The translations under genes were made by a program, and so were the position numbers. 64,000 nucleotides of DNA. Source: Candidatus Latescibacterota bacterium. GTDB taxonomy: Bacteria; Latescibacterota; UBA2968; UBA8231. Where the stretch lies: positions 1,152,001 through 1,216,000 of the forward strand of contig CBDETK010000013.1 of NCBI GenBank assembly GCA_965242865.1, written 5' to 3'. The notes below the pieces were generated by a model. The model was given only the letters and a program-made list of their open reading frames with translations. It ran no database searches and was not told where the DNA came from. Within the stretch, counting starts at the first letter, position 1, and every line of letters begins with the position of its first letter. Below, piece by piece: positions 1 through 64,000 of this stretch.

Positions 1-738
1 CCCGGCCCCGAGGATCATGCACGGCATGTCCCCGCCGCCGGCGACGACGGGCGTGCCCTCGGCCAGCCCGGTCTGCTCGGCCGCCGCTCGGGTTACGGCC
101 CCGACTACGGCCGGCGAATCGACCAAGCGCGGGAACAGCCCCTCATCGACTTCCAAGGCCGCCAGAATTTCCCCGCACCACTGGCGCTCGTGTAGATCAA
201 ACGCGGCCGTGGTCGAGGCATCCGACACCTCGGCCGCTATCTGTCCGGTGAGCCGGTAGCGCAGCCAATCCTTGGGAAGCAGCATCCAGCGGCTCTGCTG
301 GTAAACGTCGGCTGCATGGGCTTTTACCCACAGCACCTTCGCCAGGGTATTGACCGGCCCCAATCGCATCAGCGTCCGCTCCCGCAGCAAGTCTCCGGCC
401 CGCTGCTCGGCCCAATCGCACTCGGCTTGCGAGCGGTGATCGAGCCAGATCGGCACCCGCTGCAAGGGCTGCCCCGCGCCATCGACAAACACCGCGCCGT
501 TGATCTGCCCGGACAGGCCGACGCAAGCGACCTGCGCTGGAGCTACATCGGCGAGGGCCTGACGCGCTGCCGCGCCCAGCCCGCGCCACCAGTCCTCCGG
601 GTCTTGCTCCACCCACCGAGGATGCGGCTTGTAGAGCGGATACTCGGCCTGCCCCCTACCGATGAGATCGCCAGCCTCGTCGAGGAGGACGGCCTTGGTG
701 CTCCCCGTGCCCAAATCAATGCCCAGTACACAGCGCAT
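1..738 (-). CDS. FGGY-family carbohydrate kinase (xylulokinase-like), runs off the window edge
   Basis: Hand translation from ATG 738 gives MRCVLGIDLGTGSTKAVLLD...WVEQDPEDWW...GLSGQING...IWLDHRS, the FGGY N-terminal motifs. It is missing from the ORF track because the stop lies outside the window. Confidence 0.9.
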   Translation of the reverse strand, partial: MRCVLGIDLGTGSTKAVLLDEAGDLIGRGQAEYPLYKPHPRWVEQDPEDWWRGLGAAARQALADVAPAQVACVGLSGQINGAVFVDGAGQPLQRVPIWLDHRSQAECDWAEQRAGDLLRERTLMRLGPVNTLAKVLWVKAHAADVYQQSRWMLLPKDWLRYRLTGQIAAEVSDASTTAAFDLHERQWCGEILAALEVDEGLFPRLVDSPAVVGAVTRAAAEQTGLAEGTPVVAGGGDMPCMILGAG

Positions 739-747
739 CTATCCCTC

Positions 748-1995
748 CTATCCAAATCGATCTACGTTGCACAAACTCAGATTAAACCCCGGCTCCTCGC
801 CCTGCACCACGCGCGCGGTCACCGCCCCAGTAACCGCCCCCAGCGACACCCCGATCATGGCGTGCCCGGCCGCCACCGTGAGATTGTCGTACGCGCCCGC
901 CCGCCCCAAAAAAGGCAAGCCATCCGGCGTACAGGGCCGCAGGCCCCGCCACACTTCGATTAGGTCCAGCGCATCCGGCGTCCACGCCGGTACGTAGCGC
1001 GGCACCGCATGAACAATCGCGGCCACCCGCCGGCGGTTGATCGACGTATCCATGCCGGCCAATTCGAGCGTGCCGGCAAAGCGCAGCTTGTCCCCTATGG
1101 GGGTCGCGCCAACGCGGGCCTCCACCAACATCAGCGGGACCGCCGGGCACGGGTCTGGCTTGTGAAAGGTGACGCTGTAGCCCTTGGCCGGCTGCACCGG
1201 CAGGGACAAGCCCAGCGCGCGGGCCACGCCCGGCGACCACGCCCCACTGCATAGCACGACTTCGGCCGCGGCAAAATCCCCGCGCGTCGTCTCGACCGCT
1301 TGGATGCGACGCCCTTTTTTGCCAAACCCCAACACCTCGGTTTTCTCGTGGACCTGCACCCCGCGCTCAACGCAACGCGCGGCTAACGCTCGCACGAGAC
1401 GCGCTGGGTCCAAGTGGGCGTCTTGCGCGTAAAACGCCCCGCCCACGCAGTCCAATTCCACGCCCGCCCGCTGCCGCGCCTGTTGGGCGTCAACCCTTTC
1501 CACCGCCAGCCCTATCGCCTGCATCTGCTCGGCCTCTTCGCGGACGTGCTGCAAGCCTTGTTCGGTCTTGCACAACAAAAGCCGGCCCTCGTGCCCAAAG
1601 GCAAACCCCAATTCTGCGGCCCAGCCCTGATACAGCCGCAAGCTCTCCAAGTGCATATCGCGCAACAGCGGCATGGCCTGATGCACCCGCCGCACGGTGC
1701 TGGCCTTGCGGAACTGCCACAGCCAAGCCACCAGTTCGCGATCCCAGCGCCATTTGATGTAAAAGGGGCTATCCGGGTTGAACATCCACCGCAGGCCCTG
1801 GGCGATAACCCCGGGCTCGGCCAGCGGCACGCTGTGGCTGGGCACAATCAGCCCGGCATTGCCGTAGGAGCTCCCCGCGCAGACCTCGTCCTTTTCGACC
1901 ACAGTGACCGCACGGCCCTGCTCCTGCAGAAAGTGCGCCGCGCAAATCCCGACGACTCCGCCGCCGATGACCAGCACATCTACTTGTTGCGTCAT
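748..1995 (-). CDS. FAD-dependent D-amino acid dehydrogenase (DadA/DAO family)
   Basis: VIGGGVVG FAD motif, GSSYGNAG, QPAKGYS, WRGLRPCTPDGLP and GHAMIG motifs. Confidence 0.9.
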   Translation of the reverse strand: MTQQVDVLVIGGGVVGICAAHFLQEQGRAVTVVEKDEVCAGSSYGNAGLIVPSHSVPLAEPGVIAQGLRWMFNPDSPFYIKWRWDRELVAWLWQFRKASTVRRVHQAMPLLRDMHLESLRLYQGWAAELGFAFGHEGRLLLCKTEQGLQHVREEAEQMQAIGLAVERVDAQQARQRAGVELDCVGGAFYAQDAHLDPARLVRALAARCVERGVQVHEKTEVLGFGKKGRRIQAVETTRGDFAAAEVVLCSGAWSPGVARALGLSLPVQPAKGYSVTFHKPDPCPAVPLMLVEARVGATPIGDKLRFAGTLELAGMDTSINRRRVAAIVHAVPRYVPAWTPDALDLIEVWRGLRPCTPDGLPFLGRAGAYDNLTVAAGHAMIGVSLGAVTGAVTARVVQGEEPGFNLSLCNVDRFG

Positions 1996-2054
1996 AGCCA
2001 AGCCTCGCGTTAGTCCGGCATTTACTACGCGACACCAGCCCTCCGCCTTCCAAA

Positions 2055-2112
2055 GGATCGAGGGCGGGACGCCCTCGATCCCGGACGCAAAGCAAGAGTC
2101 GCGTACTTAGGT
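2055..2112. repeat. Dispersed REP/MITE-like element, copy A (internally deleted)
   Basis: Perfect hairpin GGATCGAGGGCG-GGA-CGCCCTCGATCC plus the tail AGCAAGAGTCGCGTACTTAGGT. Related copies occur near 23805 and 61140. Confidence 0.75.
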
Positions 2113-2208
2113 CCGGCATCTTGACGCCGGATGCGTTTCGCGCTACGTATTCGAGGGAGATTATACGCCGAAACCCTAGGTTGAGCCACCAGCAGAAAGG
2201 AACTATCC

Positions 2209-3252
2209 ATGCTAGATCGCGCCGTGCGCGTCGGAATGATCGGCTGCGGCACCCAAGCCAACGTTCACTTTACCGGCATCGAGGCCCTCGGTGCAGACCA
2301 AGCAACGGTTGCCGCGGTCTGCGATCTCGACGGCGACCGCCTCGCCGCGGCCGGCCAGCGCTGGCCCAAAGCCCGGGCGACCCAAGACTATCGGGCCATG
2401 CTCGCCCCGGGCGACCTCGACTTGGTCATCGTCGCCACCATGCCCAACACGCACGCGGCCATGTCGTTGGCCAGCCTCGACGCTGGGGCCTGCGTGTTGT
2501 GCGAAAAGCCCTTTATGATGAATGGAGCGCAGGCCGAAGCCGTTCTCGCCAAGGCCGCGGCGACCGGGCTGCAAATCCAGCTCGGCACCAACATGCGCTA
2601 CATGCCGAGTTCGCGGTATTTGCGCGATCTGGTCCAAGCCGGCACCATCGGCGAGCCGGTGTTCGCCAAGGCCTGGGGCTGCCATCACGACCCGCCCGTT
2701 TGGGGGCCGCACTATCACCGGGCGACCTCTGGCGGCGGCGTCCTCGCTTCGACCTTGGTCCACACGCTCGATTTGGCGATGTGGGTCGGCGGCTCGCCCA
2801 ATCCGCTCACTGTCAGCGCGGCGACCCGCCGCCTCTTTCCCGGCAAGCGCGGCCCCAAGATCGACGCGGCCATCCACGCGCGCTACGACGCCGAAGACCT
2901 CATCAGCGCCTTGGTGCGCTTTGACAACGGTGCCTTTTACTCCTTAGAGGGCAACTGGTGCAGCGAGGGGACCGACTTCCACAGCTTTGAGCTGACCACC
3001 ACCCAAGGCACCATCACCGGCGCACCCTTTGCGGTCAAAGTGGATGTCCAAGGCGAGATCGTCGATCAAACGCCCCCACTCGACAGCGACGACTGGTTCC
3101 AAAGCGTCCACACCCAAGACGCCGCCCTCATCGCCCAACTCCGCGCCGGCGAGCCTTGGACCATGCAGGACGCCCGCCAGCTACTCAACCTGCAAAAGGT
3201 CGTCGATGCCTGCTACGAGTCCGCGCGGACGGGCCGAGAGGTTGTACTATAG
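2209..3252 (+). CDS. Gfo/Idh/MocA family oxidoreductase
   Basis: VGMIGCG Rossmann motif, VLCEKP and GGGVL..H..D. Confidence 0.92.
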   Translation: MLDRAVRVGMIGCGTQANVHFTGIEALGADQATVAAVCDLDGDRLAAAGQRWPKARATQDYRAMLAPGDLDLVIVATMPNTHAAMSLASLDAGACVLCEKPFMMNGAQAEAVLAKAAATGLQIQLGTNMRYMPSSRYLRDLVQAGTIGEPVFAKAWGCHHDPPVWGPHYHRATSGGGVLASTLVHTLDLAMWVGGSPNPLTVSAATRRLFPGKRGPKIDAAIHARYDAEDLISALVRFDNGAFYSLEGNWCSEGTDFHSFELTTTQGTITGAPFAVKVDVQGEIVDQTPPLDSDDWFQSVHTQDAALIAQLRAGEPWTMQDARQLLNLQKVVDACYESARTGREVVL

Positions 3253-3293
3253 CCATCCAAGCATGAAAGTCCTGCTTTTTGATGTCGTCGTGT

Positions 3294-5168
3294 TTAGCCA
3301 TCTTTGGCCTCACTTGGATCATCTTCTCCCGACATGCGCTGTGCCTTTAGTTGGGCTCCCGCTTCTGTAATGACATACTGCTGGTTCGACGCCCGGGGTT
3401 TCTCCGGGTTGGTCATTTCCACAATCCCGGACTTAATCAGCGGATCGAGGTAGCGTTTCTTGAAATAACCCCGATTGGTTATGCCAAGAGCTTCCAGAAT
3501 ATCGCCCAGCCGACGAGGCACATCGCATAAGTCTATGATTTTCCAGTGAATTGCAGACAACGCTGTCAAAGGAAAAACTTGTGCAGTGGACAAGTCATTG
3601 GAATGTCCCTCAACTTGTGCAGTGGACAAGTCGGGCGGCTTGGGCTGAACTTGTACAGAGACCAAGTCCTCGCCTCGTGTATCAGCTTGCTCAGTTTGGC
3701 GAAATCGATCCTCCAGATGCTCAGCCAAGGCGTACTCTCTGCCAGCTTCGACAATTCTGAAAAGCACTTTTGTGACCAAGACATCGGCTAGTTCCCTCGC
3801 AGCCGGTCCTGCAAGACCTGTTACGGCCTTGACCTGCGAAAGCGTGATTACCTGTTCTCGGCAGCCAAATGCAAATACCCTTGCCTGTTCGTCGGTGAGT
3901 TGTACGCCGAGGCTTGCCTGAAAAAGAATCTGCTGCTCCGACAGAAGTTCTTCTTTTTTTAGGATAAGCTCAAAGCACTTGTGTCTCTTGATGTTGGCAA
4001 TCGCGGGCGGAACATAGCCCAACTCCTGCCAGTTGCGAAAGACATCGCGCAGTCCCCATCCGGCATTCTCGCTCAGCCCGATGCGCCGGAAAGCAGTCAC
4101 GATTCGGGGATTGCGAACCTCCTTTTCACCGGGTTCGAGTAGGTCAGCATCGGTGGCGAAGGCATCGCCGGGATTCCAGAAAACGGTCTGGTCCGTATAG
4201 TGACGGATACTCGCCTTGCGAGAATGATCGGAGTAATCTTGGTGGATGAGCAGGTTGACCATTGATTCGCGAAAAGCGCGGTAGTCCGGCGGCGTATCAT
4301 CTCGCTGCAGAGATGTGGGATCAACTCGGAATGGCACTTCAGCGAATCTCTGGTACCAATCAACAAGGGACTGCCAAGTGCGAATGAGATTCTCGTCGAG
4401 CACAAGTCGATCATTCCAGCGTTCACCAGCATCGGCCCTGTCGCGATCCCGCGCAAATCGCTGACAATCCACTACAGGACGTGGCAAGAGTTGCCGGAAG
4501 GCTGCATTGGTGCCAAACAAAAAAATCGCTGCACGAGATGGATATACCTGGCCGTTCTGTTCAACAAGCAAACCCATCTCGTTGAGGAAGTCCGCGTCGG
4601 ATAGTTTTACGTAGGATCGGTTCCCCGGCCGTCCTTCATAAGTCTCCCGGTACCACTTAATGCTCTCCCTGTCGAGTGCCGTACTCAGGTTAAGATCGAC
4701 GGATTGGCCGTCATAGCGCTCCGCTGCCGCGTCCATGAGAAATCGATTCCGTTCGTTGTCCGAGCAGCGAATGTCGCTTCCTCCGCTGCGAACAAACGAG
4801 CGGCGAATATCCCCGTTCAGGAAGACGGGCTTGTCCGAACGATGCGCTTCAGGCACATAGAAGACAAGCAGGTCCGAGTCGTCGTACTTGTGCAGTTCCT
4901 CCCGAACATCCATCACCACGCTTATCTTGTCGGGTTGCCGCAACGCAGTCAGAAACTCGCTCTGAACTTTATCGACCTCGAGAACGCCAACGACCTCCAT
5001 GTCCTGCCCGCTCTTCTTGACGCCGAACACAAGGTGACCGCCCTCGGTGTTTGCAAAGGCAGACACCGTCTCATAAGCATTTCGCGGCACGGCGCGTTGC
5101 GCTTCCTTGAACTCAACATCGCGCCATTCGTGCGCGTTGAGTAGTTCTATCAGTTCATCCTGCGTCAT
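3294..5168 (-). CDS. AlbA_2 (Schlafen-like) domain protein with a RecG-C/HATPase-like middle domain and a C-terminal wHTH
   Basis: EWRDVEFKEA...ETVSAFANTEGGHLVFGV (AlbA_2), RESMVNLLIHQDY, RNPRI...ENAGWG, and C-terminal YLDPLIKSG...PEKPRASNQQY. GC is lower than in the flanks. Confidence 0.85.
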   Translation of the reverse strand: MTQDELIELLNAHEWRDVEFKEAQRAVPRNAYETVSAFANTEGGHLVFGVKKSGQDMEVVGVLEVDKVQSEFLTALRQPDKISVVMDVREELHKYDDSDLLVFYVPEAHRSDKPVFLNGDIRRSFVRSGGSDIRCSDNERNRFLMDAAAERYDGQSVDLNLSTALDRESIKWYRETYEGRPGNRSYVKLSDADFLNEMGLLVEQNGQVYPSRAAIFLFGTNAAFRQLLPRPVVDCQRFARDRDRADAGERWNDRLVLDENLIRTWQSLVDWYQRFAEVPFRVDPTSLQRDDTPPDYRAFRESMVNLLIHQDYSDHSRKASIRHYTDQTVFWNPGDAFATDADLLEPGEKEVRNPRIVTAFRRIGLSENAGWGLRDVFRNWQELGYVPPAIANIKRHKCFELILKKEELLSEQQILFQASLGVQLTDEQARVFAFGCREQVITLSQVKAVTGLAGPAARELADVLVTKVLFRIVEAGREYALAEHLEDRFRQTEQADTRGEDLVSVQVQPKPPDLSTAQVEGHSNDLSTAQVFPLTALSAIHWKIIDLCDVPRRLGDILEALGITNRGYFKKRYLDPLIKSGIVEMTNPEKPRASNQQYVITEAGAQLKAQRMSGEDDPSEAKDG

Positions 5169-5275
5169 CTGTTCACTCCAGCCCGATCCTTACCTCTCGT
5201 TCTTGGTCAAGAATTTTCTTCATGAGAGTGTCTTCAACGCCTCGCGCTTCTCTTGTGAATTTTTTCAATTTTCGC

Positions 5276-6340
5276 CTAGCCCGAAGGCCGCATGGCCTCG
5301 CCGCGCAGCAAAAAGGCGCGGATGTCGTAGCGGCCCGGACGCTCAACCGGCAAATCTCCCGCTTCGATCATCACCTCCAGCGGCGAAGCCATCGTCCGCA
5401 ACGGCAGCGCGGTCACCTCGTGGAGCCGCGCCGACTCGTACGCGGCCATGATGATCTCCACCGCCGCCCGGCCGTTTTCCGCACGACCGCGATGCTCAAC
5501 CCGGCCTTCGATCCACTCCACGATCTCGCGCTGCTGCCCAACGCTGGGGTCCTCGCCCTCGGCCGAACGCTCCTCCCAAGTGCCGGTCTGAGTATTGAGC
5601 AGCCGCACCTTGCGCTCGTCGAGTTCGAGGATTCCCTCTGAGCCGTAGAAGACCCCGCCTTGGTAATTCGGGCCGGCCAACTCCTGCAAAAGCTGGCCGA
5701 TGGCCCCGTTGTCGAACTGGACCACGCACAGACTGCGATCCTCAATGGGGATGTCGCGCTCAAAACGCTCGGTCTTGCGCTCGACATTGCCCATCACCCA
5801 CACGGCCTGCGGGTCGCCCATCACGTAGCGCATCATGTCCAACAGGTGCGAGCAGTCGTTGAGCAAGCCCTGACCGCCGCGGGCGTTGACCTGTCGCACC
5901 TCACCAACGGCCCCGGCCGCCACCAGCTCCTTGGCCAAGGTCCACGCCGGATTGAAGCGGCGCTGGTGGGCAATGGCCAGCTTGACGCGGTTGCGCTGGG
6001 CGGCGATTAGCATGGCGTCGCAATCGCCCAAATTCGTCGCCATGGGCTTTTCGCACAGCACGGCTCGGGGCGTGCGCGCACAGGCGGCAATCGTCATCGG
6101 GGCGTGCAACTTGTGCCAAGTGCAAACCGAGACGATGTCGAGCGCCTCTGCGTCGAGCATTTGGCGGAAATCCTCGTAGCGTTGCGCGATCCCATGCCGC
6201 CCGCCGAACTCCTCTCGCGCCGCGGCCACTGGATCGGCCAGCGCCACCACCTCGACTTGGTCCACCCCGTTCCAGCCTTGTACGTGGTAGTTGGCAATGC
6301 CGCCACAGCCGATAATACCCACTCGATACTTCGCTGCCAT
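5276..6340 (-). CDS. Gfo/Idh/MocA family oxidoreductase
   Basis: VGIIGCGGIA, VLCEKPMA and HQRRF motifs. Confidence 0.92.
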   Translation of the reverse strand: MAAKYRVGIIGCGGIANYHVQGWNGVDQVEVVALADPVAAAREEFGGRHGIAQRYEDFRQMLDAEALDIVSVCTWHKLHAPMTIAACARTPRAVLCEKPMATNLGDCDAMLIAAQRNRVKLAIAHQRRFNPAWTLAKELVAAGAVGEVRQVNARGGQGLLNDCSHLLDMMRYVMGDPQAVWVMGNVERKTERFERDIPIEDRSLCVVQFDNGAIGQLLQELAGPNYQGGVFYGSEGILELDERKVRLLNTQTGTWEERSAEGEDPSVGQQREIVEWIEGRVEHRGRAENGRAAVEIIMAAYESARLHEVTALPLRTMASPLEVMIEAGDLPVERPGRYDIRAFLLRGEAMRPSG

Positions 6341-6367
6341 GTCGTCTTCCTTTTCCTTTGTTGAAGG

Positions 6368-8251
6368 TTAGCTGATCCACTCGACAAGCGCGTCCGCGCT
6401 CAGGCCCTCGGCCTCCACCACGAGCCGCGCTTCCGCGCCCGCCGCCCGGGCGATGCGCTCCGGGAAGTGCTCCCCGGCCCCATACACCAACAGCCGCCCA
6501 GGCGCACACAGCGCGAGGGCTGTCCGCACGTCGCCCAAGGCCCGAATCCCGGGCGCGAACAACGCTCCGGTCCACGCTTCGTCGTCGCTCAGGTCGCGGC
6601 CGCCCCAGTCCACGGCCGTGCGGCCGACGCCCCGAACCAACGCCCGCGCAAATAGGCACCAGACGCCGGCCTCGCCTAGGCCGACGAGATGACGCTGGCC
6701 CACGCGCCAATGCTGGTCCAAATAGGCCAGCCCCGTGAGAATATCCTGCACCCGGCAAGCCATGGTCGCCTGATTGTACGTGTGGTACAGGGGATCCAGC
6801 TCGTCGTGCCCTGCCCGCTCGGTGCCATCGGTTAGGAACGGGGCGACGACCAGCACGGCCCCACCCGCCTGCAACAGCCCCTGCGCCAGCTCGCCCGGCT
6901 CGTCGCCGGCCCAGTGCGCGTCGGCAATTAGCGTCGCCGGCACCGCGCCTTGGGGACCTCGCGGCACAAAAAACGCCGTACGCACCCGCTCCCCTCGGCC
7001 CACGCGCCCCAAGACTAGCTGCTCGGCCACATAGCCCGCTTCCCGTTGAAACCCCAAGCTCTCGACCGCTACTTGGGGCGCGGCCTCCACCCCGAGCAGA
7101 CTCGCCAACGCCGAGCGCGTGGGCCGCTCAAAGCACCCCAACCGCCCGGCCAACCGCTGCTCGCTACGGGCGATCACGGCCGCAAAGACCCCTGGCGCGT
7201 CGAGCGCGTGGGCCGGCTTTGCACGGCCGCTGAACACCAGCAAATCCTCGTCCCGCTCCACGGCAAACGCCTGCTCGGCGACCCGTCCCTGCCCGCCGAG
7301 CAGGTGGCACTTAAAAAACGCGTACACCGCCTCGCGGCTCGGCTGGTTGTAGTTGTGCGGGGCGTCTATCTGCACCGCGCTCACCTGATCTTGCGCTCCG
7401 TAGAGGTCGTAGATCGCACGCACGGCCGGGAATTCCACCTCGGGCGTGTTCGCGGTCCAGTCGCCGGTACACGACACCAGCAACAAGGGCCGCGGTGCCA
7501 TGCAACTGGCGATTTCTACGTTGTTGATGTCCAGCCGCAAGTGGCCCTGATTCTCGCAGCGACAGCCGCCCTGCATGAAGGCCGAGACCATGTTGACCGG
7601 GGCGGCGGCCTTAATCCGCTCGTCGACCGCCATCAGCAAAAAGGTCTGCGTCCCCCCGCCGGACGCGCCCGTGCAGCCGATGCGCTCGGCCTGTACATCC
7701 GCCAGCGAGGCGAGCAAGTCAATCGCCCGAATGCTGTTCCACAGTTGCAAGCTCAACGCGCCGATTCCCCACAGGGCCTCGCGCCGCCCCCCAATCTCCC
7801 GATGCACCAATTGATCGCTGTCGTTGTACCCGACCATGTCGTACGAAAAGGCCACGAGGCCCTGCCGCGCAAAGTTGATGCAGCGCCCGGCAATCGACCC
7901 CAACTCGGCGTTTTCGAGCCGCCCGCGCGGCCAGTGGCCGTGCGGACAAGCAACCGCCGGAAAAGGCCCCTCCCCGAGCGGCCGGTACAGATTGCCGCAG
8001 ACGAAAAACCCGGGTAGGCTCTCGAAAAAGACCTTTTCCACTGCATAGCCCTCCCGCTCAATCCGCCCAAAAATCTGCGCCTTGAGCGGCGTCTTGGCCG
8101 GCAGGGGCCACAAGCCAGCGCAGACGAGAATGTGCTGGCGGATGGCCGCGGCCCGCTTTTCCCACTCGGCCAGCGTCCCATAGCGGCGCAAGGCCCACGG
8201 CGTACTGACGTGCTTGGGAGCACCAAGCCGCGCATCGCGTACAACAGCCAT
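6368..8251 (-). CDS. Alpha/beta hydrolase, acetyl-xylan/carbohydrate esterase-like, with a degenerate second hydrolase domain
   Basis: PHGHW, GCTGASGGG nucleophile elbow, APRPLL and PHNY. The second half has GLGEAG in place of the Ser motif. Confidence 0.8.
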   Translation of the reverse strand: MAVVRDARLGAPKHVSTPWALRRYGTLAEWEKRAAAIRQHILVCAGLWPLPAKTPLKAQIFGRIEREGYAVEKVFFESLPGFFVCGNLYRPLGEGPFPAVACPHGHWPRGRLENAELGSIAGRCINFARQGLVAFSYDMVGYNDSDQLVHREIGGRREALWGIGALSLQLWNSIRAIDLLASLADVQAERIGCTGASGGGTQTFLLMAVDERIKAAAPVNMVSAFMQGGCRCENQGHLRLDINNVEIASCMAPRPLLLVSCTGDWTANTPEVEFPAVRAIYDLYGAQDQVSAVQIDAPHNYNQPSREAVYAFFKCHLLGGQGRVAEQAFAVERDEDLLVFSGRAKPAHALDAPGVFAAVIARSEQRLAGRLGCFERPTRSALASLLGVEAAPQVAVESLGFQREAGYVAEQLVLGRVGRGERVRTAFFVPRGPQGAVPATLIADAHWAGDEPGELAQGLLQAGGAVLVVAPFLTDGTERAGHDELDPLYHTYNQATMACRVQDILTGLAYLDQHWRVGQRHLVGLGEAGVWCLFARALVRGVGRTAVDWGGRDLSDDEAWTGALFAPGIRALGDVRTALALCAPGRLLVYGAGEHFPERIARAAGAEARLVVEAEGLSADALVEWIS

Positions 8252-8279
8252 TATGTTCCTCCTATAATTGATATTCGAC

Positions 8280-8328
8280 TTGACGCGCTTCTAAGGACGC
8301 GGGACATTGGGATTAATCAATCCCACTC
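8280..8328 (+). promoter_or_regulatory. Putative sigma70 promoter and palindromic operator upstream of the Phd-like gene
   Basis: TTGACG-17 bp-GACATT, immediately followed by the inverted repeat TGGGATT-AATC-AATCCCA. Confidence 0.4.
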
Positions 8329-8355
8329 AATGCTCATCACAGGAGCACCAACAGC

Positions 8356-8664
8356 ATGGGCAACCAGGTGAAGTCTATCAAACCTGTAGTACACCACATT
8401 CCCATCACCAAAGCACGCATCAACCTAGGTCAAGTCGTGCGCCGCGCCCACCTCAATCGCGAGTGTTTTGTCCTAGAGAAGGACGGCATCCCCGTGGCTG
8501 GCATCATGAACGTGGACGACATGGAAGACTGGCTCGAACACCAAGCCCCAGAGATGCGAACCCAGATTGGCCATGTAGAATACCAAGAGGGCAAGACGAC
8601 CTCACTCGATGCGTTCATTGCGGATGTACGCAAGAAAAGCCTCGGCAAGCGGCAAAGCAAGTAA
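8356..8664 (+). CDS. Phd/YefM-family antitoxin (no adjacent toxin)
   Basis: IPITKARINLGQVVRRA...FVLEKDGIPVAGIMNVDDME is a Phd fold. AGGAG RBS upstream. Confidence 0.75.
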   Translation: MGNQVKSIKPVVHHIPITKARINLGQVVRRAHLNRECFVLEKDGIPVAGIMNVDDMEDWLEHQAPEMRTQIGHVEYQEGKTTSLDAFIADVRKKSLGKRQSK

Positions 8665-8699
8665 TCCTCGGGGGCCTGTCGCGCCCTTTAGCCCCCGCA

Positions 8700-9887
8700 C
8701 TACCAAGGAATAGCGTCGTACAGAAAGGCCGCGGCCGCGGCATGCGCCCGACTGTTGGGATGAAAATCCGTCGGATGGACCCAGTACTGCTGGGCGTCCT
8801 TGCCAGCGAAGAGCGGGAGCAGATCCACGGAGTGGATTCCCTCCTGCTGCGCCACGGCCTCGATAATTTCGTGTACCTCTGTTAGGGGATAGGCGTCGAG
8901 TTGGTAGAATAGAGGCCAGACGACCAAAGAGAATGCAATCCCCCTAGCCGCGCAGTAATCCTTCATCCAGCCGAGCAACTGCCGGGTCTGGGGCCAATGG
9001 GGGTTGTTGGTGTAGAGTTGTCGATACCACTCAGTGGTCTCGCGGGCGATCTGCTGCCGCTTCCAGCGCGTGGCAAACCAACGCAGGGTATAGCTATCCC
9101 ATCCCGCCAAAAATCGGACGGCATTCGATCTGGACCGCAAGCCTATAAAATTGTTAAATTCACCGTCCAACTCTAGACGACGCCCACCGTTCTCACCGTC
9201 CAACGCTAGACGACGCCCGCCGTTCTCACCTGTAAAACCTCCCAATTCTCTGCCCCACTTCTTCAGACGCCCCTGCTTAATTGGATCGTTTAGGACAAAC
9301 GAATACACGACGTGATCGACCCGAGCAAAGTACTCGACATAGTGTTCCATGGCCTCGGCGACCTCCCCGATATGCCTGCCCCCTTCACAGGCATTGAAGA
9401 TCCGATAGTGCTCGGCGGGGTGCTCCCGATTCAAGCGGGTCTCCAAGACATTCGAAAAGCGATCCACGACCCGCACTCCCGTACCAAAACAAAAGGAGTC
9501 GCCGACCAACAAGACGATTTTGTCTCTCTCCGCGTCGAACTCAGCCATGGGCCGCTCGCGCCGTCTCTTCTCGTTGCGGCACCACTCAATGGCATTGGGC
9601 ACTTTGCGCGGCGATAGATCGGCGAGGGCGGGATCGTCGTTCGCATTCGCCCTATAGGTCAATTCCCCCAACGGGTGTGCCCGCCGCAGATCCCAGTCGG
9701 GAGTACCCGCAAAGTGGTCGTCGTAGCACATCAGTCTAAGGCTTGGATCGTTCGTCTGGTAGATGACCATGGGATAGATCGGATCGGCCCGAGCGACGAG
9801 CCAAAAAGAGATTTCAACGACGAGCGCACTAACGGCCAAACTCGCAATGGCCAACAGCAGTTTACCGCCAATTGTGTCACGATTCAT
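8700..9887 (-). CDS. SGNH/GDSL hydrolase family membrane-anchored protein
   Basis: N-terminal TM helix, LVGDSFCFG block I and DFHPN block V. AAGGAGG RBS before ATG 9887. Confidence 0.8.
   Translation of the reverse strand: MNRDTIGGKLLLAIASLAVSALVVEISFWLVARADPIYPMVIYQTNDPSLRLMCYDDHFAGTPDWDLRRAHPLGELTYRANANDDPALADLSPRKVPNAIEWCRNEKRRRERPMAEFDAERDKIVLLVGDSFCFGTGVRVVDRFSNVLETRLNREHPAEHYRIFNACEGGRHIGEVAEAMEHYVEYFARVDHVVYSFVLNDPIKQGRLKKWGRELGGFTGENGGRRLALDGENGGRRLELDGEFNNFIGLRSRSNAVRFLAGWDSYTLRWFATRWKRQQIARETTEWYRQLYTNNPHWPQTRQLLGWMKDYCAARGIAFSLVVWPLFYQLDAYPLTEVHEIIEAVAQQEGIHSVDLLPLFAGKDAQQYWVHPTDFHPNSRAHAAAAAFLYDAIPW
9160..9230. repeat. In-frame 33-bp tandem duplication inside the SGNH gene
   Basis: Two near-identical units encoding GENGGRRL(A/E)LD. 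Confidence 0.85.
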
Positions 9888-9914
9888 TTGCGGAATGTCC
9901 TCCTTTAACACACG

Positions 9915-10955
9915 TCAAGTCGCCCGCGGCCAGAGCAACGCCCGCTCCGCGTCAATGCGCGGATACACGATCTCGCCCGGGGCAAAACGCCGCTCCTTAG
10001 ACGCGGTGATGTGGATGGACGCCCCGGCCCAATCCACCGATAAAATCCACTCGGCCCCCGCGTCCTCCACCACGCGCACTACGCCCGGCACCCGCCCCCC
10101 GGTGGGCGCGATGTCCTCCGGCCGGACCCCGAGCAGCATTTCGCCCGCGCCGCTTCCGCTCTGCGCTGGCATCCGCTCAACCTCGTTGGGGCCAATCCAC
10201 CTATCCCCGCGCCGCTCAACGCAGAGGATGTTGATCGCGGGTTGCCCCAACTGACGCGCCACTACCGGCGAGACCGGCCGGCGATAAACATCCTCTGGGC
10301 TGCCCTGCTGCAAAATCCGCCCCTCGGCCAGCACGGCGATGGAATCGCCCATGGACAGGGCCTCGGCTTGGTCGTGGGTCACGTAAATCGCCGGGATGCC
10401 CAGCTCTTGCCGCAACAGGGCCAGCTCTAGGCGGAGGGACTCCCGCAGCTTGGCGTCCAAATTGGTCAACGGCTCGTCGAACAGAAACAGCCGCGGCCGC
10501 CGCACAATCGCCTGCCCAATGGCCACCCGCTGCATCTCCCCCCCGGACAAGCGGGCGGCTGGCCGGTCGAGCAAACGCTCGATCTGGAGTAGCTCGGCCG
10601 CCCAGCCGACGCGGCGGTCCAGCTCGTCGCTCGACAGCGCCCGGCGCGGTGCTTTGAGCGGAAATTCCAAATTGCGCCGCACACTCCAATCGGGATACAG
10701 GGCAAAGTGCTGAAAGACCAATGCAACGTCGCGGTCGGCCGGCGGCCAGTGCGTCACCTCGTCGCCGCCCAGCTCGACCCGGCCCGCGTCGGGCGCGTCC
10801 AAGCCCGCGACGATCCGCAGCAGCGTGGTCTTGCCCGCGCCAGTAGGCCCCAGCACCACCAGCATCTCGTCGGCCCCCAACGACAGGTCAATGCCCGCCA
10901 GGACCTCGGCTTGACCAAAGCACCGCCGCACCCCTTGTAGCTGCAACCAAGCCAT
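9915..10955 (-). CDS. Sugar ABC transporter ATP-binding protein (MalK-like)
   Basis: GPTGAGKTT, LSGGEMQRVA, LFDEP and VTHDQ. Probable start is MAWLQLQG. Confidence 0.92.
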   Translation of the reverse strand: MAWLQLQGVRRCFGQAEVLAGIDLSLGADEMLVVLGPTGAGKTTLLRIVAGLDAPDAGRVELGGDEVTHWPPADRDVALVFQHFALYPDWSVRRNLEFPLKAPRRALSSDELDRRVGWAAELLQIERLLDRPAARLSGGEMQRVAIGQAIVRRPRLFLFDEPLTNLDAKLRESLRLELALLRQELGIPAIYVTHDQAEALSMGDSIAVLAEGRILQQGSPEDVYRRPVSPVVARQLGQPAINILCVERRGDRWIGPNEVERMPAQSGSGAGEMLLGVRPEDIAPTGGRVPGVVRVVEDAGAEWILSVDWAGASIHITASKERRFAPGEIVYPRIDAERALLWPRAT

Positions 10956-11995
10956 CAGAGCCGCTGGCCGCTCGTCGGATCGAACAACAGCACCCGGTCC
11001 AAGTCCAAGCCCACGGCCGCGCCCACGGCCAGCCGCTGCCGCGCGGGCACCCGCATGACCAGCCGGCCGCACTCGGCCCGCAGGTGGATGTAGCGACACG
11101 CGCCTTGGTACTCGTCGCGCACCACCTCGGCCCGCAGCCGCGCCTTGGCGACCGGCCGCACGAACTCCGGCCGCACCCCCAGCGTCGCCGGTCCCGGGCG
11201 CACCGGCTCGGCCAGCGGCCAGACCCACCCGGGCGCGGCAAAGCAGTCCCCGCGAACTTCTCCGGCGATGAAGTTCATGCTGGGGCTGCCGATAAAGCGC
11301 GCCACAAACAGGTCGGCCGGCTGGTCATATACCCAAGCCGCGGCCCCGCGCTGGCGGATCCGGCCCTCGTCCATGACCACCACTTGATCGGCCAAGCTCA
11401 TGGCCTCCTCTTGATCGTGGGTCACGTACACGGTGGCGATGCCGGCGTCGAGCTGTTGGGCGCGGATCATCGCCCGCAGCTCCAGCCGCAAGTCCGCGTC
11501 GAGCGTGCCCAGCGGCTCGTCCATCAGGTAGAGCTGGGGCCGCCGCACCATGGCCCGCGCCAAGGCCACCCGCTGCTGATCGCCGCCGGCGAGCTGCCGG
11601 GGATAGCGCCCGACCAACGCGCCCAACCCCAACCGCTCGACCATGTCGGCCACCCGCTGCCGGCGTTCCCGACGACTCAACCCCATGCTCTCCAGCGGAA
11701 AGCCGATGTTGTCCTCGACCTTCAGGTGCGGATAGAGCGCGTAAAACTGAAATGCGAACCCCACGTCCCGCTCGGCCGGCGAACAGCCGGTGATGTCTGT
11801 GCCGGCCAGCACAATTTGCCCGGCCGTGGGCTGTTCGAGGCCAGCGACCATCCGCAACGTCGTCGTCTTGCCGCACCCGGAAGGCCCCAACAGCACGGTG
11901 AACTCGCCCTCGCCGCAGCGCAAGTCAAGGCCGCGGACGGCGCACGTGCCGTCGGCATACACCTTGGTCAAGCCCGCGCAGACGAGAAAGCTCAT
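10955..11995 (-). CDS. Sugar ABC transporter ATP-binding protein (MalK-like)
   Basis: GPSGCGKTT, LAGGDQQRVA and LMDEP. Probable start is MSFLVC. Confidence 0.92.
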   Translation of the reverse strand: MSFLVCAGLTKVYADGTCAVRGLDLRCGEGEFTVLLGPSGCGKTTTLRMVAGLEQPTAGQIVLAGTDITGCSPAERDVGFAFQFYALYPHLKVEDNIGFPLESMGLSRRERRQRVADMVERLGLGALVGRYPRQLAGGDQQRVALARAMVRRPQLYLMDEPLGTLDADLRLELRAMIRAQQLDAGIATVYVTHDQEEAMSLADQVVVMDEGRIRQRGAAAWVYDQPADLFVARFIGSPSMNFIAGEVRGDCFAAPGWVWPLAEPVRPGPATLGVRPEFVRPVAKARLRAEVVRDEYQGACRYIHLRAECGRLVMRVPARQRLAVGAAVGLDLDRVLLFDPTSGQRL

Positions 11996-12156
11996 CGCTC
12001 CTCGAGCGGCCCATGCGAGGTTATGATGTGCAGGATGGTACCCAGCGCGGTGACAAAAAATCCATAGCGCAGCCCGTCGCCCCACAGCGGCTGCAACATC
12101 AAGCCCACGCCGACGACCATGCCCGCGAGAGCGACGCGATCCAACCACCGGATCAT
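11992..12156 (-). CDS. 54-aa two-TM membrane protein embedded in the ABC operon
   Basis: MIRWLDRVALAGMVVGVGLMLQPLWGDGLRYGFFVTALGTILHIITSH. ATGA overlaps with both neighbours. Confidence 0.75.
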   Translation of the reverse strand: MIRWLDRVALAGMVVGVGLMLQPLWGDGLRYGFFVTALGTILHIITSHGPLEER

Positions 12157-13016
12157 CGCTTGATCGTCCCAAAGGTGACGCCGCGCAGCAGGTGCTGGCG
12201 CACCAAGACCGTGAAGACGATGATCGGCGCGACAAAAACGAGCATCCCCGCGCTGATTTGGGCCCACGGCAAACCCGACACATTGCCCTGCAAACCAGCA
12301 AAGTAAACCGGCACCGTAACGGCCTTTTGGTTGTTGAGCGTCATGGCAAACCCGTACTCGTTCCACGCGGAGATCAGGCAGAACACCGCGGTGACCGCCA
12401 TCCCGGGCACGGCCCGCGGCAGGACGACCCAGCGGAAGGCTTGGAAGCGCGTATAGCCGGCCACCAGCGCGGCCTCTTCGTACGCCGTGGGGATTTCGTC
12501 GATAAAGCCCTTCATCAGCCACACGGCCAGCGACATATTGAACGCCGTGTACAGCAGGACTAGGCCCATGTAGCTGTTTTGGAGCTCGAACTCGCGGTAC
12601 ATCATCAACAGCGGCACGACCACCGCGAGGGGCGGCAAAAAGCGCGTCGAGAGAATGAAGAACAGCCAGTCGCGCCCCCCGGGGATGGCAAAGCGGCTAA
12701 AGCCATACGCCGCGCAGGTGCCAATCAGCACCGAGCACAAGGTGCTAATCAGGCCAATGACCAAGCTGTTGCCCAAGTAGTGGAAAAAGGAGCGCTCGCC
12801 GCCGGCGTACACCGCGGCCAGTTGGCGGTAGCCATCGAGATTGGGGCGGAAAGACTTGCCGTCGGCCGCGACCGGGCTGGCCCACGTGGGCGCGAACTTG
12901 GGCTGCACGGCAATGCTGTCGTCCCGCGTCTTAACCGAGGTCAACACGAGCCAGACCAGCGGCAGCATGGCCGCGGCAAAGTAGCCTCCGACCCAGACAA
13001 TGCGCAGCGCCTTCAC
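12153..13016 (-). CDS. Carbohydrate ABC transporter permease (MalG-like)
   Basis: EAA loop (YEEAALVAG), AWNEY and multiple TM helices. GTG start overlaps the upstream stop. Confidence 0.92.
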   Translation of the reverse strand: MKALRIVWVGGYFAAAMLPLVWLVLTSVKTRDDSIAVQPKFAPTWASPVAADGKSFRPNLDGYRQLAAVYAGGERSFFHYLGNSLVIGLISTLCSVLIGTCAAYGFSRFAIPGGRDWLFFILSTRFLPPLAVVVPLLMMYREFELQNSYMGLVLLYTAFNMSLAVWLMKGFIDEIPTAYEEAALVAGYTRFQAFRWVVLPRAVPGMAVTAVFCLISAWNEYGFAMTLNNQKAVTVPVYFAGLQGNVSGLPWAQISAGMLVFVAPIIVFTVLVRQHLLRGVTFGTIKR

Positions 13017-13888
13017 CGGACCGTGGCCTCCTCGCGCCGCTGCAGCGCGCTCGCGTAGCGCACAAACGCGCTGGCCAGCGCGATCACCAGCACCAGCACC
13101 ACATACGAATACGCCGCGCCCAAGCCCACCTTGCCGTCGCGGAACACCACCTGATAGAGCAGTGCACTCACCGTTTGGGTTGCCGGGTCGTTGGGGCCGG
13201 TGATCGCCATGACCAAATCGAACTGCTTGAGCGCGTCCGTGGCTCTCAGCAGCACGGCCAGCCCCAAAAGCGGCGCGCACAACGGCAGGGTGATCCGGCG
13301 AAAGACTTTCCACCGCGAGGCTCGGTCTATGGCCGCGGCCTCGTACAGGTACCCGGGGATGGCGTTGAGCGCGGCCAGCCCAATAAGCATCATAAACGGC
13401 GTCCACATCCACACGTCGATCAGCAAAATCGACAGGAGCTTGAGGTCCGGGTCCGTAATCCACTGGGGTTGGCCCAACCCCAGGGCGTCGAGGCACTGGT
13501 TGAGGATGCCGTAGTGCCCGTTGAGCACCAGCTTCCAAAAGAGCGCGATCACGGCCGGCGGCAACATCATCGGCACCAACAGCGCGGTCAGCACAAACGC
13601 CCGGCCACCAAAGCGATCTTTGAGCGCCAGCGCCAAGGCAAAGCCCAAGACCAGTTCCGCGGCCACGGCCGTGCAGACAAACAGCGCGGTCGTCCGCAGC
13701 GCGGCCCCGTACTGGGCGAACTTGAACGCCACCGCGTAGTTGAGCCCCCCCACGAATTTCCACGTCCCGCCGACCAAATCTACATTGGTGAAGCTGAGTG
13801 CGATGCTGTACAGCAGGGGGAAGACGTTTACGCCAATGAGCAAGCCGAGGGCCGGCCCCACAAACGCATACCCCGTTCTACTCCGCAC
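13013..13888 (-). CDS. Carbohydrate ABC transporter permease (MalF-like)
   Basis: DVWMWTPF, YEAAAIDRAS and ITLPL motifs. Confidence 0.92.
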   Translation of the reverse strand: MRSRTGYAFVGPALGLLIGVNVFPLLYSIALSFTNVDLVGGTWKFVGGLNYAVAFKFAQYGAALRTTALFVCTAVAAELVLGFALALALKDRFGGRAFVLTALLVPMMLPPAVIALFWKLVLNGHYGILNQCLDALGLGQPQWITDPDLKLLSILLIDVWMWTPFMMLIGLAALNAIPGYLYEAAAIDRASRWKVFRRITLPLCAPLLGLAVLLRATDALKQFDLVMAITGPNDPATQTVSALLYQVVFRDGKVGLGAAYSYVVLVLVIALASAFVRYASALQRREEATVR

Positions 13889-13901
13889 GCCGCCCTCTCC
13901 C

Positions 13902-14899
13902 CTACTCCATCTTGAGCAGGCCCGCTTCCATCAGAATCATCTCGTGCTCAGCGGCCAGCGCGTCGAGGGCCTCTGCGCTCGCGCTCGTTCCGTCGAGGGC
14001 CGCGCCCAAGTGGCGCACGGCCGCGGCCAACAGCTCGTTGTACACCGGCACGTTCCAAAAATCCTGCAAGTAATCCAGCGACGCGGCGAACGCGGCGTTG
14101 TACGGCGCGGCCGCGGCAAATTCTGCGCTCGCCAGCAGCTCGGTATTGGCCGTAAACGAGCCGGGATAGGCTATCCACTTCTTCTGGATGGCGGTCTGGG
14201 AAAACCAAGCGATGAACTGCTTGGCCCATTCTTGCTTTTGCGGCGCGGTCTTAGTCGAAATGCTAAAGCCCTGCCCGCCCAGCGAGATGACGCGCTTGTC
14301 CGCGTGGCGCGGAACCTTGAAAAAGCCCACTTGGTCGCCCATGCTGGCGACGAGGCCCGGATAGAACGGGAAGTAATCCAACACCATGGCCGTAGAGCCG
14401 TTGGAAAAGGCCTCCAAATTGAAGAAATAGTCGGCATTCGTGCCGCCTTCGGGCGCGAATTGCAGCAAAGACTTGAAAAACTCCAGCCCGGCCACGGCCC
14501 CCTCGGTATTGAGGTGGCCCTGCACCTCGTAGCTTTGCGGGTCGCCCCAAGCACCGCCCCAAGCCCACAGAAAGGGCTGAAAGCCCATGACGATGGAGTC
14601 GTACCCTCGGCCGGTCAGCAGGGAGCAGCCATAGCGCTTTTGTTGCGGGCGGTGGAAAAACTCGGCGAGGTCGCGAAATTCCTCCCATGTGTCGGGCGCG
14701 GCCAGCGGCCGGCCGTAGCGGGCGGCAAACGCCTCTTGCTCGGCTGGGTCGGTAAACCAATCGCGGCGATAGACAAAGCCAATGGCGTCCGTCTGGCAGG
14801 GCGCGGCGAAAAACCGACCGCTGCCCGGGGGGTATTCGCACAAGTAGCGCGCGGCCCGCGGATGGATCGCGCCCAAGTCAACGGCTTGGGGCAGCCAGG
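13902..14899 (-). pseudogene. Sugar ABC substrate-binding protein, 5'-truncated
   Basis: SBP_bac_1-like motifs (YRRDWF, PDTWEEF, SLGGQG) are present. There is no signal peptide, and binding-protein-like sequence begins abruptly near WLPQAVDL. Confidence 0.7.
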
Positions 14900-14960
14900 G
14901 TGCTCTGGACGCCGGAGGATGGGACGGTATGAAATTGGCATTGACGCCTAAACTCAAAGA

Positions 14961-14996
14961 CCGGCTCAGCCAAGCGCAAGGGCCTAGCTGAGCCGG
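14961..14996. terminator. GC hairpin at the junction of the AT-rich insert
   Basis: CCGGCTCAGC...GCTGAGCCGG, perfect 10-bp arms. Confidence 0.35.
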
Positions 14997-15065
14997 AACT
15001 TGCAGGAAATGCTGAACGCTTGCAAGATAGAAAAAAATGTGCTCTAAAACCAGCGTCAGAACCGA

Positions 15066-15095
15066 TTGACAGCCCCGATTAAGGCTTTGTATCTT
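15066..15095 (+). promoter_or_regulatory. Putative sigma70 promoter for the AT-rich gene pair
   Basis: TTGACA-18 bp-TATCTT. Confidence 0.45.
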
Positions 15096-15249
15096 AAAGG
15101 ATTAGCTCGCCTCAACGAAAGAAGGCTGTCCCATGAACATCATGTTAAGCCTATGATTCGCCCAGACCCATTTGTCCCCTGATGGAGTCAAGGGAGAAAA
15201 GTCTGTTCTACCTCTAATAACGAGGCTTACACAAGGAGATAAATCCAAA

Positions 15250-15522
15250 ATGTCCATCTTCATTGTTGTTCTAAACCGGGATGCCCCCGAATCCTTTAAG
15301 GGCAAAATAAACGAGTTATATCCACTTAGTTATAGATATGCAGACAATGTATTTTTTCTTGAAGATGAAAATATCCCTGAGATGATAGCCAATCGTCTTG
15401 GTATAAAAGTCGAAGATGAAAATCAGAGGACCGCTACTGGGGCCGTGTTTGGTCTCGATGGTTCGTATTCGGGATATACTGCAAAGGCCCTTTGGGACTG
15501 GTTGCGGAGGATAGAAAAATGA
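15250..15522 (+). CDS. Small hypothetical protein, possible ferredoxin-like (Cas2/VapD-like) fold
   Basis: AAGGAG RBS, AT-rich, beta-alpha-beta-beta pattern, C-terminal YSGY...LWDWL. Confidence 0.65.
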   Translation: MSIFIVVLNRDAPESFKGKINELYPLSYRYADNVFFLEDENIPEMIANRLGIKVEDENQRTATGAVFGLDGSYSGYTAKALWDWLRRIEK

Positions 15523-15800
15523 GTACCCCTCCACAGGGAGATATTGGCGGTAATCCTCCTGTACCAGGATCGAGAGAGAACGGAGCTCGTAGAGATGGAT
15601 TAAACCCTGAGCTTGTTGAGCATAGATTAAATCAGTTGGAACAAACAGCTAAAGAAAACAGGAAAGATATTGCTGACATTAAAACTACTGTCACCAAAAT
15701 AGAAGCAGGCATGATAACCAAAAGCCAACTCATTCTCGCGCTTATATCCGTACTGGCTATCACGGCTATAAATCTGATTGTCTGGATGGCGAACTCGTAA
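15519..15800 (+). CDS. Small coiled-coil protein with a C-terminal TM helix (XhlA/holin-like architecture)
   Basis: VEHRLNQLEQ...IADIKTTVTKIE coiled coil followed by a hydrophobic helix. ATGA overlap with the upstream gene. Confidence 0.65.
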   Translation: MSTPPQGDIGGNPPVPGSRENGARRDGLNPELVEHRLNQLEQTAKENRKDIADIKTTVTKIEAGMITKSQLILALISVLAITAINLIVWMANS

Positions 15801-15887
15801 TAGTCCCCTGCATAAAGAAGACATGGGCACCATCGTGCTCGTGTATAATTCCCTCATAAAAAGCAGACCAGCGGCCCCAGACCGCGC

Positions 15888-16583
15888 CTAGCATCCCTCG
15901 TCCTCGCCGGCGTTCAGCTTGTCTAGCACCTGCCACTTTTGCCGCTGGCGGCTCTCGGCCGAATCAAAAATCTCGCGGATGAAGTGGTCGCGGGTTTTGC
16001 CGTCGGCCAGTTCGGCTAGGCGGTTTTGCAAGTCGTCGTGCGAGGGGTCGCGGCCCAGCGCGGCGCGATAGACCCCGCACACGAAATCCGCTGTGGCCGC
16101 TTCGGCGAGCAAGTCTTGGGCCTCGTAGGCGAAGGCTTTGAGGGTATGAGCCAACGAAGCGGCCAACCAAGCCTTGTGCTCGGCCCGCGGCCCCAACGCC
16201 TCGTACAACTCGGCGCACAACGCTCCATCGCCCGCCCCCGGCCACGCCTCTTCCACCGGCTTGCCTTCAGCCCACGCTTGCAGGGTTTGGATATAGGTCT
16301 TGGCCCGGTCTCGACGCCGGTCGTCCAGTTCCCAAGCCCGCGTCAGCACATCTACGGCCGGCCGGCCCGGATAGGTCCCCTCGCCAATGGCGCGGACGAG
16401 CAGGTTGAGGTTGTCAAAGGCTCGGTAGTGGGTCAGCGAGTCAAAGCGCGCGATCAGGGAGCGGATGTGGTGCACCGCGTCGGGCAGCTCCTCCAGCGGA
16501 GCGACCCGGGCGTCAATGCGCTGCATGGCCTCGTCGGGTTCGTCGTCGCGGTGCAGAATGTTGCGCCAGTGCGAAGGGGTCAT
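15888..16583 (-). CDS. Hypothetical protein with a C-terminal DUF4214-like domain
   Basis: FVCGVYRAALGRDP...TRDHFIREIFDSAE. GGAGG RBS. Confidence 0.65.
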   Translation of the reverse strand: MTPSHWRNILHRDDEPDEAMQRIDARVAPLEELPDAVHHIRSLIARFDSLTHYRAFDNLNLLVRAIGEGTYPGRPAVDVLTRAWELDDRRRDRAKTYIQTLQAWAEGKPVEEAWPGAGDGALCAELYEALGPRAEHKAWLAASLAHTLKAFAYEAQDLLAEAATADFVCGVYRAALGRDPSHDDLQNRLAELADGKTRDHFIREIFDSAESRQRQKWQVLDKLNAGEDEGC

Positions 16584-16735
16584 CTGGCCTCCTATTGGGT
16601 TCGGGATGCAGGGCAGGATATTCGCGAACAGCGGCCAACGGCACTGATCAATCTATGCCCTTGACGCTGGCGAGGGCAAGCCGCCTTGAGCGAGCAGGGA
16701 CCGCCCGCTATCTTAGCAAGCCAAAAAGGAGCACC

Positions 16736-17881
16736 ATGGCCCCCTTGTACGACGTCCTACTCAAAAACGGGCACCTCATCGACCCCAAAAACAACCTAGA
16801 CGGTCCGGCCGACCTCGCCGTCAAAGACGGCAAAATCGCCGCGGTGGGGCCGCAGTTGCCCGGCACCGCGACCCGAGAAGCCCAGGTCGCCGGCCTCTAT
16901 GTAACGCCCGGGCTCATCGACATCCACCTGCACGTGTACGGCGGCTTTGATGCTTGGCTCTTCCCGGACCCGCACACCCTGCCGCACGGCGTCACCACCT
17001 GCGTCGATACGGGCGGCGCTGGCTACCGGGATTTTGCCGATTTCAAAGAGACCATCATCGACCCGTCCATCACCCGCGTCCTCGCTTTTGTCAACATCGT
17101 CGGGGCTGGCATGACCGGCCCGCCCGAGCAAGACACTTTCGATATGGACCCCATTCCCTGCGCCGCTGCTGTGGAGCGCTACCCCGAGCACATCGTCGGG
17201 GTCAAGTCGGCCCACTTTGGCGGCCCGGGCTGGGAGTCCACCGGCGGGGCCATGGAGGCCGCGCGGCGGGCCGGCTGCATTGTCATGGTCGATTTCTCGC
17301 CCAAGCCCACCCGCACGTACCCCGAGTTGCTCGCCCGCTACAACCCCGGCGACATCCACACCCACTGCTACTCCATGCGCACGCCCATGCTCGACGACGA
17401 CGACCGCGTCTTCGACTTTGTCTGGCAGGCGCGGGAGCGCGGCGTGATCTTCGACTTGGGCCACGGCAACGCCTCCTTCCGCTTCCACATTGCCGTACCG
17501 GCCATGGCCCAAGGCTTCCCGCCCGATACCATCAGCACGGACCTGCACCGCCGCAGCCGCCTGCTGCCCAACGCCACCATGAATACCACCATGTCGAAAA
17601 TGCTGGCCCTCGGCATGCCCCTGCAAGAAGTCATCTACCGCTCGACCCAGTGCCCGGCCCAAGTCATCGGTCGGCCCGAATTGGGGCACCTGAGCGTAGG
17701 GGCTGAAGCCGATGTCGCGGTGCTGGCCGTACTCGAAGGCCGCTTCGGCTTTGTCGATGCCACCCGCAGCACCCTGCAAGGCCGCCACAAAATAGAGGGC
17801 CGCATGACCCTGCGAGCCGGCGAAATCGTCTGGGATCAGGACGGGCTGAGCTTGCCGTCTTGGGAGGAAGGGGCGCGTTAA
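16736..17881 (+). CDS. Amidohydrolase/deacetylase (dihydroorotase-like metallohydrolase)
   Basis: PGLIDIHLH, GVTTCVDTG, DIHTH, DLGHG and TISTDLH. Confidence 0.9.
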   Translation: MAPLYDVLLKNGHLIDPKNNLDGPADLAVKDGKIAAVGPQLPGTATREAQVAGLYVTPGLIDIHLHVYGGFDAWLFPDPHTLPHGVTTCVDTGGAGYRDFADFKETIIDPSITRVLAFVNIVGAGMTGPPEQDTFDMDPIPCAAAVERYPEHIVGVKSAHFGGPGWESTGGAMEAARRAGCIVMVDFSPKPTRTYPELLARYNPGDIHTHCYSMRTPMLDDDDRVFDFVWQARERGVIFDLGHGNASFRFHIAVPAMAQGFPPDTISTDLHRRSRLLPNATMNTTMSKMLALGMPLQEVIYRSTQCPAQVIGRPELGHLSVGAEADVAVLAVLEGRFGFVDATRSTLQGRHKIEGRMTLRAGEIVWDQDGLSLPSWEEGAR

Positions 17882-17919
17882 GCACTCGGCGGCCCGCTCC
17901 CTCTAATCCTGCCAACCTC

Positions 17920-19887
17920 ATGTCGCGCCGCGGAATTCGCTGGGTCGTTCTCTACTTCCTGTCCATTCTCGTGCCAGCGGCCTTGCTGGCTTTTTTGGGC
18001 GTGCGCTCGCTGCGCGATGTCCGCGACAGCGTGAGCCGGGAACTGCGCTCCAAGGCGGTGCTGGTGCAGGACGTCTTCGACCGCTTGATCAACAGCCGCG
18101 CCCAGCTCCTAGCCGCATTTATGGCAGAGGGCGGCATGGACCCGCGCCGGTACGCGGGTTTTTCCGAGATTGAGCAAATTTTCGCCGTCGGTCCCACCGG
18201 GGTGCTGCGCCATCCCGCGGTGCGGCCCTTGCGCTTGCAGACGCCCCAACCGGCCTTTGCCGCGCAGATGAAGCAGGCCGAGAAGCGCGAGTTCGGCCAC
18301 CAAGATTGGGCGGGCGGCGCCCAGCACTACCGCCAAGCCTACGAGGACGCGACCCATCCCGCCGAACAGGCCGAAGCCCTCAACGCCCTCGCTCGCTGCG
18401 CCCATAAAGGACAGGACACGGCCACAGTCGCGGCGGTACACCAGAGGCTGGTGGCACACTACGGCCCGGTTTTTGACGCCGACGGAGCGCATCCCGTTAC
18501 CCTGAGTCATTTGCGCTTGGGACGCTATGCCGAGCCTGCACCGGCTCAAGCCAGCCTAATGGCGTGGGCGCAAGCCCTGCTCGAAGGCCGCTATCCCCTC
18601 TATCCCGGCTGCCAGCAGGCCCTACAGGAGGCCCGCGCATTGGCCCACGGTCGGCTAGCGGCCATGGCAGACCAGCCAGCCCTGTTGGAGCGGTTAGCCC
18701 AGATCGAGCAGGCCCTTGATTTTGCGACGCGCTTAGGCCCGGTGGTGGCCGAGCAATGGGCTGCGGCGCGGGAGCGCGGCTATATATCGGGCGTCGATGC
18801 TGACGGGACGAGTTTTCTGATGTACGTACGCACGGCCCAAGAAGGCGGTGCCGTGGGCATTCTATTCGATTGGGACGCGCTGACGGCTCTGGTGCGGGAG
18901 CAGGTGGAAAGGCCGCTGGCCGAGCGGGGGTTTGCCTTAGCCCTGTTCGACGCGGATGCCGAGGCCGCCTTTGTCGCTGCCCAGCGGGAAACCATCTACG
19001 AGACCGGGCCGGCCAGCCGCTGGATGGACCGGGTGCGGCTGGGGCTTTGGGCGACCGATGCTTCGGCCGCCACCGGCTACCACCGCACGCGCAACTGGTT
19101 GATCGGCGGCGGCATCTTCGCCTTGGCCGTATCCGTGGTTTTAGGTGGATTCATGATCCTGCGGGACGCCGGACGCGAAGTAAAGGTCGCCCGCCTGCGG
19201 TCCGAATTTGTCGCCAATGTATCGCACGAATTGCGCACCCCGCTCACGTCCATTCGCATGTACGCCGAGACCCTGCTCATGGGCCGCTACCAATCGCCCC
19301 AGCAGATGCAGGATTATCTGACCACCCTCTTGCACGAGAGCCGACGCCTGTCGCACTTGGTGGATAACGTGCTCGACTTCGCCCGCATTGAGCGAGGGGA
19401 CCGGACCTACCAGCGCCAACCTTGCGACCTAGGGGTTGCGGCCCGGGCGGCGCTGGAAACCTTTGGCGGGGTATTGGCCGCAGAGGGCTTTGCGGTAGAG
19501 GAAGCCATGGCCGAGGGCCTGCCCCCGGTGCTGGCCGATCCAGAGGCCGTGGAAGGGGCGGTGGCTAATATCCTCGGCAACGCGGTCAAGTATTCGGCCC
19601 AGCACAAAGCCATTCGCCTAGCCGTCAACCAGCGCGGGGCCGAAGTGGTGGTTGAGGTGGCCGACCGCGGCATCGGCCTCCCCGCGGGCGAGGAGGAGCG
19701 CGTCTTTGAGCAATTCCACCGCGGCACCAACGCGGCCAGCACTGCGGGCACTGGGTTGGGCTTGTCCCTCGTCAAAAACGTGGTCGAGGCGCATGGGGGC
19801 CGGGTGGAAGCCGCCAACCGGCCCGGAGGCGGCAGCGTCTTTCGTCTGCACTTCCCGGTCCACACCGAGGACCCAGCGCATGCCTAG
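17920..19887 (+). CDS. Membrane sensor histidine kinase with a large helical (TPR-like) extracytoplasmic domain
   Basis: Two TM helices, SHELRTPL H-box, NAVKY, DRGIG and GTGLGL. Confidence 0.92.
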   Translation: MSRRGIRWVVLYFLSILVPAALLAFLGVRSLRDVRDSVSRELRSKAVLVQDVFDRLINSRAQLLAAFMAEGGMDPRRYAGFSEIEQIFAVGPTGVLRHPAVRPLRLQTPQPAFAAQMKQAEKREFGHQDWAGGAQHYRQAYEDATHPAEQAEALNALARCAHKGQDTATVAAVHQRLVAHYGPVFDADGAHPVTLSHLRLGRYAEPAPAQASLMAWAQALLEGRYPLYPGCQQALQEARALAHGRLAAMADQPALLERLAQIEQALDFATRLGPVVAEQWAAARERGYISGVDADGTSFLMYVRTAQEGGAVGILFDWDALTALVREQVERPLAERGFALALFDADAEAAFVAAQRETIYETGPASRWMDRVRLGLWATDASAATGYHRTRNWLIGGGIFALAVSVVLGGFMILRDAGREVKVARLRSEFVANVSHELRTPLTSIRMYAETLLMGRYQSPQQMQDYLTTLLHESRRLSHLVDNVLDFARIERGDRTYQRQPCDLGVAARAALETFGGVLAAEGFAVEEAMAEGLPPVLADPEAVEGAVANILGNAVKYSAQHKAIRLAVNQRGAEVVVEVADRGIGLPAGEEERVFEQFHRGTNAASTAGTGLGLSLVKNVVEAHGGRVEAANRPGGGSVFRLHFPVHTEDPAHA

Positions 19888-20560
19888 AATTTTGGTAGTT
19901 GAAGACGAAGCGGCCATTGCCCGGATCCTGCTCGACAACCTGATCTTTGAAGGGTATGAGGCCGAGGCGGTCGCCGATGGCGCAAAAGGACTGGAGCGGG
20001 CCTTGGCTTGGCGGCCAGACCTGATTCTGCTCGACGTGGTGTTGCCCACCATGGATGGATACGAAGTGTGCCGTCGTCTGCGCGCCCAAGGAGCGGCCAC
20101 GCCCATCATCATGCTCACGGCTCGGGGCGAGGAGGTGGACAAAGTCTTGGGCTTGGAGTTGGGGGCCGACGACTACGTCACCAAACCTGTGGGCGTCCGC
20201 GAACTCATGGCCCGGGTCAAAGCGGTGTTGCGGCGAGGCGAGGCGGCCCCGGCTGCGGGCGCGGTGCTGGCGTTTGGAAAGGCGCGAATCGACTTCGACC
20301 GCTACGAGGCGACCGTGGACGGCCGGGCCGTGCATCTGTCGCCCAAGGCGTTTGGCGTGTTGCGCCTGCTGTGGGAAAGCCGGGGACGCACCCTGACCCG
20401 GGCCGATATCTTAGAGCAAGTGTGGGGCTACGAAGTGTACCCCACCACGCGCACGGTGGACAACCACATCGCCGAACTGCGCCACCGCTTGGAAGCCGAC
20501 CCGGCCCAGCCGCGCCACATCCGCACAGTCCACGGGGTGGGATACCGCTTTGTAGAGTGA
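19880..20560 (+). CDS. OmpR/PhoB-family response regulator
   Basis: ILVVEDE, LLDVVLP, GADDYVTKP, RTVDNHI and TVHGVGYRF. Confidence 0.95.
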   Translation: MPRILVVEDEAAIARILLDNLIFEGYEAEAVADGAKGLERALAWRPDLILLDVVLPTMDGYEVCRRLRAQGAATPIIMLTARGEEVDKVLGLELGADDYVTKPVGVRELMARVKAVLRRGEAAPAAGAVLAFGKARIDFDRYEATVDGRAVHLSPKAFGVLRLLWESRGRTLTRADILEQVWGYEVYPTTRTVDNHIAELRHRLEADPAQPRHIRTVHGVGYRFVE

Positions 20561-20591
20561 CGGCAAGTCGGGCCGCGAGGAGCGCGAGACC

Positions 20592-20885
20592 ATGAAGAAC
20601 GCTAAGTGCAACTTCTGCGAAAGCGAACGCTGCAAAGACCGGCGAATCGACTACCTGTACAGTCACCAAGGCCGATACCTGTTGGTGCCCAACACCCCGG
20701 TCGAAGTCTGCTCTCACTGTGGCATGATATACTACGACGCGACCGTGCTCAAGGAGATCGAACGGTGCTTTTTCGCCATTCAAAACAAAAAAGAAGAACC
20801 CGATCAGTATATCGAGATGCCGACCAAATCGTATTATAGCAGTTCTACATCCTTCAAGACTGGATTCCCGCGTTCGCGGGAATGA
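20592..20885 (+). CDS. YgiT-type zinc-finger (MqsA-like) protein
   Basis: KCNFC...NTPVEVCSHCGMIYYD. Confidence 0.8.
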   Translation: MKNAKCNFCESERCKDRRIDYLYSHQGRYLLVPNTPVEVCSHCGMIYYDATVLKEIERCFFAIQNKKEEPDQYIEMPTKSYYSSSTSFKTGFPRSRE

Positions 20886-21011
20886 CCCACGACGCGCCCC
20901 TCACCCGGCCCTTTCAGAGGGGCTAAGCGGAAACCCGACCGCAACATACAAATGACGACTCTATGCAAAAAAGACAGTCTCAGACGCGAAAGTACAACCT
21001 TTTTGCACGTC

Positions 21012-21030
21012 CATGACAAAAACATGACAA
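21012..21030. promoter_or_regulatory. OmpR/PhoB-type tandem binding box
   Basis: CATGACAA-AAA-CATGACAA direct repeat with an 11-bp period (TTGTCATG on the other strand), about 65 bp upstream of the gene at 21095. Confidence 0.6.
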
Positions 21031-21094
21031 CTCGGGCCGCGGCGCTGTTTAGGTTCAAAGGTGAGCATTCACTTACCTAACAAGGAGGAGCATC

Positions 21095-23077
21095 ATGGAG
21101 CGCGTTATAGCGGTCCTCTTGAGTAGCGCATTGCTGACCGCCAGCGGCCTACTGGCCAGCAGTGTCGAGGAGACGTATCAGGCGGCCCTCATGCAGGAAA
21201 AGGGCGAGGGCGACCTCAAGGAGGCCATGCGCCTCTACCAGCAAGTGATCGAGGCGCACGAGAAAAGCGAAGGCGACGCGAGCATGGCGGCCCGGGCGCA
21301 GCTTCGCCTCGGGGTGTGCCAAGAGAAGATGGGGCTGGCCCAAGCGCACCAAACCTACGAAGCGGTGCGCGACCAGTACCCCGACCAATCCCAAGCGAAA
21401 GAGGAGGCGACGCAACGCCTAAAATCGGCGCGCCAGCGCGAGGCAACGATCGAGGAGCCGTCTGCTCTCTCCCCCTCCGCGGTCCGTGCCGACTCGGCGC
21501 ACGGGCTGTTGGTCATCGATGGACCACTTGGTGCTTCGACGGTGCCGCTCAGCGACGCGCAGGCGCACGGGCTGTTGGAGACAGCTCGATTATTGCGCTC
21601 GAGTAGTGAGCGGCTCAACAACGAGCAGGCGCGCGAGCTGTTGGGGAAGGAAGATGTCCTTTTAATCGACGGCCCGGGGTTCAGCGACGCGCAGCTGCGC
21701 GAGCAGTTGGAGGCCGTCCAGCGGCAGTTCAAGAATTTCCAGCAGCAGCAGCGGAAATACGCCGAGCAACAGCTCGAAAACTTCCAGCGGCAGCTAAAAC
21801 AGGTCGAGCAACGGCTAGAGAATTTCCAGCAGCAGCAGGGCGTCCGGTCCATTCCGCACTTCCTTGTACATCACCGAGCGGACCAGCACTACTACCACTA
21901 TGCCAACTCGCCGCCGGTAGTCCCCTACGCGCATAAAAAGGTGGCGGAGGTGCCCGTGCAGTGGAAATTCCGCCTCGAGGAAGGCGAACATCCGCAGCAG
22001 CCCCACATCTACGCCGCCCCGGACTTCGACGATTCGGGCTGGGACGCGATCGACATTGGCCAAGCCTGGGAGGATCAGGACTATGACGACTACGACGAGG
22101 GGGCTTGGTATCGCGCCCGGATTGAGGTGAAAGCCGAGGAGGGCCGGCCGGTGCTCATGGCCTTCGGCGGCGTAGATAAGGACGCTTATGTGTTCCTCAA
22201 CGGCCACTGGGTCGGCCAGCACCACCAGTGGAACCAGCCCTTCATTCTCGACATCAGCGACCACGTCGTGCGCGATGGCGAGAACACCGTAGCCCTGTAC
22301 GTGTACGACGGGCTGGGCATGGGCGGCATCTACGGCCTGATCAATGTCCACCAACCCACGGGCGAGGTGGAGACCGACGACTTTGCCGCCAATCGCGGCG
22401 GGAACTTGGCGATGGGACCGGGCAAAAACGGCTGGCCGGTTTTTGAGGCCCATCTCGCCCACGGCGAGCCGTACCGCCGCTATGCTCACCGGCCACCGCA
22501 CATTCCCTACGCCTACAAAAAGGTGGCCGCAGTGCCCGTGCAGTGGAAATTCAGACCCTACGCGGAAGAGCACCAAGCGCACCAAGACGCCACCCTGAGC
22601 CGCGTCGATTTCGACGACTCAAATTGGGCCACAATCGACATCGGGCGGGCTTGGGAAGATCAGGGCTACGGCAACTACGACGCCGGGGCTTGGTATCGCG
22701 CCCGGATTGAGGTAGAAGCCGAGGAGGGCCGCCCGGTGCATCTGGCCTTCGGCGGCGTCGATAACAGCGCTTATGTGTATGTCAACGGCGTCTTTGTGGG
22801 GGAACATCACGGGTGGAACAGCCCGTTCATCCTCGACATTAGCGAGGCGGTCGATTACAAGGGCCAAAACGTGGTTGCCGTGCGGGTGTACGACGGGCGG
22901 GACATGGGCGGCATCTACGGCAATGTAGCCGCGATCCAACCCACGAGCGACGAGAACCTCGACCGCTACCTAGCCAACTCGGCCGCAGGTCGCCTCCGCC
23001 AGAAAGAATTTGGCGAGGCGATCACCGGCGGCAACTCGGGCAAAAAGAGCTTTTGGAGCCGCTTAAACCCCTTTTAA
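21095..23077 (+). CDS. Secreted protein: TPR-like N-terminus, Gln-rich coiled coil and two tandem GH2_N/beta-galactosidase jelly-roll domains
   Basis: Signal peptide, then duplicated QWKFR...FDDS.W..IDIG.AWEDQ...GAWYRARI...AFGGVD..AYV..NG...YDG..MGGIYG. Confidence 0.8.
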   Translation: MERVIAVLLSSALLTASGLLASSVEETYQAALMQEKGEGDLKEAMRLYQQVIEAHEKSEGDASMAARAQLRLGVCQEKMGLAQAHQTYEAVRDQYPDQSQAKEEATQRLKSARQREATIEEPSALSPSAVRADSAHGLLVIDGPLGASTVPLSDAQAHGLLETARLLRSSSERLNNEQARELLGKEDVLLIDGPGFSDAQLREQLEAVQRQFKNFQQQQRKYAEQQLENFQRQLKQVEQRLENFQQQQGVRSIPHFLVHHRADQHYYHYANSPPVVPYAHKKVAEVPVQWKFRLEEGEHPQQPHIYAAPDFDDSGWDAIDIGQAWEDQDYDDYDEGAWYRARIEVKAEEGRPVLMAFGGVDKDAYVFLNGHWVGQHHQWNQPFILDISDHVVRDGENTVALYVYDGLGMGGIYGLINVHQPTGEVETDDFAANRGGNLAMGPGKNGWPVFEAHLAHGEPYRRYAHRPPHIPYAYKKVAAVPVQWKFRPYAEEHQAHQDATLSRVDFDDSNWATIDIGRAWEDQGYGNYDAGAWYRARIEVEAEEGRPVHLAFGGVDNSAYVYVNGVFVGEHHGWNSPFILDISEAVDYKGQNVVAVRVYDGRDMGGIYGNVAAIQPTSDENLDRYLANSAAGRLRQKEFGEAITGGNSGKKSFWSRLNPF

Positions 23078-23348
23078 CGCCAAGGCCACTCAGAAGCGGT
23101 CTGCTCCGCAAACCCTGCTTGGGGTTGGCTGTCCAGTGGCCTTAACATCGCCCGTTTTTCATAGCGCGAGACGGCCTCCTTTCGTCTCGCAAAGGACGGA
23201 AATAGGAGTCTTCAGACCGCTTCTTAGAAACGGTCTGAAGACTCTGGTGGTCGTCCCTTGCGTCCAACCGATCATTGCCGTAGAAGTAAGCAGGTTGCGG
23301 CTTCTGCGTTCAGGCTTTTATTTAACGACGGCAAAGAACCTACAATCA

Positions 23349-23449
23349 GGGGCAGGCCCCCGTGCCTGCCCGTTAGAATCCCGTTGGGGCGGCCCCCCGT
23401 GCCTGCCCGTTAGAATCCCGTTGGGGCAGGCCCCCGTGCCTGCCCGTTA
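23349..23449. repeat. REP-like tandem repeat (37-bp unit, about 2.7 copies)
   Basis: Unit GGGGCAGGCCCCCGTGCCTGCCC-GTTAGAATCCCGTT. Each unit is a hairpin and the linkers are identical. Confidence 0.85.
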
Positions 23450-23581
23450 CAGCGGCAAATTTGGCACGATCGGTTGACGTAATGAACGAGACGATGGTTA
23501 AGCATTTCACATCAAGCAGGGGCCTTGCTGTGAGGCAAAACCCTGTTGAGTGCTTGGATTCATCGTCAAATTTAATGTGTC

Positions 23582-23622
23582 GTAAGTCCTTGAAAAACAA
23601 CGACTTACCCCCCCCCCCCCCC
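23582..23622. repeat. 27-bp palindrome abutting a C15 homopolymer
   Basis: GTAAGTCCTTG-AAAAA-CAACGACTTAC running into 15 C (23608-23622). Confidence 0.75.
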
Positions 23623-23804
23623 GAAAATTCTCCGCTAGCACCAAGCACTAAACGCTCTACTTCTCAGCATAGGCCGACGGATCGTGCGCGGCTGTTGGGC
23701 GTCGCGTCGATCTGGCCGCGTGGCCCCAAGCGCACGCTGCCGTGCGGCCTTTATGCTGGTCCCCGTTTACGGCACCACCCCCGCAAGCTGTCTGCCAAAA
23801 ACCG

Positions 23805-23882
23805 AGGGCGGAATCTCCTCGCCCCGGACGCCGCCAGAACACCAGCAAAGGCGCACCCACAGCAAGAGGCGCGTTCTGAGTG
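23805..23882. repeat. Dispersed REP/MITE-like element, copy B (degenerate)
   Basis: GAGGGCGG...CCCGGACGCCGCCAGAACACCAGCAAAGGCGCACCCACAGCAAGAGGCGCGTTCTGAG aligns with 61140-61219. Confidence 0.65.
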
Positions 23883-23975
23883 CTCCAAGCATAGCCCTAG
23901 GGCTAACTCCGCCTCTTTGGGTGCGTTATGCCTCTCTTCCAGTTTCCACACCATATCCATACAAAGGAGCAAAAA

Positions 23976-25733
23976 ATGCTTTCGTTGAAATCTCTCAAAA
24001 CCCTGCTTGGGTTCGTCCTTTTGGGCGTCGTCGGCACTTGGATCGGCTGCTCGGACTCCGCGCCGGTCGCTTCTCGGCCAGCGGGCAAAGCCACCTGTTC
24101 CTTATGCGAATTCTTGGGCGACGACGCCTACACCGCTACCGACGGGCTGGCCGCCCCCGAAAGCCCTGACACCACCCAAACCGACGCCGACGCCGATAGC
24201 ACCCAGACCGCCGACGCTGACGCCGATAGCACCCAATCGGCCACCGTGGAGTTTGCCGACGCCAATTTGGAGCGAGCGGTGCGGGAGGCGTTGGACCGTC
24301 CGCAAGGGCCGATTACCCCGGCAGACTTGGCGGCCCTAACCGAACTCGACGCGAGTTATAAAAACATTGAGAGCTTGGCCGGCCTTGAACACGCAACGGC
24401 CCTGACAACGTTGTATCTGCGGGGCAACGCGATTACCGACGTGAGTCCCTTGGCCAGCCTGACCAATCTTCAAACGTTGTCGCTGTGGGGCAACAAGGTG
24501 GCGGATGCGAGTCCGCTGGCCAGCCTGATCAGCTTACGTACGCTGGATATGTGGGGCAACGCGATTACCGACGTGCAGCCGTTCGCGGGCCTAACGAACC
24601 TGCAATTTCTCAATCTAGGTGACAACGACATTGCGGACGTCAGTCCCTTGGCCAGCCTGACGAACCTGCAATGGCTGGGCGTGATGGAAAACGCCCTTAG
24701 CCAGCACGCCGCTAACCAACAACTCGCCGCCGCGATAACAAGCGGCCTCCGCGTCGAAGCGGTACTAGAAAAATACCCCCGCGTCGAAACCGTACAAGTC
24801 TATCCAGAAGAACCGGAACCGATGGCAAGGCCCGCCCTATACTTCGCGGACGATGACACGGGACCATATGCAGATGAAAGAGACAGACGGTCTCGGATTT
24901 GGCGTGCCGACTTGGATGGCAGAAACCGCCAATCCTTCATCCTCCCTGAAGAATATGCTCCTGGACCTTTAGGAGTACTCGAAGCCCAAGGAAGTCATCC
25001 AACAGGCATCGCGGTGGATTCGGAGAACAGAAAGATATACTGGACGGACGGGGTCCTAAATAGTTCGATACGGCGTTCCGACTTGGATGGCACAGGCACG
25101 GAAACCCTCGTCTCGAGATTGGGGGGGACATCGGGCATCGCGCTGGACGTGGAGAATGGAAAGATATACACGATAGTCGGGGTCGGGACTGCTACGGATA
25201 CTATTAGCTCTTTCAACTTGCATGGCAGAGACCGCCAAAACCTCGTCATCGATGACTTGAATGAGCCAGCCAGCATCGCGCTGGACGTGGAGAATAGAAA
25301 GATGTACTGGACGAACTGGGGCGAAGATAAGATTGAGTATGCCAACTTGGATGGGGATGGCGGTGTCTCAAGCCGCCAAGAATTCCTTGCGAGCACTATG
25401 AATGGCGATCCGGCCGATTGGGCATCGGGCCTCGCGCTGGATGGGGTGAACAGAAAGATATACTGGGTGACTTACTCGCGCCCTTCGGGCCCGAGTAAAA
25501 TTATGTGGGCCAACTTGGCTGGGGATGGCTCATTGGATGGGAGCGCCCAAGACTGCATCACCACGGAGTTGACGACGGCATGGGGCCTCGCGGTGGATGC
25601 GGCGGGCGGAAAGATATACTGGGTGGACAGGGACGCGCGGACGGTTGGGTGGGCCAACTTGGATTGCTCAGAACCCGAAGACATCATCGAGGGGTTGCGA
25701 TTTCCACTGTACATCGCGCTGGGTGTTTGGTAG
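23976..25733 (+). CDS. Lipoprotein with internalin-like leucine-rich repeats and an LDL-receptor class B (YWTD) beta-propeller
   Basis: Lipobox WIGC, FADANLERAVRE cap, LxxLxLxGNxI repeats, and KIYWTD/KMYWTN/KIYWVD repeats. Confidence 0.9.
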   Translation: MLSLKSLKTLLGFVLLGVVGTWIGCSDSAPVASRPAGKATCSLCEFLGDDAYTATDGLAAPESPDTTQTDADADSTQTADADADSTQSATVEFADANLERAVREALDRPQGPITPADLAALTELDASYKNIESLAGLEHATALTTLYLRGNAITDVSPLASLTNLQTLSLWGNKVADASPLASLISLRTLDMWGNAITDVQPFAGLTNLQFLNLGDNDIADVSPLASLTNLQWLGVMENALSQHAANQQLAAAITSGLRVEAVLEKYPRVETVQVYPEEPEPMARPALYFADDDTGPYADERDRRSRIWRADLDGRNRQSFILPEEYAPGPLGVLEAQGSHPTGIAVDSENRKIYWTDGVLNSSIRRSDLDGTGTETLVSRLGGTSGIALDVENGKIYTIVGVGTATDTISSFNLHGRDRQNLVIDDLNEPASIALDVENRKMYWTNWGEDKIEYANLDGDGGVSSRQEFLASTMNGDPADWASGLALDGVNRKIYWVTYSRPSGPSKIMWANLAGDGSLDGSAQDCITTELTTAWGLAVDAAGGKIYWVDRDARTVGWANLDCSEPEDIIEGLRFPLYIALGVW

Positions 25734-25782
25734 GCATGGAGGTTCACCTGCCCGGCTGGCATGGCGTTGAGGTCGCCACCAC

Positions 25783-25870
25783 CGTAGGGGACAGGCCCCC
25801 GTGCCTGTCCCCGTACCTGTCCCATGCCTGTCCCGTACCTGTCCCGTGCCTGTCCCCATGCCTGTCCCCG
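25783..25870. repeat. GTAG-type REP followed by degenerate 11-12-bp tandem repeats of its arm
   Basis: GTAGGGGACAGGCCCCCGTGCCTGTCCCC, then about five further CCC(G/A)T(A/G)CCTGT units, lying between convergent genes. Confidence 0.8.
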
Positions 25871-25902
25871 ATCCCGCCCCTCGGAATGCACCAGCACGAA
25901 CC

Positions 25903-26934
25903 TCATTCCCACGCCCGCTCCTCCAGCATGCCCTCGCATCGCCGCCCATCCTCAAAAACCACCCGCACCTCCACCTGCGGCCGGTCAAAGTCGGCCGGCA
26001 ATTCCCACAAATGCGTCGCCAGATTGCGCGACGATTCGGCCCGCGGATCAATCGGCCCCAGCGGCCCCAAGTCCCCCACCTCAACCTGCGTGTGCGGCGA
26101 CCCATCGAACACATTGACAAAGCGGCGACCCGACGCCCGATGCAGGCACAGTTCCATCGCCTCGTCTTGCCGAGACTCGAAGGCGTGGTATTGGCTCTTA
26201 AACCCCCCTTCCCCAGCGACTTCAACCACCCGATACCCCTGCGGCTCGCGCCCTTGGGGACCGCGACTTTCCAGCCCGGCCTTCCACCAGTTGCCCGCGA
26301 CCGCGGCGGTGGTCATCACCTCCATCGAGCCGACGAAGTGGCGGCCGTTTTCGTGGTCGTGGCCGTGCAATCCGATCACCCGCTCAAAGGGCTGCAACAG
26401 GGTCAGCACGCGCTGCGCCCCGGCCATCTCGTTGGTCGGAAAGGCCATGCCCGGCACCTGCCCCATGCGCTGGGGAAAGGTCGTCGATAGGGGCACGTGG
26501 CTGGCCACCACCAGCGGCGTACCCAAGTCCAGCCCCGCCAAATCGGCCGCCAGCCACTCCAACAGGGCCTCGTCGGCCAACACGTGCCAGTTGGCCGGGT
26601 GCTCCTCGGTCGGCTCGAAATAGCGCACCGCGTCGAGCAGCACAAAGTGGACCCCGCCTATATCCGCGCTGGCGTGCATCGTCCCCCCTGAGTCCCGGGG
26701 CCGATAGCCGCTGCACATCTCGTGGTTGCCGTAGCTCAGCAGCACCGGCACAGACACCCCCTCCATGATCTGGGCGTACTGGGCCAGTGCCGCGGACGTG
26801 ATCCCCAGATCGCCGCCGTTGATCAGGGCTTCGGGCTGATGCGCCAGCATGGATTCCACGCACCGCTCAAAGCCCGCACGGGCGTCTATGCCGGTGTCGA
26901 GATGAATGTCAGTGAAGTAGATGAACTTCATCAA
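25903..26934 (-). CDS. Calcineurin-like metallophosphoesterase
   Basis: TDIH, GGDL, GNHE, SHVP and GHDH motifs. Confidence 0.9.
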   Translation of the reverse strand: MMKFIYFTDIHLDTGIDARAGFERCVESMLAHQPEALINGGDLGITSAALAQYAQIMEGVSVPVLLSYGNHEMCSGYRPRDSGGTMHASADIGGVHFVLLDAVRYFEPTEEHPANWHVLADEALLEWLAADLAGLDLGTPLVVASHVPLSTTFPQRMGQVPGMAFPTNEMAGAQRVLTLLQPFERVIGLHGHDHENGRHFVGSMEVMTTAAVAGNWWKAGLESRGPQGREPQGYRVVEVAGEGGFKSQYHAFESRQDEAMELCLHRASGRRFVNVFDGSPHTQVEVGDLGPLGPIDPRAESSRNLATHLWELPADFDRPQVEVRVVFEDGRRCEGMLEERAWE

Positions 26935-27018
26935 AACCTCCTTGGCAGAACGGCCGATGCGCGGCAGCCGGGCCGCCGCGCATCGGTGGATTCAATTACC
27001 TTGGGAGAGGGCCCCTGT

Positions 27019-27657
27019 TCACGGACGCCACGCCTCTTTCAGGCGGCCCCAAGTCGTTGGGGCGACCGAGGTGGAGGCATCTACGCGGTGGAACGTCGAA
27101 ATGGCGACATCGCCTTCCTCGGTGGTCGTCGTAATGGCCAAGGAGTCGCCCTCGATCTCGTAGGCGACGAACAGGTCGTAGCGGGTTAGTTGTCTCTCCA
27201 GAAAGCCACCGACGAACCCGGCGATGTACTCCGCTTCAAACGCCGGGTAGTCCTCTTCGGACATTCCCCCTGCGTCCGCTACGGCCCGGGCCAAGCCGCG
27301 GGCGATTTCGGTAAAAAACTCAACCGCCGGTTGGTCGCCGACGAACTGGCCGACTTCGTCGCCTTCGATCCACAGGCTGTCGCCTTCGGTCCGATACGTG
27401 CCGGTGACGTGGGCCGAGAGCCCCTGGATTGGCGGCACCAACTCGCTCAGTTCCGGGGGAATTTCAAAGAAGCCGTCCGGCAGGAAGGCGATCATTTTGC
27501 AAGTGCCATCGGCTTCAAAGGTCAGGCGGAAAGCAACCTCGCCTAAGTTATCCTGGACGATACTCCCTTCCCAAGTGCCGATGAGGGCCTCGTCTTGGGC
27601 GGCGAGCGGCAGGGCGAGCAGGCAGAGGAACGCGATAGACGACAAAAACTGGGGCAT
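27019..27657 (-). CDS. Secreted hypothetical protein with a C-terminal TTWGRLK motif
   Basis: Signal peptide, LIGTWEG lipocalin-like start, and C-terminus STSVAPTTWGRLKEAWRP. AAGGAG RBS. Confidence 0.8.
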   Translation of the reverse strand: MPQFLSSIAFLCLLALPLAAQDEALIGTWEGSIVQDNLGEVAFRLTFEADGTCKMIAFLPDGFFEIPPELSELVPPIQGLSAHVTGTYRTEGDSLWIEGDEVGQFVGDQPAVEFFTEIARGLARAVADAGGMSEEDYPAFEAEYIAGFVGGFLERQLTRYDLFVAYEIEGDSLAITTTTEEGDVAISTFHRVDASTSVAPTTWGRLKEAWRP

Positions 27658-27777
27658 GAGGGTCTCCTTTAAGGGTAAGAAATGGCGATACGTGAAAAGT
27701 ACGTCGGGACCGCCTCGGCCACAACGCGACGCCGGGCAACATGCAGACGCTACCCGCCGCCTTTCGTTCCCACGGGG

Positions 27778-29046
27778 CTAATCGTCGGGCGTTTGCCGAC
27801 TGACAACCTGCTGCTCCTGTTGCACGCGCTGGTACAAGCGCTGCCATTCCTTGGAGCCATCGTCCGCCAAAACCTCGGTGCGCACACCCTCCACATAAGT
27901 GCCCGGCGCGCTGAGGTTCTCCATGTACATGCAGGTGCCGTCCGGGTAGCAAACCGCGTTGATCAGCCGCGGCTGGGGGTGCGTGTAGGGCCGTCCCTGC
28001 CGGGCGTGTTCTTCGAGCTGCTCCGGCGGAACGCGGTATTGCTCAACCGCGGCCTCATCCACCTCGACGCCGAGGCCGGGGCTGTCGGGGACCCGCTGGT
28101 GCCCGTTGATCACCTCAACCGGCTCGGTCAGCAGATGGTGGCTGTACATATTGATACAGCTAATCGCCGGCCACCGGGCGTGGGTCAGCACCGCGCCGAG
28201 ATGGGCGTCCCAGGTGGTGGTCAACCCATTGCCGACGATCTGCAACCAAAACGGCATGGCCACTTCCGCGGCGCATTGCCCCTCGCGCATGGTCTGCGAT
28301 TTGCCGCCCCCAATCACAAAGCCGTCGCACACTTCTTCGCGCACCGCCGTGATCAGCGGCGGCGAACCAAAGTGCATGGCCACCGGCCGGTTGACCGCTC
28401 GGCGAATTTGGCGATTGCCGAGCAGGTCCGCCTGCGGGATGGGCGTTTCAAACATGGCCACGTTTTCGTAGCGTTCGAGCCGCTTCATGATCGGAATGGC
28501 GTTGGCCGCGTTTTCCCAAGAGCCGTTGGGGTCGAGGTCGAGATGAAAATGAGGGGGCACCACTTGGCAGATGGCTTCGACCTGCGCGACGATGTCGTTC
28601 CAAGGGCGCGGTTTGTTCTTGAGACTCGTGTAGCCATGCGCCACGGCCTCGGCGGCTTCGGCGGCCCAGTGTTCCGGTGAGGCGTGGCTACACCACCAAG
28701 AGATCGGCGTCCAGTCGCGCACTTTGGTGCCCAGCAGGCGATGCACCGGGACTTCGAGGATTTTGCCGACCACGTCAAACAGCGCCATCTGCAAACCAGC
28801 GCCCAAGCCGTCTTCGTGCATCAGCTCGGCCGGGCTTTGGCCGATGGTGCGCGCCACCGCATCATCGGTCACCCGGCCGTAAGTGTAGTGAACGACGGTT
28901 TCTCCCCAACCTACGTGGCCGGTGTCGGTGACGACCTTACACAGCTCTAGGATGGACCAGTTGTAAACCGACTGGCGAGTAATCTCCTGCTGTCTCGGCG
29001 TGAACGGAACATCGACGACAATGCGTTCGACATGGGTGACTTTCAT
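27778..29046 (-). CDS. Mandelate racemase/muconate lactonizing enzyme family protein
   Basis: TDTGHVGWGE, ALFDVVGK, KNK, LDPNGSW, FETP and PGLGVEVD. Confidence 0.88.
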   Translation of the reverse strand: MKVTHVERIVVDVPFTPRQQEITRQSVYNWSILELCKVVTDTGHVGWGETVVHYTYGRVTDDAVARTIGQSPAELMHEDGLGAGLQMALFDVVGKILEVPVHRLLGTKVRDWTPISWWCSHASPEHWAAEAAEAVAHGYTSLKNKPRPWNDIVAQVEAICQVVPPHFHLDLDPNGSWENAANAIPIMKRLERYENVAMFETPIPQADLLGNRQIRRAVNRPVAMHFGSPPLITAVREEVCDGFVIGGGKSQTMREGQCAAEVAMPFWLQIVGNGLTTTWDAHLGAVLTHARWPAISCINMYSHHLLTEPVEVINGHQRVPDSPGLGVEVDEAAVEQYRVPPEQLEEHARQGRPYTHPQPRLINAVCYPDGTCMYMENLSAPGTYVEGVRTEVLADDGSKEWQRLYQRVQQEQQVVSRQTPDD

Positions 29047-29147
29047 GGGGTCTCCTTTCGGCGGGGACGAAGTAGATAGGTGTTGAACGGCAGCGGACGC
29101 GGAGTTAAGATAATCTCCCCTTAACCAGCACGCTATATCTTATATAA

Positions 29148-29330
29148 ATGAAGAATAAGGCGCATAACCCGGCCGCTCGACGCCATTAACGCCGCGGCCG
29201 CGTGGGCGAGTACGCTGCATCTGTGGTGGGCGCGGCTGTTTGGCGCGCTGAAGCGGTTGCGGACGCGCCCAAGATGCCGCCCTTTAAGCAGGTGCGGGGA
29301 CGGTCGTTTCCCGGCAAGGTTTGAGGCGGG
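29148..29330 (+). repeat. Mosaic remnant: colinear fragments of the PIN, DUF1156 and PhyH genes
   Basis: 29148-29168 = 30664-30684 (21/21); 29172-29202 matches 31253-31283 (29/31); 29207-29236 = 31312-31341 (30/30); 29232-29324 matches 39751-39843 (82/93). Confidence 0.9.
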
Positions 29331-29427
29331 GCACTATACACTATCGAGCCTCTCATCATATTTTATATGATAAGCTAGAGGACAATCTACCAGCCCGTCC
29401 TAAGTTCTTTCCGACGCTGGGACCACA

Positions 29428-30300
29428 ATGATCTATTACCTACCAACCGTGCATAGTAACCGCCAAGGCTTCGAGAGCATCGGAGCCCTTGCCAAGGAGG
29501 CCGAAGATCTCTTTGCCGACCACCTAGAACTCAATATGTCTCGGGTGCGCTCTTTCGACGCCAACATGGCTGCCCCTTTGGGAGCGATTCTTGCCCAAGT
29601 GGCGGACCAATTCAACATCGTGGAGATCGTTGATATTCCCGACAAGGTGGAACAGGTGCTTCGGAAAAATCGGTTCTTAACCAATTATTGGTATGAACCT
29701 CTCGATGATGCTGACCACATAACGATGCCCTTTCGCCGCCTGCGCCTTAGGGATGAAGGCAAGTTCGAGCAATACATCTATCGGCAACTCAGCGGCAGAG
29801 GCATCCCCAAGATGTCTAAAGGAGCGAGCCGAGTTTTCAAAAAAAAGGTCTTTGAGGTTTATCAGAATGCCGTCACCCACTCCGAATCAGAACTCGGTGT
29901 TTTCGTCTGTGGCCAATTCTTCCTGCACCGGCATCGCCTCAACTTCACTATCGCCGATGCCGGTATCGGAATCCGCGATACCGTCCGCCGTTACTTCGAT
30001 CATCCCCGTATCGGTTCCCTCCCGGCTCTTGAATGGGCACTCGAGCCGCGTAACACCACGAAGTACGGCTCTCATCCCGGTGGGCTAGGTTTTGAATTTC
30101 TTCAGAAATTCGCCCGCCTCAATGAAGGGAAGATTCAGATCGCCTCTCGCTTCGGATTTTACGAGTTGAACTGCGACGGGGAAATCTTTGAGGAGATGGA
30201 GACGGATTTCCCCGGAACTGCCGTAACGATTGGGATCAATACGGCCGATGAGGGGGTCTATTTCTTGAAGAGTGAAATCGACACGGACAACGTGTCTTAA
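29428..30300 (+). CDS. GHKL/HATPase_c protein with an N-terminal STAS-like region (anti-sigma-kinase-like, no HisKA domain)
   Basis: N-box FEVYQNAVTHS, G1 IADAGIGI, G2 GGLG and FPGTAVTI. Confidence 0.8.
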   Translation: MIYYLPTVHSNRQGFESIGALAKEAEDLFADHLELNMSRVRSFDANMAAPLGAILAQVADQFNIVEIVDIPDKVEQVLRKNRFLTNYWYEPLDDADHITMPFRRLRLRDEGKFEQYIYRQLSGRGIPKMSKGASRVFKKKVFEVYQNAVTHSESELGVFVCGQFFLHRHRLNFTIADAGIGIRDTVRRYFDHPRIGSLPALEWALEPRNTTKYGSHPGGLGFEFLQKFARLNEGKIQIASRFGFYELNCDGEIFEEMETDFPGTAVTIGINTADEGVYFLKSEIDTDNVS

Positions 30301-30317
30301 TTAGAAAGGGTGAAAAC

Positions 30318-30674
30318 GTGACTGAACCAATTGCTGTGCAAGTGTTTGACCTCATCGGCGGTCCCCTGTGCGTATCCGCCAGCGATGGCCAGCGTCTGCA
30401 CGATAAGATCGCCCCTCTTTTAAGGAAGGAGACGCCAGTTGTCCTTTCCTTCAAGCGGGTGGACATCCTCATCTCCGCGTTTCTGAACGCGGCCATAGGC
30501 CAGCTCTACGGTGATCTGCCCGAGGATCGCCTTGATGAATTGCTTTCCTTCCGCGACTTGGCTGATGACGACCGCGAAATGATCACACACGTCATTGAAA
30601 ACGCCAAGGCGTATTTCAGCAGACCCGAGGACTTTGACCGGGCATGGCAGGAGGAACTAGGCGATGAAGAATAA
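30318..30674 (+). CDS. Stand-alone STAS-like protein (DUF4325-type)
   Basis: DGQRLHDKI...VVLSFKRVDILISAFLNAAIGQLY. Confidence 0.8.
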   Translation: MTEPIAVQVFDLIGGPLCVSASDGQRLHDKIAPLLRKETPVVLSFKRVDILISAFLNAAIGQLYGDLPEDRLDELLSFRDLADDDREMITHVIENAKAYFSRPEDFDRAWQEELGDEE

Positions 30675-31218
30675 GGCGCATAACTTGGCGACCTATTCGT
30701 TCAGCAAGGACGAAACTCTCCTACTCGATGCCAACGTGTGGCTCTACCTGTATCCACCACCATCCCAAAAAATCAAGCGCAAATTCATCCAGCAATACAG
30801 CAAGGGGTTAGGATCCATGCGGTCCGCAGATGCACAATTGATCATGGACGCTATGGTGCTCGGTGAATACTTGAACACCTACTGCCGCATTGAATGGAAG
30901 GCCCTGCACCAGAGCCAGTATCCTAAATTCAAATCATTCCGCAAATCGGCGGATTTCAAGGAGGTTGGCAAAAAAGCGGCCTCCTTTGCAGGCTCCATGC
31001 TCAAGCTCTGTGCCTGCCACGATCATCCTTTTGCTGCGGCCAATATCAAGCAAGTGCTGGCTGATTTTGCAGCGGGGACAACTGATTTCAACGATGGCTT
31101 GCTGGCCGAAACATGTCGCCACAATGGCTGGAAGCTGGTTACGCATGACGGCGATTTCACGTCTGGCGGCATTGAGGTCTTGACCACAAACTCGCGCCTC
31201 TTGTCCGCCTGCCCATGA
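30664..31218 (+). CDS. PIN-domain ribonuclease
   Basis: [17 protein letters not shown] and LVTHDGDF acidic catalytic residues. Overlaps the STAS gene. Confidence 0.85.
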
Positions 31219-32920
31219 CGCCTCCCCGCAAAAAGCTCATCGAAGTCGCCCTGCCGCTCGACGCTATCAACGCCGCGGCCGCGCGGGAGAAGTCGATTCG
31301 GCATGGGCATCCGAGTACGCTGCATCTGTGGTGGGCGCGGCGGCCGTTGGCTGCGGCGCGGGCGGTGATTTTCGCGCAGATGGTGGATGACCCGTCGGCC
31401 AGCCCCGAGCGGTTCCCTACGGAGGCCGACCAAGACGAGGAGCGCGAGCGGCTGTTTCGCCTTATCGAGGAATTGGTACAGTGGGAGAACACCACGGACG
31501 AACGGGTGTTGCAGCAAGCCCGCGACGAGATTTGGGCGAGCTGGCAACGGACCTGCGCCGACCACGCCGCTCACCCCCGGGCCGCTGAATTGTTCCGCCC
31601 GGATGCGCTGCCGGCCTTTCACGATCCGTTTGCCGGCGGCGGCGCGTTGCCGCTCGAAGCGCAGCGATTGGGGCTGGAAGCCCATGCCAGCGACCTCAAT
31701 CCGGTGGCGGTGCTCATCAACAAGGCCATGATCGAGATACCGCCTAAGTTCGCCGGTCAGCCCCCGGTGAATCCGGCGTCTCGCGGAGAAAAGGGCCTGA
31801 TCGAGCATACATGGAAGGGGGCGCAGGGGCTGGCCGAGGATGTGCGCTACTATGGGCAGTGGATGCGCGACGAAGCCGAGCGGCGCATTGGGCCTTTGTA
31901 TCCGCAGGTCGAGATTACCGAGGAGCTGGTGCGGCAGCGGCCCGACCTTGAACGCTACAAGGGGCGCAAGCTGACGGTGATTGCGTGGCTGTGGGCGCGG
32001 ACCGTGAAAAGCCCCAACCCGGCGTTTGCCGATGTGGAGGTGCCGCTGGCCTCGACCTTTATGCTTTCGACGAAGAAGGGCAAGGAAGCCTACGTGGAGC
32101 CGGTGATTGAGGGGCGTGGGTATCGGTTTGTGGTGAAGGTGGGACAGCCGGAGGATGTGGACGCGGCCAAGGCGGGGACTAGCGCGGGAAAACGGCAGGC
32201 GTTCCGTTGCCTGATGTCGGGTGTCCCTATTCCCTATGGCTATATCCGAAATGAGGGCAAGGCTAAACGGATGGGCGAGCGGCTTATGGCTATCGTTGCC
32301 GAGGGCGACCGGGGACGGGTGTATCTGGCACCACTGCCGGAGCACGAGGAGATTGCCCGTCAAGCGAAGCCGACGTGGAAGCCGGATTGTGAGCTGCCAA
32401 AGAAGCACCGCAACTTTCAGGGGCCTGTTTATGGATTGAACAATTTGGGCGACCTCTTCACGCCCCGCCAACTCGTCGCCCTGACCACCTTCTCCGACTT
32501 AGTAGCGGAAGCAATGGAGCGCGTCAAGCGGGATGCTGCCAACGCCAGTTTGCCGAATGACGACCGGCCCCTGCGCGACGGGGGCACCGGCGCGACAGCG
32601 TATGCCGAGGCGGTGGGAGTGTATTTGGGATTGTGTGTAAGCAGGCAAGCCAATCGGTCGTCCAACCTAAATTTCTGGGATCCGGTCGGAGCAAACATTC
32701 AGCAGGTATTTGCTAGACAAGCCCTGCCAATGATCTGGGATTTCATTGAATCCAATCCATTTTCTAACTCCAGTGGAAATTTCACAGGCCAAGTTGGTTA
32801 TCTCAGCAAAGTAGTCTCCTCATCACCCAGTTACGCCAACGTAGCTACGGCGTCTCAAAAGGATGCCGCCACTCAATCAACCAGTACAGACAAAGTCATT
32901 TCCACCGATCCCCCCTACTA

Positions 32921-33808
32921 ACTAATGGTGCTAGTGTTTTACAATCCGAACTCGGCGATAGACAACGGGACGAATCCGTTTTCATCGGGTTGGAATCCAT
33001 GCCACTGCACCCGCAGATTGAAGGCGGCCATGGCAAAGCTCAGATGGGCGGTGAAATACGCCCACGCTCGATGGGTCTGCTGCTTAAAGCGGCGGGTTCG
33101 GGTGAGCATGGAAAAGATCGTCTCAATGAGCATCCGCTCGTTCCAAGTGTTCCGGGGACACACTTTCAGATTGGCCGGATCGCCCGCTTGGGCATGAAAG
33201 CCCTGGTCGCTGAGGACGATCATCTGCTGTTGGAAGCGTCGGATCATCGGATGAAAGACCGAATCGTGGACTTATGCCGTGTTCCAATCCCAATCGACGA
33301 TCCGCCCCCACTGATTGACGATCATACACAGCTTGCCGCCGACGATCCAACGGTGGTTGGAGAGCCCTTTCTTCCCAATGGCGTGCTGCGCCCGGCCTTG
33401 ACGCACCGGATGGCGCAACTCAATGCCATAGCTGTCGACCACTCCCAAGGTCGTCAGCTCGGCGCGGAAGCGGTCGGTCCACTCGGCATGAGCGGCGAAG
33501 AGGCGAAACAAGCGGGGGCGCGATGGTAGGCGCGGGAACCAAGCCTGCCAGTCCCGCACCAGCCAGCGGTAAAATGCCCGTTTACCCCCGCCTTTGAGCG
33601 CATACAACACCCCTAAGGTGACCACCTCACTCGGATATAAGGACGCTTGCGGGTGTTTGGGCACATCAAGCATCTGATTGTCAATGCGGTAGAACAGGGC
33701 TATTATAAACTCGGCCGTGGTCATCAGGACGCTCCGGGGCTGAAAGGTCAGAGATACCCTCAGCGTAGGAACTACCATGACCACGGTCAACATACTAGCA
33801 CCATTGGT
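32921..33808 (-). mobile_element. 888-bp IS982-like insertion sequence
   Basis: Terminal inverted repeats AC(T/C)AATGGTGCTAGT (14/15 match) and a 5-bp target duplication TACTA at 32916-32920 and 33809-33813. Confidence 0.88.
32939..33724 (-). pseudogene. DDE transposase with an in-frame TAA at 33272-33274
   Basis: LYPSEVVTL, VVDSYGI, NTA*VHD, LSDQGF and RMLIETIFS. Both ORF-track pieces are in the same frame. Confidence 0.82.
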
Positions 33809-34486
33809 TACTACGACAACATCGGCTACGCCGATCTGTCGGATTTCTTCTACGTCTGGCTTCGCCGCGCGGTACGGTCGGTGTTCCCCGATCTTTTTTC
33901 CACCCTCGCCGTACCGAAGGCCGAAGAATTGGTCGCTACTCCACACCGGCATGGTAATAAGAAAAAGGCAGAGGCCTTCTTTCTTGACGGGATGACGGAC
34001 GCCGTGCGCCGCCTTGCCGAGCAAACGCACCCCGGCTTCCCGGTGTCCATCTATTACGCTTTCAAGCAATCGGAGACGAAAGGGGCGACGGGAACGACCA
34101 GCATCGACTGGGAGACCTTCCTCGATTCAGTCATCCGCGCCGGCTTCTCAGTCACCGGCACTTGGCCGATGCGTACCGAACAGGAGTACCCAACTGTCAG
34201 GCTCGGGGCAAACGCCCTCGCCTCTTCCATCGTCCTCGTCTGTCGCCAGCGCCCTGCCACCGCGCCAATAGCCACTCGCGGCGAATTCGTCGCCGCGCTA
34301 AGAGCCGAACTCCCCACCGCCCTCGCCCACCTACAATCCAGCAACATCGCCCAAGCCGCCATCGGCCCCGGCATAGCAGTATTCACCCGCTACGCCAAGG
34401 TGCTCAACGCCGAGGGCAAACCCGTCTCGGTGCGCGAGGCCCTAGCACTCATCAACCAGATACTATCGGAAACCTTCATATCAATC

Positions 34487-34786
34487 ATGGTGGACCGCAT
34501 CGCGAGAGCCTTCCAGCCTGCGCGGGTCGTCCTCTTTGGGTCTCACGCACGGGGCACGGCAACCGAATGGAGCGACATTGACTTGCTCGTAATTCTGCCC
34601 AAGGTGTCCGACAAACGGAACGCGGCAATCGAAATCCGCCGGGCCTTGGGCGATCTACCAGTTTGCAAGGACATCGTGGTAGCGACGCCCGCGGAAGTCG
34701 CTCGCCGTGGGCACCTTGTGGGAACCACGTTGCGTTCAGCACTCCGCGAAGGGAAGGTTCTTTACGAACGACATGAACGACCCTGA
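34487..34786 (+). CDS. Minimal nucleotidyltransferase (MNT) antitoxin, in frame with the methylase remnant
   Basis: [10 protein letters not shown]...SDIDLLV and REGKVLYE. Confidence 0.85.
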
Positions 34787-35132
34787 ACTCGTCGGCGAAG
34801 CGCGCCGCTGGCTTCGTTTCGCGGCGGAGGATCTCGATGCTGCACAATGCTTGCTGGCGACGGACGGGGCAGCCCCTCGTCACGCCTGTTTCCACGCCCA
34901 ACAAGCGGCCGAAAAGGCACTGAAGGCCGCACTGGTACTTGAGGGAGTCGACTTTCCGCGCCAACACGACCTCGATGACTTGCGTAACCTGCTCCTGGAC
35001 ACTTGGTCGGTGCGACAAACCCACACCGATCTTGCTCAATTGACGGAATGGGCCGTTGAGTCACGGTATCCAGGCGATTGTCAAGAGCCCACAGCTACCG
35101 ATGCCGAACAGGCGGCTTGTATCTCGGAGTGA
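34773..35132 (+). CDS. HEPN-domain protein (MNT-HEPN toxin-antitoxin pair), C-terminus possibly clipped
   Basis: [30 protein letters not shown] and SRYP. Confidence 0.88.
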
Positions 35133-35164
35133 AGGACCACCATTCTATCAGAAGGAGGCAACCT

Positions 35165-35862
35165 GTGGTAGAAGTACAGAACTTGTGGAAGCGATACCCC
35201 GGCTCGACAGCTTTGGGCGGCATCTCCCTAACCGTCGAAAGGGGCCGGGTGCTGGGCGTTCTCGGGGAAAACGGCAGCGGCAAGAGCACGCTCTTCAAAA
35301 TCCTCGCCGGCGTCACCCGCGCCAGCGAGGGCAGCGTGCGGGTCGCGGGCCAGCCGGTCGGCGTCCAAACGCGCCGCATCACTTCGTACCTGCCCGAGGT
35401 CAGTCCGTTCTACGACTGGATGCACGTCACCGAGCAACTCGAATTCCTCGCCGCGTTCTATCCGGGCTGGGACCTAGGCAAATCCCGCGAATTGCTCGGC
35501 CTGATGAACGTCGATAGCCACCGGAAAGTCGGCGCTCTATCCGATGGTCAGCGGGCGCGGCTGAAGGTGGTAACCGCGTTTTCCCGGCCCAGCGAGTTGG
35601 TGCTTTGGTGCTAATGGACGAGCCGCTCGGGCGCATTGACCCGCCGTCGCGGCGGCGCATTCTAGAGACCTTGCTGCGCGAGTTTCGGGGGGGCGCGCAG
35701 ACGATTCTGCTCTCGACTCACCTCGTCAGCGAGGTGGAAACGCTGATCGAAGAAGTGGTATTCCTGCGCCACGGCGAGATTGCGGTGGGCGGCAACGTCG
35801 AAGCGTTGCGGCAAGATCGCGGCGCGTCGCTCAGCGACATGTTTGAGGAGGTGGTCGCGTGA
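35165..35862 (+). pseudogene. ABC transporter ATP-binding protein, frameshifted by an 8-bp duplication
   Basis: GENGSGKST and LSDGQRAR. TTGGTGCT is duplicated at 35597-35612 just before LMDEP, and removing one copy gives a 229-aa ORF. Confidence 0.88.
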
Positions 35863-36638
35863 ATACTTGGAAAACGCTGTATATAAAGGAAATAAAAGAA
35901 CACCGCGCCCTGTTCATCTTGCTGCCGCTGGTGACGGCCTTTTTGGAAATCGTGGCGGTGCTGTCGTTCAACGACGCGCAGGGCCTTTCGCCTCACTTCC
36001 TGTGGAGCTTTGTTCCCTACGCCTTTTTGCTGGTCTTGCCCTTCCTGCTGGTCCACTCATTCGTCCAAGAAACCAAGGGACAGACCCACTACCTGCTCCT
36101 CTCCCTGCCGGTATCGCGGGCGCAGATTTTCGCGGCCAAAGCCGCGGCCGTAGCCACGCTCGGCCTGGTCTTGGGCGCGCTGAGCACGGCCGGTCTCGTC
36201 GCGGTTGTCGGGCAATTGCACGCGCTCGCAACCCGCGTGACAACGCTGCACCTCACCTCGTTCACCGCGCTGGACGCGCTGGTCATCAGCGGCACCCTCT
36301 ACCTGTCGGCACTGGCGGTGCTGCTGGGCATGGCCGGCGGGGTCGCGGGCCTAAAGCTCGTGGTGCGCCGCTTTGCCGGCCTCGCTTCTACCGCATTCGT
36401 CTTGGGCGTGTTCTACTGCTACTTCAGCGCCCTGCCCGAAGTGCTCGGCACCTCCCAAGTGAGCTGGTTCGACCACCATCCCAACGGCCCGAACGGACCC
36501 AATGGCCCCAACGAGCCAATGGGCCTATCGCCGGATTTCCTCAAGGTCAACGTCGCGTTCCTCGCGTACTCAATCGTCATCGGCCTAGGCGCCATGACAA
36601 TCGGAATGTGGCTGTTTGAAAGGCAGGCCGAAGCCTAG
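35859..36638 (+). CDS. ABC-2-type transporter permease
   Basis: KEIKE start, LLSLPVSRAQIFAAK and about six TM helices. A (PNG)3-PNE microrepeat lies near 36480-36515. Confidence 0.8.
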   Translation: MNTWKTLYIKEIKEHRALFILLPLVTAFLEIVAVLSFNDAQGLSPHFLWSFVPYAFLLVLPFLLVHSFVQETKGQTHYLLLSLPVSRAQIFAAKAAAVATLGLVLGALSTAGLVAVVGQLHALATRVTTLHLTSFTALDALVISGTLYLSALAVLLGMAGGVAGLKLVVRRFAGLASTAFVLGVFYCYFSALPEVLGTSQVSWFDHHPNGPNGPNGPNEPMGLSPDFLKVNVAFLAYSIVIGLGAMTIGMWLFERQAEA

Positions 36639-36653
36639 CTAGGGTGCGGCAGG

Positions 36654-36783
36654 GGGCGCGGCACAGGGGCCGCGCCCTTCTCGGCCCCGTGCAGCAGGTC
36701 AATAGGTTGGGCGCGGCCCCGTGCAGCAGGTAATAGGTTGGGCGCGGCCCCCCGTGCCGTGGGGCGCGGCCCCTGTGCCGCGC
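36654..36783. repeat. Inverted REP pair enclosing a ~32-bp tandem duplication (BIME/REPIN-like)
   Basis: GGGCGCGGCACAGGGGCCGCGCCC and its reverse complement flank two copies of CGGCCCCGTGCAGCAGGT(C)AATAGGTTGGGCG. Confidence 0.75.
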
Positions 36784-36796
36784 ATACGACGGTAGG

Positions 36797-37960
36797 TCAA
36801 TAGATATCGGCGAGCAACGGCTGGCCCGGCACCAGCCCCTGCAAAAATTCGTCGCAGGGCAGGCAGCGTATTTCCTTTATCTCGACCCGCTCGTCTCCTC
36901 GGTACAGCAAGCACACCTCGGCTTCGGGATAATCTTGCTTAAAAGCGCGCAGGCTGTTGAGGTCGCTCGGGCGGATGGTGCGGGTGTTTTTGACCTCCAA
37001 GGCCCAGAAACCCGCCGGGCCGTAGAGGACAAAATCGACTTCGCTTCCCGACTTGGTGCGCCAAAAATACAGCGTACAAGGCTCGCCGCCGTAGGCATTC
37101 CAAGCCCGCAGATGCTGCGCCACCAGCCCCTCTAGGGCGCAGCCTTGGATTTCTTCGGGGCGATCGAGCGGTCCGGCCGGGCGCAACGAGCGGAAGACGC
37201 CGGCGTCGAAGAAGTAAAATTTAGGATGGACGGTTAGCTTTCTTTTGGCCCGCTTTGCAAACACCGGCACCCGAAAACACAACAGCAAATCCTCTAAAAT
37301 GCCGATGTACGCCTCCGCGGTTTTCCGCTCGATCTGGCACTCCCTCGCGACCGCGGCAATACTCAGGACCGCTCCATTTGAAAAGCTGATGGCTTCCAAA
37401 AAGCGCGAGAAATTGCCGACGTTGCGGACCAAGCCCTCCCACTGGACTTCTTCTCGCAGGTACAGCGCGGCATACGCTCCGAGCACCTCGGCCGGTGCTG
37501 CCGAGTCCACGACCAAGGGGACGAGACCAAAGCGCAGGGCGCGCTCTAGATCAAAAGCAGCCCCTAGTTCAGCCGCCATAAAGGGGTGCATGGTCTTGAG
37601 CACGGCTCGGCCGGCCAGCAGGTCAATCCCGGTGCGCTTGAGCTTTCGCGCACTAGATCCCGTCAGGACGAACCTAAGCGGTCTGGGCTGCTCAATGAGT
37701 TGATGCACCACGTCCAACAGCTCGGGGAGCTTTTGCACCTCGTCGATGATGACGGTGTCTTTGGCGGGATGGCCCGCGATGAGCTCGCGCAGGCGTTCGG
37801 GCCGGGCCGCATAGAGCCGATAGGTCTCGGGAGCGAGCAGGTCCACGAGCAAGGCGTCTGGCAAATGGGCGTGCAGCCAAGTTGACTTGCCGGTGCCACG
37901 AGGGCCGAACAGAAAAAAGCTGGTCTCGGCCGCGTGGAAAAATCGCCTCTTTGGTTCCAT
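36797..37960 (-). CDS. AAA_14 ATPase with a C-terminal DUF4143 (PD-(D/E)XK-like) domain
   Basis: GPRGTGKST, IIDEVQK, LTGSSA, KFYFFDAG and FWRTKSGSEVDFV...ALEVK. Confidence 0.9.
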   Translation of the reverse strand: MEPKRRFFHAAETSFFLFGPRGTGKSTWLHAHLPDALLVDLLAPETYRLYAARPERLRELIAGHPAKDTVIIDEVQKLPELLDVVHQLIEQPRPLRFVLTGSSARKLKRTGIDLLAGRAVLKTMHPFMAAELGAAFDLERALRFGLVPLVVDSAAPAEVLGAYAALYLREEVQWEGLVRNVGNFSRFLEAISFSNGAVLSIAAVARECQIERKTAEAYIGILEDLLLCFRVPVFAKRAKRKLTVHPKFYFFDAGVFRSLRPAGPLDRPEEIQGCALEGLVAQHLRAWNAYGGEPCTLYFWRTKSGSEVDFVLYGPAGFWALEVKNTRTIRPSDLNSLRAFKQDYPEAEVCLLYRGDERVEIKEIRCLPCDEFLQGLVPGQPLLADIY

Positions 37961-38151
37961 TTTTGCTTCTTTTTTGGAAGTATGAGTTCCAAAATATACT
38001 GTATGCGGGCGCGGGGCAAATCCTCCGGCCCTATCGGGCGGACGTCTAAGTCTTTATTGTACTGGGGTTGCGGCATGGTCGTTCTCCTCTTCGGGGCATT
38101 GTCCGGCCATCCGGCTTATCGCTATTATATCCAACCGCTTGGAGCGTCAAG

Positions 38152-39030
38152 ATGAGCAAACCCCCCTTAAAAATCACGCCCGCACAACAGCGGCAGTTCG
38201 ACGAAGACGGCTTCTTCCTCGTCGAAGACGCCCTGCCGCCCGACCGCATCGCCGCCCTGTTGCAGCGGCTCGACGCGCTGTACGACCGCTACCGCCGGGA
38301 GCGCGCGCTCGGGCCGCGCCAAGCCTTTCAGATGCGCAATATCGCGGCCGATCCCCTGTTTAAGGAATTGATCGACTATCCGCCCATTTTGCCGCTAATT
38401 GTGGACCTAATGGGCTACAATATCCAGCTCCGCACCTCGCACCTCGACGTGCGCCCGCCGCAAGACCCAGCCGACGGGACGCACGAGTTGGGCGCCCCGG
38501 ATAGCTTTTTCCCGTGGCACGCCGACGGCCCTGACTATGGCTGGCCGGCCGTCGATGGGGTGCTGCCGTTTATGGAGATGAAGGTCGGCTATTATTTGAC
38601 CGACCTGACCCGCCCTTTGAGCGGCGCGATTTGCGTCGTGCGCGGCAGCCATCGCCAATCGCCTTGGATTGACGTGCAGGGGAGGCGTCGCATCGACCCG
38701 GAGCGCATGGTCGAAGTCAACGTCGCCCCCGGCACCGCCCTCTTGTGGCGCACGGCCCTGTACCACTGCTTGACCCCCAATCTGTCCGACCAACCGCGCA
38801 AGTGCCTGTACTACGGCTATCAACACCGCTGGATCCGCCCCTCGGATTACGAGCACCAAGCCCCGGCAGTCTTGGCCGGGTGCAGCCCGGTGCGCCGGCA
38901 GCTTTTGGGCGAGTTGGGCACCGGCAGCACGGCCTACGCGGGCGACGACCCGTTGGTGCTGCCCGTGTCGCGCTATTGGCGGCCCAAAGACGAGGATATC
39001 CCGCTCAAGGCTTGGGCGGAGCATTATTAA
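38152..39030 (+). CDS. Phytanoyl-CoA dioxygenase (PhyH) family Fe/2OG dioxygenase
   Basis: FDEDGF, WHAD, VVRGSH and LYH...N...R. Confidence 0.88.
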   Translation: MSKPPLKITPAQQRQFDEDGFFLVEDALPPDRIAALLQRLDALYDRYRRERALGPRQAFQMRNIAADPLFKELIDYPPILPLIVDLMGYNIQLRTSHLDVRPPQDPADGTHELGAPDSFFPWHADGPDYGWPAVDGVLPFMEMKVGYYLTDLTRPLSGAICVVRGSHRQSPWIDVQGRRRIDPERMVEVNVAPGTALLWRTALYHCLTPNLSDQPRKCLYYGYQHRWIRPSDYEHQAPAVLAGCSPVRRQLLGELGTGSTAYAGDDPLVLPVSRYWRPKDEDIPLKAWAEHY

Positions 39031-39042
39031 GGAGACCGTCCC

Positions 39043-39843
39043 GTGATCGAACAAAGCCCGACCCGTCGCCGGCTCACCCCGGCCCAAGTGGAGCGCTTCC
39101 GCCTCGACGGCTGTCTGACCATGGAGAATGTGCTGACCTTGGACGAAGTGGCCGTTTTGGCCGACCATGCCGACCGCATCGCCGCCGGCGCGCTAGACCA
39201 CATCCCGGACGCCAGCATCCAGCTCGAACCCGTCTTCCGCCGCGGCGAAAAAGCCGTGACCGACCGCGTGTTGGCCGTGCGCAAGTTGTACAACTTGGCG
39301 GTGTATGACGAGGTGATGTGGGCTTGCGTCACCCACCCCAAAATCGCCGACATGGCCGCCGACTTGCTCGGCACCGACGATCTCAAGCTGTACGGCGACC
39401 AGCTCTTTATGAAGGCTCCGCGCACCGGTTCGGCGCAGGGCTGGCACCAAGATTCGGCCTCTTGGCGCGACATTTTCCCCATGGACTTAGTCACCGCTTG
39501 GATCGCCCTCGACGAGGCCACCCTCGACAACGGCTGCCTCAACTTTGCGCTAGGCACTCACCGCTGGGGCATGGTGCGGGGCGAGCGTTTGGCTCCTTTT
39601 GTCGCTGATCTGGCAAGCGGCGAGTGGCCCATCCGGCCCGCTCCCCTCCGCCCCGGCAGCATCAGTTTCCACCACAGCCTGACGCTGCACCAGAGCAACG
39701 CCAACCGCACCGCCACGCGCCGCCGAGGCTATGCCATACACTACATGCGCGCGGCTTCTTGGCGCGACGAAGCGGTTACAGACGCGCCCAAGATGCCGTC
39801 CTTTAAGCAGGTGCGAGGGCGGTCGTTTGCCGGCAGGGTTTGA
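39043..39843 (+). CDS. Phytanoyl-CoA dioxygenase (PhyH) family Fe/2OG dioxygenase
   Basis: DQLFMK, WHQD, TAWIALDEAT..NGCL and LHQSNAN...RR. Confidence 0.9.
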   Translation: MIEQSPTRRRLTPAQVERFRLDGCLTMENVLTLDEVAVLADHADRIAAGALDHIPDASIQLEPVFRRGEKAVTDRVLAVRKLYNLAVYDEVMWACVTHPKIADMAADLLGTDDLKLYGDQLFMKAPRTGSAQGWHQDSASWRDIFPMDLVTAWIALDEATLDNGCLNFALGTHRWGMVRGERLAPFVADLASGEWPIRPAPLRPGSISFHHSLTLHQSNANRTATRRRGYAIHYMRAASWRDEAVTDAPKMPSFKQVRGRSFAGRV

Positions 39844-39879
39844 GACGGGCGAAGTGTGATAAAAAGAACAACGACGTAA

Positions 39880-41892
39880 ATGATCGTTTTTACTGATTTT
39901 ATAAGGGGGAGGATTTGGCGCGACCTCTCTACGCTGATCATCGTCCTCCTCGCCGGGCTGGGTGCCGCCCACATCCTCGTCCGCACCGCCACCTACGGCG
40001 CGGCCATCGGCTACGACTCCACAATTTTTCTGTCCACGGCCATAAACCTCCTCGCGGGCGAGGGCTGGCGGGATTTCATGGGCAGACCCCTGATATTATG
40101 GCCGCCCTTGTTCCCCCTGCTGCTGGCGGCCTTAGGTTGGGTTGGCATTGAGCCGCTGGCGGCGGGTCGGTGGATTAACGCCACCGCCTTCGGGCTGACC
40201 ATCCTCGCCGCGGGGGGCTGGCTGCGCTCAAATCTCCAGGCGCGGTGGCTCGTGCTGCCCGCCACCGCGATCATCGCGGCTTCTTGGCCCTTGAGTCATT
40301 GGGCAGCCCACTTCAGGACCGAGCCCCTCTTCGTCCTGTTCACGCTCCTCGCCTTGGTTCAATTGGGGTCTTTCCTGCATCGCGGCGGGCGGACGCCGCT
40401 GCTGTGGGGCGCGGTTTGCACCGCACTGGCCGCGCTGACCCGCTATCCGGGCGTGGTCCTGATCGGCGTCGGCGTCCTCCTGCTGCTAGTGCGGCGCGCC
40501 CCATCGCTGGCCACCCGGTTGAAAGACGTCGGCGTATTTGGGGCCATCGCATCCTTGCCCCTCGCGGTAGTGCTGACGCGCAACTGGGCGGTCTCCGAGA
40601 CCCTGACCGGGTCGAGAAAAGGGACGGGGCAGTCCCTAGCCGATGGGCTGAGCCAAATCGTCGATGGGTTCCGCGAGTGGGTCATCCCCTCGCATGATCT
40701 AGACGGATTTGGTTATCTCCTGTGGATGGCGGCCGGGCTAGTTGTGGCAATGGAGGTGGGAGTCGTTGTGGCGGGTCGTGGCAGGGGCGGGACGGACGGA
40801 GGGGGCAAGGCTCGGCCGGCGTTGCCGCTCTTTGGGTTGGAGCCGGCCCTTCCATTCGGGGGATTCGCCCTCGCTTACCTCGTATTCTTCGTCGCTGTCG
40901 TGCCCTTGATAATTCCTCATGGCATCATCAGCCGCTTCCTGTTGCCGGTGTACGTGCCGCTGCTGTTGGCGGCGGTGTTGCTGCTGGATCGGTTCCTAGC
41001 CGTTGAGGCGGCGGGTCGGAGGGCCGTGGCCAAGTGGGGGCTGGCGTCCCTCGTCTTGCTGGGGGGCCTTGCCCACACCAGCCTCTCGATGTACAGCAAC
41101 CTCCATCTTACCGCCCGAGCCTTAGAATTCGGGTTCGGGAGGTTCAATGTCTCCGACTGGGAATCTTCCGAGACCCTGAATTACATCCGGTCCCTCCGGG
41201 ACCACCGCATGGAGGGCAGGATTTACTCCAACGACGGCGAGGCGGCCATAATGTCATTGGTCTGCCCCGGACTTGCTTGGTTTGCGGATAGGACCGCTGT
41301 CCCAGGAAAGTACCTACCTATCCCCCGCAGCAGGCGGTGGACCGAGATCGAGGCTGGGGCGCATATCATTTGGTTTGATAGGTTCTACGATCGAGCTTCT
41401 TTCACCCACGACGACACGGACTTCCGCGTCCTGTCCGGCGTGGAAATCGTGGCCGAACTGGCCGATGGCACGGTCTTCCGCCGCACGGCAGCCGAACCGT
41501 TCGATGCGGACCGGCATCGCGCCCGGCGACAACGCTACGCGAACCAACTCATCCACCAGGCCGACGCGCAGGTGCGCCGCGCTGGCTGGCGCGTGTACCG
41601 CACGGGACGCCGGCTAATTTACCGCAAAAAGCCGTGCGCCCCCGCCGATGTGCAGGCCAAGTTCGTGCTGCACGTCGTCCCCGTCGACTGGGCCGACCTG
41701 CCCGCCAAGCGCAAACAGCACGGCTTTGACAACCTCGACTTCTATTTCGACCAGCGCGGCGAGCGCGTTGACGACCAGTGCATGGTGATCGTCCGCGTCC
41801 CTGCCTACGCCATCAACCGCATCCGTATCGGCCAGTGGATTGCCGCTGAGAATCGCACCCTCTGGGAAACGGAGTTTGCGCCGGGCCGGTGA
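39880..41892 (+). CDS. GT-C (ArnT/PMT-like) multi-pass membrane glycosyltransferase with an extra C-terminal soluble domain
   Basis: YDS..F, WPPLFPLLLA, TEPLF, LTRYPG and RFLLP motifs, with about 11 TM helices. Confidence 0.7.
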   Translation: MIVFTDFIRGRIWRDLSTLIIVLLAGLGAAHILVRTATYGAAIGYDSTIFLSTAINLLAGEGWRDFMGRPLILWPPLFPLLLAALGWVGIEPLAAGRWINATAFGLTILAAGGWLRSNLQARWLVLPATAIIAASWPLSHWAAHFRTEPLFVLFTLLALVQLGSFLHRGGRTPLLWGAVCTALAALTRYPGVVLIGVGVLLLLVRRAPSLATRLKDVGVFGAIASLPLAVVLTRNWAVSETLTGSRKGTGQSLADGLSQIVDGFREWVIPSHDLDGFGYLLWMAAGLVVAMEVGVVVAGRGRGGTDGGGKARPALPLFGLEPALPFGGFALAYLVFFVAVVPLIIPHGIISRFLLPVYVPLLLAAVLLLDRFLAVEAAGRRAVAKWGLASLVLLGGLAHTSLSMYSNLHLTARALEFGFGRFNVSDWESSETLNYIRSLRDHRMEGRIYSNDGEAAIMSLVCPGLAWFADRTAVPGKYLPIPRSRRWTEIEAGAHIIWFDRFYDRASFTHDDTDFRVLSGVEIVAELADGTVFRRTAAEPFDADRHRARRQRYANQLIHQADAQVRRAGWRVYRTGRRLIYRKKPCAPADVQAKFVLHVVPVDWADLPAKRKQHGFDNLDFYFDQRGERVDDQCMVIVRVPAYAINRIRIGQWIAAENRTLWETEFAPGR

Positions 41893-41927
41893 GAACTCGA
41901 AAAGTGGGGTTTCTTTCAGACCGCGCC

Positions 41928-42815
41928 TCACAAAAAGCGCGTAATGCCAAAGCCCATGCGCCAGTTGTCCGGGGCCGCGTCGTCGGGTGCCCCGACCAAA
42001 TACTGGGCCGGGCTAAGGCGCGTATTGTTGGTCGCGAAAACGTAGAAGGTGTGCCCCCCCGTATCTATGGACAGGCCCCAAGCGAGTGAATTGTGGGATC
42101 GGCCCGCGTCGCCCGGCAACAAAATGCCCTGATACCCCGCCAAGGTTGGGCTGTACTCCAACCACGCGCCCCACGTCGCGTTAAAGTAGTACTGGACGTA
42201 CGTCCCCAGCGTAAAGGTGTACTGGGTCTCGACGCTGAAAATGGCGCTGTTGTACAAATAGGAGGGCACCAACCCCAAGCCCAACCTCTCGTCTAGCAGC
42301 GCGTTAAAAACCAATTGCCCGTAGTACTGAAAATTGTCAGCCGCCAGTGCATCGCGCTCGACAACCGCTGGCAGGTCCGTATTCCAAGCCACGCCGGCGT
42401 TTAGGGCCAAGACCGCTGGCAAGCGCTCGTGGGGAAATTGCAGCCAATGGTACTGCAGTTGCAGGTCCACATTGTCCAGCACATTGCTCCGCCCCAAGGT
42501 CGCCATCAGCCGGTCGCTGAGGCCGTAGCTGAGCGAGGTGCGGATATTGGCCGGCCCATCAAAACCGAAATTGGCCCGGTAGCCCTCGTCAATGGGCGGG
42601 AAAAAGCGGTGCGAAATTTCGTAGTGGAAATCGCCTTGGGACAGGGTTTCCGCGGTGGGGTAATTGGCCATCTTAATGGCCTTGAACAGCTCCAGCCGCG
42701 TCTCGGTCGGCGCACTCGTCGCCTGCCAAGACGGCTGGGCACCGGCCAAGGCCGGTAACAGCCCCCCCCAGATAACCCCCAACCACCTGACGCGCCTATT
42801 CACATTCACGGCCAT
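41928..42815 (-). CDS. DUF5777-like outer-membrane beta-barrel protein
   Basis: Signal peptide, ISHRF, FGFDGPANIR, DTGGHTF...TN and terminal GFGITRFL. Confidence 0.8.
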   Translation of the reverse strand: MAVNVNRRVRWLGVIWGGLLPALAGAQPSWQATSAPTETRLELFKAIKMANYPTAETLSQGDFHYEISHRFFPPIDEGYRANFGFDGPANIRTSLSYGLSDRLMATLGRSNVLDNVDLQLQYHWLQFPHERLPAVLALNAGVAWNTDLPAVVERDALAADNFQYYGQLVFNALLDERLGLGLVPSYLYNSAIFSVETQYTFTLGTYVQYYFNATWGAWLEYSPTLAGYQGILLPGDAGRSHNSLAWGLSIDTGGHTFYVFATNNTRLSPAQYLVGAPDDAAPDNWRMGFGITRFL

Positions 42816-42824
42816 CCCTCCTGC

Positions 42825-43421
42825 TTATCGAACGTGTTTTAGGTAGAACGAGACTGCGACGGCAACTTCCTCGCTCACCTTGACAAAGGCCGCCAAGGAA
42901 GGGGCCTCGATGTTGTAATCGGCCAGTTTGAGGGTAAAAGCCGCCTCGACCTTGGAACGCCCCTCTTCCACCACTACGGTCCCGGGCACCTCTATGGCGC
43001 GGTCCACCCCGTGCAGCGACAGAATCCCCTCGGTCTTGACGCGGTAGGCGACCCCGGTGGAATCAATGGCGGTGTGTTCGGCGATCGCCCCTTGGTACAC
43101 GGCCTTGGGCCACTGGTCTGTGCCCAGCACTTGGCGCATGTCGCGGTCCCGCTTGCCAATGCCCGTATCAAAGCTGGCCAGTTCCACTTCAAAATGCAGT
43201 TGGTCCTTGGCCGCAAAAAGCGAATCGCCTTCCCAATAGATAAAGCCGTCGATTTTATCGGTCGTGCCGGTAAACGTGAGGGCCACCACTTTGGAAGTGA
43301 ACGCGACTTGGTTGCCCTCGGCCTTTGTATCGACTTGCCACTCGCCGCCTTGAACGGCCAACGGCGCGCCGAGCAGGAACGCGAGGAGCCAGCGCACAAA
43401 CTTTAGCGGTGAATTAGTCAT
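42825..43421 (-). CDS. YceI-family protein
   Basis: Signal peptide, VAFTS, FDTGIGKRDRDM, LSLHGV and LADYNI. Confidence 0.9.
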   Translation of the reverse strand: MTNSPLKFVRWLLAFLLGAPLAVQGGEWQVDTKAEGNQVAFTSKVVALTFTGTTDKIDGFIYWEGDSLFAAKDQLHFEVELASFDTGIGKRDRDMRQVLGTDQWPKAVYQGAIAEHTAIDSTGVAYRVKTEGILSLHGVDRAIEVPGTVVVEEGRSKVEAAFTLKLADYNIEAPSLAAFVKVSEEVAVAVSFYLKHVR

Positions 43422-43824
43422 TGGGCGCCCCCTTTTCTATCCAAGCGCGCACCGTTGCGAGCTCAACCGGGGTCAGGTACGGTCCGCCGGGGGGCATGCG
43501 GGCGCCGTCAATATCGGCATCGGCCAGCAGTTTGCGATACAGGTAGCTGTCGTCGGGATCGCCCGGCTCAACCAGCGCTATGCCGCGGCTGCTCTCCACC
43601 TCAACGATGTTGTCGTAGGCTTGCCCGGCCGATAGGTTGGGCCAAGCACTGCCGGCGTGGCAGCCGCTGATAGCGCAGGAACCATTGAATATCGTGGTTT
43701 GCACCTGCACAAAGGTCGCCGGCCCTTCGCCGGCCGCGTCGAATACCATCTCCGTGCTCGTGGTCGGACCGGAACAAGCGGCCCCCAAACATGCCAACGC
43801 GACGAGCACCGTGAGCGCTTTCAT
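43414..43824 (-). CDS. Lipoprotein with an atypical cytochrome c-like CX4CH motif
   Basis: Lipobox GAAC, IFNGSCAISGCH, LVEPGDPDDSYLY, RMPP and WIEKGAPND. Confidence 0.75.
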   Translation of the reverse strand: MKALTVLVALACLGAACSGPTTSTEMVFDAAGEGPATFVQVQTTIFNGSCAISGCHAGSAWPNLSAGQAYDNIVEVESSRGIALVEPGDPDDSYLYRKLLADADIDGARMPPGGPYLTPVELATVRAWIEKGAPND

Positions 43825-43949
43825 GGCTTTTGCTCCTTGGAATGAACTGCGTTTGCAACTTAACCACGCCGGTTGGGTGCTGCAACGCGCTGGAGAACGA
43901 GGAGGCCCTGTAAGGGGCCATTGGCGCAAGGGACGCTGCCACGCCGTTT

Positions 43950-45998
43950 TCACAAGCTCTTCTCGATCGTCGCTACAATCGCGTCTGTATCCCTTACGCC
44001 GGAAAGACGCTTTACAATCAGCCCTTGTGAGTCCACCAAGTAATACGATGGCAGGGCGTTCACTTGGTAGGACGTAGCCAGGTCCGAGCCAAAGCCAGCC
44101 GCACGCACGTGGACGCCTTGGATCGCGTGTTTGTCAATCGCCGCTCGCCAAGCCCCCTCATCCGCGTCCAGCGATAGGTTGAGGAAAACAACCGGCTGGC
44201 CCGCCATCCTGTTCTTGATCGCACGGAGATCGGGCAGGTTGCTGATACACGGGCCGCACCAACTCGCCCAGAAATCGAACAGAACCACTTGGCCTTTGAA
44301 CTGACTCAGCGATACGGGCTGACCATTGAGATCGTGGAGGGTAAAGTCCGGGGCGGGTTGTCCGGGTTGTAGCTTTAGGGCCTTATGTAGAACGGCTTGG
44401 ACTGCCGCGTTGTATTCCGGGTACGGGTTGATCTGCTGGAAATTTTCCCACTTGCGCTGGACCAACGCAAAGGCGTCGATTCCGCTTTTGAAGCTATCGC
44501 TCAGTTCCTCGGCCAGAAACCAGTAGAGCACTCTCCCTTCCAGTATCTCCTGGGCCAAATCATATCGCGGCGAAAAATTACTCCGCCTCCAAGTACGGCC
44601 CTCCGTAGTTATCGAATCGAGCTGGGCCTGCACCGCCGCCGACAGACCAAGGCTCGATACATCGATCCGCTCGGAGAGCTTGAGCGGCTGGCGATGTTCA
44701 TGCACTGAATCGAGCTGGGCACGGGTGACTTCCGGCAGCTCCGATAGACCGAGTTGCTCGGAGAGCTTGGGCGGCTCTTTTGCCAGAGAATCCTGCTTTA
44801 TTGCGAGTGGCAAGTAGAACACCACAGAACCACCCGTCGTATCCACCCTAGCCGCTTCTACCTTATCTGAAGTGGAGAAGCTATAGGATTTGGATTTTTT
44901 ATATAAGGAGTCGAGGCGGGCTTGGTCGGCCTCCGACAGGCCAAATACCGATAGATCGAGGCACTGGGAGAGCCTAAGAACGCTTCTCTTTTCGTACATC
45001 GAGTCGAGGCGGGCTTGGGACGCTGGCGACAAACCCAAGGCTGACAAATCAACCATCTGCGACAGGCTGGGGCGTTTGCTCGCTTCGTACATCGAGTCGA
45101 GGCGGGCCAAAGTCTGATCCGACAGCCCCAAACTCGACAGATCAAAGACTTCGGAGAACGTGGGCTGCCAAAGTCGGTCGGACTTTTCTCTCGACTTGTC
45201 CAACTCCCAGTCCAAGGTGTGCCTCAGAAAGGTGCGATAATATCCCACGCCTATGGCCCTTTCTTCGACTAAGGGAATTTTCTCAAAAAAGCTGTAATAC
45301 TCCGCAGCGATCGCTGGGTTGTCGTGGCCATTGGCACGGCGGTACTCCGTTGGATAGGCAATCATGAGTGTGGCCCACTTGTAGTTGAATAAGGCCGTCG
45401 CATAGTCGATGAATCCCGGCGAGCATGCGTATTCTTCGCGCTCTTCAGCTAGGAAATCCAACTGATCTTGTAGCCACTGGTCTGCTTGGCGCGAGAAGTC
45501 CTCTACCGACAGCCCCTCGTAGTCTAAGCGAGGGCTCCAAAAGCGGGGAAACAACTCGGCAAGGAAGCGGTTGTTGTCCGCGTTGGGACCGCTGAACGAG
45601 TAGGAGGGGCCGAAAAAACCCTCCTGCACGGTCACGTACAGACTGTCGCCGGGTTCAACGAAAAAGACCAAAGGGAAAGGATTGTACCCGAAGAGGAGAG
45701 CTCCTAGCCAGTGCGTCCACTTCCACTGCTCTTTCGCAAAATTCCCCCGGACGAGGGTCCCTCGGACGACCGGCATTTCAACGGCGAAGCGGCCTAGGCT
45801 GTCGAGAACGACGCGCCTCGGGGCTCTTGCTAGCACCGACGGCAATTCGTAGTCAAACGCGATTTCCCGCGAGGTTGACGCCCGGATTTCGCCGGTAATG
45901 GTCGCAACCGAGGGCTGGCTCTGGGGGCTTTCTGCGGCCAGACAAGCACTCGACGCCATGAGTATGGCCATTAGGAAACTACCGCATCGGTCCGTCAT
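43950..45998 (-). CDS. Exported TlpA/redoxin-family protein with internal helical repeats
   Basis: Signal peptide and C-terminal APDFTL...DFWASWCGPC...LPSYYLVD. Five repeats of LS..xDLSxLGLSxxxxARLDS. Confidence 0.85.
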   Translation of the reverse strand: MTDRCGSFLMAILMASSACLAAESPQSQPSVATITGEIRASTSREIAFDYELPSVLARAPRRVVLDSLGRFAVEMPVVRGTLVRGNFAKEQWKWTHWLGALLFGYNPFPLVFFVEPGDSLYVTVQEGFFGPSYSFSGPNADNNRFLAELFPRFWSPRLDYEGLSVEDFSRQADQWLQDQLDFLAEEREEYACSPGFIDYATALFNYKWATLMIAYPTEYRRANGHDNPAIAAEYYSFFEKIPLVEERAIGVGYYRTFLRHTLDWELDKSREKSDRLWQPTFSEVFDLSSLGLSDQTLARLDSMYEASKRPSLSQMVDLSALGLSPASQARLDSMYEKRSVLRLSQCLDLSVFGLSEADQARLDSLYKKSKSYSFSTSDKVEAARVDTTGGSVVFYLPLAIKQDSLAKEPPKLSEQLGLSELPEVTRAQLDSVHEHRQPLKLSERIDVSSLGLSAAVQAQLDSITTEGRTWRRSNFSPRYDLAQEILEGRVLYWFLAEELSDSFKSGIDAFALVQRKWENFQQINPYPEYNAAVQAVLHKALKLQPGQPAPDFTLHDLNGQPVSLSQFKGQVVLFDFWASWCGPCISNLPDLRAIKNRMAGQPVVFLNLSLDADEGAWRAAIDKHAIQGVHVRAAGFGSDLATSYQVNALPSYYLVDSQGLIVKRLSGVRDTDAIVATIEKSL

Positions 45999-46097
45999 GA
46001 TCCTTACTCCAATCGGCTAGCCGTACGCGCCGTGCTCAAAAGCCGGGGGTTCGCATTTTCGTCCCCATGCAGCGGCAGGACATTTTCAACGCTCACC

Positions 46098-46248
46098 TTG
46101 TGCCTTTTGTGCCTTTTGTGGCTAACTACTCAACGGCTTGTTGGCCCCGGCGCGGCATTCGTAGTAATCCCCTATTTGTGCCTTTTGTGGCTAACTACTC
46201 AACGGCTTGTTGGCCCCCGGCGCGGCATTCGTAGTAATCCTCTATTTG
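46098..46248. repeat. 69/70-bp tandem duplication in a divergent intergenic region
   Basis: 46106-46174 matches 46175-46244. Each unit starts TTTGTGCCTTTTGTGGCTAAC. Confidence 0.9.
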
Positions 46249-46325
46249 GGCAAAATTGGCGCACCGCCCAGCCACTGCCTTTCTTTCTCTACGTATTGGT
46301 AGCCCACCCAACCAAAGGAGACGCC

Positions 46326-47273
46326 ATGTACATCCAAGACCAGCTCCCCCACGACCGCATTACCGACGACAACCTGAGCTACTACAAAGCCATTGGCGTC
46401 GATTACCTGACCGTCAATTCCCTCCCGCTCGACCTGCACACGTACCCCGAGATGGTCGAGTTCCTGAGCGCAGTGCGCGACCGCGCCGCAAAAAACGGCC
46501 TCCGCTTTTACAACGCCGCCCTGACCGGCCCGGACGAAATCACCCTCGCCCAGCCAGACCGCGACGCCAAAATCGAGGAGTGGTGCAACTGGCTCCGGGC
46601 TATGGGCACGGTCGGCGTCCCGACCCTCGGCTACAATTTCAAACCCGTGGGCAATTTCCGCACGCCCTCAGCCACCGGCCGTGGCGGTGCCCACTATAGC
46701 ACCTTCACCTACGCAGAATACGAAAAAGAAAACCACGACTATCCGGCCAAGCACATTGACGAGGCCGGCATGTGGGCCAATATAGCTTACTTGCACCAGC
46801 GCATCGTCCCGGTCGCCGAGGAAGCGGGCGTCACCTTGGCCCTGCACCCGGACGATCCCCCGCTGCCCGAGCCGATGGGCGGCGCAGCGCGAATCGTCTC
46901 CACCCTCGACCAATACGAGCGCATCTTCGCCCTCAACCCCAGTCCCCAAAACGCCATGCTGTTCTGTCAGGGCTGCGTCACCGAAATGGGCATTGATGTG
47001 TACGAGGGCATCCGCCGCATGGGCCGCCAAGGCAAAATCGCTTACGTCCACTTCCGCAACGTGCGCGGCACGCCCAAGGATTTCCGGGAGGTTTTCATCG
47101 ACGAGGGCGACGTCGATATGTACCGGGCGATGCAGACCTACAAGGAGGTGGGCTTTAACGGGCCGTTTATGATGGATCACACTCCGTCCATTCCCGGCGA
47201 CCAAGGCGGGCGTCAGGGCCATGCCTACGCCACCGGCTTCATCCGCGCCATGATCCAAGCCATCTATCGCTGA
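46326..47273 (+). CDS. uxuA: Mannonate dehydratase (UxuA family)
   Basis: GYNF, LALHPDDPP, FCQG, VHFRNVRG, FIDEGDVDM and MDHTP. AAGGAG RBS. Confidence 0.82.
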   Translation: MYIQDQLPHDRITDDNLSYYKAIGVDYLTVNSLPLDLHTYPEMVEFLSAVRDRAAKNGLRFYNAALTGPDEITLAQPDRDAKIEEWCNWLRAMGTVGVPTLGYNFKPVGNFRTPSATGRGGAHYSTFTYAEYEKENHDYPAKHIDEAGMWANIAYLHQRIVPVAEEAGVTLALHPDDPPLPEPMGGAARIVSTLDQYERIFALNPSPQNAMLFCQGCVTEMGIDVYEGIRRMGRQGKIAYVHFRNVRGTPKDFREVFIDEGDVDMYRAMQTYKEVGFNGPFMMDHTPSIPGDQGGRQGHAYATGFIRAMIQAIYR

Positions 47274-47280
47274 TCCAACC

Positions 47281-47682
47281 CTACCGGGCCATTCTCGCTC
47301 CGGCGCGGTCGGAATCGTCGTGGAGGGCCAGCATCCGAGCGACAAAGCGATGGACGACCGGGCGTTCCTGTTCAATCTCGTATTCTTCCATATCGTTGTG
47401 GAAGAAATTTTTGTGGAAGTCTTCCGCTGCTAAGAACCCGGCGAGAATGAGCGGGTCGTTATACTCCTGTTCCAGCCGAAAAATGGCGTTTTTCATGGCG
47501 CGGTGGCTGCGGTACTGCCAATCCCGCTGTTGGGCAATGGCGGTTACGATGTGGGTGGCAGCACCATAGAGCTTTTCCGAAGCCTGTAAACGCTCGCCGG
47601 CAGCAAATTCCCGATCAGAGGCCTCCAGAAATTCCAAGGCCGTCTGAGAGTGCTCTTGGGGTGTCATTTCTCTGGCGTTCAC
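47281..47682 (-). CDS. PaREP1-like (HEPN-superfamily) protein
   Basis: QASEKLYGAA...SH...FHKNFFH. Confidence 0.7.
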   Translation of the reverse strand: MNAREMTPQEHSQTALEFLEASDREFAAGERLQASEKLYGAATHIVTAIAQQRDWQYRSHRAMKNAIFRLEQEYNDPLILAGFLAAEDFHKNFFHNDMEEYEIEQERPVVHRFVARMLALHDDSDRAGARMAR

Positions 47683-47723
47683 GTTTTCCTTCGGCTTTCG
47701 AGTGTGCGGCGCGTCATTCCTCT

Positions 47724-48893
47724 TCAGCCCGCGGCCGCGCGCAACGCCTCGGCCATCTTCCGCACCTTGGCCTTAGTGTTGTTCGGGTGCATGGGCACCA
47801 AGACGGCGCGGGCCAAAACGGCCAGCGAGGCCGCGCACGTATCGAGCTTGTATTTGACCCGCGCCTTGCGGTTGGCCGGCAGCTTAAAGGGGTTGAGCGC
47901 CGGATGGTGCGCACCTTGGTAGCGCAAAATAGGCTCCCAGCGCGTATAGACGTGGCGGCCGGTATCCATGGGCAAAAAGGAGCGCACGTCTTTTGCGGCC
48001 AATCGGTTGCAAAAGGAGCGCGCCTCGTCCTCGCCGGCAAACAAAAAGCCCAAGTGCGTGCCGCACTCGTGGGCCAAGCTGTTGTTTTTTATGGACTCCA
48101 ACCCCGCCGCTAGCCCGACCTGCAGCAACTCCTGCTTGTGGGAGCGCATCGTCTTGAGCATCCCTCGGATCCGCCGCAACTGCACGTTGAGGATGGCCCC
48201 CTCGACTTCAGAAGCCCTGAAGTTGGGGCCGGCAAATTGCAACTCTTCGCGCTCTTCGTCCGGATTCCAGTAAAAGGAGCAGCAATCCACCGCCACTGAG
48301 CCGCGCTGATGCACTGCCTCGGCATTGGTCACAAAAGCCCCGCCCTCGCCGCAGGTCATGTTCTTAAAAAAGTTGAAACTAAACGCGCCGGCGTGGCCCC
48401 AACTGCCCAACATCCGGCCCTCGTACCCCCCGCCCACGGCCTGACAGGCGTCTTCGAGAACGAGCAAGTCGCGCTTGCGGGCGATCTTGGCAATTTTCTT
48501 CATGTCGCAAGGCAAGCCGACCATGTGGACCGGAATAATGGCCTTGGTGTGCTTTGTAATGCGCCGCTTTAACTCCTTGGGACACAAGGTTAAGGACGTA
48601 TCCACATCGGCGATTACCGGAATGGCCCCGGCCCCCAACACCGCCAAGGCGGTCGCCATGTACGTATAGGCCGGCACAATCACCTGATCCCCCGGCCCCA
48701 CGCCCAATCCCACTAAGGCGGCGTACAGGGCCGAGGTGCCCGAGCGGGTCATCCGACAGTGCTCCACGCCCACGTACCGCGCCCAGTTCCTTTCAAAGCG
48801 GTCGCACTCCCCCCCTCCATAGCGGAAGATCGCGCCGCCATCGAATAGCCGCTGTAGTCGCTTGATTTCTGCTTGGCCAATGCGGTACATCAC
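47724..48893 (-). CDS. DegT/DnrJ/EryC1/StrS PLP-dependent aminotransferase
   Basis: SGTSAL, IPVHMVG, LEDACQA and FSFNFFKNMTCGEGG. Confidence 0.92.
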   Translation of the reverse strand: MMYRIGQAEIKRLQRLFDGGAIFRYGGGECDRFERNWARYVGVEHCRMTRSGTSALYAALVGLGVGPGDQVIVPAYTYMATALAVLGAGAIPVIADVDTSLTLCPKELKRRITKHTKAIIPVHMVGLPCDMKKIAKIARKRDLLVLEDACQAVGGGYEGRMLGSWGHAGAFSFNFFKNMTCGEGGAFVTNAEAVHQRGSVAVDCCSFYWNPDEEREELQFAGPNFRASEVEGAILNVQLRRIRGMLKTMRSHKQELLQVGLAAGLESIKNNSLAHECGTHLGFLFAGEDEARSFCNRLAAKDVRSFLPMDTGRHVYTRWEPILRYQGAHHPALNPFKLPANRKARVKYKLDTCAASLAVLARAVLVPMHPNNTKAKVRKMAEALRAAAG

Positions 48894-48901
48894 GCGCTCC
48901 T

Positions 48902-50641
48902 TTAGACGAGTTCCAGCTCGACCCAGCGTCGAACCGAGTTAATAATATAGACGGCGTCGGCCCGCGCCAGTTCGCCGATGGGCAACGGGCGTTCGCAGAG
49001 CTGGCCCTGCGCCAAGAGCTCGGCGCGGAACGTGCCAGCCAACAGCCCGGCTTCAACCGGGGGCGTGGAGCGGACGCCCCCGCGCTCCAGCACCAAGTTG
49101 CCGATGCAGCACTCGGTCAGCTCGCCGCGCTCGTTGTACAGCACCACATCGTCGCAATCCGGGCGGGCCGCCAACTGCCGGTCGTACGCGGCCCGGTGGG
49201 TCGTCTTGTGGTACAGCAAGGGATCGGCACTATCTACGGCCGCGCGAGCTAGGCCCACCCGCAGCGGTCGCCCCGGCGCGAGCGGACCGTGCTGCAAGCG
49301 CACCGCGCCGCTGCGAGCAAGCAACAAGCGCACCTTACACCGGCCCTCCATAGCGTGAGTCGCGGTGTGTAGCCGCGCTCGGACGCGGTCGTCCGCATAG
49401 CGAAATCCCCAGTACGCCGCCGACTGAGACAATCGCTCTAAATGCTTCTCCAACAAAAAGTAAGACCCCTCTTCGTACAGCAACGTCTCCAGCAGTTCAA
49501 AAGACGGGTGCGGCCGGGCGCGCAAGACCTCGGCCTTGACGAGGCATTCGGCGTATTCTTCGGCCGCGGACGAGGCCCAGACGATCCCGCCGCCCACGCC
49601 AAATTCGAGCTGGCCCTTTTCGCGGTCGAGATGCGCCGTGCGAATCGCCACGTTGAAGCACGCCTCCGGCCCGGGCGACACATAGCCCATGCAGCCGGTG
49701 TAAATGCCGCGCGGGGCGCGCTCCAGCTCGGCGATGATTTCCATGGTCCGCACCTTGGGCGCGCCGGTCACCGAGCCGCAGGGGAAAAGCGCGGCCAAAA
49801 GGTCGGGCAAGCACACGCCGGCTTTGAGTTGGCTCGTCACGGTGGAAGTTAGCTGCCAAACCGTGGGATAGCGCTCGACCGACCACAGGGCCGGCACCGC
49901 CACGCTGCCGACTTGCGAGACCCGCCCCAAGTCGTTGCGCAACATGTCTGCGACCATCAGGTTTTCGGCGCGGTCCTTGGCGGAATTTTGCAGGGCGTCG
50001 GCCCGCTGCTGATCCTCGGCCGCAAAGCGCCCCCGCGGCCGGGTGCCCTTCATGGGCCGCACTGTGCAACGCCCGTTGTGCAGGCGGAAGAACAGCTCGG
50101 GCGACGCCGAGATCAGCACGTGCCGCCCCAAGTCGAAATACGCGCACAACGCGGATTCCTGTACTTGTCCCAGGTCGCGGTACAGCGCCCGCGGATCGCC
50201 GCGGAAGCGGCTGTGCAAGCGCAAGGTGTAGTTGACTTGGTACGTGTCGCCGGCCGCAATATAGGCGCGGATGCGCGCAATGGCGGCCTCGTATTCCGCC
50301 CGCGACACCGACGGCCGCCACTCGCCCAGCTCGTAGGAGCCCAAGCCATCGCGTGGCGCGGCCACCGGCTGCCGCTCCGCAAACAGACCAAAGTACACTA
50401 GGGGAAGCGCGTCAGCGGGGTGGGTGGTGAAGGCCGAGTCCAGACCGGCCGCGGCCTCGTAGCAGACAAAGCCCACCGCGTGTAGCCCTTGGGCTACCGC
50501 CCGGTCCACCGCGCTGAGGGCCGGGCGCACCTCGTCTGCCGCTACGGCCGCGATTTCACCCGCCGGCTGGACAAACGCAAAGGAGCGCTCCGGCCCGCAG
50601 CGGGCATAGGACGACAACAGCACTGGACTTTCTATGGCCAT
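48902..50641 (-). CDS. pabB: Aminodeoxychorismate synthase component I fused to a class IV aminotransferase/ADC lyase (PabB-PabC)
   Basis: GDTYQVNYT, SPELFF, PMKGT, AENLM..D and GSVTGAPK, then LLETL, HKTT and GLLAGTFR. Confidence 0.92.
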   Translation of the reverse strand: MAIESPVLLSSYARCGPERSFAFVQPAGEIAAVAADEVRPALSAVDRAVAQGLHAVGFVCYEAAAGLDSAFTTHPADALPLVYFGLFAERQPVAAPRDGLGSYELGEWRPSVSRAEYEAAIARIRAYIAAGDTYQVNYTLRLHSRFRGDPRALYRDLGQVQESALCAYFDLGRHVLISASPELFFRLHNGRCTVRPMKGTRPRGRFAAEDQQRADALQNSAKDRAENLMVADMLRNDLGRVSQVGSVAVPALWSVERYPTVWQLTSTVTSQLKAGVCLPDLLAALFPCGSVTGAPKVRTMEIIAELERAPRGIYTGCMGYVSPGPEACFNVAIRTAHLDREKGQLEFGVGGGIVWASSAAEEYAECLVKAEVLRARPHPSFELLETLLYEEGSYFLLEKHLERLSQSAAYWGFRYADDRVRARLHTATHAMEGRCKVRLLLARSGAVRLQHGPLAPGRPLRVGLARAAVDSADPLLYHKTTHRAAYDRQLAARPDCDDVVLYNERGELTECCIGNLVLERGGVRSTPPVEAGLLAGTFRAELLAQGQLCERPLPIGELARADAVYIINSVRRWVELELV

Positions 50642-50657
50642 GCCCTGGGGGTGCTGT

Positions 50658-51467
50658 CTAGCCGGCCGCCTCGCCGGGCTGGTACTCAATGCGCCGCATG
50701 AAGCGCTCGCCCACATCGTAGTTTGGCTGGTCGGAGACAAAGCGCCACAAGCGCACGCGCTGCATCAGTTCGTAGCGGTGCTCGTTGCCCTCCCAGCCGT
50801 GGTTGATCGACAGGATGCGGCCGATTTCAGGATCGGCCAGATCCGCGGTGTCAAAGGTGCAGACCTGCGGCCGCGTCGGGTTGAGCCGCAACTTGTACAT
50901 GAAGCGATCCCGGTCCGTGTAGTTGCTGCGCGCCCCGTGCCAGACGCGGGTGTTCCACACGTACATGGTCCCGGCCGGGCAGGTCGCCCAGACCTTGCCC
51001 CGCATGTGGTGGTAAATGGCGATCTCCCCGGTGCGCACATTGCGGAATTGCGTTCCCGGCACCAAGAAAGTCCCGCCCATCTCGTCGGTTGTATCCGCGG
51101 GGAACAGCGATAGCTGGATATCGAAGTAATGGTCGCGGAAGTCGATGACCGAGTCTTGGTGCATATTGGGGCCTTTGGTTTGCTCGGCCTTGGTCAAGTG
51201 GGCGGCGTGGTGGTCGTACAGGGGATCGGGGCCGACCAAGGAGTGGATGAGTCCCTGCACCTGCGGCAGGCGGAACGCATCGCCCAAAGCCGTGCCTTTC
51301 GGCCACGTCTCCTCAAAGGGGGTCCCCACGGCGAGATAGCCCTTATTGTGGCGCATTTCCTCGAGGCAGGCTCGGCACAGCTCTTTGGGCACCATTTCCT
51401 CAAACCTCAAATACCCCGAGGCGACAAATTGCGCCATCTGCTTTGAGTTCAAAAGATGCTCTTTCAC
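50658..51467 (-). CDS. Phytanoyl-CoA dioxygenase (PhyH) family protein
   Basis: FVASGYL, MHQD, MGGTFLVPG and WHGARSN...R. Confidence 0.82.
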   Translation of the reverse strand: MKEHLLNSKQMAQFVASGYLRFEEMVPKELCRACLEEMRHNKGYLAVGTPFEETWPKGTALGDAFRLPQVQGLIHSLVGPDPLYDHHAAHLTKAEQTKGPNMHQDSVIDFRDHYFDIQLSLFPADTTDEMGGTFLVPGTQFRNVRTGEIAIYHHMRGKVWATCPAGTMYVWNTRVWHGARSNYTDRDRFMYKLRLNPTRPQVCTFDTADLADPEIGRILSINHGWEGNEHRYELMQRVRLWRFVSDQPNYDVGERFMRRIEYQPGEAAG

Positions 51468-51763
51468 GATGGGGCTCCTTTCTCTTGTTGCAGCTCGTTG
51501 AATTTCGACAACACGATCTGGTAGGGCAGCGGCCCCAGTTCATAGCCCTCTTGGGGCGAGCGATGTTTGAGTTCCGACATCTGGATGACTTGCCAGCCAT
51601 CGCGCATGGCCGCCATGGCGTTGTGGTAGGGAGGATCGCTCTCCTCGACCAAGTCGCCTAGGCCCGTGCCCTTGGAGGCTTCGTAGCGCGCCCAAGCGAC
51701 GACTTGGGCGTCGAGCGCGGGCGTGGTCTGAAAAAATACTAGAATGTCTTGCACTGCGGCCAT
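51464..51763 (-). CDS. 99-aa hypothetical protein translationally coupled to PhyH
   Basis: MAAVQDILV...PPYHNAMAAMRDGWQVIQ. GTGA overlap with the PhyH gene, and an upstream GAAAGG RBS. Confidence 0.72.
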   Translation of the reverse strand: MAAVQDILVFFQTTPALDAQVVAWARYEASKGTGLGDLVEESDPPYHNAMAAMRDGWQVIQMSELKHRSPQEGYELGPLPYQIVLSKFNELQQEKGAPS

Positions 51764-51851
51764 GAAAAAGCCTTTCGGTGTATGGGGTTGAAATTGCCGA
51801 CAAAAAGCACCTCTGACCTGTAGGAGCCGACGGAAGCAGAGCCAGTCGCCG

Positions 51852-52820
51852 CTAATGAGTCCGCGCCAAAGGCGTCCAGCGCGAGAGCGCGTCCAACTCC
51901 GCTCGTTCCCCATCCCCCAACTCCACTTCCAACGCCCCAAAGACCTCCTCCACGTGCTCGGGGCGGTCGGGGCCGATGATCGGGGCGGTGACGTCCTCGT
52001 TGGCCAGTATCCAAGCGATGGCGACCTGCGCCGGGGTCTTGTCCTGTGCTCGACCGATCTCGGTCAGCTTCTGCACGATGCGCTCGGCGGGGTCGCTCAG
52101 CGCCGCGGCAAAACGCCGGTCGTCCTGCCACGCGCTATCGGCCGGCGGCTTTTGCCCGCGCCGAAAGCGGCCGCTCAACAGGCCGACAGCCAGCGGACTA
52201 TAGGTCATCATCCCGAGGCCGTACTGCCGACACAAAGGCAACAATTCCGGCTCCACCTCCCAGCGCTGCAATAGGTTGTACTGATTTTGTAAGGTGAACA
52301 ATGGGTCTAGCCCCCCGCGATCGGCCGCCCACAGCGCTTCCACCACTTGGGCGGCGGTAAAATTGCAGGCGCCCACATAGCGCACCTTGCCCTGCCGCAC
52401 CAAGTCGTCAAACGCCCGCAGGGTCTCGTCGAGTTTGGTGTCGGGATCCCAGTTGTGCAGCAAGTAGATATCGACGTAGTCCGTGCCCAAGCGCTTGAGC
52501 GACCGCTCGATCTCGCGCAGGATGGCAAAGCGCGACAAGCCGCGGTCGTTGGGGCCGTCGCCTATGGGGCTCCAGACCTTGGTCGTGAGCACCAAATCGT
52601 CGCGCCTGCCCCGGATGGCCGTGCCCAACAACTCCTCGCAGCGGCCCTGAAAGTAGTAGTTGGCGCAATCGAGGAAATTGCACCCCAAGTCGAGGGCGGT
52701 CTCCACCGTGCGCACCGCGGTCGCCTCGTCTGTGTGCCCGTGCCAGTACCCCCGGAAGGCCGTGCCCAAACACAGCCGCGAGACCTTGACCCCAGCTCGT
52801 CCCAATCGCACGTACTCCAT
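51852..52820 (-). CDS. Aldo/keto reductase
   Basis: VSRLCLGT, DCANYY, SLKRLGTDYVDIY, QYNLL and YSPLAVGLL. Confidence 0.93.
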   Translation of the reverse strand: MEYVRLGRAGVKVSRLCLGTAFRGYWHGHTDEATAVRTVETALDLGCNFLDCANYYFQGRCEELLGTAIRGRRDDLVLTTKVWSPIGDGPNDRGLSRFAILREIERSLKRLGTDYVDIYLLHNWDPDTKLDETLRAFDDLVRQGKVRYVGACNFTAAQVVEALWAADRGGLDPLFTLQNQYNLLQRWEVEPELLPLCRQYGLGMMTYSPLAVGLLSGRFRRGQKPPADSAWQDDRRFAAALSDPAERIVQKLTEIGRAQDKTPAQVAIAWILANEDVTAPIIGPDRPEHVEEVFGALEVELGDGERAELDALSRWTPLARTH

Positions 52821-52889
52821 GGTTTCTCCTAGTCTAGTCTAGTTTGGGCTTCCCACCGCGCCCGGGTACGCGCTCTGCTTCAATCGCGA

Positions 52890-53741
52890 TCATTCTGCAT
52901 CCAATACTTCCGGATCGAGCGGATACCAGAATATTTCCCCAGACTCAATGTAGCTCTGAATCCGGTTGTCTCGATACCGACCTGCGACCGCCGCATGAGC
53001 TTGCTTGCCGGTGAACCGCGTCAAAAATTCGGCGTTGCGCATGGCCCGCGTGGTGTCTCGCCCGTTGGCCGTAAAAGAGATTTCTACGGCGATGTAGTAA
53101 ATTTCGCCCTCCGAATCGGTGGCTTCCATAATCAGGTCGGCCCGGCGAAAACTCTTCAGTTGGTTTGCAGGAATACCCCTCAGGTCGGCGCGGTCGATCA
53201 GGGTCCACAGATCATCCCTGCTGAGGTCTTTCGTGCGCAGGAGACCCATCTCCCGAGCGATTGAACTCGCCTCTCCGAGCGCGGCATTGCGGGCATGAGC
53301 CCCTTTGAGCAGGCCCACGCTATCCTCGATAGACTTCACTCTGGTTCCGAGGCGGCCCATGTCGGTTGTGAGGTCGCCCACTTCGGTTGTGAGGTCGCCC
53401 ACTTCGGTTGTGAGGTCGCCCACTTTCGTTCCGAGGACACTCACTTCGGTTGTGAGGTCATCTACCTTCGTTTCGAGGCGGTCCACTCTGGTTTCAAGGC
53501 CATCCACCTTCGTTTCAAGGCCATCCACCTTCGTTTCGAGGCGGTCAAATCGCTGGTTCGTCGCCTCGACAAAGCGGTCCATCTTGGCCGCGAGTGTATC
53601 TACTCTTGCGGCGAGCTGGGTCAACTTTTCGGGCAGTTCGAGCAATTCGCGCGTCAGCAGCCGCGCACGCATGGCTTCGAGCCACTCGGGATTTTCGTCC
53701 AAAATTTGCATCAAGTCTTCTATAGTATCGATCGCGTTCAT
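52890..53741 (-). CDS. Heptad-repeat coiled-coil protein with a C-terminal PD-(D/E)XK-like domain
   Basis: LETKVDG and LTTEVGD heptads, then ADLIM...IAVEISFT...DTTRA. Confidence 0.75.
   Translation of the reverse strand: MNAIDTIEDLMQILDENPEWLEAMRARLLTRELLELPEKLTQLAARVDTLAAKMDRFVEATNQRFDRLETKVDGLETKVDGLETRVDRLETKVDDLTTEVSVLGTKVGDLTTEVGDLTTEVGDLTTDMGRLGTRVKSIEDSVGLLKGAHARNAALGEASSIAREMGLLRTKDLSRDDLWTLIDRADLRGIPANQLKSFRRADLIMEATDSEGEIYYIAVEISFTANGRDTTRAMRNAEFLTRFTGKQAHAAVAGRYRDNRIQSYIESGEIFWYPLDPEVLDAE
53361..53545. repeat. 21-bp coding tandem repeats
   Basis: Three copies of TTCGGTTGTGAGGTCGCCCAC and about four related CATCCACCTTCGTTTCAAGGC-type units. Confidence 0.88.
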
Positions 53742-53795
53742 AAGGGTTCCTCCTTTCCGCGTCTTATTGTAATTCAATCACTTTTGGCACTCTCC

Positions 53796-54551
53796 TCATC
53801 CCTTGCCCCCCTTCACACTCCACACCGACCCGGTGGTGTACGTATTTCGCTCCGAGCACAAAAACTCAATCACCTCGGCCACTTCCTCCGCGTCCGAGTA
53901 GCGTCCGATCGGGGTGCCTGGGGCGCGCAGGTGCGCCTCGTCAAAGCGCGGTACGACCATGTCGGTCAAGGCCCGACCCGGCTCGACGCCGTTGACGAAC
54001 ACCCCCTGCCGTGGCCAAGCATCGCCCAGCGCCTGAATAAACGACCAAACCGCCCCCTTGGACACCGAGTACGGCACTTGATTGGGGCTGCCGTGGCGCG
54101 CCCCAGAGGAGATCGTCACGCAACGACCCCACCCTCGCTCGAGCATGTGCGGGACCGCCGCCTGATGCGCGTAGTACACCCCGTGGACATTGATCTGCAT
54201 GACTTTGGCAAACTGCGCGGCTGGTTGCTCGAAAAAGGGCTTTTCCCACCCCAAGACCCCGGCGCTGCACACCAGAATATCCAGCCGCCCAAAAGCCGCC
54301 ACCGCCTGGGCCACCGCCTCATGCACCTGCCCCTCGTCGGTCACGTCCGTCTCGACAAAGAGCGCCTGCTGCCCCAGGGCCTCGATCGCCCGCACCCGCT
54401 CCCGCGCCGGCTCGGCCAGCACATCGACGAGGACGACGTGCCGGCCGGCCTCGGCCAAGCGCAACGCGGCCGCCCCCCCAATGCCGCGGGCGCCCCCCGT
54501 AATCAGGGCCACCCGCTGTTCCACAGGTGCTGCAAATCGCAAATGTGCCAT
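53796..54551 (-). CDS. SDR family oxidoreductase
   Basis: TGGARGIG, DILVCSAG and YSVSK. Confidence 0.92.
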   Translation of the reverse strand: MAHLRFAAPVEQRVALITGGARGIGGAAALRLAEAGRHVVLVDVLAEPARERVRAIEALGQQALFVETDVTDEGQVHEAVAQAVAAFGRLDILVCSAGVLGWEKPFFEQPAAQFAKVMQINVHGVYYAHQAAVPHMLERGWGRCVTISSGARHGSPNQVPYSVSKGAVWSFIQALGDAWPRQGVFVNGVEPGRALTDMVVPRFDEAHLRAPGTPIGRYSDAEEVAEVIEFLCSERNTYTTGSVWSVKGGKG

Positions 54552-54636
54552 ACTATGCCTTCCTTGCTTGCGCGGCCGCGCAGTTTTGATAAAGATAAGG
54601 TACTCGCCCTTTGCGATTTAATATACGGAGCATAAC

Positions 54637-55764
54637 ATGAAAATCGAACAGATCGACTCCCTCCTGCTCGGCAACGGCTATGTCGTCCGCATCACCACGG
54701 ACACTGGCCTAACCGGCCTTGGCCAAACCGCCTGCTGGGGCTATCCCACGGCCGTGCAGAGCATCGTCGAGGTTTTCAAAGACTACCTCATCGGCCAAGA
54801 CCCCCTCCGCATCGAGCACCACTGGCAGCACCTCTACCGCATGGCCCCCTTCAGAGGCACGGTCGTCATGGGGGCTGTCTCGGCCGTAGATATCGCGTTG
54901 TGGGACATCAAGGGCAAGCACTTTGAGGTCCCAGTGTGGGAGCTATTGGGCGGCAACGTCCGCGACAAAATTCGCCTGCACCTGCTGTCGGGCGGGGCCA
55001 CGCCCGAAGCCAACTTCAACGCCGCCCAAGCGGCCGTCGCCGAGGGCTTCACCGCCATCAAGTTCGACCCCATCACCACGGACTGCCACGACAAGGGCCA
55101 AGCGCGGATGATCCAAACCGCGGTCGAGCTGACCGCGGCCGCCCGCGAAGCCGGCGGCCCGGATCTGGACCTGATCATCGAGCTGCACCGCAAGCTGACG
55201 CCCATGGTCGCCTTGGCCCTCGCCGAGGCCCTCAAGCCCTTCCACGTCTTCTTCCTCGAAGACCCGATCCAAATCGACAGCGTCTCGGCCCAAGCCCACA
55301 TCGCGCAGAAATCCACCGTGCCCTTTGGCAACGGCGAGCGGTTCGTGTCTATCTGGGAGTTTCGCGAGTTGTTGGAACAGGGCGGTCCCCAGTATTTGCG
55401 GCCGGATGTGGCCTTGGCGGGCGGCCTCTCGCATTGCAAAAAAATCGCCGCCATCGGCGAAGCCTATCACTGCGCGGTCGTGACCCACAACTTCTTGGGG
55501 CCGCTGACGACCGCGGCTTCCCTGCACCTCGACGCCTCAATTCCCAACTTTATCACGCAGGAATACACCAAGGGCGACGAAGCCCCGCACAACGCGGTCT
55601 ATCAGTGCGCGTATCGGCGCGAGGGCGGGTACATCCCGATTCCCCAAGCCCCGGGCCTCGGCATAGCGCTAGACGCGAATTTAATCGACCAGACGCCCTA
55701 CAAACCCATCAACAACGCTTCCACGCCGCTACGCGCCGACAGCTCGGTGTCTTACGCCGTGTGA
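54637..55764 (+). CDS. Galactonate dehydratase-like enolase-superfamily protein
   Basis: TDTGLTGLG, SAVDIALWDIKGK, KFDP, ELH, LEDP, GER and THN. Confidence 0.88.
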   Translation: MKIEQIDSLLLGNGYVVRITTDTGLTGLGQTACWGYPTAVQSIVEVFKDYLIGQDPLRIEHHWQHLYRMAPFRGTVVMGAVSAVDIALWDIKGKHFEVPVWELLGGNVRDKIRLHLLSGGATPEANFNAAQAAVAEGFTAIKFDPITTDCHDKGQARMIQTAVELTAAAREAGGPDLDLIIELHRKLTPMVALALAEALKPFHVFFLEDPIQIDSVSAQAHIAQKSTVPFGNGERFVSIWEFRELLEQGGPQYLRPDVALAGGLSHCKKIAAIGEAYHCAVVTHNFLGPLTTAASLHLDASIPNFITQEYTKGDEAPHNAVYQCAYRREGGYIPIPQAPGLGIALDANLIDQTPYKPINNASTPLRADSSVSYAV

Positions 55765-55773
55765 ATCTCAAGC

Positions 55774-57450
55774 CTACAAAAACCCGCCGCGCGCGTCCGA
55801 CCACGGCCCACAGCGAATTTCCAACGTCCGCGCCCCCGGCGTCCGCAGGGCGATGAGCACCCGCAAACGCCCCTCGTCGATCTCGCTATTGCGCATCCGC
55901 CCCATTGTGTGCTCCATGGCCCCCGGGCCGATGCGGATGGCGTCGTCGCCCACCCGGTAGAGCGCGTAGCCCGCTTTGAGAAAGACCGTGTGCCCGGCGC
56001 GGCCTTCGACGAGCGCGCTGTCCATCTCCAAGGTTCCGCCCGGCGCAAAGACCCCCTCAATCTGAAAGGGCACTCCATCAACGCCCCCTGCGGTGCCAAT
56101 GTGGAGGTCAAAACCGCCGGTCACTTCCTCGATGTGCAGCTCGACTGTTAGCGGCGGCAACTCGTATATCGCCCGCCGGCCCCGCACTTCCACCCAGTTG
56201 TCGGCATTGACTGGCTCGTCAATCGGCAGCCAGTAAATCCCCCCCACGTAGTCTCTTTCTGGATAGATGCGGTTGCGGCCCTTGTGCTGCATTCGCACTC
56301 CGGTATCCGCCGCGGCAAACGCTTCACCTACGAACTGCCCGGTGGCAAAATAGGTCGATGATAGCTTGACTGCGGCCAATTCGGCCTGCCCGCAGACCAC
56401 GCTAAAGGGCGCGGTCAGGCCGGCTGCGGCCGTAGCGCTGACCGCGCCCCGACGCACCCGCCACAGACCGGAGACTGGATAGACGCGGCTGTAGTGCTCG
56501 GGCAAGGGCGTCCGCTCTATACACGTCGCTCGCCACTCGGGATGCAGGACGTAGTTGGGCAGACAGACCAAACCGCTGCGGCCGCGCTCCACCAACAGGT
56601 CGGCCACGGCCGCGTACAGGCCATTGTCGTCTAAATGGGCCAAGGCGTGATAGCTGTCGGCCAAACCGGTCGGCACGGCTCGCGTATCGCGGTCCTGCCG
56701 CTTGGAAATGCTCGTCACGGCGGTCGCGTCGGCGTGGAGGAGATGGTAGGACAAGTCCAAGTTGCGCCGCACAGGTGCCAGCAGGTCGGGCCGGGCGAGC
56801 ACGTGGGCCGCGCGGATCAAGGCGCGGTTGACTACGGCATTGTACACGCCCGTGCTCCGCTCGCTGTACTCGCCATCGGCGTTGATATCAATGCCTTCGC
56901 CGAGGTACGCGTCCACGGTCGCGCTCACCGCCAACTCGGGATAGAGGGCTTGGGCTTGGGCCAAGGCCGCGACCAGCACCCAGCGGTGGTTGGGCGTGTG
57001 GAAGCCGCCGTGGGCCATGCCCGGGGCCGCGGTCTGGATGAGCTCGCCCAAAACGGTCGCGATCTCGGCCGCGCCCGCGTCGTCTGGGGCCTGTTGCCGC
57101 GCCGCAACCACGACCGGGGCAATGGCCTGCACCACAAAGCCGGCGTCCGGGGCGGAGTCGAAATTGGTGGTCAGCAGATCAAAGCAGCCCGATGGCCGGC
57201 GGTGCCGGCGGGCAAACTCAGCCGCCAACCTTATCCGCTGCAAGAGCACCTCGCTCCGGTAGTGGCGCGACTCGGGCAGCAGATAGGCGTAGCCAAGGGG
57301 CGCGACCGCGCTGATGCCGCTAGAGCCGGCCAGCCGGTCTCGATCGACAAAGCCACCGCAATAAGGGCTATCTGCGTCCAGCACTTGGCGCGTCAGCACG
57401 CCCTCAACCTGCTGGTCTAGCTCGCCGACGAGCGGCGCGTACGCGATCAT
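55774..57450 (-). CDS. Conserved hypothetical protein (predicted alpha/alpha-toroid plus beta-sandwich, heparinase II/III-like)
   Basis: Long ORF in an operon with the Gfo gene (ATGA overlap), with motifs GGFHTPNHRW and DGEYSERS..YN. Confidence 0.65.
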   Translation of the reverse strand: MIAYAPLVGELDQQVEGVLTRQVLDADSPYCGGFVDRDRLAGSSGISAVAPLGYAYLLPESRHYRSEVLLQRIRLAAEFARRHRRPSGCFDLLTTNFDSAPDAGFVVQAIAPVVVAARQQAPDDAGAAEIATVLGELIQTAAPGMAHGGFHTPNHRWVLVAALAQAQALYPELAVSATVDAYLGEGIDINADGEYSERSTGVYNAVVNRALIRAAHVLARPDLLAPVRRNLDLSYHLLHADATAVTSISKRQDRDTRAVPTGLADSYHALAHLDDNGLYAAVADLLVERGRSGLVCLPNYVLHPEWRATCIERTPLPEHYSRVYPVSGLWRVRRGAVSATAAAGLTAPFSVVCGQAELAAVKLSSTYFATGQFVGEAFAAADTGVRMQHKGRNRIYPERDYVGGIYWLPIDEPVNADNWVEVRGRRAIYELPPLTVELHIEEVTGGFDLHIGTAGGVDGVPFQIEGVFAPGGTLEMDSALVEGRAGHTVFLKAGYALYRVGDDAIRIGPGAMEHTMGRMRNSEIDEGRLRVLIALRTPGARTLEIRCGPWSDARGGFL

Positions 57451-58478
57451 CGCTGCTTCGGTGCCGCTTTGGTAAACTGGGCTACATCGGCCGGGCTGAC
57501 GCGGTAGATGCCCCCGTCCGGGCGGTCGCCCAGCGACCGATACGCCGCTTCGGTAAACTTGGCTACTGCCACGGCAAAATCTGGCCGCTCATAGCCCTTG
57601 CCGCCGTTGCGAATCCAGCGCAAAAAGGCCGCGTCCGGCGTGTCCTCCCGCACTCGCTTTGGCACCTCCAGCGGCTCCCCGTTCAGCAACACTTCGCGCA
57701 CCCGCCACTGGTGTAGATGAAAGACCAAGGTCCCTTCGTCGCCGTGGATGGCCAGCCGCTCGTCGTGCCGGCTCGCGCTGCCGACAAAGCTCAACGCCCC
57801 CAGCGCACCGCCGCGAAACCGCGCATTGACCACGGCATCCATATCCACTCGCTTGCCCCGCTTGGCCATGAAGGCCGCCACCGTTACCGGCGTCAAGCCG
57901 GTGATCCACAGCACTGCGGCCACCAAGTGACTGCCGGTGTCCATGAACATCCCGCCTCCGGCCAGTTCGGGCACCATTCGCCAGCCCTTGCCGCCCCAAT
58001 TTTGCGTCACGTAAGCGACGACCGCCTTGATCTCGCCGAGGACGCCCTTCTGCACCAGTTCCCGCGCGTACGTATAGGCCGGGTAAAAATTGCGCTGATA
58101 GCTGACGACCAACACGCGCTCCCGCTCGGTCGCCAGCTCAACTAGGGCTTGGGCGTGCCGCGCCTTCGTGGTCAGGGGTTTTTCGACCAAAACATGTAAA
58201 TCGCGCTCTAGCGCGTAGCGCGCCTGCGCGTAGTGGGTCGAATGCGGCGAAGAAATCAGCACCCCATCGAGCGCGTCTGCGCCAATCATCTGCCGGTAGT
58301 CCGCGTAATACGCGGCGTCAGCACCCCACGCTGTTAGCAGTTGCCGGGCCGACGCCTCTTCTGGATCGGCGACCGCCACCAACTCGACGCGGCCATCGGC
58401 TTGCAGCCGGGGAATGTGGGCACCGCGCATGTTGCCGCCACAGCCGATCAGGCCGACGCGAATTTTCCTTTTTGCCAT
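57447..58478 (-). CDS. Gfo/Idh/MocA family oxidoreductase
   Basis: VGLIGCG, VLVEKPL and GGGMFMDTGSH. Confidence 0.92.
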   Translation of the reverse strand: MAKRKIRVGLIGCGGNMRGAHIPRLQADGRVELVAVADPEEASARQLLTAWGADAAYYADYRQMIGADALDGVLISSPHSTHYAQARYALERDLHVLVEKPLTTKARHAQALVELATERERVLVVSYQRNFYPAYTYARELVQKGVLGEIKAVVAYVTQNWGGKGWRMVPELAGGGMFMDTGSHLVAAVLWITGLTPVTVAAFMAKRGKRVDMDAVVNARFRGGALGALSFVGSASRHDERLAIHGDEGTLVFHLHQWRVREVLLNGEPLEVPKRVREDTPDAAFLRWIRNGGKGYERPDFAVAVAKFTEAAYRSLGDRPDGGIYRVSPADVAQFTKAAPKQR

Positions 58479-58588
58479 TGCGTTCTTCTCCGTTCAGTAG
58501 GTTAATTGCACCGCTTGAGTGCGAAAAATTTTGGGCGGCGCAGGCGCGAATTGCATTCCACGATAGGCGCATGTAGTAGAGTCCTTTA

Positions 58589-59113
58589 CTACACGACACC
58601 CGAGACCAGCCGGCCAAAGATCGAGGTTTTCCCGTAGCTCTTAGTGACCGCATTGTTGGATGTTTGCCGCTTCCACACAATCTCGTTGCGAAAATTCTTC
58701 GCCCCGAAGATCACGTCCATCACCCCCTTGATGTAATGGATCGCCATCGGGTCGCAGTGGAAGTAGATGCTGCCGTTATCCTTGAGCACCCGACGGAACT
58801 CAATCAGGCGCACCGAGAGAAAGCACAGGAACGCACCGAGGTTCTCGCTGTGCGTGTGCATCGCCGCTTCAATGACTTCGACGATGGCGCGGTTGGAGTC
58901 CTTGATCTGCTCCATCCACGGGCCGTGGATTTTCTCGACCCAAAACCACTGGTCGGAATACTGGCCGCCGACAGCCTCGCGGTTACGGCCCGTGTTGAAC
59001 GGCAGGTCCATGGCGATCAGGTCGATGATGGACGAGTTCATGCCGCGCAAGGCCAGCAGGTTGTCCATGTGGAAGCCGGTGCCGGGAGTGACGTTGAAGT
59101 TAGGTTGGGTCAT
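58589..59113 (-). pseudogene. N-terminal fragment of an N4/N6 DNA methyltransferase (beta class)
   Basis: DNL..L, DLIAMDLPFN (DPPF degenerate), RRVLKDNGSIYFHCD and NFRNEIVWKR. The ORF ends before the SAM-binding motif. Confidence 0.8.
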
Positions 59114-59151
59114 TGGGACGCCCCTTTCGAGAAAGAGGATTATATGGAGGA

Positions 59152-59919
59152 TTAGTGTTTGACAATCTCAACAAAGACCCCGAGTGTTTTCTCATTGTCA
59201 TCTCGTATCTTTTCTGGGTCTCTTATTGTCCCCAAATCATAGATGACAAATAGAACACGAGGCCACCTTTGCCGATAACCATGAATATCGGCACTTATTT
59301 CTTCTTGGATTTTCGGGGCTCCGTGCCCACCTTTTGCGAGCTTCACTTCAATCGCCATCCCTTCGCCCTCAACAACAAAATCGGGCTTAAAGGCTTTTTC
59401 GCCTACTGGACTAGTCTCTTTTTCTCTTGTATAAGAGACTCCTATGGTTGTCAATATGGCCTCAACAGCATCTTGAACTTTTTTCTCTTCACTGGGCTCA
59501 TTTTCAATAAAATGGGTTCGTAATGCTCGCTTTATGGCCGCCCTAATCTCCATGCCCTCCATGGGATTAGAAAAGTCCATGCTAGGGTCTTGCTGGATTA
59601 GTTGATAGAAACCGATGGCCCTATCTACGCAATCTATCACAGCTTTGGCTATTGCGGTGCTGGCGATGCCCTGAAAAAGATTGTCAAAGGGATCATAGTT
59701 CCCTGCGTAAACTTGACCTTCAAGGTGACAAAGAGGTATCTCCACACCGGCTCTATTGACAGCTTCTTTTGTAGGAACCAGCAACCTGTTGACCCGACGC
59801 CGAAGCCTCTCCTCGTTACTTGGGTCCCCTCCCTTAATAAGGAGTTCTTCTAAATTTCTCAGAAAATCCTCAAGAAGATCAATGCGCTTACCTATGTCTT
59901 CTTTTGTTAATTTGTTCAC
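59152..59919 (-). CDS. Hypothetical protein with a C-terminal PD-(D/E)XK (REase DpnII/MboI-like) nuclease domain
   Basis: E..VQDAVEAIL, FKPDFVV...IEVK, ADIHGY and LFVIYD. GAAAGGAG RBS before GTG 59919. Confidence 0.78.
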   Translation of the reverse strand: MNKLTKEDIGKRIDLLEDFLRNLEELLIKGGDPSNEERLRRRVNRLLVPTKEAVNRAGVEIPLCHLEGQVYAGNYDPFDNLFQGIASTAIAKAVIDCVDRAIGFYQLIQQDPSMDFSNPMEGMEIRAAIKRALRTHFIENEPSEEKKVQDAVEAILTTIGVSYTREKETSPVGEKAFKPDFVVEGEGMAIEVKLAKGGHGAPKIQEEISADIHGYRQRWPRVLFVIYDLGTIRDPEKIRDDNEKTLGVFVEIVKH

Positions 59920-59940
59920 CGTCTTTCTCCTTTCTAGTTG

Positions 59941-60010
59941 ATAATTCCCCCGCGGCACAAAGCCGGCCAAGTTGCCAGCAGTGCGCCGCGGGGGATGAGG
60001 GATCTTTTTA
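59941..60010 (-). repeat. Intergenic hairpin element E1
   Basis: Minus strand: TAAAAAGATCCCTCATCCCCCGCGGCGCACTGCTGGCAACTTGGCCGGCTTTGTGCCGCGGGGGA. Confidence 0.85.
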
Positions 60011-60337
60011 CTCCTTGTCCTCGACGAAAAGCAGAAAGCTCACATGTACAGCACCTATGCAATCCAACGTACCTAGGGTGTTGCGTCCACTAGGTATTCC
60101 GCTTAATGTGCCAGTGATATGCACCTTCGTCCTCGCCGATAGACGCCGTATTGTCCGAGCCGGAATTTTGCTGCCTAGCAAAATGGAAATCTCGGACGGA
60201 TCTAACTTATCCGAATCCGAAGATTTCCATTTTATTGTACCAGCAAAAAGATCACCTGAGCCATCGGAGTCTACTTTGATCTTTTTGAGAGCGTCGCCGA
60301 TGACGTCGTTGATTACCGCCAGACTGAGTGTCTCCAT
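60008..60337 (-). CDS. Hypothetical protein (109 aa)
   Basis: The ORF fills the space between E2 and E1, with AGGA before ATG 60337. No recognised family. Confidence 0.55.
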   Translation of the reverse strand: METLSLAVINDVIGDALKKIKVDSDGSGDLFAGTIKWKSSDSDKLDPSEISILLGSKIPARTIRRLSARTKVHITGTLSGIPSGRNTLGTLDCIGAVHVSFLLFVEDKE

Positions 60338-60358
60338 CTTGATCCTACTTGAGTAAGC

Positions 60359-60422
60359 GTCCCCCGGCACGAAGCCAGCCAAGTTGCTAGTACCGCACCG
60401 CGAGGGAATGAGTGAGCTTTTA
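60359..60422 (-). repeat. Intergenic hairpin element E2
   Basis: Minus strand: TAAAAGCTCACTCATTCCCTCGCGGTGCGGTACTAGCAACTTGGCTGGCTTCGTGCCGGGGGA, homologous to E1. Confidence 0.85.
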
Positions 60423-60857
60423 GTCCCCTTCTTTGACAGTTACCTTAACTGTCTTAGGTAGCGACGGCTCAAACACCGTAGGGTCTGCGGGATAAGCAGT
60501 TACAGAGAAAGAAATATCTCTCGAACTTCCCATCTCTATCGGAATGGTTACCCGAAGGTACGTTGAGGATGTTATATCTATAACATGTGCGTCCTCTGCG
60601 ACCAGCGAATACTCTTTTGCATAGGGAACTGGAGACCAATTAAAGCGAAATAATACATATAAAATTTCACCTTCTCGCCTAGGTTCCGTTCCACATGACC
60701 CCAAAAAGGCGACATCCGCGGGCGAACATATCTCTTTACGCGGTATCTCATATTCCACGCTAAGCCGTTGTGGGGTGTCTATTCTTCTCTTCTCAGTTTT
60801 CGTCGGACTAGAGCAAGCAGCAAGAGCAAGCAGCAAGAGCAAGCTCGTGATCTTCAT
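60420..60857 (-). CDS. Lipoprotein, possible Fn3-like beta-sandwich
   Basis: MKITSLLLLLALAAC lipobox and FNWSPVPYAKEYSL...FSVTAY. GAAAGGAG RBS. Confidence 0.75.
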   Translation of the reverse strand: MKITSLLLLLALAACSSPTKTEKRRIDTPQRLSVEYEIPRKEICSPADVAFLGSCGTEPRREGEILYVLFRFNWSPVPYAKEYSLVAEDAHVIDITSSTYLRVTIPIEMGSSRDISFSVTAYPADPTVFEPSLPKTVKVTVKEGD

Positions 60858-60887
60858 GGGGTTCTCCTTTCTGGGATAGTAAAGTGA

Positions 60888-60926
60888 ATTTCGCGGCACC
60901 CAAGCGACACCGCGAGGTTGGGATTA
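60888..60926 (-). repeat. Short variant hairpin element E3
   Basis: Minus strand: TAATCCCAACCTCGCGGTGTCGCTTGGGTGCCGCGAAA. It shares CCTCGCGGTG, CTTGG and GTGCCGCG with E1/E2. Confidence 0.6.
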
Positions 60927-61103
60927 CTGCTGTTTCCGCAGCTCAACCGTGCATTCGACGCTACACGTCAACACGCCGTCCATGGACGCCTTCCGCACGT
61001 TCGGGATGTTCTCGTCGCAAATCACGTAGCGCAGAGGCTGCTAGAACGGCCGCCGAATCCTGAGATCAATATCGCCTTCTTGCCGCCCGCCTTTGTTGAT
61101 CAT
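60924..61103 (-). pseudogene. Small degenerate ORF (60 codons with an internal TAG)
   Basis: AGAAAGGA RBS, then MINKGGRQEGDIDLRIRRPF*QPLRYVICDENIPNVRKASMDGVLTCSVECTVELRKQQ*. The final TAA abuts E3. Confidence 0.4.
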
Positions 61104-61139
61104 AGAGCGTATCCTTTCTGTGGGCATCTTGCCCTCGCC

Positions 61140-61219
61140 GAGGGCTGGACGCCCTCGATCCCGGATGCAGCGAGAACACCAGAAAAGGCATACTCAAAGC
61201 AAGTGTCGCGTACTTAGGT
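61140..61219. repeat. Dispersed REP/MITE-like element, copy C
   Basis: GAGGGCTGGACGCCCTCGATCCCGGATGC...AAAGCAAGTGTCGCGTACTTAGGT, homologous to 2060-2112. Confidence 0.75.
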
Positions 61220-61230
61220 AGAGTCCCTTC

Positions 61231-61728
61231 TCAGCCGAGAAAAGCATTCGGTTCACTGTCCGGCTCTCGCGCCTTGATCCTTTGATCCTTTGTCCAGATG
61301 TGTACTCGCCATGTTGGGCCTTTATACCTCGTCTTGCGGAGATGGTTAGCCTCGTCGATGAGAATGGTGTCAACAAGGCTGATTCCTTTTTCAGGGGAGT
61401 ATCGAACAAAACCCTCTAGGAGTCCCTTTACTGCGTCCTCGTTAATTGCTGGCAATAGACTCCAAGGTTGGCCTTCGCGGATGCTAGTGAACACGACATC
61501 CCTGAGATCCACCGATAGCTTCCTGCGTGATCTACTCTCTGGTATATCGGCGATGTGGCCTGCCAGTTCAAAGATAGTCGGCAGGCTAACGTACAGTCTC
61601 GCCTTAGCCTCTACCGCTACGGCAAAACGTCTTTTTACCTCGGAGATTGCTTCCTCTGTGGAATAGCGGGGCACGGCAAAAAGCTCGCAGAGATAACTCG
61701 TATCGATCACGTAAACAGGAATGGCCAT
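61231..61728 (-). CDS. PIN-like domain protein
   Basis: VIDTSYL, IFELAGH, SLVD and IWTKDQRIK. TAATG coupling to the upstream ATPase. Confidence 0.75.
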   Translation of the reverse strand: MAIPVYVIDTSYLCELFAVPRYSTEEAISEVKRRFAVAVEAKARLYVSLPTIFELAGHIADIPESRSRRKLSVDLRDVVFTSIREGQPWSLLPAINEDAVKGLLEGFVRYSPEKGISLVDTILIDEANHLRKTRYKGPTWRVHIWTKDQRIKAREPDSEPNAFLG

Positions 61729-62954
61729 TACGACAAGCTCTCCAGCCAAGCCAGCACCTTTTTCTGACGCTGCTCCTCAAATTCTGGAGCCAGATACTGA
61801 TCGATAACTCGGCGCGTCACGAGATCGCCAAGACGACCGCGCTCTAGGAACTCATCGTATCGGGGCAGTTCGTCGAGCCGAACTAGGGTGGCACTCTTAT
61901 TCTCGGCGTCCCAAGTGCATACGACCACTCCGTCTAGCTGTTCTCGCGTGAGGAAGTTCATAGTGGCTGGATTGTGCGTGGTTACTAAAACCTGCAAACG
62001 ACGATTCTTGGCGATTTCGGCAATCGCCTTAGTGAGTACCCCAACTCGACTGGGATGCAGTCCGTTATCAAATTCCTCAATGACGATACGAGAGCCTTTG
62101 GCGACCGTCTCAAACGCGGTGAGAATCGCCAGCGTTCGCAGAGTTCCATCGGACAGAACACGCGCATCAACCTTGTATCCCGAACGCTCCTGAAAGCCGA
62201 AAATCACGTCTCCCAAATCCGTTAGCGTGAAGTCGAAATTCTGGTATGGCTCGTCAGGCAACTGACGAATTTTCTCGAGGAGTCGCTGTAAAATCGCCTG
62301 CTGCTCGTCATCTCCCGTGCTGAGTCCATACAAAACGGCTGACAGATTGGACCCATTCCTCTTCAGAATGGTGTCGCCAACGCGCTCATAACTGTGCATT
62401 AGCTTGGGATCGGGATCAAAGACAAAAGACGCTTGTAGGTGCAACATGACGGTCTGTACGGCCTGAAGCCAGCTTTTGTGCGATGGATTATCCGAGGCGG
62501 CGAATTCTCGGTATTGCGACAGCATCGATCGAACCGTCAGATCGGGGGATATAGAATATAGCTGTTTAGGTTGGGTCTCATATAGCGTCCGGGCTCCAAC
62601 CTTGAGTTTCTCACCGATAATCTGCGGATGCGGTCGTGTACAGATTTCAACTTCGTACAGAAGCGAGTGTGACCGGCCTTCTAACTTTATACTTGCTGAA
62701 AAACCCAGTTGGAACCGATCTTTCCCCTCCCGGGCACAAGCCTGTAATCCGCCCCGTACTTCGAGGCCACCACTTCCCCTCCCAAGGTCGCTGATCTCGT
62801 AGAGCGGCTGACCGCGGGCGACGAAGGACAGCAGGTCGATGGCCTCAATGACATTGCTCTTTCCCGATCCGTTGGGGCCGATCAGCAGACTGAATGGTCT
62901 GAACAGATCAATGCGGGCGTCGGCGAATCCCTTGTAATTCCTTAGATGATGCAT
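61728..62954 (-). CDS. AAA_21/ABC-type ATPase (RecF/AbiEii-like)
   Basis: GPNGSGKSN, LSDGTLR, IEEFDNGLHP and VTTHNP. Confidence 0.9.
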   Translation of the reverse strand: MHHLRNYKGFADARIDLFRPFSLLIGPNGSGKSNVIEAIDLLSFVARGQPLYEISDLGRGSGGLEVRGGLQACAREGKDRFQLGFSASIKLEGRSHSLLYEVEICTRPHPQIIGEKLKVGARTLYETQPKQLYSISPDLTVRSMLSQYREFAASDNPSHKSWLQAVQTVMLHLQASFVFDPDPKLMHSYERVGDTILKRNGSNLSAVLYGLSTGDDEQQAILQRLLEKIRQLPDEPYQNFDFTLTDLGDVIFGFQERSGYKVDARVLSDGTLRTLAILTAFETVAKGSRIVIEEFDNGLHPSRVGVLTKAIAEIAKNRRLQVLVTTHNPATMNFLTREQLDGVVVCTWDAENKSATLVRLDELPRYDEFLERGRLGDLVTRRVIDQYLAPEFEEQRQKKVLAWLESLS

Positions 62955-63011
62955 GTAGTCGATCCTCTGAAATGTGCTTTTCTCCGCAACGGATCTTCCT
63001 GCGGTGCGGCC

Positions 63012-63620
63012 CTACCCGATTCCAAGCATCTTTGCGACGAATTGGGTTCGCGCATAGAAAGCTCGACTCGTGCTGCCGTGCCCGGCTCCCTTGGTTCGCG
63101 GCTGAACCAGCACCCCCATTCTGCCGGTTAGATGTTCAAACCCCTTGGTTGCAATGCAGCTTCTCACTTCTTCATAATCTTCCTTTACTTGCTCGTAATA
63201 CGCCGCGTTATTGAGATCAAAGGCCGATACGTGCATCAAAATAGATCGGTTCTCGTCTTGAGACTCGAATAATCTGGCGCAAATCACTGCTCTTTTCAGT
63301 TTTGTAAGCAAGTGGCTTTGTTCAAAGGGGGTACTTTTGACATTGACCGGATCGATCATTGTAATAGCCATCGTCTCCTTAACCCTGATGCGACCATCAG
63401 CAAGCCTTTTCAATGGGACAATTTTTAGTTCCCACGATCCGAAGTTAGGTGACTGCGCCGAATTGATGGGAAGCCCCAAGTACCTTTCAAGCAGATGACC
63501 GGCCCATCCTTTGTTCTTCTTATCCCCTATCCAAATGTTCACTTCATATTGAGCGGCGAGTGGAACCAAATCCCGTCCCTCTAGCAATTTCAGCTTGCTG
63601 ATTGCAGTTTCCCGTTCCAT
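63012..63620 (-). CDS. MutH/Sau3AI-family endonuclease
   Basis: NKGWAGHLLERYLG, PNF..WELK, KETMAIT, L.PRTKG and RAFYAR..F. Confidence 0.85.
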   Translation of the reverse strand: MERETAISKLKLLEGRDLVPLAAQYEVNIWIGDKKNKGWAGHLLERYLGLPINSAQSPNFGSWELKIVPLKRLADGRIRVKETMAITMIDPVNVKSTPFEQSHLLTKLKRAVICARLFESQDENRSILMHVSAFDLNNAAYYEQVKEDYEEVRSCIATKGFEHLTGRMGVLVQPRTKGAGHGSTSRAFYARTQFVAKMLGIG

Positions 63621-63631
63621 TGAGTATCTCC

Positions 63632-64000
63632 TCACGCAAAATCTAAGGACGAGTGCCGGTTATTTATCGAGTCCCTCAAGCGTTCTACGGACAGAGCGAT
63701 AAACTCCGGTTCGAGTTCGGTCCCCACGAATCTCCGTCCGAGATTCACGGCAGCTACGCCCGTGGTTGAACTGCCAGAAAAAGGATCGAAGATCAAGTCG
63801 CCCGCGTTTGTCGATGCCATGATGATCCGCTCTAGGAGCGCGATAGGCTTTTGGGTGGGGTGTTTGCCAAATTTCTTTTCTTTTTTGTTAGGAGGCTTAA
63901 ACGACCATACCGATTTCATCTGTTTGCCGTGGTTCAATTCCCGCATCTTGGCATAATTAAAACAGTGCTTTGACTTTTCGTTTTTAGCGGCCCAGATAAT
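63632..64000 (-). CDS. N4/N6 DNA methyltransferase (DpnA/MboIB-like beta class), 5' end outside the window
   Basis: FNY..M...N.GKQMKSVW, HPTQKP..LLERII and DPFSGSSTTG. Confidence 0.9.
   Translation of the reverse strand: MIWAAKNEKSKHCFNYAKMRELNHGKQMKSVWSFKPPNKKEKKFGKHPTQKPIALLERIIMASTNAGDLIFDPFSGSSTTGVAAVNLGRRFVGTELEPEFIALSVERLRDSINNRHSSLDFA

Follow-up and report, generated by a model that had tools for sequence, protein, structure and literature searches.

The three genes at positions 29428-31218 of the window, a stretch of 64,000 nucleotides from a Candidatus Latescibacterota genome, are very probably an intact, divergent member of VapKSC, a kinase-switched toxin-antitoxin system for phage defence. 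The trio is not new, as VapKSC is already in print (Chambers, Rani, Min, Villa and Corbett, bioRxiv February 2026, EMBO J June 2026; PMC13373217). In the literature searched, the name is used in this paper and its preprint and by no other author. The original prediction for this DNA named no characterised system with the same composition but allowed that one might exist, and VapKSC is such a system. A match to a system already described had been listed with the prediction as grounds for refuting it; this match removes the novelty, while the mechanism that was predicted is supported. The partner-switch logic proposed for kinase, STAS protein and PIN protein is that of VapKSC, which is itself in part shown and in part proposed (PMC13373217). 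The suggestion of a stress or phage-defence switch likewise agrees with VapKSC, while a trigger by DNA damage or single-stranded DNA (ssDNA) was not foreseen.

The published system combines a STAS plus GHKL serine kinase (VapK) with a STAS antitoxin (VapS) and a PIN toxin (VapC), and its model states that DNA damage activates VapK and that phosphorylation of a conserved serine of VapS frees VapC (PMC13373217). Escherichia VapC is toxic and is neutralised by VapS, with which it forms a 2:2 crystal complex (VapS2VapC2, PDB 9z7o). The interface buries the serine of VapS, at a STAS-domain position where Ser/Thr is absolutely conserved, and the C-terminus of VapS comes close to the active site. The phosphomimetic substitution S48E in VapS abolishes both neutralisation and VapC binding. 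In E. coli, the operon lowers infection by phage Bas42 by about 2 logs, a protection that requires the catalytic VapC D28, VapS S48 and VapK F54. Since VapK was insoluble, the paper deduced both its phosphorylation of VapS and its activation by ssDNA from AlphaFold 3 models and the CapK/CapS system; the binding of ssDNA to VapK is a prediction there, with F54 as the conserved phenylalanine proposed for contact (PMC13373217).

The genes of the window are all on the forward strand, and the three open reading frames are real and intact, as had been claimed. The first, vapK (29428-30300), encodes 290 amino acids, of which roughly the first 90 form a STAS domain and about 96-275 a GHKL Ser-kinase domain resembling SpoIIAB. 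The second, vapS (30318-30674), encodes a STAS-like (DUF4325) antitoxin of 118 amino acids with S53 as predicted phospho-acceptor and an acidic C-terminal tail. The third, vapC (30664-31218), encodes a PIN-domain toxin of 184 amino acids, a predicted RNase with D22, E68, D144 and D162. A gap of 17 nt separates vapK from vapS, vapS and vapC overlap by 11 nt, and the stop of vapC overlaps the start of the DUF1156 methylase gene hmaB by 4 nt (31215-31218), in agreement with the original prediction. The GC content of the trio is 0.525, compared with 0.611 in the rest of the window and 0.615 in the first part of hmaB, so that the lower GC noted earlier was also found. A scan of 28900-31400 gave no sigma-70-like promoter on the forward strand and no terminator, which is a weak test for this phylum. 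A phosphatase gene was not seen in the VapKSC operon. The source genome is metagenome-assembled, with an estimated contamination of 6.8%.

Gene order, homology of all three proteins, conserved functional residues, the two-domain fold of VapK and a predicted VapS-VapC interface were computed here. The likeness to the system of Escherichia sp. E4736 covers the order of the genes, the kinase with its STAS and GHKL domains, the VapS architecture of STAS domain plus short C-terminal region with a conserved serine (S53 in the window, S48 in Escherichia), and the conserved first Asp of the VapC PIN domain (D22 and D28, respectively). The window system differs in being only distantly related, in belonging to an uncultured Candidatus Latescibacterota host and in its 4-nt overlap with a methylase gene of an Hma system.

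For VapK the Pfam matches are weak: HATPase_c at 141-242 has E 9e-4, which is under the gathering score, and STAS_2 at 20-79 has E 0.06. HisKA is absent from the Pfam matches. Both domains named in the original prediction, the GHKL ATPase and the STAS-like N-terminus, were confirmed by fold search with an AF2 model (pLDDT 88.9). With VIA-align, residues 96-275 matched SpoIIAB (1l0o_A; Z 12.9, rmsd 2.7, 136 aligned) and residues 1-89 the STAS protein 1sbo_A (Z 9.8, rmsd 2.1, 87 aligned), and the kinase domain matched RsbW (6m36_A) with Z 9.0. The top ranks obtained with Foldseek were noisy, with multi-domain kinases and Hsp90/TopoVI, and SpoIIAB could be told apart by target-normalised TM only (0.63-0.67). 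When the PDB was searched with a sequence profile of VapK, no GHKL chain came up, and because the HATPase_c match is also sub-threshold, the link to SpoIIAB comes from fold search only. KtrA, the best profile match in the PDB (E 0.004), was rejected as unrelated.

The ATP-binding residues of VapK are conserved, namely the N box (E143/N147), D177/G179/G181 and G218-G221, and in 28 of 28 homologues E143, N147, D177, G181, G218, G219 and G221 are invariant. In the STAS domain F83 is invariant in both the 15-row and the 28-row alignment; F43 is at least 90% conserved in 15 rows and falls under that level in 28. Judged by these alignments, F43 and F83 are candidates for the conserved phenylalanine whose Escherichia counterpart is F54. 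A tblastn search matched VapK to an 'ATP-binding protein' of Deinococcus gobiensis I-0 plasmid P5 (31% identity, E 3e-44, 99% coverage). The gene for this kinase is followed on the plasmid by a 'STAS-like domain-containing' and then a 'PIN domain-containing' gene, and the strain is listed in Dataset EV3 of PMC13373217, an agreement at the level of strain. Two distant VapK-like matches were seen in the phage collection. Behind the VapK-like match of Streptococcus prophage Javan172 lies a small gene, with no annotated PIN.

VapS gave a Pfam match to DUF4325, a STAS-like family, with E 7e-15, and none to an HTH family. When 177,635 distinct PDB sequences were compared with it, 9z7o_A ('Escherichia VapS') came first, with E 7.8e-10 over residues 9-107. 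S53, the serine of ILISAFL to which the original prediction had pointed, is present in all 28 homologues aligned and corresponds to the motif serine of 9z7o_A, chain residue 66; this residue is S48 provided that the 134-residue chain has an 18-residue tag, an offset taken from chain length. The C-terminal region is also conserved, including Y99 and F100. VapC matched Pfam PIN with E 1.7e-6 and, as its best PDB match, 9z7o_C, 'Escherichia VapC' (E 1.8e-9, residues 6-180), with D22 aligned to Asp 28. Retention of the acidic catalytic residues had been claimed, and all 27 homologues share D22, E68, D144 and D162. By sequence, both proteins are thus distant relatives of the characterised Escherichia ones, with E values of about 1e-9 to 1e-10.

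Modelling of the complex, which had been proposed along with the original prediction, gave a score of 0.90 for VapC with VapS, compared with 0.00 for the best of three controls; the mark used for this score is attained by 116 of 157 solved complexes and by 2 of 215 mismatched pairs. The predicted runs agreed in at least 95% of their contacts, and the partner pLDDT was at least 91. The predicted VapC interface on VapS includes residues 50-55 and 102-114. Binding of VapS to VapC with S53 in the interface is hence a confident prediction, although likeness to the solved 9z7o may be part of the reason.

The mechanism that these data suggest for the window follows that of the Escherichia homologue. 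VapC would be a PIN RNase that is kept inactive in complex with VapS, and two parts of VapS would hold it, the STAS domain, whose S53 lies in the interface, and the C-terminal region. Once phage infection or DNA damage had given rise to ssDNA, VapK would phosphorylate S53; the phosphorylated VapS would release VapC, RNA would be cut and growth would stop. That the window copy is likewise toxic, controlled by phosphorylation, triggered by ssDNA and protective against phage is expected by analogy with Escherichia.

Linkage of the three genes was followed in a comparison set of 32 loci, which were retrieved with the kinase as sole query and carry at least 10 phylum-level labels. Kinase, STAS and PIN genes are found in the same order in all 32, and with loci fetched by the kinase only, this linkage is not due to chance. 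All three genes are full length in 27 loci and broken copies occur in five. The GC content of the trio is below that of the flanks in every locus. Within the phylum the distribution is patchy, with a strong match in 14 of 168 genomes and, for the same genus, in five of 30 other genomes. The family comprises 744 cluster representatives at E <= 1e-30, as against 289 instances in PMC13373217.

Downstream of the trio the sequence has decayed, as had been noticed earlier. The 5' part of hmaB (31215-32921, forward strand) encodes a DUF1156 N6-adenine methylase of an Hma (DUF499-centred, BREX-related) system. It matches PADLOC HmaB with E 1e-272 over profile positions 8-577 of 967, and DUF1156 with E 8.5e-33. 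The gene is split by an insertion sequence of about 0.9 kb (32916-33813) with 25-nt inverted repeats at 32916-32940 and 33789-33813, transposase remnants on the reverse strand and a weak DDE_Tnp_1_3 match. The related locus L001 is continuous at this site, window 32920 corresponding to 9492 and window 33809 to 9488 of L001. The middle part of hmaB (33800-34475, forward strand; PADLOC HmaB E 1e-109, profile 574-807) stops at about profile position 807 of 967. Compared with L001, 548 bp of the 3' end are deleted (blastn gap 10156-10703), and as a result the frame continues into an MntA-like nucleotidyltransferase. This gene and that of a HEPN protein (together 34490-35132, HEPN 34707-35132, forward strand) make up a second, unrelated toxin-antitoxin pair (NTP_transf_2 E 8e-14, HEPN E 3e-20, NCBIfam MntA_antitoxin E 1e-8 and under its cut-off).

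A scar lies 5' of vapK at 29148-29330 on the forward strand, recognised from the direct repeats D7, D3, D5 and D1 and by direct reading. Its first part (29148-29236) joins the first seven vapC codons to a 5' fragment of hmaB, and its second part (29227-29330) duplicates the 3' end of the PhyH gene at 39043-39843. Relatives have two PhyH genes directly upstream of vapK. A complete Hma system with HmaA, HmaB and HmaC all intact was not found at the window locus, where hmaB stands alone and is disrupted. No hmaA was found near the trio; the only strong HmaA-like match of the genome is interrupted by an internal stop and lies at a distance of 2.1 Mb, and the DUF499 matches of the genome lie about 1.9-2.1 Mb from the locus. 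In the window, vapKSC has outlived its decayed Hma neighbour.

The vapKSC cassette is a mobile module, in this clade usually placed inside Hma or type I restriction-modification (RM) operons. The arrangements seen are hmaA-vapKSC-hmaB and hsdS-vapKSC-hsdR, often with 4-nt gene overlaps. HmaA is the open reading frame directly upstream of vapK in 12 of the 28 loci tested with PADLOC and an HmaB-like frame lies downstream of the trio in 15 of 32, frequencies that are biased, since a single VapK subclade led to all of these loci. In L012 and L031, hmaA, vapKSC and hmaB are all full-length open reading frames, and in L030 and L032 the trio is preceded by HsdS and followed by HsdR. Of the 32 loci, 13 have a 4-nt overlap between the stop of the preceding gene and the start of vapK. 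A longest hmaB frame that begins 4 nt ahead of the end of vapC is seen in the window and seven other loci.

Such embedding raises the possibility, put forward here tentatively, that vapKSC is a co-translated, built-in abortive-infection layer of RM-like operons (hmaA-vapK-vapS-vapC-hmaB or hsdS-vapKSC-hsdR), triggered by ssDNA. It is conceivable, with the same reserve, that the signal for VapK would come from the HmaA helicase-nuclease or HsdR acting on phage DNA, from a block that a phage puts on the helicase-nuclease, or from failure of the surrounding system. This reading is compatible with membership in VapKSC and makes a different functional claim. Coordination of this sort between front line and back-up has been proposed for CapKS (PMC13373217), and pairwise identities of VapK and HmaA are moderately correlated (Spearman 0.49, 45 non-independent pairs). 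The correlation of VapK with HmaB is weaker (Spearman 0.37), however, and L012 and L013 share 84% identity in VapK, 99% in HmaA and 44% in HmaB. Six of the 28 tested loci have no PADLOC match in up to four flanking frames, although one of these (L029) has an HmaB-like frame, and in flanks of this kind at L008, L011, L017, L018 and L025 Pfam shows metabolic genes (DUF3604, PfkB, BipA, PhyH). The Escherichia operon, moreover, protects by itself (PMC13373217). The gap between hmaA and hmaB is also a general hotspot for insertion, with Septu, PARIS and Ppl among the inserts and with insertions in 66.5% of hma systems (Microb Biotechnol 2024, PMC11232893), and the trio shares this position.

The persistence of an intact trio beside the decayed hmaB could also be that of a pure addiction module, kept by post-segregational killing, giving no phage protection and with a kinase that adjusts antitoxin activity to a stress other than ssDNA. 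The patchy distribution and the GC content below that of the flanks in 32 of 32 loci would both fit. This is nevertheless unlikely, as the Bas42 protection of the Escherichia homologue depends on VapC D28, VapS S48 and VapK F54 (PMC13373217) and at least one defence family occurs among the flanking frames in 22 of the 28 tested loci, a result of the neighbourhood survey suggested with the original prediction. The broken copies in five of 32 loci show that loss is tolerated, which also counts against addiction.

CapK/CapS is the closest paralogous system. It resembles VapKSC in having a GHKL kinase with a STAS domain that phosphorylates the conserved serine of a STAS partner, and activation of CapK by ssDNA is an in vitro result (PMC13373217). 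CapK has an additional N-terminal HTH and CapS is a DNA-binding repressor with a wHTH, and the output is transcription rather than toxin release; the window proteins lack both HTH domains. CapK/CapS is found upstream of immune operons, beside R-M systems in 88 of 443 cases (PMC13373217), and the overlap of vapC with the start of hmaB would suit a transcriptional switch of this type over hmaB or the Hma operon, with the PIN gene as a mere passenger. Such a switch is very improbable here. The STAS domain of VapK begins at residue 1, leaving no room for an N-terminal HTH, VapS has 118 residues without a wHTH and VapS as its best PDB sequence match, the PIN gene with conserved catalytic residues is present in 32 of 32 loci, and VapS is confidently predicted to bind VapC. 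Classical sigma-factor partner switching of the SpoIIAB/SpoIIAA or RsbW/RsbV type, to which the nearest kinase folds and a weak NCBIfam 'anti-sigma F factor' match (E 0.0018, far under cut-off) point, and with which the trio shares the kinase fold and a STAS substrate serine at a helix start (PMC13373217), is less probable still. In this type the kinase doubles as anti-sigma factor, whereas the tested flanking frames gave defence, metabolic or no families in general Pfam and PADLOC scans, with no sigma factor among them, VapK has a STAS domain of its own that SpoIIAB lacks, and the conserved third gene encodes a PIN nuclease, which would be what is released.

Assignment to VapKSC also separates the trio from type II VapBC, with which it shares a VapC-like PIN toxin bound by a small protein encoded upstream, from overlapping genes; NCBIfam VapC models match the PIN protein weakly. 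The VapB antitoxin is a DNA-binding protein of AbrB, RHH, PHD or HTH type, whereas the antitoxin of the window is a STAS-like DUF4325 protein. VapS leaves the Mg2+ of the active site in place, and release is by phosphorylation instead of the antitoxin proteolysis of VapBC (PMC13373217). A link between PIN and DUF4325 is recorded for the PIN.4 subfamily (Matelska et al. 2017, NAR, PMC5499597, Table 1). This is the link seen in the trio. The paper mentions no kinase and offers no mechanism, and the classification is the only item bearing on the trio in the DUF4325 literature searched. PIN endoRNases are among the auxiliary effectors of BREX and BREX-related loci (bioRxiv 10.1101/2025.10.09.681413). 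This preprint and PMC11232893 name Septu, PARIS, Ppl, HEPN, Schlafen and OLD-ABC+PIN. In the main text of the preprint the words STAS, GHKL and HATPase do not occur, nor do 'STAS' and 'PIN' in that of PMC11232893, where 'kinase' occurs once in an unrelated sense.

A PADLOC check had been proposed as well. It identified the adjoining gene as HmaB; neither PADLOC 2.0.0 (2023) nor NCBIfam 20.0 (June 2026) has a model for the trio. With these libraries the kinase gave a weak DrmA-region match, VapS nothing and VapC sub-threshold VapC matches. The absence of models follows from when the libraries were released and is no argument against a role in defence. Without a VapKSC model in either, automatic annotation still reads 'ATP-binding protein', 'STAS-like' and 'PIN'.

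What appeared in the window as a candidate new defence system is thus already explained by VapKSC. The window adds a divergent member from a phylum, Candidatus Latescibacterota, whose name is absent from the searched supplementary files of PMC13373217. It also adds a larger family size and the repeated fusion of the trio, at operon level, with systems of the Hma and type I RM kinds; in the same supplementary files, including Dataset EV3, the label 'hma' does not occur. The idea that ssDNA-sensing kinase modules connect front-line restriction with later abortive infection has been put forward in PMC13373217, and the fusion with Hma or type I RM operons offers a natural composite locus for testing this link. 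If vapKSC does act as a built-in layer of such operons, the window would represent an end state in which the toxin-antitoxin layer has survived the loss of the restriction layer.

The three genes lie on the + strand in the order vapK (29428-30300, 290 aa), vapS (30318-30674, 118 aa, GTG start) and vapC (30664-31218, 184 aa), with a gap of 17 nt between the first two ORFs and an overlap of 11 nt between the last two. The next ORF starts at 31215 and is overlapped by vapC by 4 nt; it contains DUF1156 according to Pfam and is HmaB, part of the DUF499-centred BREX-related Hma system, according to PADLOC (E 1e-272). The GC content is 0.525 in the trio, 0.611 in the rest of the window and 0.615 in the adjacent methylase gene, in agreement with the original observation of three linked, lower-GC genes with a vapC stop overlapping the methylase start. 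In VapK, Pfam places HATPase_c at residues 141-242, below its threshold (E 9e-4), and STAS_2 weakly at residues 20-79 (E 0.06), and finds no HisKA. VapS is a DUF4325 ("STAS-like") protein (E 7e-15) and VapC a PIN protein (E 1.7e-6).

The AlphaFold2 model of VapK, obtained with a 28-row alignment (mean pLDDT 88.9), was compared with 48,161 representative chains and two domains were resolved. Residues 96-275 resemble the anti-sigma kinase SpoIIAB (1l0o_A, Z 12.9, rmsd 2.7, 136 of 141 residues aligned) as well as RsbW (6m36_A, Z 9.0), and residues 1-89 resemble STAS anti-sigma antagonists (1sbo_A, Z 9.8, rmsd 2.1, 87 aligned); Foldseek alone gave a noisier result. Together with the weak Pfam matches this fits a GHKL kinase with a STAS-like N-terminus and without HisKA, as had been proposed. 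Residues E143, N147, D177, G181, G218, G219 and G221 of VapK are kept in 28/28 sequences, as are S53, F55, L56 and N57 of VapS, while D22, E68, D144 and D162 of VapC are kept in 27/27. The serine of the stand-alone STAS-like protein and the acidic PIN residues, both singled out earlier, are therefore invariant.

Chambers et al. (EMBO J 2026, PMC13373217) describe CapK, an HTH-STAS-GHKL kinase, and CapS, a STAS-wHTH repressor, together with a related three-gene operon, vapKSC, which encodes VapK (a kinase of STAS and GHKL domains that resembles CapK), VapS (a STAS protein ending in a short C-terminal stretch) and VapC (a VapC-like PIN protein). The best match of the window VapS among all PDB chain sequences is "Escherichia VapS" (9z7o_A, E 7.8e-10, residues 9-107), and that of VapC is "Escherichia VapC" (9z7o_C, E 1.8e-9, residues 6-180), in which Asp 28 pairs with the window's D22. 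S53, in ...DILISAFLNAAIGQL..., is aligned with the serine of Escherichia VapS in ...KMFASPFFNYSIGQL...; this is chain residue 66 of 9z7o_A and would be S48 provided that 18 of the 134 chain residues are a tag, an offset deduced from chain length. The PDB chain search gave no solved relative of VapK. The kinase has 31% identity over 99% coverage (tblastn, E 3e-44) to an "ATP-binding protein" of Deinococcus gobiensis I-0 plasmid P5, whose gene precedes two others annotated as "STAS-like domain-containing protein" and "PIN domain-containing protein"; D. gobiensis I-0 is listed among the vapKSC hosts in Dataset EV3 of PMC13373217, an agreement at strain level.

For the predicted complex of VapC with VapS the score was 0.90 and that of the best of three controls 0.00; the mark is one that 116 of 157 solved complexes and 2 of 215 mismatched pairs attain. 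The runs share at least 95% of contacts with a partner pLDDT of at least 91, and the interface takes in VapS residues 50-55, hence S53, and 102-114, in agreement with the Escherichia crystal structure as PMC13373217 describes it. The modelled interface, which had been suggested as a check, may partly reflect likeness to the solved structure and is a prediction rather than proof of binding. Homology, VapK fold, residue conservation, predicted interface and synteny were all obtained by computation.

In Escherichia sp. E4736 VapC is toxic and D28A abolishes toxicity; VapS neutralises VapC in a 2:2 crystal complex with the conserved S48 buried in the interface, and neutralisation is abolished by the phosphomimetic S48E and by deletion of VapS residues 94-116 (PMC13373217). 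With the operon, protection from phage Bas42 amounted to about 2 logs and was lost with VapC D28A, VapS S48A or VapK F54A (PMC13373217). VapK was insoluble, and VapS phosphorylation and ssDNA activation were deduced there from AlphaFold 3 models and from CapK, for which ssDNA-dependent phosphorylation was shown in vitro (PMC13373217). The window trio is very probably a functional vapKSC module working as published: VapS would hold VapC inactive, a DNA-damage or ssDNA signal would cause VapK to phosphorylate S53 of VapS, and VapC would then be released to cut RNA. Toxicity, phosphorylation, trigger and protection would follow by analogy with the Escherichia homologue, in which the ssDNA/DNA-damage trigger is itself putative. 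The proposal that a GHKL kinase acts on a serine of a STAS partner and so gates a PIN toxin agrees with the VapKSC model, which is partly demonstrated and partly proposed in PMC13373217, and with the homology found here. The accompanying suggestion that this composition may lack a characterised counterpart is superseded, as vapKSC was published in 2026 (PMC13373217). Our literature search for VapKSC, VapK and CapK gave the name VapKSC only in that paper and its preprint; a PIN-STAS link was traced earlier in Table 1 of Matelska et al. (PMC5499597).

A word-indexed search gave 545 VapK relatives at E <= 1e-3, and the 120 of them that were listed range from 277 to 343 aa in length, almost all close to 290 aa; of 1.84 billion cluster representatives, 744 matched at E <= 1e-30 in a profile search. 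In a pattern scan that took one genome per species, 32 of the 298 pattern matches encode a relative. By record titles these loci, fetched through the kinase alone, belong to Latescibacterota, Rhodothermales, Gemmatimonadota, Planctomycetales, Acidobacteriota, Elusimicrobia, Spirochaetia, Verrucomicrobiaceae, Cryosericum, Methylomonas and others. The order kinase, STAS, PIN is identical in 32/32 loci, so the neighbourhood survey bears out joint conservation; all three genes are full length in 27, and L002, L021, L023, L024 and L029 have broken or truncated copies. The GC content of the trio is below that of the flanks in every locus (mean difference 7.3 points). The distribution is patchy: a strong match (E <= 1e-60) was found in 14 of 168 genomes of the phylum, the window's own included, and in 5 of 30 other genomes of the genus, and 19 further genomes matched the GHKL domain only (E ~1e-11 to 1e-13). 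The window's genome has a single copy.

Up to two ORFs per side (105 ORFs) were scanned against PADLOC in 28 loci, all but L007, L013, L014 and L028. At least one defence family was found at E <= 1e-5 in 22 of these; among the 289 vapKSC operons in IMG, 36% lie within 10 kb of a PADLOC-recognised defence gene (PMC13373217). HmaA, a SNF2 helicase-nuclease, is the directly upstream ORF in 12 of the 28 (L004, L005, L006, L009, L012, L015, L016, L019, L020, L022, L024 and L031), and HmaB is downstream in 15/32 loci (phmmer). In L030 and L032 a type I HsdS gene precedes the trio and HsdR follows it; in L027 a type IIG enzyme is downstream. L029 had no PADLOC match but an HmaB-like ORF by phmmer, and the scanned flanks of L008, L011, L017, L018 and L025 gave no PADLOC match and ordinary metabolic neighbours by Pfam. 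In 13/32 loci, nine with hmaA and both with hsdS among them, the preceding gene ends in a 4-nt overlap with the start of vapK, and in seven loci and the window the longest hmaB ORF begins 4 nt ahead of the vapC stop.

The hmaA-hmaB gap is an insertion hotspot that holds Septu, PARIS and Ppl, with insertions in 66.5% of hma systems (PMC11232893), and PIN RNases are listed among the back-up effectors of BREX-related loci (bioRxiv 10.1101/2025.10.09.681413). Word counts gave no sign of a kinase-STAS-PIN cassette in the main text of the former (STAS and PIN, 0 occurrences) or of the latter (STAS, GHKL and HATPase, 0 occurrences), and the label "hma" is absent from the searched supplementary files of PMC13373217 (all but file 8). 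Pairwise identities of VapK correlate moderately with those of HmaA (Spearman 0.49, 45 non-independent pairs) and HmaB (0.37, 78 non-independent pairs). L012 and L013, from two MAGs labelled Planctomycetales, share HmaA (99% identity) and VapK (84%) but have only 44% identity in HmaB, which points to modular recombination in hmaA-vapKSC-hmaB with the methylase (specificity) module swapped. vapKSC might also serve Hma or type I RM systems as a built-in back-up layer, a tentative reading compatible with membership in VapKSC.

The Hma system of the window's locus is a wreck. hmaB is split by an insertion sequence (32916-33813, about 0.9 kb) that has 25-nt inverted repeats and frameshifted DDE transposase remnants on the - strand; the gene is continuous across this site in the relative L001. 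The window hmaB lacks 548 bp of the 3' end present in L001, and its frame therefore runs into the MntA-like nucleotidyltransferase gene, which with a HEPN gene forms a type VII TA-like pair (34490-35132). This pair follows intact hmaB in L001 and L021. No hmaA was found near the trio; the genome's sole strong HmaA-like match lies at a distance of 2.1 Mb and is interrupted by a stop, and all DUF499 matches are far from the trio. A second Hma-like locus elsewhere in this genome (C13, ~3.267-3.283 Mb; L034, L056) combines an HmaA match (E 1.6e-160), interrupted by a single TAA stop, with a DUF499 match some 12 kb off.

Just upstream of vapK is a scar (29148-29330). Its first part (29148-29236) has the first seven vapC codons, 92% identical to 30664-30689, fused to an hmaB 5' fragment with an internal deletion, and its second (29227-29330) is a 104-nt copy, 88% identical to 39746-39849, of a PhyH gene's 3' end (gene at 39043-39843). 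Since two PhyH genes are directly upstream of vapK in congeners, the window locus has been rearranged. A short hmaB 5' fragment also precedes vapK in L001-L003, and the cassette is thus flanked by hmaB 5' repeats there. Amid this decay vapKSC is full length, as first noticed. That it is a pure addiction module appears improbable.

Elsewhere in the window, a second defence-like cluster (58589-63635, - strand) has an N6_N4 DNA methylase fragment, a DpnII/MboI-type restriction enzyme, an AAA_21 ATPase and a MutH-like nuclease. A 624-aa protein (3294-5168, - strand) combines Schlafen AlbA_2, HATPase_c_4 and Fic-like C-terminal domains, an architecture common in defence contexts.

A CapKS-like transcriptional switch formed by the kinase-STAS pair is rejected as very unlikely because both HTH domains are absent and the PIN gene is always present. 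Streptococcus phage Javan172 (L054, 2893-4171), a prophage, encodes an "ATPase-like protein" distantly similar to VapK (28% identity, E 2e-16), and a 114-aa gene comes next, with no PIN gene annotated; this pair lies between lysogeny regulators and integrase and may be CapKS-like or a PIN-less variant. A sigma-factor partner switch has next to no probability.

The system has been known since 2026, and the window copy is a divergent, newly found vapKSC. What the window adds is the recurrent operon-level embedding of vapKSC in RM-like systems and a TA layer outliving its decayed partner.

Follow-up and report, generated by a model that had tools for sequence, protein, structure and literature searches.

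Repeated intergenic hairpins, putative sense-strand RNA elements, in a foreign fragment inserted into a MITE of a Latescibacterota bacterium

The analysed stretch of Candidatus Latescibacterota bacterium DNA (64,000 nucleotides, referred to as the window) contains a block of five minus-strand ORFs, in agreement with the original prediction of co-oriented, unrelated genes and a methylase fragment. Three of the spacers between these ORFs carry a hairpin and are named E1 to E3, numbered by coordinate with E1 the lowest. The block occupies the interior of a split MITE copy. The features of the locus, in window coordinates, are the following:

58577..58585, strand not applicable: left copy of the 9-bp target-site duplication of the MITE, GTAGAGTCC, read in the sequence
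58586..58626, plus strand: left 41 nt of the split MITE, with the terminal repeat TTACTACACGACAC ... GATCGAGG, read against the family alignment
58589..59113, minus strand: N-terminal methylase stub of the N6/N4 DNA type (PF01555, positions 1-90 of the 221 in the profile)
58627..61121, minus strand: foreign fragment of 2,495 bp, compositionally mosaic, inserted into the MITE
59152..59922, minus strand: 256-aa nuclease with a C-terminal DpnII-MboI (PD-(D/E)XK) domain (PF18742, E 1.1e-11)
59923..60007, minus strand: spacer E1, hairpin at 59946-59995
60008..60337, minus strand: 109-aa orphan ORF of doubtful coding status, its own sequence being the sole match
60338..60419, minus strand: spacer E2, hairpin at 60360-60407, homologous to E1
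60420..60857, minus strand: 145-aa lipoprotein-like orphan ORF (lipobox LAAC, read in the sequence)
60858..60926, minus strand: spacer E3, 25-nt hairpin at 60891-60915 with the stem base of E1 and E2
60927..61103, minus strand: degenerate 59-codon ORF with an in-frame TAG at 61041-61043 and a host-like GC3 of 0.78
61122..61219, plus strand: right part of the split MITE, 98 nt (nhmmer E 5.7e-32, covering positions 41-138 of the 139-position model)
61220..61228, strand not applicable: right copy of the target-site duplication, GTAGAGTCC, read in the sequence

The methylase gene is truncated at the junction, and the last ~12 codons of its stub come from MITE sequence; residues 3-161 share 68% amino acid identity with a 561-aa methylase-HNH paralogue (G000:C13:674774-675256). 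The nuclease ORF is intact. It also matched the PADLOC Aga_Helical-REase model (E 3.5e-12) and has 22 homologues, the best non-self one at 64% and another at 55% identity. The remaining ORFs are more obscure. The 109-aa unknown of the original prediction is present as an ORF, but no relative besides itself was found among 1.84 billion representatives, its single-sequence AF2 model has a pLDDT of 38 with no confident fold, and it contains a long internal hairpin at about 60165-60250 (-45.6 kcal/mol, z -3.99). The lipoprotein-like ORF had been described as Fn3-like; its lipobox was recovered, whereas the Fn3 assignment stands as a lead only, drawn from an all-beta single-sequence AF2 model (pLDDT 53) and Atlas fn3 rows scoring 0.88-0.89. 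Its sole relative is a 97% identical copy. The AF2 models of both orphans were too poor for fold searches, and the two proteins showed no similarity to each other. No Pfam family matched the degenerate ORF.

The block is a single insertion event, documented by a MITE that is split while its target duplication is intact, and by a congener in which the site is empty. The MITE family has a 139-nt consensus with terminal inverted repeats and no ORF, and gave 116 blastn rows, self included, in the genome. Five aligned copies have flanking duplications of 8-11 nt, and that of the split copy is exactly 9 nt long, the 9-mer recurring directly after the right MITE end; the split element thus combines terminal inverted repeats, a target duplication, many copies and the lack of an ORF. 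The left piece, too short to be scored by nhmmer or a left-half HMM, was identified by reading. In the congener G019 the target site is single and holds no MITE, and in contigs of other MITE copies the sequence ending at 58626 is joined directly to the right part. Two contig joints link 58626 to 61139 and to 61191; their short sides measure 26 nt, and they were read as contigs of such other copies; 36 letters of the joint from run X1 match the MITE copy at C13:2635060-2635113. The MITE does not appear to be a general landing site. Among 45 right halves reaching the model start, only the window copy was split; four had been flagged by a script as devoid of a left half, and three of these belong to a diverged subfamily with left-half sequence directly upstream on reading.

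The foreign character of the fragment is evident from its distribution and composition. In a DNA search of the genus it was absent, among the matches listed, from 30 of the 30 congeners, save for methylase paralogues. Its GC content is 0.45-0.50 against 0.60-0.69 in the flanks, and GC3 is 0.42-0.51 for the nuclease, the 109-aa ORF and the lipoprotein, 0.85 for the methylase stub and 0.78 for the degenerate ORF. The block sits in a defence hot spot of this sponge bacterium, the content of which varies among congeners (among the matches listed), and its neighbours there are a candidate system, PDC-M07, and a type II restriction-modification pair. The preprint by Payne et al. 2024 (10.1101/2024.01.29.577857) concerns defence islands and defence genes lodged within other defence loci; the present restriction-type genes in a variable hot spot resemble that arrangement, while the entry point at a MITE palindrome and the partly broken cargo set them apart from it. 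The plasmid search with the block gave no match. The phage search returned 14 records, in each of which the match was limited to 119-149 nt from the initial 190 nt of the query, inside the methylase stub; neither search thus produced a phage or plasmid relative of the block.

Strain variation was followed in the Logan contigs of sequencing runs, in which rare circles cannot show. Gene order, which the original prediction had proposed to check for variation among strains, was identical in the contigs of three further runs (X1, X4 and X10), each from another study, and no joint at a hairpin boundary was found in the contigs of the runs. The X4 strain, about 97% identical, has no indel between 58531 and 61224. 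The X10 strain carries a frameshift at 60235, in the 109-aa ORF, and a 76-nt deletion (59979-60054) in which half of E1 is lost together with the end of the same ORF; the ends of the deletion do not coincide with hairpin boundaries. E1 is therefore dispensable in that strain, and the whole block may be decaying.

Each of the three spacers starts at the upstream TAA and contains a hairpin built on CGCGGYG...GTGCCG, as had been proposed from the sequence. E1 consists of a 14-bp lower stem, a 2x2 internal loop, a 6-bp upper stem and the loop AACUUG, near-perfect and free of bulges, with a fold of -45.4 kcal/mol (z -7.85) that none of 200 shuffles equalled. E2 folds at -24.9 kcal/mol (z -2.2), with mismatches and no conserved bulge, and E3 has a z of -2.1, so that only E1 of the three folds far better than its shuffles. 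The two long hairpins are 81% identical over 47 nt, and their loop and core are identical, consistent with the invariant core originally noted; the homology runs through the entire spacer, starting in the final codons of the upstream ORF and reaching the stretch ahead of the RBS. A covariance model built from both scored E1 at 95 bits and E2 at 91.6 bits. The claim that differences in the stem largely preserve pairing if G-U is allowed was borne out: two pairs are changed on both sides, three to wobble, and 4 of 40 cells are unpaired. The covariation is not significant with two sequences, 125 of 500 shuffles doing as well. The sense strand folds better than the antisense strand by 8.5 kcal/mol for E1 (-45.4 versus -36.9) and by 8.8 kcal/mol for E2 (-24.9 versus -16.1), because the conserved and the new G-U pairs exist only on the gene-sense strand.

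E3 is a more distant case. It retains the stem base, and in this respect the third copy of the original prediction is real; its 25-nt hairpin, however, lacks the E1/E2 core, and it escaped the E1/E2 covariance model even with the filters disabled and a cut-off of E<=10. The kinship lies in two common arms, 10 nt on the left and 8 nt on the right. Across the 12 Mb that the two strands make up, the generic stem pattern has 34 occurrences, E1-E3 included, which puts the chance of an occurrence in one 73-nt spacer at about 2e-4. In a MAFFT alignment with E1 and E2, E3 shows a 17-column gap over the upper stem, and judged by this alignment it is probably a copy of the E1/E2-type hairpin that lost 17 nt internally. 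It possesses a T-rich tail, AATTCACTTT, and was listed as terminator-like, which E1 and E2 were not; the region contains seven terminator-like sites in total versus a shuffle mean of 6.6. Neither E1 nor E2 has a U tract, which sets them apart from classical intrinsic terminators. The position of the hairpins is constant: the distance is 9-15 nt from the stop codon and 10-25 nt to the next RBS. A AGAAAGGA-type RBS, expected at the end of each spacer, precedes the degenerate ORF, the lipoprotein and the nuclease, and the 109-aa ORF lacks one. A YTCAA motif is conserved 9-12 nt 3' of both long hairpins.

The elements are confined to this locus. In the genome itself the E1/E2 covariance model returned only the two copies, a match to E1 in antisense and another of E = 9, and blastn detected no copies. 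Nothing credible was obtained from 150 relatives, where a G086 match of 27.2 bits was rejected as a generic hairpin and a G079 match (E 0.83) was likewise discarded; the covariance-model search proposed at the outset therefore yielded no further copy. Exact patterns were scanned against 185,579 species genomes, viral contigs and JGI metagenomes, a type of search that would miss diverged copies. The 22-nt pattern matched three genome contigs, no viral contig and two metagenome sequences, all of them in sequence without the hairpin, and the exact left-arm pattern had no match in the viral contigs. The comparison with Rfam, also suggested originally, assigned no family to E1-E3; at E<=10 it gave five sub-threshold matches, none on the elements. 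No E-like hairpin was found at the paralogous methylase loci or at the loci of nuclease homologues, including those in G011 and G020.

Intercistronic stem-loops are familiar from polycistronic mRNAs, as double-strand-specific processing sites between phage early genes and as REP-type 3' stabilisers in operons. The elements studied here resemble them in that related hairpins of about 20 paired bases with an internal loop lie between unrelated cistrons, a few nucleotides after the stop codon and with the next RBS free. A stable sense-strand stem of about 20 bp that leaves the RBS unobstructed was indeed found in both E1 and E2. They differ in belonging to a sponge symbiont that is uncultured and to a block with no recognisable phage origin, and in that their role is a predicted one. 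We consider it an even chance that a single intergenic stem-loop, copied as E1, E2 and the shortened E3, punctuates a short co-directional gene string and arrived with the 2,495-bp fragment, the copies acting as putative sense-strand RNA elements of the processing, stabilising or leaky-terminator type. The copies may have originated by duplication of one spacer in the donor. A hairpin after the stop codon would shield the 3' end of the upstream mRNA; alternatively, its roughly 20 bp, broken by the 2x2 internal loop, could form a double-strand-specific processing site, or the hairpin might terminate part of the transcripts. In each case, neighbouring cistrons would be expressed at unequal dosage. 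The homology of E1 and E2, their sense-strand bias, the kept pairing, the constant position and the terminator-like tail of E3 argue for such an RNA role, as do the lack of attC boxes, of an Rfam family, of a nearby recombinase and of other copies, together with the invariant gene order and the single insertion. Arguing against it are the missing U tract of E1 and E2, the non-significant covariation and the deletion of half of E1 in X10. Moreover, homologous spacers between unrelated genes require a history of duplication or recombination, and the GC3 mosaic with GC-rich hairpins between low-GC genes is predicted by a cassette model as well. The original suggestion of a repeated cis-acting RNA in an acquired region fits the foreign insertion and the sense-strand fold bias, while no phage or plasmid relative of the block was found and the RNA function is predicted.

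Two further explanations deserve consideration, each of them improbable though not negligible. REPs are found dispersed through a genome in tens to hundreds of copies and are associated with RAYT transposases. The hairpins might be a small palindromic selfish repeat of this sort (REP-, PATE- or MITE-like, spread by a Y1/HUH enzyme), abundant in the donor and carried along with no role in the present host. Like REP/BIME repeats, they are GC-rich imperfect palindromes, intergenic and directly after genes, here just behind stop codons, and the presence of only 2-3 copies would be expected of a fragment of a foreign genome whose donor is absent from the collections searched. The YTCAA motif also presumably resembles the hairpin-plus-tetranucleotide geometry of IS200/IS605 right ends. 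Against this, no multi-copy donor emerged from the exact-pattern scans, the two full copies both lie within one 0.5-kb stretch, dispersed copies were not found, and the genome's real dispersed repeat is the separate 139-nt MITE. No target duplication or terminal features were seen outside the hairpin, and the only Y1 transposase trace in the genome, one partial PF01797 match (profile positions 58-121), lies at 3.38 Mb, 2 Mb away and with no link to the locus. Of similarly low probability is a neutral relic, in which one spacer was duplicated long ago in what is now decaying debris and the hairpins are idle. The two orphan ORFs, the degenerate ORF with its stop, the truncated methylase, the X10 frameshift and deletion across E1 and the lost upper stem of E3 all speak for it. 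They are countered by pairing that survived two double and three wobble changes at 81% identity, by the identical loop and core, by the intact nuclease with its family of 22 proteins and by the indel-free X4 strain.

The boldest part of the original prediction was a recombination site of an unrecognised gene-capture system. The closest comparison is with integron attC arrays and with CALIN, the attC clusters without an integrase (Cury et al. 2016, PMC4889954). As in those arrays, an imperfect palindrome stands behind each of the small genes, which are promoterless and share one orientation; sites within the array are similar, one strand folds better and, as in CALIN, no integrase is nearby. 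Three minus-strand hairpins within 1 kb also compare with at least two sites on one strand within 4 kb, as a matter of layout only. Unlike attC sites, the present elements have no R''/R' boxes, bulged bases or unpaired central spacer, measure 48 nt at most and number only 2-3, with no second array in the collections searched and no variation in cassette order. Consistent with the earlier observation that attC boxes are lacking, no paired R'' (RYYYAAC)/R' (GTTRRRY) boxes 35-135 nt apart were present on either strand of 58600-61250 (shuffle mean 0.47), and no single box was detected inside the E1-E3 hairpins. An attC-like unpaired central spacer with extra-helical bases was not found in the E1 or E2 folds. 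The reported lack of an integrase in the window was corroborated: the three tyrosine recombinases (PF00589) of the genome include none within about 250 kb, so co-occurrence with a recombinase was not observed. A Y2 transposase profile had no match, and its control likewise matched nowhere.

It is thus very improbable that an unrecognised capture system, integron-like or HUH-type and acting in trans, uses the hairpins as single-strand sites of recombination or nicking and assembled the array cassette by cassette. Slightly less credible still is a specific version, in which an undescribed trans-acting machinery would cut the invariant loop strand-specifically, low-GC genes would have been stacked singly in the donor, and the same chemistry would have put the string into the hairpin-forming centre of the MITE. 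The layout with unrelated genes, the GC-rich hairpins parting low-GC3 genes within a higher-GC3 frame and the folding strand asymmetry agree with capture. The insert has its 5' end 2 nt ahead of a CAGAAAGGA motif, corresponding to the position just 3' of the E3 hairpin, and the CAACTTG in the loop is taken by us to resemble nick motifs of rolling-circle origins. Opposed to these are the lack of extra copies in any search, the near-perfect E1 stem, the sole deletion that does not end at hairpin boundaries and the nuclease homologues without adjoining hairpins. With no further copies, invariant order, no boxes and no nearby recombinase, as far as could be tested, the array or new gene-capture reading does not hold, and nothing suggests such a system.

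We therefore regard the hairpins as an ordinary kind of feature, with about equal odds for and against the predicted RNA function. A broad importance would attach to them only if the low-probability reading, a new single-strand capture site, were true. If the reading as sense-strand intercistronic stem-loops is correct, they would represent ordinary operon punctuation on an acquired, partly decayed restriction-type fragment. The locus also provides a worked example of a gene-hairpin-gene layout that is by itself no sign of a cassette system, and of the way in which defence hot spots of sponge symbionts gain cargo, in this case by entry into a MITE at its palindromic core and without a mobility gene.

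The original prediction described four co-oriented, unrelated ORFs followed by a methylase fragment, and reading of the sequence together with the ORF list bore this out, as all of them lie on the minus strand in the order claimed. The gene string and its spacers are arranged as follows (window coordinates, in the order of transcription).

60927-61103, minus strand: degenerate 59-codon ORF with an in-frame TAG (sequence reading and ORF list)
60858-60926, minus strand: spacer E3, between the degenerate ORF and the lipoprotein
60420-60857, minus strand: 145-aa lipoprotein-like ORF with a lipobox
60338-60419, minus strand: spacer E2, between the lipoprotein and the 109-aa ORF
60008-60337, minus strand: 109-aa ORF
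59923-60007, minus strand: spacer E1, between the 109-aa ORF and the nuclease
59152-59922, minus strand: nuclease of 256 aa, DpnII-MboI domain at its C-terminus (PF18742, E 1.1e-11; PADLOC Aga_Helical-REase)
between nuclease and methylase stub, minus strand: 38-nt spacer
58589-59113, minus strand: N6/N4 methylase, N-terminal stub of 174 codons (covers positions 1-90 of the 221 in the profile)

TAA forms the first bases of all three spacers E1-E3, as had been claimed from the sequence. The ribosome-binding site said to close each spacer was found in part: the AGAAAGGA motif, which is a plain ribosome-binding site, stands upstream of three ORFs and is absent before the 109-aa ORF.

The surroundings of the string were compared with 30 genomes of the same genus by a DNA search using window positions 55000-64000 as the query. 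The flanking 558-aa gene and oxidoreductase (57447-58478) were present in 30 of 30 congeners, and among the matches listed the region of ~58630-61120 was unmatched in these genomes, except for methylase paralogues elsewhere and a 97-nt repeat. Directly after the oxidoreductase, eight congeners (e.g., G019) carry the PDC-M07 candidate defence pair and others (G005, G007, G027) a restriction-modification pair, while G030 shows deletions at the site. As the gene following the oxidoreductase varies among the congeners, the site is a variable defence hot spot. The following features flank the 2,495-bp insert in the window.

58586-58626: left 41 nt of a split MITE, a mobile repeat (identified by reading)
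61122-61219: right part of the same 139-nt MITE, i.e., the 97-nt repeat (nhmmer E 5.7e-32, model positions 41-138)
61231-62954: PDC-M07B/A candidate defence pair, 165 aa and AAA_21 ATPase (PADLOC E 2.4e-49 and 1.2e-97)
from 63012, to ~64525 in locus L001: MutH/Sau3AI-like nuclease and CcrM-like N6 methylase (restriction-modification pair)

Members of the MITE family end in inverted repeats and have a GC-rich double palindrome as their core; in five aligned copies, duplications of 8-11 nt border the element. In this genome the family yields 116 blastn rows, and congeners G030 and G007 also contain many copies; the window copy had no Rfam match. Further copies lie, e.g., at window positions 2059-2112 and 23802-23880 (G000:C13:1154059-1154112 and 1175802-1175880). 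The 9-mer GTAGAGTCC is found on both sides of the split MITE (58577-58585 and 61220-61228), and once, without the MITE, in G019. Because the MITE is split, GTAGAGTCC flanks both of its parts and the G019 site lacks it, we infer that the MITE inserted first and that the 2,495 bp (58627-61121) subsequently entered its palindromic centre. The methylase homology stops approximately five bases from the fragment junction (residue 161), and the stub takes its final codons from the MITE. Among 45 right halves reaching the model start, the window copy is the only split one; thus, the MITE is not a general landing pad. The spacer upstream of the oxidoreductase (58500-58575) and the G019 locus (L023, 3495-3545) contain a short conserved frame, SWN.IRA..., which resembles the beginning of MmeI-type restriction-methylase genes; this frame may be an older gene relic.

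The fragment is of mosaic composition, and part of it is dead. The GC3 values of the methylase stub (0.85) and the degenerate ORF (0.78) are host-like (0.77-0.81 for host genes), and those of the nuclease, 109-aa ORF and lipoprotein are 0.42, 0.51 and 0.42, respectively. The closest paralogue of the stub (68% protein identity) is the N-terminal part of a methylase-HNH gene of the same genome; this gene encodes a 561-aa N6/N4 methylase-HNH fusion (L022 2559-5359, G000:C13:673559-676359) and is preceded by a gene for an FRG-domain protein. For the nuclease there are 22 relatives (64% for the best apart from itself), and two congeners contain 42% homologues. In G011, the homologue adjoins a NotI-type nuclease and a D12 methylase, with no E-like hairpin beside it; the low-GC islet concerned (L030 7200-10100, G011:C1:5908200-5911100; GC 0.36-0.51 versus a background of 0.60+) directly follows polA. 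The 109-aa ORF was its own sole match among 1.84 billion representatives and has no confident fold (pLDDT 38). A long hairpin within it (~60165-60250, minus strand, −45.6 kcal/mol, z −3.99; perfect 13-nt arms at 60180-60192 and 60221-60233) places the coding status of this orphan in doubt. The lipoprotein has a single relative, a copy with 97% identity. Its description as an Fn3-like lipoprotein was borne out for the lipobox; for the Fn3 fold there are leads, namely an all-beta model with a pLDDT of 53 and fn3 matches below 0.9.

The predicted stem was present in all three spacers (59946-59995, 60360-60407 and 60891-60915 for E1, E2 and E3), though E3 is short. E1 and E2 are 81% identical over 47 nt. 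Homology between them begins in the final codons of the preceding ORF and ends shortly before the next ribosome-binding site. In E1, a 2x2 internal loop separates a lower stem of 14 bp from an upper stem of 6 bp, which is capped by the loop AACUUG (−45.4 kcal/mol, z −7.85, 0/200 shuffles); E2 takes the same shape (−24.9 kcal/mol, z −2.21, 6/200 shuffles), and E3 forms a 10-bp hairpin (−13.5 kcal/mol, z −2.10, 7/200 shuffles). The left arm of E3 has 10 nt in common with E2 and its right arm 8 nt with E1, with a 17-column gap over the upper stem in the MAFFT alignment. Counting E1-E3 themselves, the generic stem pattern is found at 34 places in the 6-Mb genome (both strands), so that a chance match in the E3 spacer would have a probability of ~2e-4. 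As the E1/E2 covariance model did not report E3 (E<=10, filters off) despite the common arms, we regard E1 and E2 as full copies and E3 as a probable deletion derivative. The gene-sense strand folds better in both long copies, by 8.5 (E1) and 8.8 (E2) kcal/mol. Two G-U pairs are common to E1 and E2 and three more arose in E2. The claim that E1/E2 differences keep the stem paired was partly confirmed: two pairs were altered on both sides and three to wobble, but 4/40 cells were unpaired and, with two sequences only, conservation of pairing was not significant by the shuffle test (125/500 equal); slid controls paired in only 35-60% of cells.

Run contigs, including those of sponge metagenomes, were aligned to 57400-62600. 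In run X1, which may be the source of the assembly, the stretch was unchanged. X4, from a different study, yielded one 25.8-kb contig (~97% identity) in which the order is unchanged and 58531-61224 is free of indels; pieces from X10 (a third study) had ~96% identity and the same order, crossing the left MITE junction. The insertion is therefore older than the 3-4% strain divergence. On a single X10 contig (depth 7.4), the 5′ arm of E1 is lost together with the final 15 codons of the 109-aa ORF through a 76-nt deletion (59979-60054); one nucleotide is also missing at 60235, and the signal region of the lipoprotein differs in length while staying in frame. On the question of whether gene content and order vary among strains, no cassette reshuffling was seen in the assembled contigs of X1, X4 and X10, which do not reveal rare circular forms.

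The hairpins are best read as a putative RNA element within a polycistronic transcript, which could protect 3′ ends, offer a site for double-strand-specific processing or act as a leaky terminator. Three observations point this way: the hairpins keep the same position relative to the preceding stop codon, the downstream ribosome-binding site is free, and E3 has a terminator-like tail. Intercistronic stem-loops occur in phage and operon mRNAs, and it is these that the hairpins would most resemble. The proposed structured RNA in an accessory region fits the foreign fragment and the sense-strand fold, and an RNA role is plausible. That the hairpins are a selfish palindromic repeat from the donor genome of the fragment appears unlikely; E1-E3 lack the copy number of REP repeats. 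In the own genome, the 10-nt core occurs 53 times, with the hairpin around it only in E1 and E2, and blastn-short found no other copy. R1, a covariance model of E1 and E2, gave four matches there at E<=10 (E1, E2, E1 antisense and one at E = 9). Three of 151 genomes of the phylum sample, G000 included, had a match at E<=1, among them G079 (E 0.83); the G086 match (27.2 bits) was rejected as a generic hairpin. The anticipated family thus had no credible copies beyond E1/E2 in either set. A 22-nt degenerate pattern (loop and right arm) had three loci in 185,579 species genomes and two in JGI metagenome contigs, none with the hairpin; viral contigs contained no locus for it or for a left-arm pattern, and Rfam had no match on E1-E3. 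We likewise give a low probability to a neutral relic, for which it speaks that E1 and the 109-aa ORF are expendable in one population (X10).

Capture sites of a gene-capture system are the least likely explanation. The GC3 mosaic speaks for them, as does the start of the insert 2 nt before the CAGAAAGGA motif, the position immediately 3′ of the hairpin in E3. The hairpin features may also resemble rolling-circle nick motifs and IS200/IS605 ends. A single partial match to a Y1 transposase lies 2 Mb from the locus, and there was no Y2 match, the Y2 control having matched in no genome either. The layout of the block is like that of CALIN, as outlined in the sections of Cury et al. 2016 (PMC4889954) used here, but E1-E3 differ from attC sites in sequence and structure. 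The reported absence of attC boxes was borne out (0 paired R″/R′ occurrences versus 0.47 expected), and no recombinase co-occurs, the nearest of three tyrosine recombinases in the genome lying ~250 kb from the locus. With neither further copies in the collections searched, attC boxes nor a nearby recombinase, the recombination site of an unrecognised capture system is not supported. The repeat is genuine, though small, and of an ordinary kind; it lies in a foreign, partly decayed fragment. The main new result is the position of the block, an apparent insertion in a MITE within a variable defence hot spot.
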